Source: Phallusia mammillata
Lineage: Eukaryota
Length of the DNA stretch: 64,000 bases
Direction: 5' to 3'
NCBI GenBank assembly: GCA_965637545.1
Contig: OZ281500.1
Span: 8,246,001 to 8,310,000, forward strand
In this document: positions 1-64,000 of the stretch, one piece after another
Numbering within the stretch: the first letter of the stretch is position 1
Layout: every line of letters starts with the position of its first letter
Translations under genes and position numbers: made by a program
The notes under the pieces: generated by a model
The model's database searches: none
What the model was told of the DNA's origin: nothing
Seen by the model: the letters and a program-made list of their open reading frames with translations, nothing else

Positions 1-120
1 ATAAAAAAGATATATTCCAGAGCCATCAGTAAAACACCACACAGTTTTATATGAGCTCAATGAGTCACTAAATCACTAGAACAGTTTCCGGACATGGGTT
101 GTAAATCAGACAATGCTTAC

Positions 121-256
121 CTGTTTTTTCGTTCTCGAAGTTTCACGAAGGGTTGACTGGGAGGTTCAGCAATGTCTTTCATCGCCGCCTCAGATGACCT
201 GCTCGACTGATAATCCGACGAAACACCGGAGTCTCGCATACCGGACGAAAAATCTC
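121..256 (-). CDS. SHROOM: Shroom-family gene, internal coding exon (gene continues left of the window)
   Basis: Acceptor ttccag (259-257) and donor gtaagc (120). Only one frame is open: (G)DFSSGMRDSGVSSDYQSSRSSEAAMKDIAEPPSQPFVKLRERKN. It needs the phase-1 end provided by exon 654-922. Confidence 0.75.
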
Positions 257-312
257 CTGGAACCAATACAATGCAATAAGCATAAGGCGTGCAAGCGAAA
301 CATACACTAGAT

Positions 313-508
313 CAGTGATTCTCAACCTGGGGCTGGTCTTTTCAGGTGGTACGCGACTAGGTTTTTGCAATACTTAATTCAAGTCCGACCTAGAATTACT
401 GCGTAACTGACCCAACTCAGCATTTGTTTCTGTATAGAAACCGCGTCTTGGACGTTTTTTAAGAAAAAAAAGTCGTCAGGTGGTACGCGATAAGGTTGAG
501 AACCACTA
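313..508. mobile_element. hAT-type MITE, 196 bp
   Basis: TIRs CAGTGATTCTCAACCT / AGGTTGAGAACCACTA (14/16 match). Perfect 8-bp TSD CACTAGAT at 305-312 and 509-516. Confidence 0.9.
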
Positions 509-653
509 CACTAGATGATTTTAACACAACATTGATAGGACTAAGTTTGGATAAAAGAGCAACCTGATGGTTCAATTTTACACATCTCGTTTACCAAGCA
601 CAAAAAAGCTATGCGTTCAGACATTATTCTGCAAACAGCACACAATCACCAAC

Positions 654-922
654 CTCGATCTCTTACGCCACCCAACGGCTGAGCAGAGCGATTCAATTCA
701 GGTATTTCCTTTGTGGAGTCATCACCAAAAACGTCGTCCTCCCTACCACTGGGACGTTCGTATGGGTCGCCGCGCTCATAGTCATCGTAGAGGTCAGCGG
801 GATGTTGCATCTGTTGACTTGCTTGGGGCAGTTGGGGCTGACTGGCAGTTTGGTAGTATTGCTGATTGGGGAATTGCCTCGTAGCTGAGTGATGGTATGA
901 CGGTTTGCTTGGATGGACACCC
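654..922 (-). CDS. SHROOM: Shroom-family gene, common exon receiving three alternative upstream exons
   Basis: Acceptor ttacag (925-923), donor gttggt (653). 269 bp = 1+89x3+1. Encodes GVHPSKPSYHHSATRQFPNQQYYQ...DDVFGDDSTKEIPELNRSAQPLGGVRDR (low complexity, Q/P-rich). Confidence 0.75.
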
Positions 923-3900
923 CTGTAATGAAGACGAAAGGTTTTAAGGTATTGAGCAGATTTGATTGCAAGTTTAACTTTGTATGCTGTGCGAGTTTAT
1001 TTTCAAAATATAGAGAAGAAACACAAGTCCATTTGCTTCACTGCAAAACATTAAATACCTAGGGGAAAATAGCTTAGCCCCAAACTATTTACGCTGCACA
1101 TATAACTCTCTTGACGTTTAATCTCCAAAGGGTAGCAAAAAATAAGCTAAGGTTAAAGTTAAACTGGTTTGTTTATAAAATTAGGCAATCAATTGAAATG
1201 AGAGTGGGAGCCATTGTTGAATTCAGGTTCATAAATCAGTTTCTCGATGTTACCGCAATAACGTCAATCGGCGAAATCGCATGTCCTCGAAATGTTTGCC
1301 AACACACAGCAATGTCGAAATATAATTTGCCCAACGAACAATAGACAAAGCAAGCGACCTAGGACTTGGACACACACAATGGTGACCGCAACAAAAGTAC
1401 CTTGAAGAAATCACAGGGCGCGCTAAATAAATCATACATTCCCGATAGAATGTCATGTCGACCCTGTGCAGTAACACGCTAGCTCAGGCTAGTATGTGTC
1501 AACATTGTGGCAGATGGCGAAAGTCACGCGATCACGTTGGAATTTGCCTCCATCTTGGTCGAAAGTCTACACCTGCCTGACACGGCGATAACCTGTTATA
1601 CCGTATTTATGCACTTGAGTGTTGGACACACATCCGCCTACTCTACAACCGCTGCGAGTTTGCGCAACTTACTAATTTTTTGAGTCGGATTATGGTAAAA
1701 AGTAAAACCAACTGATCTAGACATGAGGTCTGGTTATAACCCAGACCACTGGTTCCCAAACCGAGTGTCTCGGTCTAGCAAGAGCCACGAATCCATTTTA
1801 AGTTGACCAATCAGCTATTTTACATGTACCGATTTATGATATCGTATGTTGTTACGTTTGCATAGTGGTACGTGCAATAATTTGTGAGTTTCAATTTGGT
1901 TTTGGTATCAGGCGAGCCGCAAACTAAGCTTGAATGATTATTATTTAAGTCATAGATGAAAAATGTTTAAAAAACACTGGCCTGCACACCTCCACGACTT
2001 TTTAGTTTCTATATTTAGCACGAACGCACACCGAAGAGGTTCAAAATGATTCATTGTTAGTCATTCATGCCCACAATGTTTCACTATTAGATATTCATGT
2101 TGCCCACATTTTTGCACACGTATTCGAAGTCCGAATGAACCGTACTTCATAAACTCGTTATTAACAAACTTGGGCACACTACCCTTACCCAGTTATGCAG
2201 TGCGGCACACGTGCAGAGTTATCTTCCGTACACAACGTTTTGCGTCAACCTAGCGAATTCCGACTCCCTCTCTTTGAATACACGCTATCTTAAGTCAACA
2301 CGCAATTTCCGATAATAGGTTCTTACCACAACTGAGCAGCATTTGCAATAAACGCAAGGTTTTCATAGATTTACTTGCAACCCCTGCTGTTATCACGCTG
2401 CTTAACAGCAAAGTATAACTGCACCCGCAAAGCGCTCGTGTCCGTTGTTATGGCCAGTTTGAATAATTTATTGCCAATTGTCAGGTCCGACTTAGCCGTA
2501 TGTGGTGCGAAAATGTCAGCGTTTATACACAGTTCGACTGGAAAGTTAGGAACGTAAAACGTAAACCAAGAGGTCGCGAGGTTGTTTTCGTGGCAGAGGT
2601 TTTTACTTTCGAGATGGTGCGAATTGGTTAGGGCGCAGGTTAACAACGCTATTGTTTCGGGCAATTGGTGAACAAGGCGCGAGACAAATGAACAGAAAAA
2701 TCTGACACTTTCTCACGCTGGCTGGGAACGCGCGTTCGCCATTGTAAAGGAATGGCTATTGGAAACAGACGCCGTTATTATAACTAACACACCCACAGCC
2801 AATAACCAAGTCTGAACAATAGAGAGCCCGATTGAGTCAATGCCGTGGAACGTGAAAATTACTTTTCAACTAGCACTTTTACTTGCTGCGCCCTTGTTAA
2901 ATGTAGCGACGGATTTTTGAGGTTTATTAGGCGCTATTGACATAGTCTTTGTGCCGTCTACCTTGTCATCAAATAATATAATAATTTATGACGGGTTTGA
3001 AGAAACCTGGCACGGCAAAGAGCGCAATTTTATTAGCTGGGTGTTAAACATTCGAAATAGCTTTGGGTTGCTAACAAACAAGTTTAACAGAGTCCAAGAC
3101 AATTCAAACTTACACAAACAAAAAACTTTTAAAGCTGCTACATGTCGATTTGTCCAAAATCAACGGTGAGTGCTATTGACTACTGTTCCATTTGATTGGA
3201 AGCGACCTTTAAAAATCCATTCGATTTGTTTGGAAAAGAACGTGTTTTTAAGCTAAGGGCATTAGGGTAAACGCAACAGAAGCCAGCGACTTGAAAGCGA
3301 GAGACCAAGGATCAATTGTCAATGACAAGCACATAATTGATTCAAACAAATAAAATCGGACAAAAGAAGGCGGATGTGAAAAAAATACATCAAACGATTG
3401 TGTGGACAAGGGAAGATTTTCACCAAAGAAACACGAGAGTAAACTGGGAGTCTATCTTTCCTCAAAGTCACCTATACGTTATTACGCCTTTGCTGCAATA
3501 TAATTACCCGTTTCCATCAGAACGTGAGGTTAAATCGAGCATATCTAGTGTTGATCAAATAGCTAAACCTAAGTCCTTTATGTACTTTGCATCCGGATTT
3601 GGAATGCCAATTTTCACACGAAAACATACAATTTTGTAATTTAAGAATACTGTAAAAAGCTACGTGACAACACCGATACAAAATCACGTCTAAAGCTGAA
3701 TTAAGGGTCAAACCGTGGGTCGACTTCCAACGAACTGAAATTAAAAGTAGAAAGGTGGATGAGCTTAGTTATTTTTAGCAAAAACGGCAGTTGGTGTCTG
3801 TAATGGTTCAACAAGTCACATTCACAAATAATCACATGACGTGGCGAGGGGACGGTTCGAGGGAGTGACCGTAGTTATACGCCATTGTTAGTGAAGAGCT

Positions 3901-4760
3901 GAACACACGAATGACGTCGCTAGTCTGAGAATAGTCGCACTGCTTGGGGAACTTGCCTGTTGCTTGGCACCACAGAAAAACATGCCTTAGCGAAGACGTG
4001 CGTTCTCGTCGTAGTATAAATGCAGTAAAGAATTACAGCTGAAGTCGGGCAAAAATCTACTGAAGTTACCCGTAAAAGAACATTACGTCATCGCATAATT
4101 AAACATTAAGCCAATGTTGAACGTAGAAAGTGAAGCGACGATTTTGGTAACGTCGACAAGGGCACATTTTTGGCACACAAAGGCATGCACGGGACAATGC
4201 GCACTTTGTACGGCACAAATATGTACTGAGCGCTTGGAATAAATAGAAAAGAGTAACTGGGGTAGGACAGGGACATGTGAAAGAGCTAAACGTTTGTTTG
4301 TCGCTTGCCACATGCCTCCCAAACACGTAAAGTACCTGTATGCAACGTTATCACCCGTGCTGCTATAAGTAGAATAGGGCAATCGGTAAAACCACCTATG
4401 ACCGTTTATTGCGTTCCTAACGATCTTAGGCACACAATGTAGGCCCCTCCCGCAGTGATTAAACGCATCATCATGAAACTGCAAACCGTGAGCACAATAC
4501 AGACAATATAAAAACAACATACGCAGGTACAAATGTCATCAGCAAAACTTGAGGAAAAAGTTTTTTATGTATATAACAAATCTCTCAAAATTTTGGTACG
4601 ATGAGAAATGATTTGACACCCAACTCAAATTTACCCGGTATTATATACAAGTTACTCTACAAGCGACAGACTTAGGGTCAGTTTAATCTTTTATTTAATA
4701 AGTGAAGTCATCACCATGCTGAGACAGAATTTTTGTAGCATGTTGTAACATTACACTTAC

Positions 4761-4837
4761 CCAGTATATACACTGTATATCGACTCGCTTGAACTCCGCA
4801 CCATCGGGTTTCTCGGCAACGAGTAATACATATCCAT
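4761..4837 (-). CDS. SHROOM: Shroom alternative short first coding exon (MDMYYSLPRNPMVRSSSESIYSVYTG)
   Basis: ATG at 4837 with an in-frame upstream stop. Strong donor GG|gtaagt at 4760. Phase 2 matches exon 922. Confidence 0.55.
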
Positions 4838-5473
4838 GATAAACTCGTTCACAATTTTCTAACTTGTAACCATATCACAAAGTTTCAGACTAAATACTTG
4901 CACGTACACGGTTCTAAACTAACACAAGCAATATTTAAGCACCAGAACACAAAGCTTTTCCCTGACTCAGTCCTCTCCTATACAGGTAAACTTTCGGCGC
5001 TCAAAGCTTACGAAGTCCAGCCCCTTTTTTCGTACTTGAGCCTGTGAAAGGGCGGCGGGCGCAATAACAATGAGGCAGCGCGGGGTCGGGCAAAGGTTTG
5101 CCTTTGGATAACGAAGGGCACCTACAGCTACAGTTCCTATAAATGTTTAACCTGGTTTTTCGATTCCTCGGCGCGATCGCAAATAACAAGGGGCCAATTT
5201 AAGTTTCGCCGTCAACCGAGTCACATCGTGCCTGACGGGTTTGATGTAACGAATGTTCCAAGGCAAACAGCAATTAAAATACACTGTACCTTCGTCTAAC
5301 ATTCGGGCTTAATTTTAAAACTAACCTTAAGGGACATTGATAACATTTTAACGTCAAATAACAAACGACAGCAACCTATACATCACCTCAGACTCATCTA
5401 AGCTACCGAAATCGACATATACTGCTTGCTTTTACTTCTTACCTATTTGACTACCACCAAAGTACACGTAAAG

Positions 5474-5682
5474 AAGTGGTTCCCAACCTTTTTCGGCGAA
5501 TTCCTTACTTAACAATTCAAAATATTTTCATTCCTCCCCAATAGACGACATGATAGATGCTAAACCATAAAAAGATTATAAAATTCGGGTCTTTTAACTT
5601 CACAGGCGACATTCCCAGATATGATATTTACAAACCACATGTACAAATTAAAAGTAAATTTCTTTCCGGCAGGGAACCACTG
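5474..5682. mobile_element. Degenerate hAT-type MITE
   Basis: Ends AAGTGGTTCCCAACC ... GGGAACCACTG resemble hAT TIRs. No clean TSD found. Confidence 0.55.
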
Positions 5683-7418
5683 TGTTAGAACATTCGCTGG
5701 ATATTGCGGCATATGACATTTTAAATCCAAACTGAACCTTGCCTAACCTTCTTTAACCATTATGACAAGAACAATAAAAGGCACTACAAAACTAAAACGT
5801 GGCTTCATTGACCGTTAACGTGGTTTCATACGCTTCGCTAATCTTGTTTGAAAACAGTGACGTAACCAAGGCTATATGGTTGGCTCAGAAGGGCAACAAA
5901 CAAGAGAAACTATTTTAGACCAAATTCACCTGAACGCACTCTCATGTGTACATACGTCATTATACTTTACTAAGTTGCGCGTGATTCAAATTTACTATGT
6001 TTAGATACCATTATGACGTAACATTAAAAATGGCCTTGACGAGATTGCACTGAAAAACGCTAAATTCAAATACTTAATAGCTAAGGGCTTTACACGTCAT
6101 AAACAAACACTTAAAATGGCACGAAATTTTAATCAAGGAACAAGGGGGCCTTGGAAATTAATACCTGTAATAAACGGGCAAGGGAAATGGCATTTACTGA
6201 ATACCGTGTCGCAAATCGTTCAGTACCTTCGTGCTCTGGTGACAGCGGAGGCGTCTGGGCTTTGTTATTGGAAAGTCAATTTGTCATCAGCGAACACGGC
6301 CAGGGCTTGTATCAACACATTACAACAGTATGCGGACAAAGTAGCGAGACGAAGCACTCAACACGCGCTAGGGATACGAACTTGGCTGCGCAAAATCAAC
6401 ATCAGCATATTTCGGATTTTATTCTTGCTGCGCGTGGGGTACATTGCAAATTAAGCGTGAACAATGTAAACACAGCACGATGTGCGCAGCATATGACGTT
6501 GTGTAGACGCAATTTGCTAGACGGAAAACAGCAATTAGGCAATTTTCCAATTGAGGACGTCAAGTAATTTATGACCTACAACTAAAGTAAACTCACATTA
6601 TTGACAGTAAATTCAATGACAGATTGATTTTCTGACGTAATATTTGGCATCTAAGCTACCGAAATCGACAATAAATACATGAGATTAAGCGAGTCCATTT
6701 CCGAAATGGCAACTTAAAAGGCTCTGTGCAATTTTTTTACACAATTCTTAGTTTCCTTGACCTAAACACACATGCCTATTTTTAACTTGTGTTTGCATTG
6801 TATGTCATTACCCTGATGAAGGTGTTTCGTATGGGACATCGAAACGTTGGCATATTACAATAAAAAACTGCCGGAAGAGCTAAAAATTCTGTTAATACGT
6901 TATGCCTGGCAGCAACAGTGTACACATGCCTATGTTGAACCGCTCTGCCTACAGTGTACACGTACGCCCTCACAAAAGCGAACTAAACGCGTTAGAATAA
7001 AATACTTCTGCTCGTGATGTCGCAGGCGTAACAATAACGCCAACGTAAACATAATTTTATACTAACACCTGCCAGCCCCCACACAGGCCTCTATCATACC
7101 ACAACAACGAACATTGCACCACAGGGGTTAACTTACAATTACAGGGAACAGGACTTTACACGTATAGTGCATAGACACCAAACCGGGTAAGGGTCCTTCG
7201 AGTTCAACCGAGCGAAAACAAACAAAGAGTAAGCTTGCGAGATAAGTGGTGACCCGCGGGCTGGCGCGCGAGCCTTCGCGTCATTAATTAACTGTGGACC
7301 CAGCCAGTTAGACCTACAGGGACTTGACGTTCCAGCTCGAGCACACGTCGCCACAGACACCAGTAAACACCTGATATGGTGTTAGCATGGACCTTAAAGG
7401 CGATACGAGATACTCTAC

Positions 7419-8170
7419 CTTTCATCCGACGCGTCGACCATCCTACTCAAATCGACAGACTTCTTTTCGGGATTAAAGACGTCTTGAGAGAATCTCGAGC
7501 GCGATATGCGCAGTTTCAAACGCAAGTCGAGAACAAAGAGGTGGGAATCCGCGTCAAGGTTGCGCATGCGAGGTAGAGTTTGGGCCTTCACAGTGGCTGT
7601 AGACAGTTTTGGTGTCAGCTCCTCAGAATCAAACTCGATTACGGTCATTTGGTTGCCCGATTGCTGTTTTGTTTCCGATACAGTATCCAGGACACACTCA
7701 AAGTCACTGGAAATTCTGCGACTGTGGTAACTTTTGGGCGTCGATGGTGATGTTGGGGAGCTACGAATACGTTCCCGATTTGGAGTCAACCTCGGAGCAG
7801 TGTAGGAACGACTGCGGAAAAGTTTGGGTGTCGGTGGAGGTGTGTCTGCGTTTTCAAAAAGCTGCCGAATGCGGGCAATTGGATTCTTTTCGTGAACCTT
7901 AACCGGTTTACAAACCACTGCGTTCTTAGGCACTTCATTGCTGAAAATAGGCAGCGCTCTAACGCGGGAAAGTTTCTCCTTGAGAGCGGTTAGTTTCGGG
8001 TTGGGCTGGCCACCCTTTTTACTGGGTTGCAGTTCCGGAGATCGCACAGTGATTCGCTGGTTTAGGTCGTTTGCCAAGTTGGACGAGATACTGGTTCTCC
8101 GCGTTGAGCGAAAAATCGAGTTGCAAGTGTCAGCTGAAGTCGACTTACGAGCACGAGGAAGGGTAGACAT
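7419..8170 (-). CDS. SHROOM: Shroom alternative long first coding exon (250 aa, S/T/P/R-rich, PDZ-less isoform)
   Basis: 251-aa ORF from an ATG whose stop codon overlaps the donor AG|gtagag (7418). 752 bp = 250x3+2, which is phase-compatible with exon 922. Confidence 0.65.
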
Positions 8171-9799
8171 TGCTGATGTGAATTGTTTTGGGTTTTTACA
8201 TCAAAATTGATCAAATTCCGCTTTAAATTCCGCAGGTCACACTATGCAAAACAGTCTAATACTTAATGCATTATGCTTGACAACCATCTGCAATCTGCAC
8301 CGACTTCAAATCAAAATACAGTACAAATAGATTCAAACCTGTCCACTGCAAAAAAGGGAAAAGAATAGTTTCAAATAACTTCTAAAAGGAACCCGCAATG
8401 AAACTGACGTGACTAGACAACGGTATACAAGCTCGCTTTACTCATTTCACTGCTTAAAATATACTCTCTGTCAGACGTGCATGTTGTCACAACAGGTTCG
8501 TTTTGTCCGGAAAACGTAATCCGCAATTGTCACCGCAATCATTCGCAGAATATGCAAAACAATTTAAGGCAATCACCCGTCTGTTATTGTCAAAACACGA
8601 ACGTACCACGAACCAGTATCCTGAAATTTAATCGCACTCTATCCTGATCTATAGCATTACTCGGGACACATTTGCATAAGTCCTAATTTAATATTTCTAA
8701 GCGTATAAATAACATATGTCAAGCAGAAAAAGGGTTTTATTTAGGGAAGTGCTGGCTGTGATTGGCATTTTATTGAAAATAATTCACAAATAAATACACC
8801 TTGCATCGTAGCGTTCGCTGCAGGCTTATGACTTAGCCACATATCACAAACCACAAGAGCTGCTTTCCTTAAATCTGCCCACGGAGACTGTAGACAGCTC
8901 GAGGTTTCTAGCGTTTTGCCCACACAAGTGGCTGAACTGACCCAGTCTGCAACACAAGGCTCTATAAACTTGCGACTGCCCAAAACGCGACAACTCGACG
9001 GTGACTAATAATTAAGGCTGGCGGAATGGAAGGTCCAAGGTCTTATTCAGCAGCAATAGGCAAATGCGACCCGCAATTTCGCATCGCAAGCTTGATGACG
9101 ACCAGGCAATACAGGATGTCGCAATATATACGTCAGACCATAAATGGCCGGTGCCAAACTCCTGTATGAGAAACAATGCTGGCGTGGGCGGAAATTCACA
9201 ACGCTCGGGCATTCAATGCCACACTTGCCACTGTCGAAGAGTAGTTGGTCACGCGCAGTTGCCGTTTATGTATGCAACTGTAGTCAAGTCATGTTGTCCG
9301 TTTTGGGGAAACTATAAATAGGTATCAGGTTAGAAAAAGTCGTGCAGATGATGATGAGCAGAAGATTGCCTGAACACTGGCATAACTGCTGCCAATTTAT
9401 GGGAAATTTATTCCAACAAAACTATAACGTCGCGCATTCACCGTTTAACAAACTGGTTTTGTGATAAGGAATGCAAATCTGAGTACAATGCTAAAACAAT
9501 TCCCGTAAGGGACACAAACCCACACGAGCCTAAAAAACGGAAAGAAATACGGTTGCAACCACACCATGCCTCACCAGTGCCACCATGAGACCATACCAAC
9601 GTTAAATAAATAAATCAGTTATGCGTTGTCTGTATCTGTAGGCACTCTGGAATGTGTAAGTGATATCACATTTACTGGACTGACAAGCAAGCATATGTGT
9701 ACATAGCGAAATGGCTTGTTTTTAATCTTCGTTTTTATGGTAAAAAAGGTGCATGAAAAAGTAATTGTTGTATTTACTCAAAACTATTTAAGTATTTAC

Positions 9800-9948
9800 C
9801 TTTCCACTTCTAGTACAAGAAGGTGGCCAGATTGCTTAACAAACTGAATGGCATCTGATCTCATTCCGCTAAGTGGAACATTGTTAATACTGTAAACCAC
9901 ATCTCCAACAAAAAGTCCCCCACATTCTGCTTTTCCACCTTTTTCCAA
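9800..9948 (-). CDS. SHROOM: Shroom PDZ domain, second exon
   Basis: caacag|...|gtaaat. LEKGGKAECGGLFVGDVVYSINNVPLSGMRSDAIQFVKQSGHLLVLEVER closely parallels the Shroom PDZ C-half (LSGxRxxAIxxVK spacing). Ends in phase 2. Confidence 0.85.
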
Positions 9949-10992
9949 CTGTTGATTGTAAAAAAAACATTATTGCCATGGCAATGGTATAATTAGATAA
10001 GGATTTTGGAGTTTAGGTGTAAGTTACATATTACAGCATATATATACACTTAAAAATTATTTTCCATATTTGCCTAAAAATGGGCTGCAGTTGTATTTGA
10101 AAAGATTCCTTATTAATCAACATGAAAATTATTTTTTAGCTTTTTTAGTCCCTGTTTTAGAAAAAACTTCATAGCAACATACTTTATGTAAAAGTCTGGC
10201 TTAGGCTAAAGAAAGGAATTCCAGAAAATGGATTCAAGGTTAACCTTAATCAGACAGTCTTGATGCCTGAGGCAATGTTTAACTGGGATTTAAGAAGTCA
10301 TACAGACATTCCAAGTATATACATACTGAAATGCTTTATCCAGACAAGCGGGCTCAAAAAATAGTGCCATACATAAAACTAACAGAAATGGAACTACAAA
10401 ACCCTAAAACTTAAAACACCTAATCTCTGTATTTGGGGTTAAAAATAATATTGTACGAAAACAAGAAAATTTATGCATCCACTACTCAACATAAAGAACT
10501 ATTATACATGTAAAATTTAAAGACAAATTACGACCAAGTGTTTCTTATCATTATGTTTAAAGGAATTAAGGAAGTAATTCAAACACAAGTAGGCAGGACA
10601 CAGGAAACCATACAAATCCCACTTTTATTTCAATTTCTCGCAAAGAAATTTATCAAAAAAATTACACTTAATGTACATGTTACCTTAAACCTAAATTTTA
10701 AATATTTGTACTAGATTATTTTAATATTTGATTGTATAAACTGCAAGTTTTCTTTCAAAGAAAAAGGGCAGTTCCAGTAAAGAGTCCAGAAAAAGTCCTT
10801 CAAGTTCACCACGTTATGGCAAGATTGGCAACTTATTTTATGTTACAATTTTCAAACAAAATCATAATAGCCTGATACACATAGAATAAATATCAGCAAA
10901 TTTGGCATTAATGAAATATGTTTCTAACATTGGTTGTATCATATATGTAACAAACAAAATAATGCGAGTCAAACTTCACAACCCGTGCTTAC

Positions 10993-11100
10993 TTTTGAAA
11001 CAACCAGTGGCTTGTTGCTTTCCCTGCCTCCCTTGATAGAAAATCCCCATGGTCTTCCACCACTAAGCACAACTTCTATCCTTTCTCTTCTGGAACCCAT
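10993..11100 (-). CDS. SHROOM: Shroom PDZ domain, first coding exon
   Basis: [36 protein letters not shown]|gtaagc. GGxPWGF PDZ motif. The junction VSK|LEKGG matches the Shroom ISK|VEEGG boundary. Confidence 0.85.
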
Positions 11101-12937
11101 TTTTGGTGTGGTAACATCCACAAAAACACTTATATGTCCACATTAACATAAAATTTTAAACATTTATTTCATCAATTGCTGAAGTTAAGAAAAACAGGAT
11201 TAAAATGACATTAACGAAACTTGTTTTGTAAGTATTATACAATATGCTAGTGTGGAATGAATACTGGACACAATGAAGCTTTATTAGTGTTCAATAGCTG
11301 ACAAATAGAAACAACCGAAAAGTCTGACCAACATTGCATAATATGATGGATTCACCACTGTGTTTTTATTTTTTCATTTAAAAATCAGCAAAGAGTAAGG
11401 CGTCACAGTCACAGCCGATTGTAGTAGCCCAATCTCCAGTTAAAATTACATTTTAATTTGCAAATACAAGACAATATAGACAGCACCTTGAAAAAAAACT
11501 TAACATAAATTAATTTATAACGTACAGTTATCGTGTGTAGTGTAGTAAAGCTTAAAAACTCTTTCTACAAGCCAACATGACGAGCAAAGCAAACTAATGC
11601 ATCTCATTTTTTTCACAACTTGACCGCCAGTCCGCCACCCAACTTATAACATTAACTTAGGTTGTTTACTGGCAGATACTGAGCTATTTCTATACTCTAA
11701 ACTTAAAAAAATCTAAATACAAAAACAAATACATATTTAATTGCTAATAGGACTTAAATTGTAAGCGAGAATTCAGTAAATTTCCTTCTGTTTGGAAGAT
11801 TCGTTCTGGTAAATAACTTTACACGCTTGAATGACGATTCTATTACGTACTTCAATCACCTAAATTTGCGTCATCGTTTACTGTTTTTCCACTCAAAGGC
11901 TGTCTTGCGAAACGAATAGACCTCCGTAATATGCCGTTATGTACAGGTAATACCAGTGCTTTATACCATGATATTTAAAACAAAATCCCCCGTATATGAT
12001 ACAAATATGGACCCCCACAAAATTGGATTCCCCCTTCCAGAGTCTAGACAGCCTTGATTTTCGATCCGTCAAGCATTGTGTTGATAGACACATTTTTTGA
12101 AATGGTTATAAAAGTCTATTTAATGTATATAAGTTTTTACAATATGTTCAACGTTTATTATGCAAATAGTTGTGCCTCCAACATTTTTCCGCTTCGTGGT
12201 GTCTCGGTGCTGCAAGGCTCTTTGCGGCGCAGTTGTTTGCATTTCTTGTTTAAAGTCAAATAGGCATAATCCAAAGGAGGCACAGGCTGTTTTTTCGAGT
12301 GAGGCGCGGTGCACGAGAGTTGGTTTACTAGAAACATCCACACAAAAACAGCCAAAAGACCTATTGTAAGAAGTTTTTTTTATTGTGGCGTAGCCTATTT
12401 TTTCGCATTGCACAGAAAAATAATTGGTGTGAATTGCAAATATCTTTTTGAGTTTGGATTCATCACGCGTGGTTGTATGTTTGTAATGTCAAAAATGTAT
12501 GCTGTTTTTTTTTAAATACCTGCCCTGATAAATCCAGTTTGATGAGTTTGTCATCTAGCTTAGGCCTACATTTTTTTGTAAGCGGGAAACACGGTTTCTA
12601 GGGAGTTACTTAAAGAGGGTAGCGGGCCCTATAAAATATGAAAATCTATGAAAGGTTGAGAACCACTTACTTAGTGCTAGTTTGACGTATTTAAACCGAC
12701 GTTAAAGTCGCAATAAGACATTTGTGAAATGCAAAAATAGCCTATTCAACATGAAATGTTGGCAAAGGTAGTTTATTCAAATAACACCAAAACAGTATGG
12801 AACCGCTACAAGTTTTCACACGGTGCACTCATATTTCTAATTATTTAAACACTATCAGGCAACTTCTTTGAAACCCGATGAGATATGATTCTAAACGTTA
12901 TCAATTGTTCTCGGTAATTATGGTCCCGATGTAGGAG

Positions 12938-14631
12938 TTACAACTTCAGAATGGTTGGAGCAATCATTTTGGAAGTGGCATAATATTCGCAAGATGAAGG
13001 AGGCTGGTTTTCGATCACAGTGGTGGTGATGTTTTTCTCAGAAAATCCAGCTTCTACCAAATGTTTTACCTGCGTTTCCTGTTAAAAACATCAACAAATA
13101 TGGTGTTAGAAATACATTAGAGCAATTTTAAATAATTGGGAGGGATAAAGATAAGTGAAAAAAAATTCTTACATTCCAGCTGCTATACAATTGCCTTGTA
13201 GCCTATGCATCTTTTTTAAATAAAAACAAAAATAACCTGAAACATTTTATTGATGTCGGTGTATTTAGTTTTCATAAAGTCACCCCACGATGTCAGATTG
13301 CAGTAAGTTAGCACCCCGCCTGGTTTTAGCAGCCGGTAGGCATGTTCCTTGATGAAGTTAAACTGGTGGGTGTGCCACTCTTTTTCCGACAACGGGTAGG
13401 TGTCGTACAAGATACCTGCAAAACATAGACAAATAAACTTTAAACATGTTCGGTGCAGCTTTGTAGCTCTTTCAATTACATACCACTGAAGTGATTGCTT
13501 GGGAGGCATGACACTACATCTTCCCACATTCCTTTCAATGGAACAACCTTTAGAATCAAGCAGAAATATTTAAACTTGCAGACAAGTACAAAACACATTA
13601 TTTTAGCTTACATTATGAGGTTGTCTTTCACCCCAGCGCTGCAACCTTTCAAACACGCCGTCATTGCACTCAATAATCCAGTGATCAGAAATATCTCCTT
13701 CTTGCATCTTTGTGGCAGCAATTGCCATTCCAAACCCAATTTCCAAAACATGCCCGCCTAGTAAATTGTACAATTATGTCCCAGCAGTTTTATTAGTCTG
13801 TTTAGTATTTGAAATCTAGTTAATTGAAGTCATGAGAATTCGAAGGCACTTAGTGGTTCAAGACTAAGCGTACGGGAACCATAAATAGCTGTTTACTAAG
13901 AAGCGGTCAATAAAGAACCATGGCCAAATTTATGCGGGTCATAAACAGGTTTTTTTTAGGCGGCACTTTTGTATTCTTGGTGTTAGTGTCGCAATAACAA
14001 TATGTGACTACGTAACAATAAGTTTAAAATTAGATTCACAGAACAAACAGAAGGTGACAATGACGTCATAAACAAGTTCCATCAACTCACACAACTCATC
14101 ACAATAGTTAAACACGTTTTATGTCGTATGCATTTGAAGTCAGGATATTTAACGTTTGAGATTATTAGAACACAGAAAAACATGAAACGGCTTGACGCAC
14201 ACTTCGCTAAAATCATGTCGCAGACCGCATATGTCATACACAAGTCACCTCGTGTCATACACGCGATCTAATTTTGGCTTTTGTATTTGGCCCCACAGTA
14301 AAAAGGTTGCCCACCCCTGCCTTACAGGATTTAACAGAACAGAGTTTCTAAAATTGGGTGGCATAAAAACCTGCTACTCCAGATTGCTAGGTGTTTAAAA
14401 TTTGCAATACTCTTAAACTGTACTATGAAATTTATTGCTGAATGCATTCTGACCTTTGCTGGATGCAATTTTTGCCAGAAGATGCATGTACGGCGTTTCC
14501 CATCTTTCCATGACAGGTTTACCCAGAATCTTGAGGTTTGAATCACTGTCGTCGTAGTCGGCACTTGCTTCAGTCCATTTTGGTTTGCAGTTTTCATCTG
14601 CCCCAAAAATCGGCTTCATCGCTTTCTGCAT
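12938..14631 (-). CDS. GAMT: Guanidinoacetate N-methyltransferase; exons 14631-14454, 13757-13612, 13547-13484, 13415-13237, 13078-12938
   Basis: Motifs [66 protein letters not shown]. All introns are GT-AG and phases are consistent. Confidence 0.97.
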
Positions 14632-17600
14632 TGCTTACAATGTAATAACCTTTCAATAGTTGCTGGTTAGCAACGGTAAACTTAGCGCTTGTTAACACAT
14701 TGGCTTGTGGGGTGAATAGCACTCAACACAGTCTGCTTCCTGCATACAGAGTACCTTTTTCTTTTTACTGCAACTTAGCAAATTTACAGACACAAAGGTC
14801 AACACGTGGCCTTAAAAACGACGCGTGAAACTTTTACAGAAGTCGGGTCCCAAGTTCGCACAGCAATGAACTTCGGCAAAAAATATGTCATAAAAGCGGG
14901 TTTTAAGCAAAGGAGATACGACTTAAACAACTGTTTATTTGGGTAACGATGTATTGGGAGACATTCGAAAAAATATGGCCTAGTAAAACAAAATAAAAAA
15001 ACACTTTCATGGCTTTTACAGCTTGGCTATTTTTTTTTATGTACATAATTTATAAATGCCCCCTTCAAATAGACAAAAATCAAAATGATCTTATTTCACG
15101 TACAATATCAATGTGATAATTGATGTTTTAGCGCTTAAAATACAAAAATGCTAATTCAACATGATACCACTAACTGCAGATAGTACACATTGCCTTCAAC
15201 TTAGTACTCGGGCCAAAACTGCAATTCACGCTCGGTGTATTGTGACGGTCACGCACCGCTTCCATTCACATGATGTTTAATACTGATTTTAATGATCCTT
15301 TTGTAGCTCCTAGCCTAGCGCCGTATTTAACCTGTAGAGATACTTCGAAATAGCCTGCACCTCACCAAGTAAAGTTTTTTTGGTGTACTTATAATCTTAA
15401 CGTGGTTCTTTTAAAAATCATACTGGTTGCAGATTTTCAACTGAACATGTACACCAGCAGCCAGGCCTTTCACTTGATTGGTTATAATCGCATCCTGGGA
15501 ATCAAATTACATTGTTTCAATTGTTTGAGACCTTTTACGTTTTACTGTTGTCACGAAAGCAGTAAGATACTTAGATTCAGTAGCAAGAAGTGTCGAAGTG
15601 GTCTCTATTGTCTGTTTCAAGATGGTTATGGTCTTATTTTAAAACTTCCAACCATTGTTTGCCTCACATTTTAAAATCGTGAGCGTTGAAGGGTCACGGA
15701 ATCAAGCCCTTGGTGGAGGTGCTGAGCTGCCTTATAAAATATTAGCAGCCATCTGCAAAGAAGTATAATATAATTTCACGGCTGACTATTTGTCATAATC
15801 CATTTATTAGATTAGAAACCGTTTAACAATTAATATCCACCGACATATCCCAATAACTCTGCAGAGGATTTGCACAATTTCAGGGCCTAGATGTGAAAAT
15901 TGTGCACAGAGAATTAACATTAAATTAACTGTTTTACAGGTATTATCTTTTATAGCAGTCCACTTTACTTTGTTTCCCGATAAGCAGGTTTAAAAGGAGC
16001 TGTTTCATTAAAAACCACTCAGGAATAGCATGCAATATACGGAGAATAGGTCACGTGGCAAGCTCCAATGAGGCAAAGTAGTTGTCGTTGTTTTTTGAAC
16101 GAAATTCAAAATACGCTAAAAAGCTGTTAAAACATATATTACAAGTGTAAACTTTTTTGGTGAATAAGATAAGTTGGCACTGATTGTAAGCTTGAGTGCA
16201 GAATTAGTTACCTCTCCAGTATTAAGTGCTCTATACTCAAAATGCTGGCTACAAATTCCTACGATTATTTTGCAGATATATAAAAATTATTTCAAAAATT
16301 ACTGAGCGATATGTCTTAATGCCAACTAAATTTTTATCTGAAAAATGCATGACGAGACAATATAAGAAGGTGAATTACTGTGCTGTTATTATGTTTTACT
16401 CTTTGTTTTTACTTACAGAAGTTTACTGTCTGACGCAAAGCAAACGAGTGTACAACGTTACAACGCACATAAAAAGCAACGAAAATGTTGACGTTTATCA
16501 CTTATGAAACGCTATAACTATTATGATTTTAAATATGTGCAATTTTTATTGCAAAAGAAACCAAAAATCATTGATGATGAATATTTTCTCTCATACTGTC
16601 TTGCTCATTCCTACTCGGTACTAGGCCCGTTTTGCATATCCCTTCATCAGGTGTGTCACACTCGGGGTAAATTCTAATACTTTTTTGTCATAAAATATGC
16701 TTCACAGTTTGCGATCCTTGTGCTTTAGGAATTTTGAAAGAGGTAGAACACATATCTACAATGAAATTTTGATTTTGTGAATATTGAATCATATTTTTGT
16801 AAAAAATATTTTTTCTTTAAGGTCTGATAAAACTTGACGTCAAGAGACCTGCAAAACGTCAAGAGACCTATTTTCCAATAGTATTAAAATAAGTCGCTAG
16901 GTAGAGCAGGAGATCTCATTGAGCAACAGAATTTGTATGCATCACCTGCTGTGCTTCACGGGCAATATAAAGTGATCGGTCCTAGGTTTGATTTTCAACA
17001 TAAGTATACGATTTTTCGAAAAAAAGGTTCTGTCAGGTTATCTCAGAAATTTTAATATCTGCCGCCATATCTCTTTGGCAAAATTAAATATTTACAGAAA
17101 CTTTTCTTTACATTTCGCAGATAAATATTGTGGTGTCGATTTTTTATGATCATGTTCTTTACACAAACTTTTTTGCGTTGATCATGACTAGCATTGGTAT
17201 TATTACTTGTTAACATAACTTTCAACACAGTCGGATTTCGAAGTAGGCTAACAGTTTTTTTATTATTTCCTAGTTCTCGCGAACTATGCGATACATCGAA
17301 ACGAAAAGCTATTCGGAGATGGATTTATTGGCGAATTTTTTACAACAAAACAGTGGCGAATTGGAGCAAATATGTCGCAGCAAAATTGTTGATTTTATTA
17401 GGAATTGTAAATAGTATAGGCGTGACTGGTTCTGTGACACGCAGGTATTTTATCCTACATAGTTGATCGAAGTCAAATCAATAGGATGACCCTTTTTGAC
17501 GTAAAAACCAATAGATGTTTCTCAGATCTATATACCCCTATTACCTCTGTCTAATTTTATAGCCTGTAAGTTGGTGGTTGTCTGTTTAAATTTAAACTAA

Positions 17601-20541
17601 ACGCAGTAACCCTCTGTCGCCCACTCATACCAACGTATAACAAATAAACTACTATATGGATTACGATTGTTTACCCGACAAAAAAAACCTTATCCACACC
17701 GTATTATGTTGTTCGGGAAAATATATGTTAATTTTGATGTTTCGAACCAAGTGGCAGGTAAAACTAAATGGACGCCATGGATTTGTTGCAGGAAAGAGTT
17801 TTATAATTTGCGATTTGTCGCCGAAATTTCATGTCCTTTTGTAGGACGATTGGTGAAAACTATAGACAATGTAGAATGAGGCGGGTCGCGTCCGTAAAGC
17901 CTAAAGTTTAAACTTTTTCAGAAAAAGGAGCAATGTACACAAATTACTTTACACTATGTCGAAAAAAACACCTACAGAAAAATAAATTCACTAGATCACT
18001 TAGGGTATTTAAGACCGAAGACCTTTTACTAAATGTTTTTATGAATGAGTAAAGAAAGTACCAACCGGTATTGCTTTCAGTTGCGGTTGTTTCAGCTTCG
18101 GTAATTTTCGGAGCTAAGTCCCTGTGGTAAAATGATGTCATCAAGGCAACTTTTTTACGCTTGAACTTATTACTAATTTTTTTGTCTGTCTTCCCAATTC
18201 CTGAAATATAAATCTTTTTTGTAAAATTATTGAATCCAGGCAATGCGCATAAACATCTTTAACATTAAGTTGCAGTAAATAGAATATTTAGAACCGTTAA
18301 GTTCATGAGCACCATACACGACTCAATTTCAACAACAACAAAACTTCTTAGTAGGCTATAACTTTGGGTTTAAATAACGCGCATTGACAATTTAATGATT
18401 CAAAACTTCAAACTGTAAAACTACTTCAAAACTGTAGTAAAACGGTAACAGGTAATTGTATAAAATGTGCATGAAAAAATGTGTATATCTTACGTCTAGC
18501 TACGAGGTTTTGTCTACAATGTTTTGCTGTAGTATACGCAACCCCCGGACGATCTTAATGGGTTATTCACCCGTCAGAGTTGTATACGGCATATGGCTAC
18601 ACAGAAACTGTAGAATCAAACTATTGTCAGTCAAAACAATTCCTGCATTAAGTCAGAGCCTCCTTTGTTTAACTTTCTGAACAAAATCTTTTTCGCGAAA
18701 AATCCATTTCTATGCTGGGCATTTTTTTACAATTTTTTTCTCCAGCAGCATCGTGCTTGAAATTGCTTCGCTTCTTCATCGTTGCGGGCCAAACGATCCA
18801 TTCTTTAACAACTTAATATAAATGACCACTGCTTTTCGCTTTCGCACCAGCTTTTTGTCATGTAATAGACAACTTAATTTTATGTTTTTGTTCAGGTTCC
18901 ATTAGGCAATCAAAAAAGACAGTCTGATGTGCCGTTTGACTAAAAACATGTAATATCCTTAGTCTGTCTGTTTGAAGAACCGTTTTTGGACAAAGCAGCA
19001 ACACACACGAGTTATTACCACATTCCACAGTGCAAATTTTGAAATCAGATTTTATCGTTTTTTATAGACGTGTTGTAAAATCGGCTAGCAAAATTCATCT
19101 ATGTGTTTAATCGATTAATTAGGCAAACAAATTATCGAAGATTTAGTGCTTTCAGTTGCAATTGTTTTTATCTTCGGTAATTTTGCTTAAATTGGAAATA
19201 CCGACCAGAAAATGACAAAGTTCCAGCAAAATGGCACTGTTGTTTGGAATGATATTTTCGGCAAAAAGAAATATTTGTAGTCTACTGTTGCAAAAATGTT
19301 AACTTTTGTAAAGGTTCTACTGTACATCCATGTTGGAGCTAATTGCGTACAAAAACTTAATCTAAACTACAAAGTCTCCATAATAAAATAATACAGTTCG
19401 GGGTTATTTCGGGATTCGTAACCAAGAGGCCCATAAGAACAAATTTCGATCAGGATTTGTTAGGCCTATATATGGGTCAGGTGTCTAGTACCATTCGGCC
19501 AAGTACCTACCCTGTTTTGAATCAAAGAACCGCGTTTATAATCATACACCCCTAATCGGGATATTTTTCTGCCCCGTTTAAAATCATCCATAATTACCCA
19601 TTATTAACCATAGGCATTTTCGTCTTTTTCTGTTCGAAAACTGAACATTCGCGCATGTTTGGATTGCAACATTTCAATTAGTGATTTGTTCACGGAATTA
19701 CTGACATAGGTTTAAAGCTGCATGGAATTGTCATGTCTGGCAACAGGGACTTTCCCTCAAATGCTCGTTAAATTCCCACCGTGGTGCAAAGGGACACCCC
19801 TCTCAATAAACTTAAAGACGAAATGTAGTTGGTTTAAAACCGCACTGTGATAAATGTCATCAATTTTTGTAGCTTGATTTGCTTTTAAACTGTAAAACGG
19901 GCCCAGTGAGATTATGTCAAAATGTTAAAATTATGCGCACATGACAAAAAACTTAATTATAGAAATCAGAAAATCAGAAAACCAAACATATTTCGCAAGT
20001 TTTTAGAAAACCTCGGGCCCCTGATGCAACTTCGACGCACCCACCCAAAACATTTGTCCACTACTGTCAAATCAAAATAGTCGCATTTAAGGGAATTCAC
20101 CCTTTCCTCAAAAATTTGGAGACCCCTAGGAACCTTGGGGCAGTTTCGAAAACACGGAAATACCAGGTGATGAACCAAGAGTAATAAAAGTGCTTTAAAT
20201 TGTTTTTGTGGTCAATTTTCTTCCTTCGGTAAACAGAACCCATCGTAGTAGTAAATCAGTTCCTACGTCTGTTTGAGTGGGCGGGATACCTCAATACGCC
20301 ATAATACGCCATTGCTTTGTATCAGTTTACTGCCAAACTAAATTGGTAATCTGTTAAAATTTATTTAAATAAAAACAAAGCACATAAAAAGACAGCAAGT
20401 CAAGGCCATACGAATGTACTACGAAATAGTAATGAATCGTATAAAGACAACATTGATAAAACATGTTGGCAAAAATATATGTATTTCTCTATGGACAAAA
20501 TGGTGCGAATCATTCCGGTTGGTAGATGGGCTTGGGCAACG

Positions 20542-21075
20542 TCACGCGTCTTGTATGAACGATTTTGCGTTCGCTTTAATTGTCAAACTTGATTGAGGTC
20601 TTGACCTCAGTAGTCCACCGATGTTGATCAGAATCTTTGAAACATTTTTTTGGCTTCGCAAAACACGGAATCCGAGTCGTTTCGAGATCGACTCAACAAT
20701 AACATCAGCCTTGCTCGGTGATGATGCGGCTCTCACCTTGCCGTTGCTTCTTAAAAACCATCTCTTGTTGCTGCCCGGAAACACGTACTCAAACGTGTAA
20801 CAGTCTTCATCGTGCGCACAGCCTTGTTCTCGAGTCCGGCAAATCCATTTTGCCTTATCTAGGTCCTTGTTTTGAACTGAGACAAGATCCACCTTACGCC
20901 AGAAGCCGGTCTTCCTTGGCACGGCGTAACGACCGCTGATTCGAATGTAGCATTCGTCATCTGCAGTTGTAGATCGTTTAACCAACGACGACAAATCACC
21001 TTTTAGTGAAGCAGCCGAGCACAAATGCTGGAGAATCAGAATAAGGACAAAACTTGTCCGTATAAATTTATTCAT
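20542..21075 (-). CDS. Unrecognised intronless secreted protein, copy A (177 aa from MNKF; signal peptide, LVKR site, 4 Cys in the mature part)
   Basis: Intact ORF with a hydrophobic N-terminus ending CSAAS. A close paralogue lies at 29258-29803 and keeps an open frame despite many substitutions. TATA-like box about 115 bp upstream. Confidence 0.85.
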   Translation of the reverse strand: MNKFIRTSFVLILILQHLCSAASLKGDLSSLVKRSTTADDECYIRISGRYAVPRKTGFWRKVDLVSVQNKDLDKAKWICRTREQGCAHDEDCYTFEYVFPGSNKRWFLRSNGKVRAASSPSKADVIVESISKRLGFRVLRSQKNVSKILINIGGLLRSRPQSSLTIKANAKSFIQDA

Positions 21076-21185
21076 TTTATCTCGCAATACAGAAAAAAAG
21101 TTTCACAGAATAAACAACTTGCTACAAGAAATGATGTTTCGACTAATGGTCAAATGATTGTGAGGTTTCAGTGTAGCCTGTGCCC

Positions 21186-21267
21186 TATTTAAACCCAGCA
21201 GGCTGCAAATTCCCCAAATAAAATTCAAGCGTGTTGCGTACCAATGCAAAACGTGGAAGGCGAAACC
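21186..21267 (-). promoter_or_regulatory. Promoter of copy A: TATA-like TTTAAATA, kappaB-like GGGGAATTTG, CCAAT and GGTTTCG motifs
   Basis: TATA-like 21186-21193, kappaB-like 21206-21215, CCAAT 21241-21245, CGAAACC 21261-21267. The same order recurs upstream of the pseudogene (22849-22936). Copy B (29908-29995) keeps the TATA, kappaB-like and GTTTCG motifs. Confidence 0.5.
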
Positions 21268-23023
21268 TCAGGTAGCTTGTACGTAGGATGAGTAATATAA
21301 GATTTTCCACGCAACCTGCGTGAGATGTTGGCCTTTACATTATTTCAAGTTACTGCTGATTTGTTTCAGTGCGTGATGAAGTTTTACTTCGCACCTCAAT
21401 GGTATCACCTAAAAATATCAGCTACTCGATCGTCATGGTGTTAAGTGGCCATTTTGCTCCAAGGAGTATAGTTTTGGAAATAAAGTGGATTTCCCCAAAA
21501 ACATTTATTGGAAATGCTCTGGACAGGTGGGTCTCCAAACTTTCTTTAACGGAGGACAACTTTTGTATAGTTGGAGGCTACGGGGCTCTCGTTTGGGGGC
21601 ATTCCCTATCAAGAAAATGTTATTTGTTGAGCGAAAATGGACAAACGGTTTCTTTGGAATGTGAACGGGGTTTATGATTGAAGCAGAGGTCAATATTACA
21701 AAAACATTTCACTAAATTGCTTATATTGGTCGGTTAAAGAGATGTAAAGACAAATTTTCCAATTTGCTGAAGGGGGTGTTCACTTTGATAATAATCACTG
21801 CATGGGTAAGGTAATCAGAGGCATTTTGAATATCGATTGACTTACTGTGTAAACAAATTGTCGGGGTCATTTGCTTTTGGTTTCCCCCGATTAACCTTTC
21901 GATTTAGATAAACACAAAATCCCAACGAAGAAGGCAATGGTTTCATGGAAAGGAGATTTAGATTAAATTTGATATTTGGTTTCCATTTTCGCTGCCTCTT
22001 TATTTTTTGCAACGCCCTTTTTAAATACATTATGTGATGTACGGAGTTTTTTCAGTGTCGTAGACAGCCAAAAATTTGATAGGGCAAAATACCTAAAACA
22101 AAGAAAAACACTTCGATTTATTTCCACAAATTGCAAAGTTATAAGCAAAAATAGGGAGCATGATTCCTTGACCACCCTAATGGCATTTGCTTAAATCTCT
22201 AATGGAAAACTTTTGAAGACAGTGTGTATGTATGTGTGTGTATGAAAATCTACTGTATAAAATCTTTCTTAATATTGCAGTAAACGTGACACAAATATTG
22301 TTTAAATTATTGCGTTGTAAAGGTTTTGTGTTTTTAATCAGTTGTATATCATTTTCTGTGCTTGGTACCTAAATATTGATTCCAAACTACTATCTCTTGA
22401 TAATTTTGTTGCATTTAACTGGTCCAATTGGACATTCTATTACAGATTTTGTCGCTACGTGCATTTATCATCCAGTGACAATAGGAGTACATATATGGAC
22501 ATGATTGAAAAGTACAATTTTGGGACGTTTTACAAATGCTAGGGGCTTTTTCAAAACACAAAAATGAATAAACATAGGGTTGTGACTGTAGCATAATTGT
22601 CTTTGGGGCCGCAAAATTTTGTCACCTTCAGGGAGTTTCCCTTACATGTATTTGTTAAACCAATTGGAAGGGGCGCACCCGTTGTTAGCAAGAGAAAAAA
22701 ACACAGCAGATCTGCCTTCTTCTGATTTTATCAAAGCACAACGACAAAATGTTGGTAACTTTGGGGTGATCTCCCTGTAGGTGGTAACTTCTTCCTCAGA
22801 TGGTGTGAAAAAACGTAACGTGTACTCATGGTACGTACATGTAAGTACGGTTTCGCCCACTGCGTTTCGTATTGGTATATACGTAACTCGTTTAATTTAT
22901 GTTTCGGGAATTTAAACTACTGCTGGATTAAAATACGACAGATGCGAATCACCAATTTTACAATCAATCGATCATCAGTCACAGCTTCATCCTTTGTAAT
23001 GGGTTCCTTTTTTGTAAAACAAA

Positions 23024-23406
23024 ATGCACAAATTGTTCTGGGCGCACTTCGCACTAATACTATTTTTCCAAGCATTGTGTATGACAGCTTCACTAAAAGA
23101 AGTTTTATCAACGCTAGTCAAACGATCCACAGCTACATTTGACAAATACTACATACAAATAGGTAGCCGTTGTATGTTCTAAACGTTTGCAGGCAGCACC
23201 AAGATATGGTTTCTAAAGAGCAACGGCAAGGTGAGAGCCGCATTGTCACCGGACAACGCTGATGTTGTTCGATCCCGAAACGAATCGGATTTCGACGAAT
23301 ATTTATGACGAATATTTTATTACACTTCGATGGACAACTGAGGCGAAGACCTCAATCAAGATTGACAATCAAAACGATTGCAGAATCGTTTATACAAGAC
23401 GTGTAA
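23024..23406 (+). pseudogene. Pseudogene of the secreted family (copy C), inverted relative to A and B
   Basis: MHKLFWAHFALILFFQALCMTASLKEVLSTLVKRSTATFDKYYIQIGSRCMF* (stop 23180-23182), then WFLKSNGKVRAALSPDNADVV, a frameshift, and LTIKTIAESFIQDV* ending at 23406. The central YAVPRK...DEDC block is deleted. Confidence 0.9.
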
Positions 23407-23989
23407 AATGGACCAAGCAGTTCTGCCAACACAAACCATATTTTTGTGGGAGATATGTATATACGTTTATGTTTTACCTAATTCTTCAATGTTATTTTTA
23501 TGCGACCATTAAGCTTTTGGTTATGGTACAAACGTCAGCAATTGTTTTAACGTTTTTGTTGAAAAAAATCTGTTTGCAGCAGGTCATGATTTTTATTAAT
23601 CTGCTATGTTTGTCAATAAACCTAAACAGTTTAATTTGTTGCATTTTTGCCAAAACAGCAATGGCGAATTGCAACATATCTTGCCTACTCCCGCCAAGTA
23701 AAAACGTAGTTACTCAACTGCGTTTGTTTACGACATTGTCACAAACGAATTCCTGTTTTCTCGCAGAAAACAAAACATTTACAATCAATTTGCAATGTGC
23801 ATTATCAATTTTTAAAATTTGTTACAAAATTTTCAGTTAATTTGAATTATACTCTTTTACCCTGTTTCGGTCACGACAATTGCAACTGGGCAGCTGAAGG
23901 GTTATTTACATCGCATTTGACAAAAGCAGCGTGATTGTATCGACTGATGCACATCCAACAAAATTACGTGTTTGTTAATTGAAACCAAA

Positions 23990-24325
23990 TCTGGGTATTA
24001 AGCGCTTTTTCGTTTTCGGTTGAACGACATGGGGATAGCACAGTTACTTCCAAGAACTATTTGTTTTAAATTTCACTATCTTAAGTTTTGCCTTTCCAAG
24101 CTTTGTACTTCCAACAAATAAACCTACAATTTGGTCCAGGTTGTCACGCTTAAGTCTGTCTGTTACCAACATGTCTGCATATTATTGGTATGATAAAATC
24201 AAACTTGTACAGTTAGACGAACACAAATTCATAACTGGGATCTGACCCGAAGCGTCTATGCACACCAGTGATGCTTGGAGAAAACGTATTGATTCGGTAT
24301 GCTGCCTCCAAAAGGTCTGACGTAC
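23990..24325 (-). pseudogene. Probable older relic of the same secreted family
   Basis: Collinear blocks in one frame: TFW, FLQASLVCIDAS (vs ILQAALCSTAS), YA, VGL, LGKAK, CY..VQP..KKR, with two in-frame stops and no ATG. A 20-nt DNA stretch matches copy C at 17/20. Confidence 0.4.
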
Positions 24326-24485
24326 TATAATCTTTGCAAGAAAGGCACTTTTACTATATAGGATGACTTATACAATTTTTAAGTCAAAACTTCATTAGGC
24401 CGTTTGTGTTACCAAAAATATCCATTGGTAAAAATGTCAATTCTTTTCGAAACATTTCTTAACTGTGAAAAATTTACATTAGAGG

Positions 24486-25605
24486 TAGGGTTGGGCATTT
24501 GACCGGTCAAGTAAAATCTGGTCAATTGACCGGTCAAATACTTGTCAAATTGGTCAAATATCGGTCAAATACTATACACACTAATAAATCGCATGTTTAG
24601 TTAAAAGTTAGAAGTTTAATCTTCTGCTAAACCTAAAGTAATGGAAATGAAGGTTTCAACTCATGTAAATTTGTTTGTGAAATAGGAAATGTTCAGTTTA
24701 TATTATATTACAGACTTTTCCGACTGCATTGCATGCTTCATTTCATCAATGGCCCCACCTGTACATCTGTATTTTCATTCAGTAATCATATTTGTGAACT
24801 GGATTCTCATAATATTCTATATACATCAGATTAAAGTCTAATTTTGACTGAGATTTAACTGCAAAACTCGCTTATCCTGCTTAAAATCGTAATTTATGCT
24901 GTTAAGCTGTTGTCACATCTCCATTTATGACAAAAAAGGAATATACAAAAGCTTGATATGTACGTACTTTATCCCAATAAGTACTGACCTGTAACTTATC
25001 CACAAAAATCTATTCTTGGCAATTATAAGCTAAATATATAGCTTACAATTTTTTTGGATCAACTATAGAAAAAAGGACTGTAGACCTACAAGTTTACACA
25101 GATGCTTTAAATTATATACTTATATTTTTTATCTGTCAGTAAAAATGTGCAGCATTTGCTAAAATGTCCTAGTAAATACTAATGAACTATCTTCCCTCAT
25201 GGACCTATCACACCCGATTTTTATTAAGATAAAACGGTGCTAGAAGTGATCCAAGTTTTTTAATTGCATTGTAAACCTTGCAAAGTTTGCCATAACAGAA
25301 ATCAGATCTTAATTTCAAGTGAAAAGTATCTCCTAATTGTTATGGGATTTATTTTGAATGAACAAAACACATCTACATTGGCTTAAAAAGCACTTGTTAA
25401 TACAAAAGTATGTCCTAAACTGTTCTACCTGAGGGTTATTAGAAATAAATTACCATTTTCAACAACCAAAAAGCAAGTCCAAGAAAATTTACCACATTTG
25501 ATTTTTAAAATTAAAAATAGTATTTGACCGGTTAAATAAAGTGCTGTCAATTGACCGGTCAATTGACCGTATTTGACCGGTCAATTGACCGGCTTGCCAA
25601 CCCTA
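24486..25605. mobile_element. Non-autonomous hAT element, 1120 bp
   Basis: TIR TAGGGTTGG / CCAACCCTA. Perfect 8-bp TSD ATTAGAGG (24478-24485, 25606-25613). Subterminal palindromes TGACCGGTCA at 24500, 24527, 25552 and 25574. No long ORF. Confidence 0.92.
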
Positions 25606-28600
25606 ATTAGAGGTAGACGGGTCAGTTTATACTTTCAAACTTTAAGTTTATCTGCACACTCTTTTTCAACACCGCCGTGATGTTAAGACATCCTCTATTG
25701 GTTTTCACTCTGTTGGATTCAAATTATTATTATCACTTTAGTCCCAACAAGTTTTAGAAAGTTTTTTTGTGGTTTGCTTTTTGGTGCTCGTTATATGGAT
25801 GACGTCAGTTCTGTTCTTGTTAATCTGTTTTCTTTTTATAAAGTACTTGAACTGTTACGACAATCCACGTTAACAAAGGATTTGAATGACCACTTTATTT
25901 GGTGTGTTCGAACCTAGATACGGATTAGCATTTTTATTTCTGGTCACTTTGTATTGATGGTCTTTTTTAGAAACTGCCCCAAATTCCCCAGTGAACTGAA
26001 CATGAAGGTTTCCGTCACAAACATCTATTTTAAATGCGTTTTGTGCAATATTAGCATGAATTAACAAGATGCGGTATGTCGTCATCAGTGTTGAGAACAA
26101 GGCCGTGTGCAATATGATAATTTGTTAATTTCAACCAAACCTAGACCAGATCGAAGTGACCATTAATCAATCAGTTCTTAAAAATTCGCCCTTTGTATTT
26201 TGAAATGCTGACGAAATGCAAAATCAAGTACCGTTCGACCCATACTAAAATATAAGCTCAACGAATGAATGTGGTGGATGTTTATTCAAGAATTATTACT
26301 CTGTAAGATTTATTTCATTCGTCAATTCCTACATTTAAAAAAAATCATAACGTTTTTGCATGCGGTGCGTCGCCAAGCGCTAGAATTGCTATTTTTAGAA
26401 AAGTGAACAACGCAAAGATGTTACATCACATCATGGTCCGATAGTGGGACGTCGAAACGTACGCAAAAATACACAGGTCGTGCAGGAGTGCTATACCGTA
26501 AATTGGTATTATGTGTGACAGAAAAAGCAATGTGGCCCATGTTATCCGTTTGTGGGCATTTAAACTATAACTACAGTTGGTTTATTTGAAATGGAATGAC
26601 TAATTTAGGCACTTCCTTTAATTTTTAGTAGCAAGACCCATAAATTTAATAAATCTTTAAATCGCAAACAAATGTTTTTTTTAATCGACGGTGATTTATA
26701 TTTAGTTTTAAAGATGAAAAATTCATTTGATGCTAGCAGCAAATCGCAGAAAAATATACGTAGTTGTTGGAAAATGACGTAATCGCTGGAATATGACGTA
26801 GTGAATGGAAAGTTTCGCACCGTTTTATTTTCTATGCAAATGTTCTTCATAGAAAGTTTGCAAATAGGTCGCTTCAAGACGCCTGATTAAAATCTACACC
26901 ACAATAATAAATGTCATGTTATTCCTTTTTTGCCGCTTTCAGATTTTTTGGTAATAAATTTGTGCTGGCTTGTCGGTTATGTCGTGAATCAGATACTTCA
27001 ACCTAAACGATATTTAGTTAGACCTCGAATTTATCAACAAAGTTTTCCACTACTGATGTCATATCTAAAAAAGTCATTTTTTTCTAAACATAATACCTGG
27101 TTTAATTCGTTTTCGCTTGGTGGCGAATAACATGCAAAAAAATATTAACGCTTTACCTAAAGTCGAAACTTAAAAGTGGGAAACCTACCTTATGTCACCT
27201 ATCAAATCAAGTAGTGACAACACACGCAATGCTTAAGTTTATGATGCTAAATATAACTTCTCTCGTCAGTGCGCGCGAACATTGGGCTACTGGAAACAAC
27301 GTGAGATTAGCAATGCAAAACTTTCACACCATTTGCATAGAAAAGTAGCACCACATGGGTAACCACCTTTGATAACTGTTGCTTTACGTTTGTTTGCAGT
27401 GATCAAGTTTTTATTTTCATACCTGATGTCATTTTGGAATAGCAGATTCCACTGCTTGGTTAACAAACTAAAGTATCTTAGCTTGGAAATGAACGATCAC
27501 GAGCGCACAAATTGGAAAACGTTTCTAAACGGACAAACGTGTAACGACAATGTGCGTTAAATAAAAACGGCCCTCTATTTTTACATACTTTTTATTTTAA
27601 AGTTTGTACTCCTAAAAATAAGTTAACTGTTTTTAATCTTATGTTAAAAGTTAAATAGTAGCGGGAAATTGCTAAGCATTTTTCTTTGAAATGTTTTGAC
27701 AAACATAGAACAAAATAAAAAATGGAACAAGTTTTTGAAAACTTACAAAAGTTTTTCAAAAGTTTTTTTTAATTTCTTAGTTCATCACCCCCGTTGCATC
27801 GTTGAAAACTCCTGCAGGGGTATTTTTGAGAAATGGAGTAGCAAAGGCGGAACTGGGAAATTACGTTCCTCAAAATTAATTGGAAAAAAATCTTGCGTTT
27901 TCCAGATAAGTTAGAGAAGAAGCAATTTACCATTGCGACAAGCTTTAGGTTTCGAAACATTATGCCCAACCGACTTTTAGTTTAATTGAACATATATTTG
28001 TTTTAAACCTTGTAGATCAGGGTTAGGCAATCGGTTTGAAAAGGATCACATAAAAAACAGAATATACGGTGGAGAGTCGGGTCATATAGGTCATTAAATT
28101 ATCATAAGTTTATTTTAAAAACGAAAACCTTGAATAGCGATGTTTTGCTGACAAATAACAAGTGTACATGTTAAAACTAAACAATTCAAATGTGACGTTT
28201 CTTTACAAAAACGTCGTTTATTATTTGATCAAACTCCTTCAACCAATTTTTTGGCGTATAAGGTAGCCGCCTTCTGTTTTGGCACAACTTTATCTGTAAA
28301 GAAGTTAATTTCACCCTACATAATACCTGGCCATGTTGCCAGGGTTCAATTGTATGACTTAAAGTCACAAACAAATGCTTTGTATATTTTATCAATGTGA
28401 ATATTTCGGTATAATATGTCAATGCCATTAAAAATAACCATTATAACAATATACCAGCCAGAAAACATGTATTGCATGTATAAATAGGCTACAATGTACG
28501 ATTTAAAGTTTTGACATTTTCGATTGAAACAAAATAGCGATAGTTAAACCGTTTTTATAAATGTGTTTAATACATCTCAGACAATCTAATTTTGATTAAG

Positions 28601-29257
28601 CTATTTTAATAAATCAGTGTCTAGCGCTTCTAAGTATAAAATTTAACCACTTCAAACGACAAATTTATTTACAACGCCCTCTTGTCTTATGCATTTTTTG
28701 TTGCGAAATAGAAAACTTTCCCCAACTTGGATGAGCAGGAAACAAAATCTTAATTTAAATGTGCATTTGTCATAATACCTGACGGCAGTAACAAGCAAAG
28801 ACTTATTAAATCTGATTAGATACGTTTTATTTATAAAATTTCAGTTGGCTGTCCCGAAAATTGCATAATCTTCCTTTGTAACCATTGAAATATTTCGCCT
28901 TAATAACATGTAATACTTCATGGTTTATGCTTTTACGGTACCTCGTTGGAATCTTTTTCGATCGCCCTGATTATGATTCAACTGGACAACAAAGCTTGAG
29001 CTTTAATAATTTATTTAAAAAAGGAATAAATCAGCATTCAGTAGCAGATACAACAGAAACAACCTGCAGCAATGGGAACGACAAAAAGCATTATGGACAC
29101 AACGACTGCTCACGATTGTACTATCATAACAAGCAGCATGTGCCGCATAAGCATAACGTTAATAAAAAATTTGTAGGAAAAATAAATAAATATCTCTGAG
29201 AAATATAAAAAGTGCAAAGAATAAAAACGGAAGGTTGTCAGAAGAAGATGATACAAT

Positions 29258-29803
29258 TTAAACGTCTTGAATAAATGATTCCGCGATCGGTTTAATCGTC
29301 AAACCCGATGGAGGACTCGGCGTTAGCAGACCGCGGTCATTTATCAAAATGTTCGACGTGTCGGTTTTGCTGCGCAGAACTCGAAATCCGAGTAGTTTCG
29401 GGATCGACTCGACAATAACATCAGCCATGTCCGGTGATGATGCGGCTCTCACCTTACCGTTGCTTCTTAAAAACCATCTCCTGTTGCTTCCCGGAAACAC
29501 ATACTCAAAAGTGTAACAATCTTCATCGTAGGCACAGCCTTGTTCTCGAGTCCGGCAAATCCATTTTGCCTTTTCTAAGTCCTTGTTTTGAACTGAGACA
29601 AGATCCACCTTACGCCAGAAGCCGGTCTTCCTTGGCACGGCGTAACGACCGCCGATTTTTATGTAGCATTCGTCGTCTGTAGTTGTGGATCGTTTGACTA
29701 GCGTTGATAAAACTCCTCTGATTGAGGCTGTCGAACACAGCGCTGCTTGGAGAATCAGAATAAATGCAATGTTTGCCCAGAATACAATTGTAAATTTGTT
29801 CAT
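29258..29803 (-). CDS. Unrecognised intronless secreted protein, copy B (181 aa)
   Basis: Intact ORF, signal peptide, LVKR site. The core RYAVP...AASSP differs from copy A at only 3 residues. TATA box ATATAAAT about 110 bp upstream. Confidence 0.87.
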   Translation of the reverse strand: MNKFTIVFWANIAFILILQAALCSTASIRGVLSTLVKRSTTTDDECYIKIGGRYAVPRKTGFWRKVDLVSVQNKDLEKAKWICRTREQGCAYDEDCYTFEYVFPGSNRRWFLRSNGKVRAASSPDMADVIVESIPKLLGFRVLRSKTDTSNILINDRGLLTPSPPSGLTIKPIAESFIQDV

Positions 29804-32800
29804 TTCGTCTCACAATAGCTAAAGCTGCACAGATAAAAATATGAATCTGAGATGATGCTTGGTTGGTGAACGAACGCTTCTGATATTATCCACTCCCGCC
29901 AGTGGCTTATTTATATCAAACTGACCAACTTTCCCGGTACCGAATTAGGTGCGTTGAGTAATCACGCACAACGCAGCAGAGAGGCAAGCGAAACTTAGGT
30001 ATAGCTGTTCAAGCTTATTGTACGCATTTTGCACCACGTGTCTATGACAACACCACTAGGGTAACCACCACAGGTAAATCGAATGATTCTGTATTATTTG
30101 AGTTCTGTTTTGCACTCGAGGTAACTGACTACTCAATTTCATGCCTGCACAGCCAAAGCTTTACAACTTTACATACGCCTTGCCTGGAGTAATTTACCCG
30201 CTAACTTAATTGTCAGGGCAGCGACCCGTACTTGCTTTTTCCCTGCACTTTTCCCGCTTGTGCCATGCCCAAAGTAATCGTTACAAATTGTGTTACAGGC
30301 ACCTGGGGGTGATTCGAATTGCGAAAGCATTGCGCGCTATAGGCTTTTCCGGTTTGCAACTACACACGAGCCCAGCAGTACTGCTTCTTCGTTGGCTGTT
30401 GCAGCAGTCAGCGCAACCCTAGTTTCGCAACAGGTGGATTTGACATTTAAGGAAATAGGTAATTTCATTGCTATCGAAAAGAGTTTGAATAGTTAAGTCA
30501 AGGTCGTTGACTTTAGGATGAATATTGTTAAGCATCAGACATTTTTTTTTTAAATTATTATTATTATTTGATTACACAGGCAAAGCAGTAGGTTAAAGCT
30601 ATTCTTAGACGAGTAAAGCAAAGAGTCCGAAAAAATATTTTTTATTTATTACGCGACTTTGATACGTAAAAATCATGCACGTGGAATAGGTCCACCGGCG
30701 GATGCGCCAACAAAAATAGACTATTACGTGCTCTGTGCACATACGCTGCGCTACGTATTGCTGAATCACATCTCTTTACCTGGCTGCTAACTTCTAACTA
30801 CAAACTCATGACGCAGCAAAAGGTAACCTTCGCATATAAGGCGTCTTTTCCACGCAGTCGAACATGCAGGTTTTGCGTAAACTTTAACAAAACTTGGTTT
30901 CACGTTTGATCAACAACAGGAATAGAAACGCGGAAAACACCCTATCGGGCAATTAATCGTGTCTTAATCGCATCCAGGGATCCTGTTGAAGGCAATCACG
31001 CCGCGGGTGCTCACTGCACTCGACTAGTGTCCTTCGACACTCGCGCCGTCTTGTTGTGACCTAGGCCCTGTAGCGCGCGCACGGAACTTGTGCAATGCAA
31101 TGAATGTGCACTTTTGGTTATCGGGCGCGAGAATGATTATGTTTCGCGGCATGCCAACGACTCGCGACAATGCTACGCCAGCGGAGAATGCTAGCATTCC
31201 CATTCGCCACGCGCCGTAGTGTAAGGAATGATCAGGCTGTTCTATATCGTAGCGCCTTACATATTTAGCGCCTTACGGCATGAGGCGACGCCATCGACTG
31301 ACATTCTCCGACTTCTCGGCGTACTTTATACCCAACTTATTAAGCAACAACATTGCAACGGCATTACCCATTCTAGAGCCCTAGTCTGCTCTTTACGTAA
31401 TCGCAACAATTTACGACGTGACGTCTCTTGTATTTACTCGATGTCAATTCTTTGTCTAAAAATTTATATCTATATAAGTCGCAATATATATATATATATA
31501 CTCTTTGTGTACTACGATACGTGATCTATAGCATTGTCCTTGAGCTAATAGGTGACGCATCAATTGCGAATCAAACGCGTTAGTTCGATTTACGTGCCAT
31601 GTCATTCGTTACTGCATTCAAACACGTGTCTGAATCGCTTTTTAAGTAAGAGATCGTGCGTAGATCGAAAAAAACGTTTTTGACTCTGCAAGCTATTTTC
31701 AAGACTCGATCGCCCAAAAATAGTTTACAGGAATCCTATTTAAACCATGTAGATAATTTAAGATGCAAGTTTGTCGAGATAACATTTTTAACCACAGACG
31801 TATTTTCGGTATTCATTTTTAGGTAAATTGCTTTAAAGCCGTTCGGACGCAATCAACAAAGACGTCATATAAGGTATTGCAAAAGCAATCATGAAAACAC
31901 ATCAGACAACGAACAGCCAATTGGAGTTTCTATGAGGCTGATAATAGATTGCCATCAGACAATTGTATCGGCCAAAATGTTTTTCGCCAGATACCCAAAG
32001 CTCCCGACATGGAGTGTTGCAAATGCGATTTTTGTTAAATTTCGTAGTTTGCATTAAGTTTAGTTCAGTTCAGCGACACAAAGTCACCCAAGATTTTGCA
32101 TTTGTTGAGCCAACTGTGTAGCCACGCCTACAGGTTACGTCACGAAAATTGACTCATGCCCACGTGGTATTGCGACGTGTTTTAGCCCAGGGTGGAAATG
32201 TCAGGTTTTTATCATTTGCAAAACGCATTTGTGAATCTAGCTACCTTGTCTGTCGCATAAACCAGTAACAGGTTTCAGGCGGTTGAACGCTGCCAACTCG
32301 GCAAAGTATTTTTGGTTGGCTGATACCTATTTTTGACGCGCCGAAGTAATTGTGGCCCTCGAACTCAACGCATTCCGGGAAAGTAAATGCAGCATGTTTG
32401 TTTCCCATCGAGTTGTACAAAATTCGCAACATTTCTAAGCAAAACCACGTCACGAAAAGCGAAAACGGAACAAACGTATATTTTGGGATTTGTTTGACGT
32501 ATTTCCGACATTCACGTAACACCCGAAAGCAATTGGCGAAAATCAACAGTCTGCCATCGCAGAAAAATGGGGCTATGTATAACATTCGCACGTCGGGGAC
32601 TCCACCTTTTGTCAACTTGTTGCCAAATGTAATTGCCGCTGATTTATTGCTGTCTCCAAATAGTTAACGCCCAACGCTTTAACATTACTTTTTATGAGAC
32701 TGTGTAATCACTGTTCTGTGCAATCAAGCACATGTGAGAAGTACGGGTTTTATTGTAATAGTTAATTATTAACCTCAGTGACGAGAAACTCGTGGTTAAA

Positions 32801-35580
32801 TCCATTGTCGTTTTTTTCTAAAGATCTAGTGTGTTTATCCACTTGTTTTAAAAGCTTACTGGTATTGCTTTTAGGTTTCCTTTTTTCTGACGGATGTCCA
32901 TCGGTCCAGTAAACATTCCAAAATAATCAAAGTAAAGCCTTTGTGCCACAATTCCTGTAAGATCTGTTTGAGTGCTTATCAAACGTGTTTTTGCGAAACT
33001 CGCACAGTTTTATATTCACTATGGACACAGTTATCACTGAATGCCACGAGTGTTTGCATGCAAAGATTATATTATTTATTTACAATACATTGCAACACGA
33101 AAAACACGGATTGATTTAGGTGTACTGAAAGCTTCAGTTTACTAAGTTGTGTTTTTGCGAATTCAGCTTTTCTCAGCCGTAACTTGTGGTGTTACTAAAA
33201 GTCATAAAATTCCTATTAAAAGCAATACATCAGATAATGGTGTTTTGCGTGATTATATTGTTCTTTATATGGCCAAAGCAGGACAGTCAATCGAGACTTG
33301 TATCTGTTTGTCTTGTTTTTGCAGGGGCAATTAAACTCTACAAAACCGTTAAAATCTTTAGATAAAATTTCCATATTACCAGCGCAGAATGTATACGCTT
33401 TGAATCCATATAGCGCTCCAAACTAAAGTTCCCCAACACACTGATCACTGTAGCAAGCGAATTAAGACTAAAGTTGTACAGTTCCATGACGTAATCGTCA
33501 TGAAACCAACGAAAGCACAAACGAACAAAACATTCCAACCAGTCGTGGATCTAAAAGAAACTGACCCTGCAAAACCACCTGCTGATGCAAAAACGTCCAC
33601 TACCTCTGTTGCTTGATCAGAAATCACCACAATAAAAAGCAAATCGTCACCTAGAGATTCGAGAGGAAGACATACGCAAATGTAAGCTTATTGGACGAAA
33701 CAACAGCGGGGTCTATTTTCAGGTCAAACAGAACGTGTGACGTGCCTTAAATGGGTAGACCTGTGTCGTTGCAAGGATTTGGTTGTCAATCTGAAAACCC
33801 ACCACTTCCCAACCCACTCGTATTGCGTCTTGTATGCGGGAATACTTTGTGTATGGCAGGTTTATCCGCGGTTGTTGTATATTTCTGAACTCGCGTTTTG
33901 CTGTAAAAAATGTATTTATCCGTGGGAAATTTTCATACAGTACTCGGAAGGCATGATATTACGATCAGTGAGTGGGCTACTTGTTACGAGGTATCCTAAA
34001 ATCTTCCGTTCATTCACAAATTGGCAAACGAATGATGTAACACACGTCATTGCGTGAGTCAGGACCCTGTACCAGGCCATACGCCATTACGCTATAAATA
34101 TGTTTTGTAATCGCGAAACGTGTCTGTGCAATTTGTACAAACCAAGGGCCCGGTTTTATGGGTCCCGTTAAAAGTATATTAAGGGGTTTGTATTTTCGTC
34201 CTTATGAGGCTGAACTACGTGAGGGTTTTGACCTGTATTGTGCCAAATGAGTTGCTTCCTGTCATAGCGTGAATAAAATAAGATACAAATTGTTGATGCG
34301 ATGTCTTGGTCAACGTTTCACGGAAGTTGTTGCAGAAATGGAAATCTAATTTTGTCATACAAATCAAACAGCCTGCAAACGAAACGAAAAAATAGCAGGA
34401 AATCTTATACACGCGGTAAACCGATTGTACTCCTGCCATGCTGCGCAATATACCATCGCCGCCTTGGAATAATGATAATACTGAAGACGTCATTGCAAGC
34501 GCCCACACGTCATCAAGAGTTCAAACAATGGGATCTTCCCGCCAATTTCTTTGGCCTGTTCCGTAATGGTTCTTCGAATCAAAATGGAAATGAATTGAAC
34601 GGTCAGGTCGCACAAACTGTTGTAACCTTACGCCAGATGAAAGAATATGCATAGATGTGTGACGTAGACTAGTTTGCCAATTTCGTGACGCGCTGAAAGC
34701 GATACGAGTTTACAGGTCGGTGGTGTCGTGAGGGGGGCGATCCGCTGGGGGAAACTGCAACGGGTGTTTTTACTGCAAGTTGCGCATTTACAACGTGACA
34801 AGAGGGAATGCATGGGGGCACAAATGAACAAATTTAGCCAACGTGGACTCTAACCATCCGCTGAACCTATTTCTTGCGCGAACACTTGTTTACCGGAAAA
34901 AGAAGCGACGTTCTAATCGCTGGTGTTATAGGTCAGCGCTGTTTATACGCGATTTCGTGCCTGGATCGCGCAACAGGCAAGCACGGCATCGCTACGCAGC
35001 AAAATTGGGAAAACGCTTGCAATGGGAAAACTATGGCAAGAGAAAGTAACCCGTAACTAACGTAAGAGGTATAAATGACGCAAAGCATATACAGCGGCAT
35101 ACGCCCGACGCGTAAATGAACTTTTAGGAGCGGAATGCCGGTGACGCAACCGACTGCGTGACGTCTTAACGTGTGATGTAATGCGCCTAGCTATATCGAG
35201 ACGCCGTATGGGTGACGAAATAATGCAATGAACAAGAAGGACTGCATTGTGGTGCGGTTAAACGATTATGGGCACCTGACGATTGCTCATGAGACAAAAG
35301 TGAAGTGACATCAATCACACTGCACGAAACAATCGCGCTCAATATAGTCCGACGTTCTCAGGGAGTGATGTGCAATACCAGTAGGAATTACGCAAATGCA
35401 CGTCAAAAATAAAGCAGGTGTACAGAATAACGGGCTGTAAAATTAAAGTCTATTTATAAGTATAAACACGTGATCACTTCACTTCAACATCATTTCAAGC
35501 TCTGACACATTTTGCACTTTTTCACAACGAGTCACTTCGTTCGAACACATTTGCATCAAATACTTTCATCACAACGACGC

Positions 35581-38500
35581 TTACAAATGTGCCGGTTTAG
35601 GTGGAATCACCGGTCGCCAAGTGTTAGCAACAGTAGGATTTGGTTTAAAGCTCAGATGATCCGTAACGCCATTTTCTTCAGATTTAACACCGGTGCCATT
35701 CGCTTGGTTGGTACCGAATTGCGGTTTGCGGGTCCCGACCGGGGGTTTCACTCGGGAATAGGACTTCATCTGTGTACTTTGTCCGAAAAGGCGAGGCGTA
35801 ACTAACGATGAATACGATAATGTAGGTTTTGAGGGAGATGAGTATGATTTCCAATCGTATCCGTTTGTTGAAGTTTCGTTGGTCGCAACACTTGGGGCTT
35901 GGGACAAATCGGGAATGTGATTTTCTGTCGAATGAGGTGACGTTTCGCTCTGCTCGTCCGTAACAAGGGATAAATATTCGGCTGGGGGCGGGGGCGGCAG
36001 GTCGTCGGGTTTCGCGAACGTCCAAGTCGAAACTATTGCGCTGTTGCCACTCGCCACGGTTTCCGTCGCTACAGCGGGAGGCTGGGTAGCATTATCGGGA
36101 CTCGCCCCCAAGTTCGGCGCCATCTTGATATCATCCAGGGGCAACTCGGAGGACTTTGGACTCGTTTGTGTCGCATCATCGGGGGATGGCACTGACTCTG
36201 CGTCATCGAGGTCACTATCGTTTACGTCACTTGACGTAGGAAGGATTGCTACGTCACTAGGCAAGTCAACAGCATGTGGTGCATTGTGGTTGTCAGGCAA
36301 ACTCTCGTGATCCACGTTGCTCGCATTTTCATCATCCAAGCTTTTTTCGTCGTTGGATGTTGCATCATCTGTGTCGTTAACACTGGATAAAGACTTTGAA
36401 AATTCACCTTTGTCGAGGTCAGACACCGTTAAAGTCGCTGGCTCAATCTCGATGTCTGGTTCTGGCTCGGTTAAACCGTCTTGATTATTGACGCTCAACA
36501 GACCATCCGAAAGAACAGGTTCTGCGGAAGGTGGCTCTTGTGGCGTACTCGGTTTTGCTACGTTAACAACATCACTCAAATTATTGTAATCATAGGATGA
36601 ATCATTCGATTCCGAATCAAAACATTTTCCACCGGCAGCAGTCGGTTCTGTTTGTGCTATAGGTGTCAATACGTCATCATTTTCCTCACTTTCATTTTTT
36701 GACACATAACGTGACTCAGCATTTTCCTTACCACCTGTTATTGAAGCGTCACCATCACTGCTTTCCAAATGCGACTCTTCAGCACCCACTTGCGGCTGTG
36801 GAGTAGTGTCGACTTCTTCAAGGTCTTCTGTTGCTGGTGCTTCGAAATCGTTTCGTTGCTCAGCTTTCGAGTCACTTTCTTGTACTGGATCGTTGTTGGT
36901 TTTAAGATATGCAAAAATCTCGCCCATTAATGAACCCTCGCTGCCATTCGAAGCCCTTTCGGGTGTTGGTTGCTCGAAATCCACATCGCTTTCGACGTCG
37001 ACATCATCGTCATCAGAGTGCATATGCCTTAAATCAAGCGGTTCAATTTTGACCGCATCTCTTTCAAAATCGACGCCAATGTCTGAGTCAGATTCAGATT
37101 TATTGGAATGGGTATCTTGATCCGTGATGGGTGATTCAATGGGAGGAGGAGGGACTCTTGGCGGGGGCGGGGCTTTTCGCCTAATGCTGTCTTTCTTATC
37201 TTTAACGCTCTGTTTCTTTACCTCACTATAAACTTGCCTGGAAGCGGGAACTGGAGGTGGATTGTCCTTTGTGGGTTCAACATCATTTTCCTCATCCAAA
37301 TTTTCCGGCTCCTGTGTACTGGATGTTCGGTTGCGGGCAGGTTTTGTCGGTGGTGTCAGATTGCCCCAATTTTCGTAGTCGTGCGTTGTTTTCTCCTCGA
37401 CCTTCTTAGTTTTATTTTCCTCCTCAGAAGGACTCTCATTGCTCTCTCCTGAAGATGCACGAAGCTTTACAGTCTTGATGGCAAGACTGGGTTCCGGCAA
37501 ATGAAAAGCAGCTTGTGTTCCTTTGGGGGAAACGCTTTCGTTCCCAGAATCTGCACTGTGCTTCGACGGTGATCGCTTGATGGAAAAGTCCATAGGTAAT
37601 TGCTGGAAAGTCATAAAGCTTACGGGCCTTGGACTAGCCGTGACTTTTTCTCTCGGACGCATTTGTACCTCTTCGACTGACGTGACGTGTTTTAGCTCTC
37701 CAGGTTGGTCCTTCTCAGTTTCACCGCTGTCAAACACCGAATATGCCCCACTGTTGAGTGTATCACTTGACATAGGAGCCCCAATGTCTCTCGAGCTAAT
37801 GTTTACTGTGTGCGTGTGTCGGCGCTTTTTGCGGGAGAAAAGCCTGAAGAACGAAAATTTCTTAGTAGGTGTAGGTGTGGGCGTAGAATCTGGAGAGCGA
37901 AAGAATCTCCATCTTCCGCTTTTCTTTGCTCCTGGCATTGGATCCCGGTTAAGGGACATCGACGAAGGACTTTTTTCACTTCTAACAGAGTAAGAGTGTG
38001 ATGGTGAAAATATGCTTCGAAAGAACGACTTCTTTTTAGGCTCTTCTTTGTCGCTCAGACCTGTGTCCAGGCTGTAGCTGCGAGAAAGAGAATCGCGACC
38101 AAACCAAGAACGACGGTTTCTCTGCTTCTTAGAGTTTTTCAGACTTTTGTGGCCGCGTGCCAGATCGTTAACAGGCAAAGGACTGCCGATAATTTGTTCC
38201 TCGGGTTCGTTTTGGTCTTCCTCGTTGCCTTCGTTTAGTGAAAGAGAACTTTGTACGAGGTGGTCTTTCAGCTGGTCGCTGGTAAGAGTGTTACGCGTCT
38301 TTTGCGGCTCTTCAGTTGAAACTGTTTCCACCTCTGTGTCCTGAACCACGTCCGGTTTGAAAGACGAAAACCGATGCCTTTTCATTGCAACTGGATGTAG
38401 TTTTGGTGATGCTTCCGAAGATGTAGGTTGATCGATTGTTGCATAGTCTTCCTCTTCTTGTACATCCTTTTCTGTTGCTTCGACTTCTTTGTTCTCTTCT

Positions 38501-41500
38501 GTTTTGTTCTCAACCTCCGCGGGAACTGTCTCTTCCTCTTTGTTTTGTTCCTCTTCCTTGTTTTGGTCGGCTTGCTCTTCGGACACTGCGTCGGTGATGG
38601 TGAGGTCTTCTGGTGGTTCGCTTCCGGAGGTAGAGGAAGAAGAATCAGTTGTAGGCATTTTGTCCTCGACTGGTTCGTCTCGTGACAAACTGATCTCCTC
38701 GTCATTGTACAGAGCCACCATCAGTTCATTCCATTCGCCGTCCCCGTTACCCCTCTCAGCTTGTTCGTTGGTAGGGGCTTCCCCAGGACCTTCCGGATGT
38801 GACGTCACGGAGCCAATACCGGATGAGGGTGACGAAGAAATAACGGATGAGCCTGATGAAAACGGCGACAACTCGGCATGAGATAAAGCTACTCCCTCGT
38901 CGTCGGTTACTAAGTGATTTCTTGGTGGACCGATGTCGAGATTTGGTGAACTGGAAGCCTCCTTATCCTCATTAACTTCGACTTGTGTTTCTTGTTCCTG
39001 TTCTTCCACGATAATCTTGCTTTGTTGGTACATGGCCCGTACGGAAACTGGAATTTGGTCAGAAAGAAGGGAGCTCTGGATCGGCTCGCTGAAGTCACAA
39101 TAGAAGAATGTGCTGGAAGGTGATGAACCTGTAGCCTCCTGAGGATAGTTCCAATGAGATGGCGTGACTTTGTGCGACGCGAAATACTCCAACTCTGTTT
39201 GATGCAAGGTAACAGTTAGAATGTTGTCTTGTGAATGTGGCTTTTAGGTAGATTAAGGTTTTCCCATTTTACCTACCTGTGGTGCTTTCAGCGATTGGTA
39301 ACGTAAGCATCATTTCATTGTTATCGTACACACGACAATATCCAGAGATCATAAATGCAAAGGTTTGAGCAGAAAGCGGATGCATCGCCAGGACAAGCGG
39401 CTAAAAATAACAACAATAGTTACCCACATTGTAACCTTCAACATTTTGTATTAGAGTGATTGATGCACAGGACTTACAGCCATTTCTTTGAATTCAACTC
39501 TCACGTTGGTTTTACTTGCTTCGGGTTGGCACGGGGCGACCTCTACCGACGTGACGCATGTGAAATCTGCAAAGATCGACGCCATCTTGGTTTTGCTGTT
39601 CACCAGCTGACTGATGCCGTAGTGATGACCGACCACAAGCGTTATGTCGGACTCGATCACAGCCTGCAAGTTTAAAAAAGAAAACTAAAGGGATTGTAAC
39701 ACTTATTAACACGCATATCATTTTTCGACTTGGATTTAGTGTACACTTTTTACCGAATTAAATTGGATTGCATAATTAGCATGATATCAACCGATGAAAT
39801 GTTTTTTAATAACATTTTTTACAAAAATTGAGTTTTTTGTTTGTTATTTTAGGGTCTTTAATCAGGTCCTGTGGGTTGAATCGCGAGGCCAAAACACCAC
39901 TCAAATATGTATGTCTGGCGATAGCTTGTGATTACGCAAATCGCAATATTTTCTTGGCGGTCAGGAAAAAAAGGCCAGACGCAATCAGTCGGGAATTTGA
40001 TTGAAAACCAAATCTTGTAATTATTTTCCAAAATAGCCTAGGTGTTTACGTCAATTGTGTAGCAATTGTACCAGTAAGCCGGATGTATGTTAAATGAAAG
40101 ATTTTTCTATCTGTTAAGTGCATTACCAGCTCGCGCTGGGCCTAATTACCAATATCGTTGCATCGAAGTATCTGCCAGCATAGAGGTGATGCGGGGACAG
40201 AATCTTGACATATTGCATCCGGATTCGTAATAGCAGACCATCCACACTCAGATGACGCTCGCTTGTGGGCGAAGTGGGCGGAGACGAGGTACGGGTTCCG
40301 CCCCCATTTCCCAACACGTAATTGGCGAAGTTTGCCTATATGTAACAAAAGGCGAGCTAAAAATATATTTACCAGCTTGTGTTCGTTGTGATTAATAGAC
40401 AATATTTTTTAATGTTTACATTGTAAACTCGATCGTTTTGCGTAAATGATTGAGCGAAACCGCAAATGGGAAATATGTTTACAGGTACTTTGCCATACTT
40501 TGAGGTACTGTTGTAAGGTCTTTCTGTGTTCTTTAGATTGGTTGGAATTGACCAAGGCCAAAACGGAGGGTGACAAAAACCGTGCCAAGCCGTACTCTCT
40601 CCTGCACAAACAAAAGCATGTTGTTGGTTATGGATTAAAAATTCACGTTTTTGTTGTCGATAAAAAATCTATCAAGGCCGCTCGTGTTAAAACTCTAATT
40701 GACAGAAAATCGTTTGAGGTTTGTTATTTTGCAGGTGTAGGTAACCTCGAATTCAGCTGTATAACATTATTTAACCCCACAACACTTTTTCATATACGTT
40801 ACAAATACGGCAATAATGGAAGTTTTACTTGAAACTTTTCCCTCACGTATGCCATAGTATCATCCCGTATTCGACTTTTTTGAGTAACACTGTACGTAAG
40901 AAATGAAGCAATCAGCCATTGTAGATTGTCATAGGCAAAAAAGTTTTTGATTGCTGCTGTCACACGCCAGTATGTTCTTACATGGGAATTTTGTCCTAAT
41001 CACTGCGTTTGCACAACTACGACAGGCGTCAAACGGCAACAATCAATGAACTCTGCTTACTCAATTTGCTTTAGTGATATTTTGCTTGGGGCGCGGAAGG
41101 ATTTTTTCCTTGTGGGCGGGGCACTGTCCACTCCCTCTTCGCTTTTTTCATCTGCGAACTGACCAATGAAAACTTCGAGCATCTGGAAACTGGCCAATCG
41201 CAGCGCTTCGTCTAACGTAATGTCGTCGGTGAAAACGTCGCCTGTTAACATAAATGAAGTTGTTTTTTCTGCAAACGTTGTGTTGCCTCATTACGAAGGG
41301 AGTTGTAGTTTTACTATGTGGTATAAGTTACTTCACGATACATGGAAGGCCTCTTCTGCACTTTTGGGTCGAAATCTGACATCAGCACAAAACGTTTTTG
41401 TTTTAACAAACTTGAAGGAAAATTTAAACTTCCATGTGTAGCTTATTTGTAGTGGCCAAACTGCCGAATTTTCATCCTAAAGCTGACATATAAGTCAACA

Positions 41501-44500
41501 CTTAATGCGGTGGCAGTGAAGGGCACGGTACACTCGAAGCTGTGTCAAAGGTATTTTGATAGGCTTAATCAATTATTCACCGGCAACAACGTCGTTCACA
41601 CATTGCACGTAGTGATAGCGGAAGGAACGGGGATCATCGCGAGACAATTTATGGATGTCTTTCGACACGAATGTCAGCCGGAAACGACACTCATGGTATT
41701 TCACTGAGGGATTTGCGACGACCTGCGAAAAAAATCGTAAATTTTGAATCGAAATGAGACCTGTCGAATCTTTATGATAAGAGAGAGTGCTCATCTGGTT
41801 TTGCATTTTCCATTTTATTAAGTTAACGACAAAATATAAAAGTCAATTGAGTCGAAATTTTAAACACAATTTTGCAGTCAAGTATAAGTTAAAGAAAATT
41901 GACACAATTTTTTGAATTTTGGCTTGCAAAAGCCCAGTAGAAAAGTGAAGTTTTCAAACGTTGGTATCCTATGGTAGCCGATAGGACCACATAAAATTCC
42001 ACCCAACTGTAAACTGCTTTCAGTTTATTGGCTAATTTGTCAACTGTTTGTTCGTGTCTGTCAGTGATGGGCCACTGTTCTAAAATTGTTTGATACTGAA
42101 ATGCAATAAAAGCGGTTTAAGAGCCCGGCGTTGTCACGGGACCTCTTCAACACTCGGGGGCGCCGTTGGTGTTATCCCATGATTTACTTTCTGTCGTACA
42201 AAATGATTGTTAGTGAATAAAGAACATAGGCAATCCTTTCTCCAATTTTTGCTGCTGACAAATGATTATAAACGAAGTCACGGAAATGTTTGTTTTATGG
42301 AGTTTGGGCAACAATGGAATGCAAGATAGGTGAACTATTCAATGTCACACATTTGCCAATGTAAATCATTGCCTAGCGCACCTAACGAAGTCGTGAATGC
42401 AAATCGATCAACGAATCTTGTGACATGTTTTCATCTTACCTTGGCAATGCAATCCCAAGGAGCGATCAATATTTCATCGCATGTTCGGTTTCTGCGCTGA
42501 TCCCGGTGTTCTGCACAAAATAAAGCGTTCACAGTGTTACATAAGCCACCTCCGTAACCTTTCTACGAGTCCTAAGCATTGACGAGTAAAAGAAAATCGA
42601 TTGGGGTGCTAGAAATTGAATAGCCAGTCTAATTTAGTAGAGGCGATATTCGCCAGACAAGCCTGTGTCGCAAATGCAGTGGTGCAATTAAAGTTTGAAT
42701 TATTGGCGTTTATATTGTGGCCGAGGTGATGCTTCATAGCTTGTAAAGATAATTAGGGTTTTCAACAGATGTCCCTAACCGGAAAAGAGAATAGCACAAA
42801 AATTAATTGGAAACTTTAAAGAGAAAACATAAGTCATTTGTCAATAGAGTTCTAATTAGTAAGTAAAAAAAGCTTTTTTTTCCATTTTTGTTTTTTCGTT
42901 TTAAAACATTACATGACCAGTAATTGGCAAAAAGCCACTGTAATGTATTTTAGAACTCAAGGTACGAATTTATCGCTCACCGACTTGTTTTACGGGCGTA
43001 AGCACAAGAGAGTAAAGTTTTGAGTCGACAATGCCCAGTTTATCGCAAAGTGCAGTCACCACATCGCCCGCCGTTGTTTCGGAGCTGAACTGGAAAGACC
43101 GAGATTGTCCCTCCTCCAAAATTACCTTTAGAGTTCCAGGCACGATCAGCAGAGGACTGGATCCAGGCGGCTGACAATACATTACAAGGATTACGATTTT
43201 TTAGTATGAACGTTCCAAATAATAAATTTCTTAATGCTACAAAATAGTATACCAAAGTTCACTAATAACGAAACTGAAGGATTGTTATTGGTTGATGTCG
43301 CACTTGGAATTATTTTTTCTGTAGTGTAAAGCGCTGGTCCCTCAACTTTTTTAGTAACCAAACACTTTTGTGTAGTTCATTAGGTCTGTGGACCCCACGT
43401 ACCATTACACCCTTGATAAAACACTTTTTGCATTCACGGACCCCTATCTCACGAAGCCACTGTGGATCCACGAACCCCATACATACAAAGTTTAGATTAA
43501 ATGACACTTGATTGGTTACTGTACAAATCATACGTTTTCTTCTCCATCGACTCCATTGTCATCTGCGAACCTCACCCTAGGTCTGCTCATTCCTCTCATT
43601 AACCGCTTGTTCGGCTTAAGAAACGATGAGTTAGCAACCTGTGCAAAAGTTTAAGTGATTAATGCTATTTCCTGACTTTGCATGTAGAGGAGCGTCAGCA
43701 AGATGAATAACATCTATTAATGGATCAAACGTGTTTCTGCATATAATGTTTATCAGCAAAAATCATATGTGAACATATTTCAATACCAAGCACACTATAC
43801 TATTTTATTTTCGACCTTTAGAACAATTTCCAGCCCTCGTTCAGTGCAAACTGTCACTGCTAAGCAACTAGCAGTTCGGCAACAAGTAGAACATTAACTG
43901 TGGCATTTACTGCGCGACAAATTGCCCTCATTCATTACGAAACTGTTTGGACTTTCAGGCAAACAAATGCAACGTCGACACGATAAACATCATTTGCTAT
44001 GTGATGGGTGGCAGACCCCTTAGCGTTGGGTAAACCTGCAGCTATTGGTTCGGGAAACGGAAGTTATATAGGGTTGACTTGTCCGTTGCACATCAACGCC
44101 TTGTGTATGCCGTGTTTGTTTAAGCACTGGACGTTTGCACGCTTGTTCAAAGTGTCGTTATGAATTTTTGAAACTGTATGACAACGATCGCTAAATAAAC
44201 GTTGGGAAAAAAACAGTCAGCTCAATTTACACAGATTCACGCAAATAAATTCAGTTTCGCCTCATAGGACAATACTGAATGCCAAACCTATGCAAATATG
44301 ATAACTTACCCTTGTGGGTTGCACAACAGTCAAGGTTACGCTGTCGGAACTTAGCCTGCAAATGATAGAATAATGTAAATATACGAAGTTTGTTTTGTAG
44401 TCTGTTTAGCCGTGTTGTTATAATTACAACAATACTTGTCATTAGAACAAACATTGTAGATAGAATTTCAAGGTTAGACCAAACATTGTGACCAGCCTGG

Positions 44501-47500
44501 ATCATAATATTAAAAACGGCCTGCCTGGAAAATTAGTATAATTGAACATCTGAATTGTTTAATCGAACCAAGAAACATGACTAAACAATTGATCACCTGA
44601 TCAGATCAATGACAACCTCTCGAGCCGAGTTTCGAACGTATTCTGATCCGACTTTGATCACATGATCTCCGGGCAAAAGTTTTCCCTGAGACGGTCCACC
44701 TGCAAAAAAAACGATATTTAATACAACGTCGGTTACAAGTTTTCTATCAGCAAAAACTTACAATTCTATTTTTTCTGCACCGGTACATAAATATCTACTC
44801 GTTATATCTTCCTTTTTCATTCAGATTTTAAACAAAATTCGCCGACAACTTTAGCAATTGCTGTTTGCATCAGTGTACAATACAAATCCCATGTAGTCAT
44901 TTTTTAGGTGTTTGTTTAAGGCGGTAAATATTTAACGTGTTGATACAAGGCAATCAAATGGAAAGGCCACTTCTTAAGAATTGATTTTCGCGTGGCTGTG
45001 AATCATCACCCAATAAGGCGAGTGCAACATGCATGATACAACCAGGAGTGACAGGGAAATTACCCCATAAAACTTGCAGGAGAGAACATAATACAGGTAT
45101 TGCGGGATTTTTAATCAAGTGGAAAATCGATTTTCGTCTATGTAGCTGTGAACGCAAGCTGAAACAAAACCCAAAATGACACCGAAAGGAGCCGCGGCGT
45201 TAGCTTTTACAATCGTCTCTTTTCGGCCAGTTAATTGGATCATGTGTGAACGTCGCTCTGAGTGCATCGCGTTGTATTTTCATCAGGGAGGTTACAATTA
45301 ATTATTTTCGGGTGCCGCGCGAAATCAATAGGGTCAGTGCAGCGCTCTAACCAGGAAGTACGCTAGTCCGATCGTATATGCTTACCAGGTGAAACGGAGC
45401 GAATGATCACTGGCTTTTCGCTCCCGGCGATGAAACCGAATCCAAGCCGATGGTGTCGACCGATTGTATACTTGCGAGGTGCAGGCGGTTCGTGGTCACT
45501 AGATGTCGAGCTTGAGTCTGTTTCGCCGTCACCGTTGACGCGGTCGCTCCTCGGGTCGTCGTAAGTCACTTGTTGCAGGACGTGGCTGCGAATAGTATTC
45601 AAGTATTAGATGTTTAACATTAAAATTAGGAACTAATGGGTGACAATGCAGAAAAAATGACATATACGCCCAAAAGGGGGTAAAATTTGTACCATGCTAA
45701 TACCCAGCCAAACCACAACATATAATTCGCCGAGACGTTTTTTAGAGAAATGCCGTTTTTATCCTCTATCCTTTTCTTGATTAAAAAACAAATCCTAAAC
45801 TAAAAGTAACACCCAAATGCACATTTCTAAAAGAATGCAGTTAATCTAACCAAGTTTAGCACAAAATGGAAATTGAGAGAAGTGAAACTTCTAACATACA
45901 TTTATAGTTGACACCACATACCGTACAAAAGATATGAAAGAGGAACACTGTTTGTTATAGCAACGCAAACCCATTCGGTGTCTTTTTAATTGTTAAAGTT
46001 TCCAGATTGCAGTTTGCACAAGAAAAAGTTGACCCGTTCCTTCTTTATAACCCGTCATCAAGAATTCAACGTCATATATGCAACTTTTCGCTTTATTGTT
46101 GCGCTTTTACTCTGCCCGAAAATGTCAAGAAAATTACAATAGATGGACAACACATGAAAACCCGTCTTTGTGACCTGGTCATTCTTGAATAAAACGCTTT
46201 TTCACAAGGATTTGTAACCACTGAAGCGTGAAGCTGAACAACAGGACTCAAAAAGGGGTGACATTTTTCACCCGATTCGTCAACAAGTGCCCGATTACAA
46301 GCGCTTGTGTTATGAAAAAATCCCCGTTTCTTATCGGGCGGTGTTATAATTTTAGAACATGTGTTATAACACAGCCCGATTTTATCGGCAAGGGTAGTGA
46401 AGCAATAAATTTATTTTTTATTGAAAAATATTATATTTTCTTTGGAAATAATCGCAGGTGAAATGGGTTTTACATGAAATTGGCAGTTAAATGTGAACTG
46501 TTGTGACAAAAGCAAACGCATTTTAAGCAGTGAAATAGCAGCAGTACCAGATTCTCCTCGATTGTAAACTGTAAAATACAAAATGGGCCAAGGTTGTTGT
46601 ATCTAATAGGCATCCATGTTCTGATAACAAATGGAGTAATGAAAAGTGACAGTTCAGGGTGGGGGAAGCATTTCTAGTGCTTTATGAAGCAAACTAGGGC
46701 CTAACACACTATCAAATGAAGGAATTGGGACATTGGATTTAAAAAGCAATGATACATGTGGTAAGTGGTTGTCAATTGTCATGATATGCTTGTCATTCTC
46801 AACTGTTTCTATTATTTTAGCAGATGGTAATTTGTTATCTTTTTAGGCATGTTTAAAAATATGGTAGCTCATCTCTAGTGTGATCCTGGTTTTGTAAAAC
46901 ATTGGCTTTCTATCTACTGGCCTAACTCAAGCATTTTTGTGTAAACTCCTACTTGTCAAATTAAATGTTGCATACACTTTTTCTTTTATTTTTTGTTGCA
47001 GTTCAACATCTGGAAATCTGAATAGAAGCAGAAAAAAGCAGCAGAATCATTCCAAAGGTAATTCAAGATTGCCTTGGACAACATGGAAGAAAGTAATTGA
47101 TGGTGGAAGAATGGTGTGGGTGAAATGAGCTCTCTGAAGTGTCAGCTAAATCATTGATGCATACAAAATGCTTCTTGCCTCACTTGCAGGGGAACATTTT
47201 ATTTTAAGATATTCACCACACACTTCAGTTTTACATGAATCAAATCGAAATATGTGTGTTTTTTGCCAATGTACTACCCGAAGGCAGGTTTATTTAACAA
47301 TTCTTGTGCCCAATTTAAAGCAAACTTGTTATGTTAGATGTGTTCAATGATTTGTTGGTGTTATTTTAATCTCGTACCCAAATTAAGGCAAACTTGTTGT
47401 GTTGGTTAGATGTGTTTAAACATTTGTTGGTATTAACGCTGTCTTATCTACATGACATAATCATGGCGTCGTTAAAAAAGCATCTTTTGGATAAATATTT

Positions 47501-50500
47501 ATACATTTTCACTTTGATGTAGACTCTTTCAGTAAAAGTGATTCATTAGACAGGAATGAAAAACTATTATTTTTGACCAGTAATCGCTATGATAGCTTGT
47601 TTGCCAGGATTGTTTGATACAACCTCATCTTTCACATGGTAGCTTGTTTAATTTTATTTCAGTAACTCGCAACACATTGCATTTTCAGCTGTACAATGTT
47701 GTTTCACCTTTTTTGTTTCTCAGTCTGTTTACTTGATGACCCCTTTTCAGTGTACTCATTGTAAATGCAGGTTTTTGCTTGATAAATCAATCTTCTAATT
47801 ATTTATCCTCTTCACATTTATTTCTTCTTTCATATAACTGTGGCACCCAATATGAGTATGTTATTGTGTGGAAATTGGGTTTATGAGGTGCTTCATTTTT
47901 TTCATTAATAAAATGTTGCCCTTAACTGTGCGTTTGTTATTTTATCATTTTAAGTGCTAGTCTTAACTGGTTTAAAATCACAAAGGGCTTGATGTAAACA
48001 AAAACGGTTTTCACAGGTCAACTCTAAACTACATCTAGTAAACGCATAAAAAATATCTTTAGAATCTAACCACCACATGATAAATGAGAGGCGTACATCA
48101 TAAGCGAATGAAGGGCATGACCGCTTAAAAATGATTTTTCGCGCTGACGACCCTTGTAGAATATACAGGCTCCAGATCACAAACGGATTAAGATAAATGA
48201 AAACGGTTTTCACAGGTCAACTCTAAAATACATCTAGTANNNNNNNNNNNNNNNNNNNNNNNNNNNNNNNNNNNNNNNNNNNNNNNNNNNNNNNNNNNNN
48301 NNNNNNNNNNNNNNNNNNNNNNNNNNNNNNNNNNNNNNNNNNNNNNNNNNNNNNNNNNNNNNNNNNNNNNNNNNNNNNNNNNNNNNNNNNNNNNNNNNNN
48401 NNNNNNNNNNNNNNNNNNNNNNNNNNNNNNNNNNNNNNNAATGAAAATGTTTTTCACAGGTCAACTCTAAAATACATCTAATAAACACATACCTAATATC
48501 TTTAGAATCTAACCACCATATCATAAATGAAAGGCGTACATCATAAGCGAACGAAGGGCATGACCGCTTTAAAATGAATTTTCGCGCTGACGACCCTTGT
48601 AGCATATACAGGCTCCAGATCACAAACGGTTAAAGGTAAATGAAAATGTTTTTCACAGGTCAACTCTAAAATACATCTAGTAAACACATACCAAATATCT
48701 TTATCTTATAAGAAGAACATCAAAAACAAGAGGCGTACATCATAAGCGAGCACAGGGCACGACCGCTAGTGCTGTCGATTTCATGTAGGCCTATAGCATG
48801 TAAATTTCTTGTAGCGTGTAGTATATACAATCTCAACGTAGAGTGATGATGAGCGCCTCTTGATTTTAGGGTAATGATAGGAATTGATTGATATTTTGCA
48901 TGCGTTCACTCGACGTAGGTCTAGTTTAAAGTTAACCTGCGAAAAACGTTTTCAATACTTTATGTCGTTTGTATTCTGGAGCCTGTAGCCTACATGCTGC
49001 TGAGTCGACAGCGCATAAAATTATTTTAAAGCGGTCATGCCCTTCGTTCGCTTATGATGTACGCCTCTCATTTATGATGTGGTGGTTAGATTCTAAAGAT
49101 ATTTGGTATGTGTTTATTAGATGTATTTTAGAGTTGACCTGTGAAAACCGTTTTTGTTTACCTTAAACCGTTTGTGATCTGGAGCCTGTATATGCTGCAA
49201 AGGTCGTCTGCCCATAAAATGATTTTAAAGCGGTCATGCCCTTCGTTCGCTTATGATGTACGCCTCTCATTTATGATATGGTGGTTAGATTCTAAAGATA
49301 TTAGGTATGTGTTTATTAGATGTATTTTAGAGTTGACCTGTGAAAAACATTTTCATTTATCTTAATCCGTTTGTGATCTGGAGCCTGTATATTCTACAAG
49401 GGTCGTCAGCGCAAAAAATCATTTTTAAGCGGCCATGCCCTTCGTTCGCTTATGATGTACGCCTCTCATTTATGATGTGGTGGTTAGATTCTAAAGATAT
49501 TTGGTATGTGTTTACTAGATGTATTTTAGAGTTGACCTGTGAAAACCGTTTTCATTTAACTTAATCCGTTTGTGATCTGGAGCCTGTATATTCTACAAGG
49601 GTCGTCAGCGCAAAAAATCATTTTAAAGCGGTCATGCCCTTCGTTCGCTTATGATGTACGCCTCTCATTTATGATATGGTGGTTAGATTCTAAAGATATT
49701 TTTTATGCGTTTACTAGATGTATTTTAGAGTTGACCTGTGAAAACCGTTTTTATTTAACTTAAACCGCTTGTGATCTGGAGCCTGTATATGCTACAAGGG
49801 TCGTCAGCGCAAAAAATCATTTTTAAGCGGTCATGCCCTTCGTTCGCTTATGATGTACGCCTCTCATTTATCATGTGGTGGTTAGATTCTAAAGATATTT
49901 TTTATGCGTTTACTAGATGTAGTTTAGAGTTGACCTGTGAAAACCGTTTTTGTTTACATCAAGCCCTTTGTGATTTTGAACCAGTTAAGACTAGCACTTA
50001 AAATGATAAAATAACAAAAGCACAGTTAAGGGCAACATTTTATGAATGAAAAAAAAAATGAAGCACCTCATAAACCCAATTTCCACACAATAACATACTC
50101 ATATTGGGTGCCACAGTTATATGAAAGAAGAAATAAATGTGAAGAGGATAAATAATTAGAAGATTGATTTATCAAGCAAAAACCTGCATTTACAATGAGT
50201 ACACTGAAAAGGGGTCATCAAGTAAACAGACTGAGAAACAAAAAAGGTGAAACAACATTGTACAGCTGAAAATGCAATGTGTTGCGAGTTACTGAAATAA
50301 AATTAAACAAGCTACCATGTGAAAGATGAGGTTGTATCAAACAATCCTGGCAAACAAGCTATCATAGCGATTACTGGTCAAAAATAATAGTTTTTCATTC
50401 CTGTCTAATGAATCACTTTTACTGAAAGAGTCTACATCAAAGTGAAAATGTATAAATATTTATCCAAAAGATGCTTTTTTAACGACGCCATGATTATGTC

Positions 50501-53500
50501 ATGTAGATAAGACAGCGTTAATATCAACAAATGTTTAAACACATCTAACCAACACAACAAGTTTGCCTTAATTTGGGTAAGAGATTAAAATAATACCAAC
50601 AAATCATTGAACACATCTAACATAACAAGTTTGCTTTAAATTGGGCACAAGAATTGTTAAATAAACCTGCCTTCGGGTAGTACATTGGCAAAAAACACAC
50701 ATATTTCGATTTGATTCATGTAAAACTGAAGTGTGTGGTGAATATCTTAAAATAAAATGTTCCCCTGCAAGTGAGGCAAGAAGCATTTTGTATGCATCAA
50801 TGATTTAGCTGACACTTCAGAGAGCTCATTTCACCCACACCATTCTTCCACCATCAATTACTTTCTTCCATGTAGTCCAAGGCAATCTTGAATTACCTTT
50901 GAAATGATTCTGCTGATTTTTTCTGCTTCTATTCAGTTTCCAGATGTTGAACTGCAACAAAAAATAAAAGAAAAAGTGTATGCAACATTTAATTTGACAA
51001 GTAGGAGTTTACACAAAAATGCTTGAGTTAGGCCAGTAGATAGAAAGCCAATGTTTTACAAAACCAGGATCACACTAGAGATGAGCTACCATATTTTTAA
51101 ACATGCCTAAAAAGATAACAAATTACCATCTGCTAAAATAATAGAAACAGTTGAGAATGACAAGCATATCATGACAATTGACAACCACTTACCATGTATC
51201 ATTGCTTTTTAAATCCAATGTCCCAAGTCCTTCATTTGATAGTGTGTTAGGCCCTAGTTTGCTTCATGAAGCACTAGAAATGCTTCCCCCACCCTGAACT
51301 GTCACTTTTCATTACTCCATTTGTTATCAGAACATGGATGCCTATTAGATGCTATTTCACTGCTTAAAATACGTTTGCTTTTGTCACAACAGTTCACATT
51401 TAACTGCCAATTTCATGTAAAACCCATTTCACCTGCGATTATTTCCAAAGAAAATATAATATTTTTCAATAAAAAATAAATTTATTGCTTCACTACCCTT
51501 GCCGATAAAATCGGGCTGTGTTATAACACATGTTCTAAAATTATAACACCGCCCGATAAGAAACGGGGATTTTTTCATAACACAAGCGCTTTTAATCGGG
51601 CACTTGTTGACGAATCGGGTGCATTTTTTGCGAGACAAGCGGTTGTCACGCATCAGCAGTTACCACTGTTTTTGTGCCTTGTCTGCACAAAGCAAGCCTT
51701 TGAAGCGGAAAATTAAATATTGCAAATGCACCTTGTAAACCAACCTTTGTGGAGTTAAGATTCCACAGAAACACAGGCGCATTTAACACATTGTGCTACC
51801 TAAAACATTTTTATTGACAAAATGCTTTTGTGACTAGGACCAATGTGAGGTATATATGCTTTCAAATTTAAATTTAACAGTTTAAGCCACTGTTTCTTGA
51901 CCAAACAGTACTAACAAACTCGCTTTAAACAGAAGAAAAAACGAAGGAAAAAATGCACACCAAATATTAGGGATTTTCGCATTGATTTCAGTAACCTCTT
52001 TAAGTTGCATAGACACAAACAAGGGTAGGTAGATTTTTACTGCTAGTTCGTGGAATAGGGCAGGGGTCCGCAAATAGTGGGTCGCGAGACCTTCCAGTCT
52101 GGGTCGCGAAATATTTTAAGTTTCCCATGAATATTCTACAGTATTAATGAATTTCGGCTTTTTTCAACCTTTTAATCATTATTGCATTGTTACGTATGAC
52201 TACGTAACTGTGCCATACAGTCTATGTAACAATGCAAAAATTTAAGCGCACCTAAGCAAGCATGCGTTTTGTGATTAGCTGTGTTCTCAACACATAGCCC
52301 ACAGTTCTCATTTGTTAGGATAAATACGTTCGTTTACCTACTGTGAAAACAGCAACTGACAATAGCATTATAGCCGTCTTAATATTGATATTTAGTTGCT
52401 TAGTATTTTCCACAAACTTACATGCTAACAAAATGCTTGGGTCGCGATAATTTAGAGCAATTTTTTTAGGGTGGCGCCAAAAAGTATTTGCGGACCCCTG
52501 GAATAGGGTAAACACCGATTTGTGTTGTTGACCACCACATTTCGATTTTCGTAACAAGTGAGTAGTGACTAAGCTACCTGGTAATAACCACAACGAATAT
52601 TTTACTTGTTTGTTAGATTGTTTGAGTCACTGCGGTTGCGGGCACGGTGCCAAAGTGTGTTAATTTTAAACATGGACAAAAGGCAGATGACCTTGGATTT
52701 GGCTGTTTAAGTTGTTAATGTTAAACCTTGCTATAGGATACTTTTTCGGCGTGACCTGTTAAACATTTTTATGGGAAGAAATATGTCTTTGGCTCAACAA
52801 ACCGAAAAGTAGCCAAGTAAAAGAACATATCCCTTTAACGCTTTAACAGACGCAAGTAAAACGTATCGTAGGTATAACGTTTGTATGCAGTGATAATTTC
52901 GGTGGGCTACAGTTAAAAACGCAACATTTATGGAGTGTTTTCAGAAAAAAAACATTAAATGGTGTTTCACGCCTTCCTCGATCAATTTCCACAAACTAAC
53001 ATTAAAAATGCCACCCGTGCTTCTATAGATTTTCTTCTTTGTCATGTGTTTATGCAGGGGTGTATTTACGCACATTCTATAAGTCAAGCGAAACCAACTT
53101 GCAAATCCCGAGAAACTGAGGAAAGCAGATAAGAAAAGTCACACTTTTTCGCGGTTGACTTCTCTGGCAGCCTGGGTTTGCTGCGTTGGGAGATCTATCA
53201 AGTGCAGCTGAAGTCACGCGGAACGATAAACAGGCCCAACCGCAGTGACTGTTTTTCTGGTGCCGTAAACGTGTGACCTATACCTGAATGGACGTGAGTT
53301 TTTGGAACTAAACCTAAAAGACTGAATTAATTAAGGAAAAAAACAAACATCATATGAATCATCCCTTGAGTAAAAGCAACTTTTGACAGCGGGTGCTTCG
53401 TTTGAACATTGAAAATATCTCCAAGAGTCGGTTTCAACTAACATAACATTTTCAGTAATTTGGTTAATGAGGATTTTTTTGCGTTTTCTTCTTTTAAGGC

Positions 53501-56500
53501 TTGATGTCAACGGGAAATCGTTTTCGGATGATGAAAAGATTGGAATAACAAATAAGTCTATACCTCAAGCAAATGGGGAAGCGTTTCCGTGGAATGTAAA
53601 CTACCGTGATCCCATGTTTTAAAGAAAATAGTTTCCCAATACAGAGCATAAAACGAGTAAACAAGATGACTCAAATACGCGGAATGCTATGTATAAATTG
53701 CCCGACAACATCCTGTTGTGGCCACATAGTGTACTTTATCTAATATTTTGACGTCTGTGTGAAAATTTAGTTCTTACTTTTTAATATAACTTAATAGGCA
53801 AAGTCAACGCAAACTATAGGCGGTAGTATTTAAGCTTTAACAGCAAAAACTTTGAAGAATACGAGTTGGTATGGGCAGCTAATTGGAAATGTGTTGGGCA
53901 CACATGCAAAACATATTGCGTTACAAGACTTTTGTATATTTTACAGATATTTACACCGTTTGCAATTACTTCGCGAAACAAATTTGCCCTGAATATTTGT
54001 TTCGGACTGAATTTCGCAAATAGTTACAATAGCAGATAAATAGTGTATGACTTGTACAGACATCAAGCCAATAAATGATAAGCTGTAGTATGTGACTTAC
54101 TTTATGAAATACGGTCTGTCAGAGTAGTCGAGTGCCAGTTCCCATCCATACGGCAAATTGTAAGCGCAAGACCAACTTTCCAGTGGAGGCAGAATCTGTA
54201 CGGTTTGACTATGCAAGCTGCAAGTGTACAAAACAGTGATTATATGTTTTAGTTTTTGTGACCTATCTGCATTGCATACATGCTTTATCATCTTGGTTTC
54301 TACGATTGATATCAAACAATGTTCATGGCCATATTAAATTCATACAGTCGTGCAAAAACTGATTACTTTTCGGAATGTTTCGGCAGATCGCTTTAATGGC
54401 CATGTCTCTATCGCTTTCTACAAGATTTTGAATGGCGTAAAGATTTTTTTTGCCCATGGATGCGTGCCCTACAAGTGGGTTCAAAATGAACGGAGCAAAG
54501 CATACAAATCTATTGTGATACGCATACACGCACTAACTAACCAAGAACATGAGATCTAGAGAAATTTCAAACGAGTAACTGCTGCAAAATGGATTTGATT
54601 GCTCAACTATCATTAAAATTGGTGCAAAATATTGTTGGGTTGCCAAGCAGTGTCACTTAATCTGGGTCAAGGCCACTTGCCCTCACGCCCCATACACGTG
54701 ACATTTCGTGGTAGCACGCGCAACGTTGACTGCCCAATGAACAACGGAGCTATGCGAGTTTGCGTTCAATCGGAACAGTGAGAAGTGAAAAGCGACGGAG
54801 CGAGTAGGAAACCGGCGACAACTCCTCACAGCATCTTCCTGCACAATACTAAGAAATTCACCACTCGTATCTCGGTTGCTTGATTAGTGACTGGTAAGTC
54901 ATCTATATTTGAAGTACAGTAGTCCTAACTGATGCAGATGTGGCCCTTCTAGTCGTATGTTATGAATAGTTCGAACGCAACGGTAAACAAGAAAAGTTTG
55001 TGTCGTAATGGCAACCTATAGACTGTAGCTCTTAGACAATTTTCGCATTTGATTACACATCATTTTCGTAAAATGCAATGCACCTATAGTCATTACCTAA
55101 GCAAAGCATGATAAAAATGCAAGCCATGTCTGTATGCGAACTTTTTAACATTAACTTGATGCAATGAAAAACGCAATTGATGCCTGTACATTTGACCCAA
55201 CCCTTACCCACCGCATACAGCTACTTATTGTTGGCTAATAAACAGACGGAAATCTTCAGAAGTTCATTGAAAGTTAGCACAAATACGCATTACAAAGTCC
55301 AAAACGACAGCGTTACAATTTCTTTCAACGTTTGTGTAACACGCTTTTCCAGAAAACGAAATCTGATATGATTTTTTAAATCTCAATGAATTCAAACCGT
55401 CTAAGATTATCTTTTACAAATAGGCCGCTTAAGGCCACCAAGAGTTAAACGCCATGTGTGACCATAAATAATGCATAGAATACCTCGAAAAGCTAGTGCA
55501 TCATTACTTAATGCAATTTGTTTCGTGCAGGCCATAAATTACCGTTTAATGCTGTGCAAGCCAACACTTTAGCTGTATATGACACTGTAAATCTCATCTG
55601 CCACTAAGATGCAATCGAAAGGCTTTGCCTCTAAACTGGACCAATTAAATTTTAGTACATTCGTGCGAGCAAAATTGAAAACCTCAACGATATACAGCAG
55701 AAGTTTTCTAACTCTGTGGCTTTGCGACATTATGTGAATTTTATCCAGTTTCTACGCAAACAGACCCATTGATGGTCATTTTAATGCCATCAGAGGGAGA
55801 GATATAGCTCAAGAGCCCCCAGAAAGCGACTCTAGCAAAGAATCCGTTGGACAAAAGTAGCATCGGCTTACATTATCACAACAAAGAAACTCAAGCAAAA
55901 CAATCGGCGATCACAAACGACAACCGTGCGTTTCATTGAGGGTATAATTTGTCTCTTGATTCGATCTGTGGTGATCAATGCAAAACGTTTTAACGGTTGC
56001 TGTTTCAAACATAGCCCCGTTCTTTATTGTAAGGCAAGAAGTGTTCAATCAAAATAGACAAGTGCTCTTGTTATTACTTCTGCATTTGCGCATTTGCTGT
56101 CAGGGTTTTGGGTCTCTAATTGTTTCCTATTGCGATGGGCAGCGCTATCAATAATTCATCGTGACAAAATCGTTCGGCAACAGGGGAATCTTGTCCACGC
56201 GTTGTCGAACTTTAAATATCGACTGAAATGCTCGTCTTAAAGCTCACCCCATATCACCCATACGTTTTGTTGAGGTTACAATTGTAATGCAGTGTATAGC
56301 AACTTTAATGCATGTCGGCCATAGTAGACCTCTACAAATTTTACCTTACTCTAAAATCTATATCCGTTAGGGATTAAATAAAGTTTGTCTGCAGTGATGC
56401 CAATCACATAAATCACGGTCAACGCATATTTCTAAACTTCAACTTCTTTGAATTCGAAGTTAAAGAGGTCACATACGCCGCACGACTCCGTCATTTGAAA

Positions 56501-58199
56501 GCCTGCCTTTAAATAAGCTTTCAATTGACAAGAGCTCTATTGACAGTTGAAGCGTTGATTGTCGTTTTGGCCCTCGTAAACCTCTTGACCGACACACGAA
56601 GTTATAAACATTCACTATACGATTTTCGCCCTGTAGCACAAGTTAAAATTGTCACATTTAAGTAACACAAAACGATACGTGATTGATATTGTACGGGATA
56701 TTTCGGCGTCCAATTAATCCATTTACCCATACACGCTGTTTCGTTGTTCAAGTTTGAACTGCACGTCATTTTTGAGAATTCATTTGTATTACAAAACTGA
56801 TACAGACAAAAACGAAACGATTTTTTCGCGTACTTCCTTTGGAGATCCATTATGAAAGCCCGAATGTCTAAAATTAAAAATCGATGTTACGCGTGACGCT
56901 TCGAAGTCAAAGGTCACTTGTTGCTTTATTGGCCTTGCGAGGTGTATCACCACCCGAACATCCAGTAATAAAGATACCAAGTAATAACAGTTCAAAATTT
57001 GATTGCGATTCTGCGGAGTGCACAGATTAAAGGCCATTAACCGTGAAATGCGCTTTTAATCAATCGATGCTTGATCGTTGGAGGCAACCGAACAAGAATT
57101 TAATTTCAAATCATCGATTGGATGGCGCTGCAGCTCTCTCCAAGGGCGCTTTGTCGAATTCAAGTTTTTTCGGCGCCCTGATTTTGTGGTATAAACGGTA
57201 CTTGTCCTATATTATGAGCTAGTCGTTTGCTGCAAGCTAATCTAGGACAATACGCGATTTGAAAGGAAGGTTGCAAGACCATGCAGTGTTTATACATGTT
57301 TGGTTGCAATGTGGATACCCTTACCACTACGCATGCAGTTACTGCTTAATTTGACACAACTGGCAATCAAATGTAACAGGATGATATGACAAGAAGGGAA
57401 AGCAGCTGTTTGGTGCACCATAGGGGTACAAACACAACCCGGCGTCAGGTGTTCTGCCAAGTCCCAAATGGTATGAATATTTTATGTTTATCTGACTGAC
57501 GGTCACGGTGCAGCAAAGTGAATGAGGTGCAGGGACTCTTAATCTGCTTTCTCTCTCCTTGGCGTCTGTACACAAGTGTGCTACGTTGCACTATATATAC
57601 TACCGTGTTTCCAAATACAACACATTTGGACCGGCGTCAATGGATCGTGACATATCGATTGCTGGAAAAAAACCTGTACAATCGACCGCGCAGTTTTCTG
57701 ACACATGCGTAAAAAATGTACCCATTTGTGGTCAACACATCTTCTCGTATTGCCCAAGTGCAGTTCGGCGCTTTATTCAAATCGCTGGGTAGTCATGCGC
57801 GATGTCAACAGGGATTTCAAGATATACTTCGCAATGTATATGTTGAAGTAGTATCGAGGGGTTTGAAGAGCAGCCGCAGGAAACAGATTCGCCCAATTGT
57901 CGCCGACATACTTTCTTCCTTAAACGTTTTAAAAACGCGCATTTTGTGTCTGGCGGCTTTTTGCTTAACCGGGCACAACCACGATTGAAAGACGAACCAC
58001 AGTTACACAGTTGGCCGCTCATCATTGCGCAAATTGCCGTGCCGCTGCGAAGGCGCCACGCTGTTTTCTCTGATCTAAGTGAGGGCCTGTTTACAACTCA
58101 CCTGTAATAATACACCCGTCCATTCAATCCCAGCCGAGCTTCCCAGGCACTTGATAAGAATTTTAACGGTCTTTGGGGATTTGGTTTGTCCATGACCAT
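35581..58199 (-). CDS. FRMPD4: FERM and PDZ domain-containing protein, FRMPD4/Preso-like (WW-WW-PDZ-FERM plus a long disordered tail, about 1821 aa)
   Basis: Exons 58199-58102, 54217-54101, 45585-45386, 44699-44597, 44355-44310, 43638-43534, 43170-42981, 42510-42440, 41722-41581, 41241-41061, 40601-40499, 40335-40150, 39663-39478, 39400-39277, 39194-35581. All are GT-AG and phase-consistent. Motifs LPYGWE..D...YFIN, [50 protein letters not shown]. The exact paralogue (FRMPD1/3/4) is inferred from the WW domains. Confidence 0.88.
47995..49956. repeat. Two opposed arrays of a 199-bp tandem unit (switch point about 48800-48840)
   Basis: The motif GTTGACCTGTGAAAA recurs every 199 bp on the right and as its reverse complement on the left. 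The central units are the most diverged. Confidence 0.92.
48240..48439. other. Assembly gap (200 N) within the left tandem array
   Basis: Run of N. Confidence 1.
52061..52500. mobile_element. hAT-type MITE, 440 bp
   Basis: Perfect 16-bp TIR CAGGGGTCCGCAAATA. 8-bp TSD GAATAGGG (52053-52060, 52501-52508). Subterminal GGGTCGCGA repeats. Confidence 0.93.
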
Positions 58200-59086
58200 C
58201 TTGGTCTGTTCAACAAGTCTATATTGTTAACTTTTGACTCAAGCAAAAAAAAATTTTTGCAAAAATTAAACTTACTTGCTTAGAACACCTGTCCTTGCAG
58301 AGCCAAGACCATATGTATATCCATGTAGCTACAACATTTCACAATCACAAGAACATTCAACTAGCTATTTGTTATAAACTAACTATAAGTTCCCAAAATA
58401 AACATGTGTTTATCGTGCATTTGCGCATTACATCTTTCTGCATGCTTAAATCAAACTGAAGCGCATCCTATAACTGTGTATTCCACAGTAGGCTAGTCTA
58501 CAGCGTGCATGTCATGTCTCAACTAACATAAGTATTTAGCCAGAGACAATGCTATTCTCTGAGGCACACAAGAAGCCAGAAAAATGATTTAACGGGCAAG
58601 CGAATGCCAATGCCTACTTTAGAAAAAGCGCCCCGCTTCGATCACTTGGCTGCGTTTGTGCCGAAAGAAAAGCAGTGCGACACAAATCAGCCCTTTGTCG
58701 TCGCCTGGCGGCAATTTGTTCAATTTAAGTTAATTTTGCATGTTAGCAAAATATGTCATTACAAATCACAATGTATTTTCGCTACATGTAAGCAAAAACG
58801 CCAGGCGTTCCAGATTATATTTTGACAAGTTGATTGGAAAACATATAGGCCTTCCGCACTGGTTCTCCTCAAGCGAAAATGTTTTCAATATAGTTTTATT
58901 AAAATTTGTTCTGAACTTAAACTTATTCATTTACATGTACTATCGTTTAGTTTACTATGGGTAATTTATTGAAGAAAACAAAGCTGAAAATAAAATAATA
59001 CAGAAAACAAAATTAAAAAAAATATAGTTTCCAATCGTTGTGAAATAACATAATCACGCAAGTCAGCGGTGCGGAACGGTGTGTGG

Positions 59087-59096
59087 CCTCTTTCTC
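59087..59096 (+). promoter_or_regulatory. TCT/5'TOP start motif of RPL14
   Basis: Pyrimidine tract CCTCTTTCTC about 30 bp upstream of the ATG, typical of ribosomal-protein transcription starts. Confidence 0.7.
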
Positions 59097-59118
59097 GATC
59101 GCCGTGCTAAAAGGCAAG

Positions 59119-59532
59119 ATGGTGTACAAAAAGTTTGTCGAAATTGGCTCCGTGGTCTACATCAGCCAAGGGCCACAGGCAGGAAAGTTGGCAGCTATTG
59201 TCAACGTCATCGACCAAAACCGCCTTTTAGTGGATGGGCCGTGTAACAACGTCCCGCGATGCGTGGTCAATTTGAAAAATGTTCACTTGACCAAATTTCG
59301 CATAGACCTGAAATGGGGTTCCCGAACCAGTACAGTAAAGAAGGCTTGGGAGACGTCAAATGTGAATGAAAGTTGGGCGGACAGCAACTGGTGCAAGAAG
59401 ATTCAAGCAAAGGCAAGGAAAGCCCAGCTCACCGACTTTGATCGCTTCAAGTTAATGAAGTTGAAGCAAAAGCGAAGACGCATCATTGCCAGTGAGCTTA
59501 ACAAGATGAAAAAGGCGGCAAAGGCATCTTAA
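59119..59532 (+). CDS. RPL14: 60S ribosomal protein L14 (eL14), intronless, 137 aa
   Basis: MVYKKFVEIGSVVYISQGPQAGKLAAIVNVIDQNRLLVDGP...LTDFDRFKLMKLKQKR. AATAAA at 59546. Confidence 0.97.
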   Translation: MVYKKFVEIGSVVYISQGPQAGKLAAIVNVIDQNRLLVDGPCNNVPRCVVNLKNVHLTKFRIDLKWGSRTSTVKKAWETSNVNESWADSNWCKKIQAKARKAQLTDFDRFKLMKLKQKRRRIIASELNKMKKAAKAS

Positions 59533-61723
59533 TAACAAAATCAACAATAAAGCCAACCTGTTCGGGTAACAACTTGTGTGTTTTTTTCAGTCAAAGCTAG
59601 TGAGTCTGAAAACTGTATTTGATAACAAAAAGTATCTTTTACTTTTAGGTAAATTTCTTCCCAATATCAGAAAATATCTACATGCTAAATGAAAATCAAA
59701 CCCCAAAAAGGATTTAATAATTATTAATTGTTGCCGTATGCTCAAGCTTGGTGTCAGTTACATGCAAACCTTGTTTAAAGAAAATTATTGTCAGAAGTTA
59801 AATCAGATTTGTAACATGACAGTCAAATGGCTTATTGGGATATTGTACTGACTAAACTTCTAGCAGCCCTAGTGTACCCTGAGACATTGCTTGAAACTGC
59901 AGCCATTTGCTTCCAGATATAAAGAGCCATGTAAATTAAGTTGGGTTACAGCACTGAAAAATCACTGCAATTGATTTGTGACAGATTATAATACTGGTTT
60001 ATTCTCGTTGAAGATATTGCTTTTTCTACTTGCAGGATCAAAAGTCCAAGCGCGCAAAACAACAGGACTTATTTTCCTGTGATAGGTTTTCGATTGAATG
60101 TTCCACAGATTAGTTGTATATATGCTTTATCAGCTTTATACAGTTACTACCATGATTACACTTTAAATACAATGGTAACTTAGTGCCAACTAATTTATCG
60201 GTGACTAACTTTTATAAAACATTCAGAAACATGCTTCACTCATCACAACATAATAAAAGCCCTATGTTATAGGCCTAGTGGGCTTGTCTGACAACATTGT
60301 AAAAGTACAATCAGTGAAGCCCAAGTGAAACACAAACAGTCAAAATCTAATATGGTGATACATAAAAATTGTACAAAGTTGTTTAGAATGACTTCCACAC
60401 AGAGCATTTCCAGAAATATCTTTTCCTAACGTGGATCGATGACAGGGAAAATTCCAATGGTTCCCAGAACAGTGATGCAGTCTTTTGGAGGGCCTGATAT
60501 TGTTTTTGAAAAGCGATATTATACAATTTCGTCGCATTTCATTGTTTTTGTTGTTGCTGATAGCCTGTAAACATAATGCCTACTTAAATTAAAATTATTT
60601 ATTTAAAACCTGACAGAAATAAATGTATCTATCAAATTCCTGGGATTGAAATATTATGCATTTGTCAAAAAAGGTCATATGAAGTGGAGATACGACCAGG
60701 GTCTGCTGGATCTAGTTGTCAATTTTAGTGGGGTGCTGCACCCTTACTCGCGTCGTTGTTTTTTTGGTTTTGGTAACAAAGCCGCGATTGACACCACTGA
60801 CTTTTTTTGAAAGGAAGTCAACAAAATTTCTTCCGGTGTTCGAAAAGACTCGACCACGTGACTTTCTCAAGGGTAGGTTAATAAAACAGTGGATCATCCA
60901 TGTAGGGTTAAAATAACAAACACGTTTGCAACAACGAATTGTGCTTTTTTAGCATTAAAATAAGTTTCGTTTTAGAATTGCTTACATGCAATGTCGCTAT
61001 CGAGCTATATCCAGTGACGTAAAACTAGTTGGAACAACTATTAGGAAGGAGCCAATGCATTTTCAAGGGATGTGGAGAGGGGAGTTAGCTTAAAACACTC
61101 ATTCCTGATTCACAAAATGTGCAATTTTAAAATTTGGAGAGGAAAGATACAGGGACCCCTGGGCGGTTGCGTTTCTCTTGCTGCGAGATAACCCAACTCT
61201 CATAGTAATACAAACAGAACTCGCAGAAACTGAACAAAATTTTTCACCAAACTGGTTTTTCGGTTTACATGTTTCCCTGTCCTTTGAACAGAACAAAATA
61301 CGACGTTTGAAGCACTTAAAAAGTAGAAAGTATCATTTACGTATTTTTCTAACAATAAGTTCTGGTTGAATGATCACGCTTTGGCGCGCATGGGAGCAAA
61401 ATGCGATTGTTCATTATAAGCATTTGATAAAATAAAAACAGATTGTTTTGGAATTTTGCTCAAATACAAAAATCAACTTAGCCCCGCAGTATGGTAATAG
61501 AAAAATACAAGCAACAAAGGGCAGTATTTGCGTTTTTTTATTTACAATCAGTAACCACATCTTGGGGCGGGAAATCCAGTTGTCATTTGACATAATATAG
61601 TTTGCCTAAAGCCGAAACAATAACTTCTTCTGCAATATTTTAGGTTTAGCACTTCAGCTATATATCTATAGGGTGTACATTACATAACTCTGATAAGCAA
61701 ACATTGCAACAAGCAAACCAAAA

Positions 61724-62860
61724 ATGGGAATACTTGGTTTATCAAAGTTGATTTTTGACAAAGCTCCATCAGCAGTAAAGGAAAACAGCATTAAAAACTA
61801 TTTCGGTCGAAAGGTGGCCATTGATGCCTCTATGGCAGTATACCAATTCCTCATTGCAATTAGACAAGATGGAAATCAGCTGACAAATGATGAAGGTGAA
61901 GTCACCAGCCACATTGCAGGTTTATTTTATCGCACCATCAGGCTTCTTGAAAATGGCATAAAACCAGTCTTTGTTTTTGATGGTAAGCCACCTCAAATGA
62001 AGTCTGGTGAACTAGCTAAGAGAGCAGAAAGAAGAGAAGAAGCTGAAAAGCAACTGGCGAAAGCACAAGAAACTGGTGAAAGTCAAGATGTTGAAAAATT
62101 CTCAAGAAGACTTGTCAAGGTCACCAAAGAACATATGTTCGATTGCAAAAAGCTTCTTCGCCTAATGGGTGTCCCTGTAGTTGAGGCACCAACAGAGGCA
62201 GAAGCACAGTGTGCTACTTTAGTCAAATCAGGCAAAGTTTATGCCACAGCTACTGAGGATATGGATGCACTTACTTTTCACTCTAACCGACTGCTGAGAC
62301 ATATGACCTTTAGTGAAGCAAGGAAAATGCCAATTCAAGAGTTTGTGTATGATCGTGTTCTATCAGAAATGGAGTTTACACATGAACAGTTTGTTGACCT
62401 GTGTATTTTACTAGGATGTGACTATTGCGAACATATTCGTGGAATTGGACCCAAAAGGGCTTTCGATTTGTTGAAGCAACACAAAAGCATAGAGAAGATC
62501 CTACAGTCCATTGATACAAAGAAGTACACTGTGCCAGAAGACTGGGTGTACAAAGAAGCAAGACAGCTTTTTCTTCAGCCTGATGTATCTGAAGCGAGTA
62601 ACGTTGAATTAAAATGGACTGAACCAGATGTTGAGGGGATTGTAAAGTTTATGGTTGAGGAGAAAGGATTCAATGAAGATCGCATCCGAAATGGCATTAA
62701 GAAAATCGAAAAGAGTCGGCAAACTAGTACACAAGGCCGCCTTGATGATTTCTTTAAAGTTATGCCATCTACACCAAAAACCAAAAGAAAATCAGATACC
62801 AAAATAAAGTCGGAGTCAGCAAAGAAAAAAGCCAAAACCTCATTTAAACGAGGAAAGTAA
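61724..62860 (+). CDS. FEN1: Flap endonuclease 1, single coding exon, 378 aa
   Basis: [59 protein letters not shown] and the PIP box QGRLDDFF. Acidic catalytic residues are intact. Confidence 0.99.
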
Positions 62861-63133
62861 TGTGCAAAATACAAAAAAATTGGATGATGTATATTAGTCT
62901 TCAATTGGATGATATACTTTTGGCCATCATGTGCATTGTTTTCCTGTTTTGGTTTAGAATACTGAGGTTAATATTCATAGACATTTGTGTCATTCTTGTT
63001 CAATGATCTACTGCCATGCATAAGCTAAATATTGTTATTGTACAGTATCATTTTTTGTGTTCATGTAAATACTTTGTCTTGTAGCTGCAGAAATTAAGTC
63101 AATTAAACTTAATTAAAAAGTTGGGAGTATAGT

Positions 63134-63666
63134 ATGTCAACACAATTTCCATCCTTTGCACCAAAAACTACCAACCCACTATGGTTCAGTGTGGGAGAAC
63201 CTGGAGATGATGAAGCTGAACTTAGGACACTTGAAGCCAAGTACAAAAAATGGGTAAGTCTTTTTGTTGTTTAATGACTGTGTTTTTAATATTTTAAATG
63301 TGACCTTGTTCTTAATTGTTGGTGTACAGATGAAAAGCATCATTGACAAGGACAAGGATGCCCCATATATTGGGAAGAAGCCTGATGCAATGGTAGCTTT
63401 AATTTTCTGTTTCCAAGGGAACTCTTATTCAAAAAAAAAAGTTTTTTGGGGGGATTTAATTAAAGAACTTCTACATTTAGAGTTTGGTAGTCACAGTAAA
63501 TGAAACATATAAAACTGTACATATATACTGATAAGAATTAAATGATATGAACTCATTTTAGCAACCAACTGAGCCAGAACCAGAGGGTGAATCTGAAGAG
63601 AGTGAGGATGAAGAGGACTTAAATGGATTTCAAGATTCACCTGAAGATCAAAATCCAGGAATTCAG
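63134..63666 (+). CDS. ANAPC15: Anaphase-promoting complex subunit 15, 5' exons 63134-63253, 63330-63392, 63562-63666 (3' end unresolved)
   Basis: MSTQFPSFAPKTTNPLWFSVGEPGDDEAEL...W | MKSIIDKDKDAPYIGKK | acidic tract. Matches the ANAPC15 N-terminus, including the 120-bp first coding exon. Confidence 0.85.
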
Positions 63667-64000
63667 GCAGGCTATGTTTATTTTATATTACAAAAAGAGA
63701 CAGTGCTGCAGACACCTTTACCTCTGAACAGGCAAAAATTACATTTATATTTTACAAATTTATTTTGTAAGTTAACGGTTAATTATGGGTCCCCTTCCCT
63801 GAAGGGGACACATATTGATTTTACTCAAAATGTTTGTTTGTTTTTCTTTTTTTTTCTTTCATTTTTCTTCTCCCCAAAGTTTGTCCGACTCGTTTTTCCA
63901 TCAAATCCTTGATGGATTTGGATGAAATTTACACAGATGGTAGATGTAGTTATGTAGATGTGCATCCCACTTTGTTTTTGTTGATAACCCCAGTATTTAC

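Follow-up and report, generated by a model that had tools for sequence, protein, structure and literature searches.

Two intact genes and one dead copy

The window, by which we mean the whole stretch of 64,000 nucleotides that was analysed, contains two intact single-exon paralogues, gene A and gene B, as claimed in the original prediction (Table 1). The intact open reading frame of gene A spans positions 20542-21087, with the first ATG at 21075, and that of gene B spans 29258-29803; the two proteins share 77% identity (E 1e-100). Both begin with a hydrophobic N-terminus (mean hydropathy of 1.8-2.6 over 15 residues) and show the same order of parts: in gene A the signal peptide is followed by LKGDLSSLVKR and a mature part with a pI of 10.0, and in gene B by IRGVLSTLVKR and a mature part with a pI of 8.9. 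LVKR precedes S in both proteins, and both mature parts are 143 aa long, measure ~16.2 kDa and contain four Cys, which bears out the predicted signal peptide, LVKR site and mature length of about 143-145 aa.

Table 1. Features of the A/B locus (positions within the window)
Feature	Position	Strand	Remarks
Gene A coding sequence	20545-21075	-	177 aa from first ATG; stop codon 20542-20544
Gene A promoter	21185-21249	-	
TATA-like TTTAAATAG of gene A promoter	21185-21193	-	
GGGGAATTTG of gene A promoter	21206-21215	-	
TTGCATTGGTACGCAAC of gene A promoter	21233-21249	-	
Pseudogene	23018-23403	+	Inverted relative to gene A; three pieces match the family HMM
Minimum extent of gene B transcript	29197-29824	-	Contigs of RNA-like runs X6, X7 and X9; no intron seen
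Gene B coding sequence	29261-29803	-	181 aa; stop codon 29258-29260
Probable gene-conversion core tract of gene B	29385-29695	-	92.6% identical to gene A 20669-20979
Gene B TATA box TATAAATAAG	29906-29915	-	103-112 nt before the ATG
Gene B conserved promoter blocks	29926-29964	-	Common to gene A, the pseudogene and the P0001 locus
GGGAAAGTTG of gene B promoter	29926-29935	-	Motif name inferred
bZIP-like TGATTACTCAAC of gene B promoter	29953-29964	-	Motif name inferred

The copy described earlier as a clear pseudogene is indeed one. Its three pieces correspond to HMM positions 2-53 (23018-23179, E 2e-11), 103-131 (23183-23305, E 4e-8) and 134-180 (23263-23403, E 4e-4), with a premature stop at 23180-23182, a deletion of ~140 nt that removed roughly codons 55-101, and additional deletions of 7 nt and 12 nt; the first Cys codon is gone. 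Beyond the pseudogene, homology to the flanks of gene A continues for ~200 nt on the upstream side and for 27 nt on the downstream side, and we ruled out an origin as a retrocopy because the ~200 nt of promoter were duplicated together with it. On the other hand, the fourth copy, proposed as a relic, did not survive scrutiny: the sole candidate, located at 22418-22621 on the minus strand, matched at chance level only (tblastn E 0.7-5; HMM E 81), and a search of the whole genome returned no further family copies.

Each copy appears to possess its own TATA promoter with blocks that are conserved across paralogues and species and that we read by eye as GGGRAWTTT-like and TTACGCAA-like (bZIP-like). 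These motifs, read in this way, are the sole hints of an immune role. Similarity of the flanks is otherwise lost and the promoter blocks alone have outlasted it, which makes the promoter easily tested in ascidian embryos. Within 27000-32000, contigs from runs that we call RNA-like, their status as RNA being the guess of the tool, cover only 29197-29824, and a DNA run covers the entire interval. One X7 contig is a mosaic, which may be either an A-to-B conversion allele or an assembly chimera. For gene A, 26% of the sampled words were present in one of the three RNA-like runs. The contigs of the RNA-like runs follow the DNA colinearly and the open reading frame is uninterrupted in all three organisms in which the family occurs (see below); the A/B family is probably transcribed.

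A lineage-restricted family under purifying selection

Gene B has a syntenic orthologue, P0001, at a colinear locus (L007) of a second species, with 52% identity, and a distant relative, P0002, in a third organism, with ~29% identity but with matching length and Cys pattern, an RR-S site and the C-terminal IQxV. These two were the only relatives recovered by word-indexed single-sequence and profile searches and by exhaustive phmmer against 1.84 billion representatives. In metagenome contigs we found three loci, all of which belong to the organism of P0002 (99% nucleotide identity) and carry a single copy, whereas no relative was found among viral contigs, so that nothing points to a viral origin. 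Pfam returned no family at E<=10 for A, B, P0001 or the protein of the third organism, PDB sequence searches (phmmer and profile) returned nothing relevant, with one match to dehydroascorbate reductase at E 0.71, and Rfam returned no family over the whole window. With these blanks, the tandem pair and the one dead copy, the earlier description of a small cluster of orphan secreted genes stands, and we conclude that A and B represent an undescribed, lineage-restricted family of secreted proteins, so far recorded in this genome and in two further organisms. Although Pfam, PDB sequence search and a comparison with billions of proteins all miss it, the family is conserved and probably transcribed, and purifying selection acts on it; for a chordate model group, this is a clean case of a secreted family of restricted taxonomic range.

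In the alignment, the four Cys are invariant among family members, and KR-S or RR-S is invariant in the four genes and the pseudogene, the P4 Arg being absent. The dibasic site and the four Cys have been kept despite ~70% sequence divergence. The A/B proteins contain other dibasic pairs as well, and KR by itself is hence no proof of cleavage.

Purifying selection acts on both genes. The dN/dS between A and B is 0.21, with omega at ~0.2 throughout (signal/pro region, core and C-terminal part alike), and positive selection was seen in none of these parts; between-species comparisons are saturated at synonymous sites. Identity between A and B is unevenly distributed: we counted 23 differences in the 311 nt of the core vs 72 in the 223 nt outside it (permutation p<0.0005), where the coding sequence is 67.7% identical, and dS is 0.22 in the core vs 1.2-1.4 at the ends (Fisher p 4e-6). 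This pattern suggests that gene conversion probably homogenised the central 311 nt and that divergence was confined to the signal/pro region and the C-terminal third. Purifying selection in every part and the apparent homogenisation of the core argue against rapid turnover, which the original prediction overstated; the pair instead offers a compact case of concerted evolution, with a converted core between diverged ends.

Predicted fold of the mature domain

AlphaFold modelled the domain as all-beta with low confidence (pLDDT 52, pTM 0.52), with 10 of the 12 strands predicted and a 4+4+4 layout; a second model with P0001 as the target was worse (pLDDT about 44, pTM 0.38) and was left out of the fold search. 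Beta-trefoils made up most of the 50 Foldseek matches listed, the best ones included, and ~40 of the best 50 matches in an exhaustive VIA-align search; SeviL, IL-1beta, HA33, FGFs, fascin, clitocypin, CGL and RSA were among the trefoils matched by the two programs. No structural match was significant, and the matches span only model residues 1 to ~110. Comparison of language-model features gave scores of 0.91 for gene B and 0.92, with a recognition of 2325, for P0001, although by the tool's own warning 4-10% of shuffled proteins reach scores near 0.9 by chance, and the clusters nearest to these two proteins in feature space were RicinB_lectin_2, CdtA/C, CCL2-like and clitocypin-type. The same search yielded no usable match for the protein of the third organism.

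The three pseudo-repeats that had been proposed find a counterpart in the layout of the predicted strands but not in a statistically detectable sequence repeat: hhalign of the three segments found no threefold internal repeat, and Smith-Waterman shuffles gave p 0.05-0.07 for unit 1 vs unit 2, in A and B only. Many true trefoils fail this type of test too. Could A and B be real secreted all-beta proteins of a non-trefoil fold, with the trefoil signal produced by a shallow alignment and by the language model? The pLDDT values of both models, the lack of a significant structural match, the confinement of matches to the first ~110 residues and the silent protein of the third organism would all be compatible with such an artefact. 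However, the fold class is the one to which two distinct learned methods point, and they do so for two members of the family, and the size of ~143 aa and the strand layout suit a trefoil, which makes a non-trefoil fold rather unlikely. The beta-trefoil of the original prediction is thus upheld as the best reading of weak structural and language-model evidence, but with low-confidence models and no significant match behind it, and we regard it as probable that the mature domain is a beta-trefoil of a ricin-B-like or lectin-like kind.

Proposed function and comparison with known trefoil proteins

With modest overall confidence, we explain A and B best as tandem paralogues encoding secreted, convertase-processed, lectin-like trefoil proteins. 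Each gene would give rise to a classically secreted protein of ~16 kDa. Its signal peptide would be removed after a conserved A-x-S, leaving an 11-residue conserved propeptide (hydrophobic-[RKS]-G-x-hydrophobic-x-x-L-[VM]-[KA]-R) with a dibasic KR or RR end, and it is about evenly balanced, from the sequence of this site, whether a furin/PC-type convertase cuts the propeptide in the secretory pathway. The freed 143-aa domain would be all-beta, with two disulfides formed from the four invariant Cys, and would act extracellularly in the manner of other small secreted trefoils, with loops that bind a ligand, be it a glycan or a protein. The A/B protein is most likely lectin-like; as to what it does, a lectin-like role in recognition or defence is our preferred guess, though a tentative one.

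It appears unlikely that the family consists of protease inhibitors with a beta-trefoil fold, comparable to clitocypin, cospin or Kunitz-STI, which would block foreign or endogenous proteases. The feature-space neighbours include the Inhibitor_I48 and Inhibitor_I66 clusters and the fungal trefoil inhibitors (clitocypin, macrocypin, cospin and cocaprin) provide the top VIA-align row, but on score the inhibitors tie with the lectins and the cytokines to within 1 Z unit, and Pfam detects no match to an inhibitor family. The fungal proteins lack sequence similarity to A/B, and they are not known to have a signal peptide or disulfides.

We consider it similarly improbable that the family provides a cytokine-like ligand, a secreted, convertase-activated trefoil that replaces IL-1 or a divergent FGF in ascidians and acts via a cell-surface receptor. 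IL-1beta, IL-36gamma, IL-33 and many FGFs are found among the weak structural matches, the FEY/LEY and WFL..NGK segments resemble IL-1/FGF strands by eye, and the GGGRAWTTT-like and bZIP-like promoter blocks, again by eye, would fit such a role; however, the proteins closest in feature space are lectins, toxin-binding subunits and inhibitors, and none are cytokines. Like the IL-1 superfamily, including IL-1anc, the A/B family probably has a beta-trefoil, and its F/L-E-x strand is followed by P..W-aromatic-L. A/B proteins differ in having a signal peptide and a KR site in place of the PDZ domain of IL-1anc, a leaderless start and caspase/calpain processing, and Pfam finds no PDZ domain in the family proteins. 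Within the IL-1 family, IL-1Ra and lamprey IL-1.1 are secreted exceptions. The niche is open, since no IL-1 was found in three tunicate genomes (PMC13736523) and a genome-wide scan with Pfam IL1 (PF00340) revealed no IL-1 in this genome. That scan left the A/B locus unmatched at E<=10, and the FEY/LEY motif, at mature residues 61-63 of 143, lies in the fifth predicted strand, whereas the [F/L]ES motif of IL-1 sits in beta-strand 9 (PMC13736523). Moreover, A and B are intronless, in contrast to the 3-5 exons with conserved intron phases that encode the IL-1 trefoil (PMC13736523), and the IL-1 resemblance suggested in the original prediction is not supported. FGFs are secreted trefoils, as the A/B proteins probably are, and resemble them in the by-eye C..FE...WFL..NGK and in the basic pI, found in three of the four family members, but the motif spacing in A/B misfits the FGF signature. 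PF00167 detected six multi-exon FGF loci elsewhere in the genome (on C1, C2, C4, C5 (two) and at C7:20.33 Mb) and missed, at E<=10, both the proteins and the intronless A/B locus (C7:8.266-8.276 Mb), so that the proposed FGF resemblance was not confirmed. Should receptor signalling prove true, it would bear on why tunicates lack a recognisable IL-1. Its most specific form, a secreted convertase-activated trefoil cytokine under kappaB-like and C/EBP-like promoter control that replaces the IL-1 missed by structure-guided searches in tunicates, is very improbable; in that case, A/B might account for activities described in the 1990s as 'IL-1-like' in tunicate haemolymph.

The lectin-like reading that we prefer places A and B next to the R-type lectins and their kin, among which we compared RicinB_lectin_2, the mosquito 16-kDa salivary (CWRC) peptides, CdtA/CdtC, SeviL and CGL. 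Neither PF00652 nor PF14200 of Pfam matches the family proteins or the locus, and of the (QxW)x3 motif only the AKW of unit 1 is invariant, its equivalents reading ADVI and ESFI by eye on the alignment. A/B also differ from R-type lectins in their conserved dibasic propeptide. Should they prove to be trefoils with lectin-like activity, A and B would add a new sequence family to the trefoil lectins of marine invertebrates. Like the A and B proteins as predicted, R-type lectins and their kin are small secreted all-beta proteins of ~140-160 aa that often form lineage-specific tandem families; they are nearest to A/B by language-model features and rank among the best of the weak structural matches, and in the first unit of A/B a short helix precedes a K-W strand that is QxW-like.

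Genes A and B, their relatives and a dead copy

The two intact genes and the single pseudogene of the original prediction were both recovered (Table). The proteins of genes A and B are 77% identical (E 1e-100), and in DNA the loci match at 81% over 555 nt, coding sequence only, with flanks that find no match and have diverged beyond alignment. Pairwise dN/dS is 0.21 (dS 0.58), and the signal/pro, core and C-terminal parts taken separately all give values of about 0.2. Contigs from three RNA-like runs, a label that is the tool's guess at run type, were confined to 29197-29824, that is, to gene B and short untranslated ends, and a comparison DNA run covered all of 27000-32000. For gene A, a quarter of the sampled words were present in one of these three runs. 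Depth was low and the transcript was missing from many further RNA-like runs of this species, which suggests restricted expression. On the three grounds of selection, relatives and transcription, we conclude that A and B are real genes.

Only P0001 and P0002 emerged as family relatives when 5.8 billion clustered proteins and 1.84 billion representatives were searched. P0001 (179 aa, 52% identical) is encoded on contig L007. Because this contig runs colinear with the window from 31246 to 29162 and its match there is unique in this genome, P0001 is read as the gene B orthologue of a related species. P0002 belongs to a single organism, represented by four metagenome contigs that are 99% identical to one another; the true open reading frame of this organism lies on L010. 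The L010 protein ends in IQTV where the other family members have IQDV or IQDA. Common to all four family proteins are four Cys, a dibasic site followed by S (KR-S or RR-S) and a large number of core residues.

Features of the window and of one related contig
Feature	Position	Strand	Details
Gene A ORF	20542-21087	-	181 codons, TTG start; first ATG at 21075, giving 177 aa
Gene B ORF	29258-29803	-	181 codons
Pseudogene	23018-23403	+	three pieces by family HMM: positions 2-53, 103-131, 134-180
TATA-type box, gene A	21185-21193	-	just over 100 nt 5' of ATG
TATA-type box, gene B	29906-29915	-	just over 100 nt 5' of ATG
ORF of P0002's organism	L010:7965-8489		175 aa; ~29% identical to A and B
Upstream block	30947-31246		~300 nt
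Segment with terminal repeats	24493-25568		~1.07 kb
Long open frame	35584-39207	-	1208 codons
Run of 200 N	48240-48439		within foldback 46269-51621
Ribosomal protein L14e	59083-59529	+	one uninterrupted ORF
FEN1-type flap endonuclease	61724-62857	+	complete, XPG_N and XPG_I, 378 aa, one uninterrupted ORF

A stop at 23180-23182 and changes of frame separate the HMM pieces of the pseudogene. Four lesions are visible in the nucleotide alignment: ~140 nt are missing (codons ~55-101), two smaller deletions remove 7 nt and 12 nt, and the first Cys codon is gone. Because the similarity to gene A continues into the flanks, for ~200 nt on the upstream side and 27 nt on the downstream side, the pseudogene reads as an inverted DNA duplicate and a retrocopy origin is ruled out. 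The additional relic that had been thought likely was not confirmed, its best candidate (22418-22621, minus strand) being at chance level (tblastn E 0.7-5, HMM E 81). No further copies were found in the whole 240-Mb assembly. In this genome the family comprises a pair of paralogues under constraint and a single dead copy.

Genes A and B are mosaic. Over a core of 311 nt (B 29385-29695, A 20669-20979) they share 92.6% identity, whereas the remaining coding sequence is 67.7% identical (permutation p<0.0005), and dS rises from 0.22 in this core to 1.2-1.4 at the ends (Fisher p 4e-6). The pattern is consistent with gene conversion acting on the core after an old duplication. A gene B contig from one RNA-like run (X7, 29253-29688) agrees with gene A at six sites dispersed over the core (L137R, Y92H, E77D plus three silent changes) and represents either an allele derived from A-to-B conversion or a de Bruijn assembly chimera of both transcripts. 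At the unconverted ends B is nearer than A to P0001 (dN over the signal/pro part 0.35 for B versus 0.47 for A; over the C-terminal part 0.65 versus 0.81), in agreement with synteny. The cluster had been proposed to turn over rapidly by birth and death; we find constrained, core-converted paralogues beside one dead copy, that is, modest birth and death with concerted evolution under constraint rather than a rapid turnover.

Protein anatomy and predicted fold

The predicted architecture of signal peptide, dibasic KR site and mature part is present in both A and B. The proteins begin with MNK, followed by a hydrophobic stretch (mean hydropathy 1.8-2.6 over 15 residues), A-x-S and a conserved 11-residue segment, I/L-R/K-G-x-L-x-x-L-V-K-R, for which the distant relative has MSGAIRHLMARR. 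The mature part has 143 aa (~16.2 kDa), and for three of the four family proteins its pI is 8.9-10.0. Retention of the dibasic site across ~70% sequence divergence favours a convertase site; against cleavage, P4 Arg is absent and further dibasic pairs occur within the domain, and we give processing at this site an even chance.

No name was obtained for the family by sequence, Pfam (E<=10) and PDB searches by phmmer and by profile all being blank, and its orphan status was upheld. In language-model feature space, the nearest clusters to gene B were RicinB_lectin_2 ('16 kDa salivary peptide', 0.91), CdtC, CdtA, CBM13, clitocypin and CCL2-like, all of them beta-trefoils. P0001 gave the same list (0.92) with a recognition value over the tool's threshold, and the distant relative's protein gave no match. 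AlphaFold2 on the four-sequence alignment returned an all-beta model of low confidence (pLDDT 52, pTM 0.52) with strands at 6-12, 15-22, 27-33, 43-46, 60-64, 71-76, 91-96, 102-105, 114-118 and 121-125 and a helix at 35-40, corresponding to 10 of the 12 strands that a 4+4+4 trefoil would have; a second model targeting P0001 was worse. Of the three pseudo-repeats proposed by eye, the strands appear in the model where they had been marked, while internal-repeat tests on the family proteins were not significant. Foldseek with this model found no match at E<=0.001, and its best rows listed, none significant, were mostly trefoils (SeviL, IL-1beta, HA33, FGF2, RSA, fascin, IP3R, CCL2). The Atlas search likewise gave nothing significant (TM 0.40-0.44, RicinB_lectin_2 rows included), so that the structure searches lack a significant match and show a consistent pattern. 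From the sequence, language-model and structural results together, we consider a beta-trefoil fold likely. Within the trefoils, the lectin/inhibitor branch is preferred to the cytokine branch, since the language-model neighbours include no IL-1 or FGF cluster.

Upstream sequences and neighbourhood

When the 250 nt upstream of each of A, B, the pseudogene and P0001 were aligned, common blocks emerged, namely GTTTCGC, one block resembling TGATTACGCAAC, another resembling GGGRAWTTT (degenerate in gene B) and the TATA box. As a lead, these may include bZIP/C-EBP-like and kappaB-like sites, judged by consensus motifs. The upstream block is 73% identical (83% by column, MAFFT) to L007:1-295, unique in this genome, and contains the runs ATTGCATTGCACAAG and GATTAATTGCCC. 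Given indel lengths that are not divisible by three and conservation without a frame preference, the block, located 1.1-1.4 kb upstream of gene B, probably represents a conserved non-coding element or enhancer; Rfam gave no match and no RNA-like contigs lay over it.

Between the pseudogene and gene B, a segment bounded on both sides by 50-nt terminal repeats made of the palindrome TTGACCGGTCAA looks like a small MITE-like insertion. The long open frame (local AT skew -0.2) has no Pfam match. Because its product is acidic, Ser/Pro-rich and of low complexity, the frame probably represents a single giant exon encoding a disordered protein. The FEN1-type and L14e single ORFs indicate either an intron-poor neighbourhood or a retrocopy pair, and the run of N is an assembly gap or mask.

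Comparison with IL-1 and FGF

Collectively, the A/B family consists of real, undescribed, lineage-restricted secreted proteins that are probably beta-trefoil and lectin-like. The suggested kinship with IL-1 or FGF is not supported, and a cytokine-like mode of action, conceivable in itself, finds no positive support. FGF membership is rejected because the Pfam FGF model, which finds six ordinary multi-exon FGF loci in this genome, has no match at the A/B locus. The Pfam IL1 model has no match above cut-off genome-wide, the A/B locus included. A 2026 study, which found no IL-1 candidates in three tunicate genomes, gave four defining features of invertebrate IL-1: the trefoil carries [F/L]ES in strand 9, it is encoded by 3-5 exons whose phases are conserved, a PDZ domain usually stands at the N-terminus, and a signal peptide is absent (PMC13736523). 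IL-1 membership is rejected on the blank Pfam result and on all of these features: unlike invertebrate IL-1, the A/B family has FEY/LEY in the fifth strand, is encoded by intronless genes, and carries a signal peptide without a PDZ domain.

Follow-up and report, generated by a model that had tools for sequence, protein, structure and literature searches.

What is the long palindrome at positions 46269-51621 of the window (the whole 64,000-nt stretch of Phallusia mammillata DNA analysed here), and by what means did it arrive there? The original prediction described a 5.35-kb foldback palindrome with CA...TG termini and a 7-bp target-site duplication, and the sequence bears this out. The element measures 5,353 bp, its ends read CAC...GTG, and its terminal letters, CACCCGATTCG...CGAATCGGGTG, are each flanked by the heptamer CATTTTT (46262-46268 on the left and 51622-51628 on the right). 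Self-alignment and repeat coordinates also confirmed the predicted ~1.7-kb unique inverted arms followed by inverted 199-bp arrays. The left unique arm spans 1,697 bp (46269-47965, plus strand) and the right one 1,566 bp (50056-51621, minus strand); these inverted arms of ~1.6-1.7 kb are 99.4% identical to each other. Global alignment of the unique arms gave 10 mismatches and one 61-bp indel, in agreement with the predicted SNPs and indel; the ~61-bp stretch is carried by the left arm (46541-46600, plus strand) and lacking from the right one. The matching inverted segments are 46269-46540/51350-51621 (99% identity), 46601-46758/51193-51350 (99%), 46759-47016/50937-51194 (100%), 47015-47902/50052-50939 (99%) and 47896-48239/49712-50055 (97%). 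Inside the arms, the right 199-bp tandem array (49004-50055, minus strand) holds ~5.3 units, with 4.9 copies scored at 49004-49974, and lies inverted relative to the left array (47966-48767, plus strand). The statement that almost no spacer separates the two halves was roughly right, except that a non-palindromic centre of 236 bp (48768-49003), conserved in sister copies, lies between them.

The left array is broken by an assembly gap of 200 Ns (48240-48439), which raises the possibility that the palindrome is an assembly artefact, produced either by chimeric reads or by two haplotypes wrongly joined across the gap. Palindromes of this sort are evidently hard on the assembler: of 17 spans defined by their ends on single loci, 8 contain a gap of this kind. 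The locus at C1:30288880, moreover, does look like an assembly duplication. As a practical matter, palindromes of this kind break assembly. In the window copy, however, the gap is off-centre, within the tandem array and away from the palindrome axis, and the 199-bp units flanking it share their orientation on both sides. The repeat spacing across the gap as assembled is 443 bp (2 x 199 + 45), that is, out of register, and the nominal 200 Ns therefore do not represent the true gap length; the corresponding interval measures 354 bp and 155 bp in two sister copies, L031 and L032, compared here by length only. These sister copies lie elsewhere in the genome, are free of gaps, are built like the window copy and are 99.8% identical to it arm for arm, whereas the two arms within one copy are only 99.0-99.4% alike. 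The 61-bp asymmetry between the arms of the window copy recurs in both of them, which indicates that this stretch was inherited by transposition. An asymmetry common to separate copies, together with an identity that is higher between copies than within them, implies that whole elements were copied. Moreover, the two flanks of the window copy differ from one another and still carry the matching 7-bp duplication. The earlier dismissal of a read-duplication artefact is thus upheld, and a haplotype mis-join rejected as well, by gap-free copies with matching architecture and arm asymmetry; we consider it nearly certain that this is a real mobile element, and an artefact of either kind extremely improbable.

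Genome searches with the element ends, by which the original prediction could be checked, retrieved many relatives. A 29-nt end sequence occurred 80 times in the genome, compared with no occurrence of its reversed control, and a wider end pattern identified 202 ends (control, 1+1). The window copy is one member of a young, multi-copy, non-autonomous foldback family of ~40 copies, here called family A. Two further families, B and C, carry the end ~100 bp of family A on arms that are unrelated to those of A. The end 100 bp is 78-93% identical across the three families, with some invariant blocks; in the window copy it corresponds to 46269-46368 (plus strand, delimited by alignment) and to its mirror image at 51522-51621 (minus strand). 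Family C accounts for 119 ends in the genome, has a 7-bp duplication and CAC...GTG ends, and differs from family A in element lengths and end 20-mers; its first 100 bp are 78-79% identical to those of A, with invariant blocks, and beyond this point the arms are unrelated. Family B includes a 6.5-kb end pair at C2:2446320-2452818. Altogether, A, B and C make up at least three young foldback families with ~100 copies. Since copies are 99.8% alike, activity was probably very recent. In an empty-site search, the left flank of the window copy proved to be single-copy in the assembly. Some copies show exchanged, unmatched flanks, as between C4:17912280 and C1:22757991, which may be real rearrangements or mis-joins.

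The hexamer CCCGAT, or its complement ATCGGG, appears at +3, +22 and +65 of the left end, and a fourth motif lies at +107, near the inner edge of the block. There are four such motifs per element end and none in the rest of the element; this density (4 in 112 bp) compares with 17 in 58.6 kb of the window (P about 8e-8). Among the inner blocks of the end, conservation is highest from +57 to +73. The end ~100 bp is likely the region recognised by the transposase, and it provides a concrete handle, through its repeated CCCGAT motifs, for finding the responsible enzyme. When the 199-bp unit was searched for end motifs that could act as secondary binding sites, a single 8-mer was shared, as expected by chance. 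Regarding the duplication, 16 of 19 end pairs carried a perfect 7-bp copy on both sides and none reached 8 bp. Insertion targets were diverse and were not RNA genes. Position 1 of the target was G in 21 of 43 cases and position 7 was C in 18 of 43. Among the target half-sites, 13 of 50 began with GT (7 of them with GTA) when ~3 were expected (P=1.6e-5), a bias that comes from a small sample of 25 sites and was tested after the published Galileo consensus had been read.

Neither CA...TG ends nor long inverted repeats with repetitive interiors are diagnostic of the P superfamily. hAT elements generate 8-bp target-site duplications, PIF/Harbinger elements generate 3-bp ones and encode a DDE_Tnp_4 transposase, and Dada elements, which are specific for RNA genes, generate duplications of 6-7 bp. 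To our knowledge, only P and Dada yield 7-bp duplications among the described superfamilies. Within the P superfamily, duplications range from 7 to 9 bp, being 7 bp in Galileo and 1360 and 8-9 bp in P itself (PMC3698922). Family A also resembles Foldback (FB/NOF), Tm1 and Rehavkus in build, all of them foldbacks with inverted repeats made partly of tandem repeats. One could regard it as a non-autonomous derivative of Mutator/NOF elements, since Mutator-related foldbacks likewise have long inverted repeats that contain tandem repeats. Their duplications are longer, however: 8-11 bp in Mutator-like elements and 9 bp in Rehavkus (PMC6446971), and 9 bp in Tm1/Foldback (PMC3169594), compared with 7 bp, and never 8, in 16 of 16 matched pairs here. 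On length, a 7-bp duplication is incompatible with both Mutator/Foldback (8-11 bp) and hAT (8 bp); we rejected hAT, as the duplication was never 8 bp, and leave to a Mutator/NOF origin a very small probability. PIF/Harbinger was also rejected: its duplication length does not fit, and the DDE_Tnp_4 fragments that adjoin one truncated copy (L010) belong to a separate element, adjacent or inserted.

Galileo-type foldback elements inhabit drosophilid flies, in which they have caused natural chromosomal inversions. Published Galileo copies show 7-bp duplications with a target consensus of GTANTAC/GTATTAC (PMC4168063), ~210-bp tandem repeats within their inverted repeats, copies reduced to two repeats and chimeras whose 7-bp flanks do not match (PMC3573991), and a THAP footprint at +63 to +80 (PMC3688188). 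Galileo and family A both have a 7-bp duplication, CA...TG ends and target sites biased to GT(A)...(T)AC, and both have kilobase-long inverted repeats with ~200-bp internal tandem repeats that vary in number. Long inverted repeats, internal tandem repeats and copies made of the two repeats only were all found in family A, and the likeness is closest to the non-autonomous two-inverted-repeat ('2T') copies of Galileo. In both systems most copies lack a transposase and there are chimeras with unmatched 7-bp flanks. In both, too, conservation is higher in the end ~100 bp than in the remainder, and the Galileo footprint is comparable in position to the conserved block at +57 to +73; judged by sequence, this block and the CCCGAT motifs are candidate THAP binding sites only. 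On the other hand, there is no linked transposase here, the host is a tunicate rather than a fly, and the likeness is one of structure and target choice. The arms nearly meet across their 236-bp spacer, and a single end is common to three families whose arms are unrelated. Among the papers searched, none dealt with foldbacks of Ciona or other ascidians.

A P-type transposase combines a THAP domain with an RNase H fold into which a GTP-binding segment is inserted, and a gene of this kind was sought inside the foldback elements. Among ~30 copies or ends examined, there was no ORF and no relic of a P transposase, and tblastn of the P proteins of this genome and of 120 outside relatives against all foldback loci gave no match. 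ORFs in a composite copy on C1 (L040) had no Pfam match. Copies of 6.8-10.1 kb were considered as possible autonomous elements and rejected, as they lack a transposase; their greater length is accounted for by additional arrays, N gaps, duplicates of partial copies or nested unrelated repeats. We also compared the positions of P-specific domains (PF21787, PF21789, PF12017 and PF21788) and of THAP (PF05485) with all listed ends. No P-type domain or THAP lay between any listed family A or family C end pair, and the 6.5-kb family B pair had no P or THAP match. Two cases emerged, a coincidence on C7 and a degenerate fragment on C2, no more than chance; the sole positional candidate was a family C end (C7:15430492) that is followed, 3.5-5.9 kb further in, by P-like RNaseH and THAP matches on the minus strand, and by a rough estimate such a coincidence would arise about once by chance in such repeat-rich regions. 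Hence, the original statement that no transposase is encoded holds for the ~30 copies or ends, and the element is very probably non-autonomous. The THAP/P transposase bounded by the same ends, which had been expected elsewhere in the genome, was present in none of the copies or listed end pairs.

P-type genes themselves are abundant in this genome, with at least 52 catalytic-domain matches, some within intact frames of 728-744 aa; intact genes of a P-B type lie near C3:12656428 and C85:11235. P-like elements are also mentioned as known from Ciona in work cited by PMC3698922. Foldback ends were looked for inside P loci L041-L050 and none was found. The best-preserved P element, P-A (L060/L065), is the only one whose ends were read. 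Its inverted repeats are ~810 bp long, its ends read CACTGATCTC and its duplication is 8 bp, and it was rejected as the partner of family A on account of these different ends and of its duplication length. In a protein word search, the best match of P-A was 62% identical. The insertion of P-A into a fragment of a family B end is a nested one and does not make the two partners.

These results leave two readings of how a real, non-autonomous foldback is moved. The mover might be a non-P transposase, either of an undescribed 7-bp lineage or from a source that has been lost or was never assembled. The lack of a P domain inside any listed end pair, including the 6.5-kb family B pair, would fit this reading, as would the other ends and 8-bp duplication of P-A. 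Against it, the only described superfamilies known to us with 7-bp duplications are P and the RNA-gene-specific Dada, the targets here are diverse rather than RNA genes, and the GT...AC bias fits the target motifs of Galileo, 1360 and P; we regard a non-P mover as possible and the less probable of the two. A transposase of the P superfamily, of the 7-bp Galileo/1360 type, is the more probable mover, and the best explanation as a whole, with a probability of roughly 0.6, is that family A is a foldback moved in trans by a P-superfamily-type enzyme. Of the original P/Galileo-like assignment, then, the 7-bp duplication, CA...TG ends and foldback build have stood, the GT...AC bias has been added to them, and no P transposase was found between listed ends; kinship with P/Galileo is likely though unproven.

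Under the P-type reading, family A would move by cut and paste with a transposase supplied from elsewhere. This enzyme would recognise the conserved end 100 bp (CACCCGATYCGTC... and its CCCGAT motifs) and would make a 7-bp staggered cut at sites biased to GT...AC, as the observed duplication and bias suggest. The arms (1.6-1.7 kb), the 199-bp arrays and the centre are non-coding cargo, varying in unit number and attracting nested insertions and recombination. Families A, B and C probably use one enzyme, because they have the same end on unrelated arms. The same logic is known from BuT5 of the Drosophila repleta group, a non-coding element that has its end ~100-260 bp in common with a presumed P-element master and an unrelated interior (PMC3698922). 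BuT5 differs in its length of 1 kb, its inverted repeats of 3 bp, its 8-9-bp duplications and its known master (PMC3698922), whereas no master was identified for family A.

The window copy on its own is an ordinary result; the families as a group suggest a Galileo-like way of life in a chordate relative, active very recently. A bolder and rather doubtful extension is that the transposase behind A, B and C is active to this day, belonging to a Galileo-like, 7-bp-cutting P lineage outside insects or being an undescribed enzyme of equal cut geometry, and that the unmatched flanks arose by ectopic recombination. If so, the shared 100-bp CCCGAT end would be read by this enzyme and the copies with unmatched flanks would rearrange chromosomes, like Galileo in flies.

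Finally, the window copy is a non-coding insertion beside a gene and perhaps within it, in an intron or upstream. The nearest clear exon of this neighbouring or host gene, and the only one with a significant domain match, encodes an RA/FERM-F1-like segment at 42970-43182 on the minus strand (Pfam RA_2, E 8.3e-10). Two other exons were identified by eye only, one of them PDZ-like (45363-45602) and one WW-like (near 54100-54210; WW E 0.14).

Inverted-repeat analysis bore out the original prediction of a foldback palindrome at 46269-51621 (5,353 bp). Five long inverted-repeat pairs, with a complementarity of 97-100%, tile 46269-48239 against 49712-51621. A 199-bp unit is present in 4.9 tandem copies at 49004-49974 and was also detected in inverted copies, and a non-palindromic centre of 236 bp lies at 48768-49003. 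The element ends in CACCCGATTCG...CGAATCGGGTG, with CATTTTT beside each end. The arms had been said to differ and do so: aligned globally, the unique arms (1,697 vs 1,566 bp) show 10 mismatches and one 61-bp indel, and 46541-46600 is found in the left arm only. No sign of end motifs repeated within the 199-bp units was found in the window element. The expected lack of a transposase held as well, in that neither the window element nor typical copies contain an ORF as long as 120 aa and tblastn with P transposase found no match in any copy examined. In the 6.8-10.1-kb copies, the surplus length is made up by additional arrays, N gaps, partly duplicated copies or nested repeats of unrelated sequence. 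Harbinger-type DDE_Tnp_4 fragments adjoin one truncated copy (L010; likewise L014). This truncated copy, whose end reads TACCCG... and which retains 728 bp of arm, occurs twice, inverted and about 1.13 Mb apart (C3:15566589 and C3:14436847), with 99.5-99.7% identity including the flanks; the pair is an inverted segmental duplication or else a duplicate created in assembly.

Searching the 240-Mb genome with the 29-nt end returned 80 matches (44 forward, 36 reverse), compared with 0 for the control. Perfect 7-bp duplications, differing in sequence, flanked 16 of the 19 fetched end pairs, and none extended to 8 bp. Two copies without N, L031 (C5:7661339-7666846; 5,508 bp) and L032 (C4:23593528-23598834; 5,307 bp), carry the same arms, arrays and centre as the window copy. 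Left arms are 99.76-99.82% identical between copies, whereas the two arms inside one copy are 99.0-99.4% identical, and the same 61-bp asymmetry was seen in all three copies. Because arms are more alike between copies than within them and the asymmetry is shared, whole elements must have been copied very recently from a common master. This copying excludes a chimeric read or mis-join as the source of the palindrome, in line with the original argument against a read-duplication artefact. A second subfamily (e.g. L033), with both arms complete, shows about 97% identity in aligned columns. The window element is a real, young, non-autonomous foldback transposon.

An N run at 48240-48439 interrupts the left 199-bp array some 600 bp away from the palindrome axis. 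Repeat units on both sides of it have the same orientation and are out of register as assembled (443 = 2 x 199 + 45), so the true gap length must differ from the nominal 200. The matching interval in the two gap-free sister copies measures 354 and 155 bp, one unit apart; lengths alone were compared and no letters were placed in the gap. Three sequence features speak for placing the two halves of the window copy at one locus: the 7-bp duplication matches although the flanks are unlike, the left flank is single-copy in the assembly, and arm-specific differences are common to the window and sister copies. A 200-N gap was present in 8 of 17 end-defined spans on single fetched loci (L035, L039, L051, L052, L056, L058, L059 and the window; further gapped loci are L054/L055 and L040), and in each of the 8 it falls within or next to the 199-bp arrays. 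Assembly of these palindromes fails in a systematic way. At L040/L034 (C1:30288880-30301453), a half copy is followed by an N gap and, 7.3 kb downstream, by a full copy, to whose left half it is 99.96% identical; a matching 7-bp duplication, CTCCTTT, joins the outermost ends as a pair. This arrangement is probably an assembly duplication around the palindrome.

A relaxed end pattern identified 202 ends in the genome, which sorted into family A, that of the window element, and two other foldback families, B and C. Family B is rare (about 8 ends; one 6.5-kb pair at C2:2446320-2452818), while family C accounts for 119 ends, with one pair at C5:13149781-13154209 (4,429 bp). The one family C arm compared, present by chance in L021, matches family A at 78-79% identity in its first 100 bp but is unrelated further in. 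Alignment of the three ends revealed invariant blocks at +1 to +13, +24 to +29, +59 to +70 and +82 to +99. Each end 112 bp holds four occurrences of CCCGAT or its complement, and the remainder of the 5.35-kb element holds none, with 17 occurrences in the other 58.6 kb of the window (end enrichment P about 8e-8 for a motif picked post hoc). One conserved end with unrelated cargo is typically seen where a single transposase mobilizes several non-autonomous families, and would suggest such sharing here; the same reasoning has been applied to BuT5 and its P element (PMC3698922).

Which type of transposase might be involved was considered from the target sites and the architecture. Duplications are 8 bp in hAT elements. 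Reported lengths are 7 bp for Galileo, the P-superfamily foldback element of Drosophila, and for 1360, 8-9 bp for P (PMC3698922), 8-11 bp for Mutator-like elements and 9 bp for Rehavkus (PMC6446971), and 9 bp for Tm1/Foldback (PMC3169594). Among 50 half-sites (25 distinct sites), 13 started with GT (GTA in 7) compared with about 3 expected (P=1.6e-5); position 1 was mostly G and position 7 mostly C. This is the published Galileo pattern, whose consensus is GTANTAC/GTATTAC (PMC4168063). Galileo also has kilobase inverted repeats holding about 210-bp tandem repeats in variable number, most of its copies are reduced to the two repeats, and the 7-bp flanks of chimeric copies do not match (PMC3573991). 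The window element resembles it in its long inverted repeats with internal tandem arrays and no gene. The genome contains at least 52 P catalytic domain matches, with intact frames of 728-744 aa. The P/Galileo-like assignment of the original prediction rests on the 7-bp duplication, the GT...AC bias, the architecture and the P genes of the genome, whereas the transposase, the defining feature, was looked for and not found; we consider this kinship the best-supported reading, with a probability of roughly 0.6.

The expected partner was sought by comparing the positions of PF21787, PF21789, PF12017, PF21788 and THAP matches with all listed ends. Among these ends and for these five Pfam families, no P-type domain, and hence no THAP/P transposase flanked by the same ends, lay within any pair. 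RNaseH and THAP matches were located 3.5-5.9 kb inside a family C end (C7:15430492; minus strand), and a degenerate fragment 2 kb inside the end at C2:14042829; on a rough estimate, chance alone predicts about one such coincidence in these repeat-rich regions. The sole P element of the genome whose ends were read, P-A (about 6.6 kb), spans L060, L044 and L065, from L060:686 to L065:2550 (G000 C6:~6993428-7000050), with a further locus at L043:22-2253 (minus strand). Its inverted repeats of about 810 bp are 96% alike, and its C3 copy has an intact 744-aa frame. Judged by these features, P-A looks like an autonomous P-superfamily transposon, a long-repeat P element in a tunicate. Its nearest proteins elsewhere, including sea-spider, coral and limpet entries, reach 62% identity at best. 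P-A was rejected as the partner of the window element for its different ends, CACTGATCTC, and its 8-bp duplication, GTTATAAC. It is inserted inside a family B end fragment. An unrelated repeat, whose ORF has a borderline GIY-YIG match (E 1.5e-4; L056:3680-5359, L044:2858-3411, L065:1-376), is nested in one copy of family A and also in P-A on C6, whose transposase frame it truncates. L060:1-152 is a short and very abundant repeat, about 152 bp in length, with 576 first-look candidates at 85-96% identity and clusters on C1 near 23.75-23.94 Mb; it could represent a SINE, MITE or satellite unit.

The element carries no gene, has conserved ends and is inserted in multiple copies, each insertion duplicating 7 bp of target with a bias for GT...AC. 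We propose that a transposase supplied from elsewhere would bind the end 100 bp and then pair the ends; the same enzyme would excise the element, and reinsertion would occur with a 7-bp stagger. Arms and arrays would be passengers, growing or shrinking by unit, and copies may recombine with one another. The family A copy L036 (G000 C4:17907393-17912280), which lies within an arm of family C at a depth of 1,088 bp, has unmatched flanks, GGTCAAG on the left and GAACCCT on the right; GAACCCT also precedes a lone left end on a different chromosome (L030; C1:22757991). In Galileo, such exchanged duplications are a sign of ectopic recombination; in this genome a genuine rearrangement, a mis-join or coincidence (about 2%) could account for them. 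L024 (C3:15659681) and L029 (C1:23346877), on different chromosomes, have in common 12 bp of flank past the right end, that is, the 7-bp duplication plus 5 more bp, before diverging, a match too long for chance.

Regarding the genomic setting, an exon of a neighbouring gene at 42970-43182 (minus strand) has a significant RA/FERM-F1 match. Inspection by eye added two further exons, one PDZ-like (45363-45602) and one WW-like (about 54100-54210; E 0.14). If the three belong to one gene, the window element is intronic. At 35581-39207 (minus strand) there is an open frame of 1,208 aa with no Pfam match, which may represent the FERM/RA gene's large final exon. Two single-exon genes on the plus strand encode ribosomal protein L14e (59083-59532) and a FEN1-type flap endonuclease with XPG_N and XPG_I domains (61724-62860).
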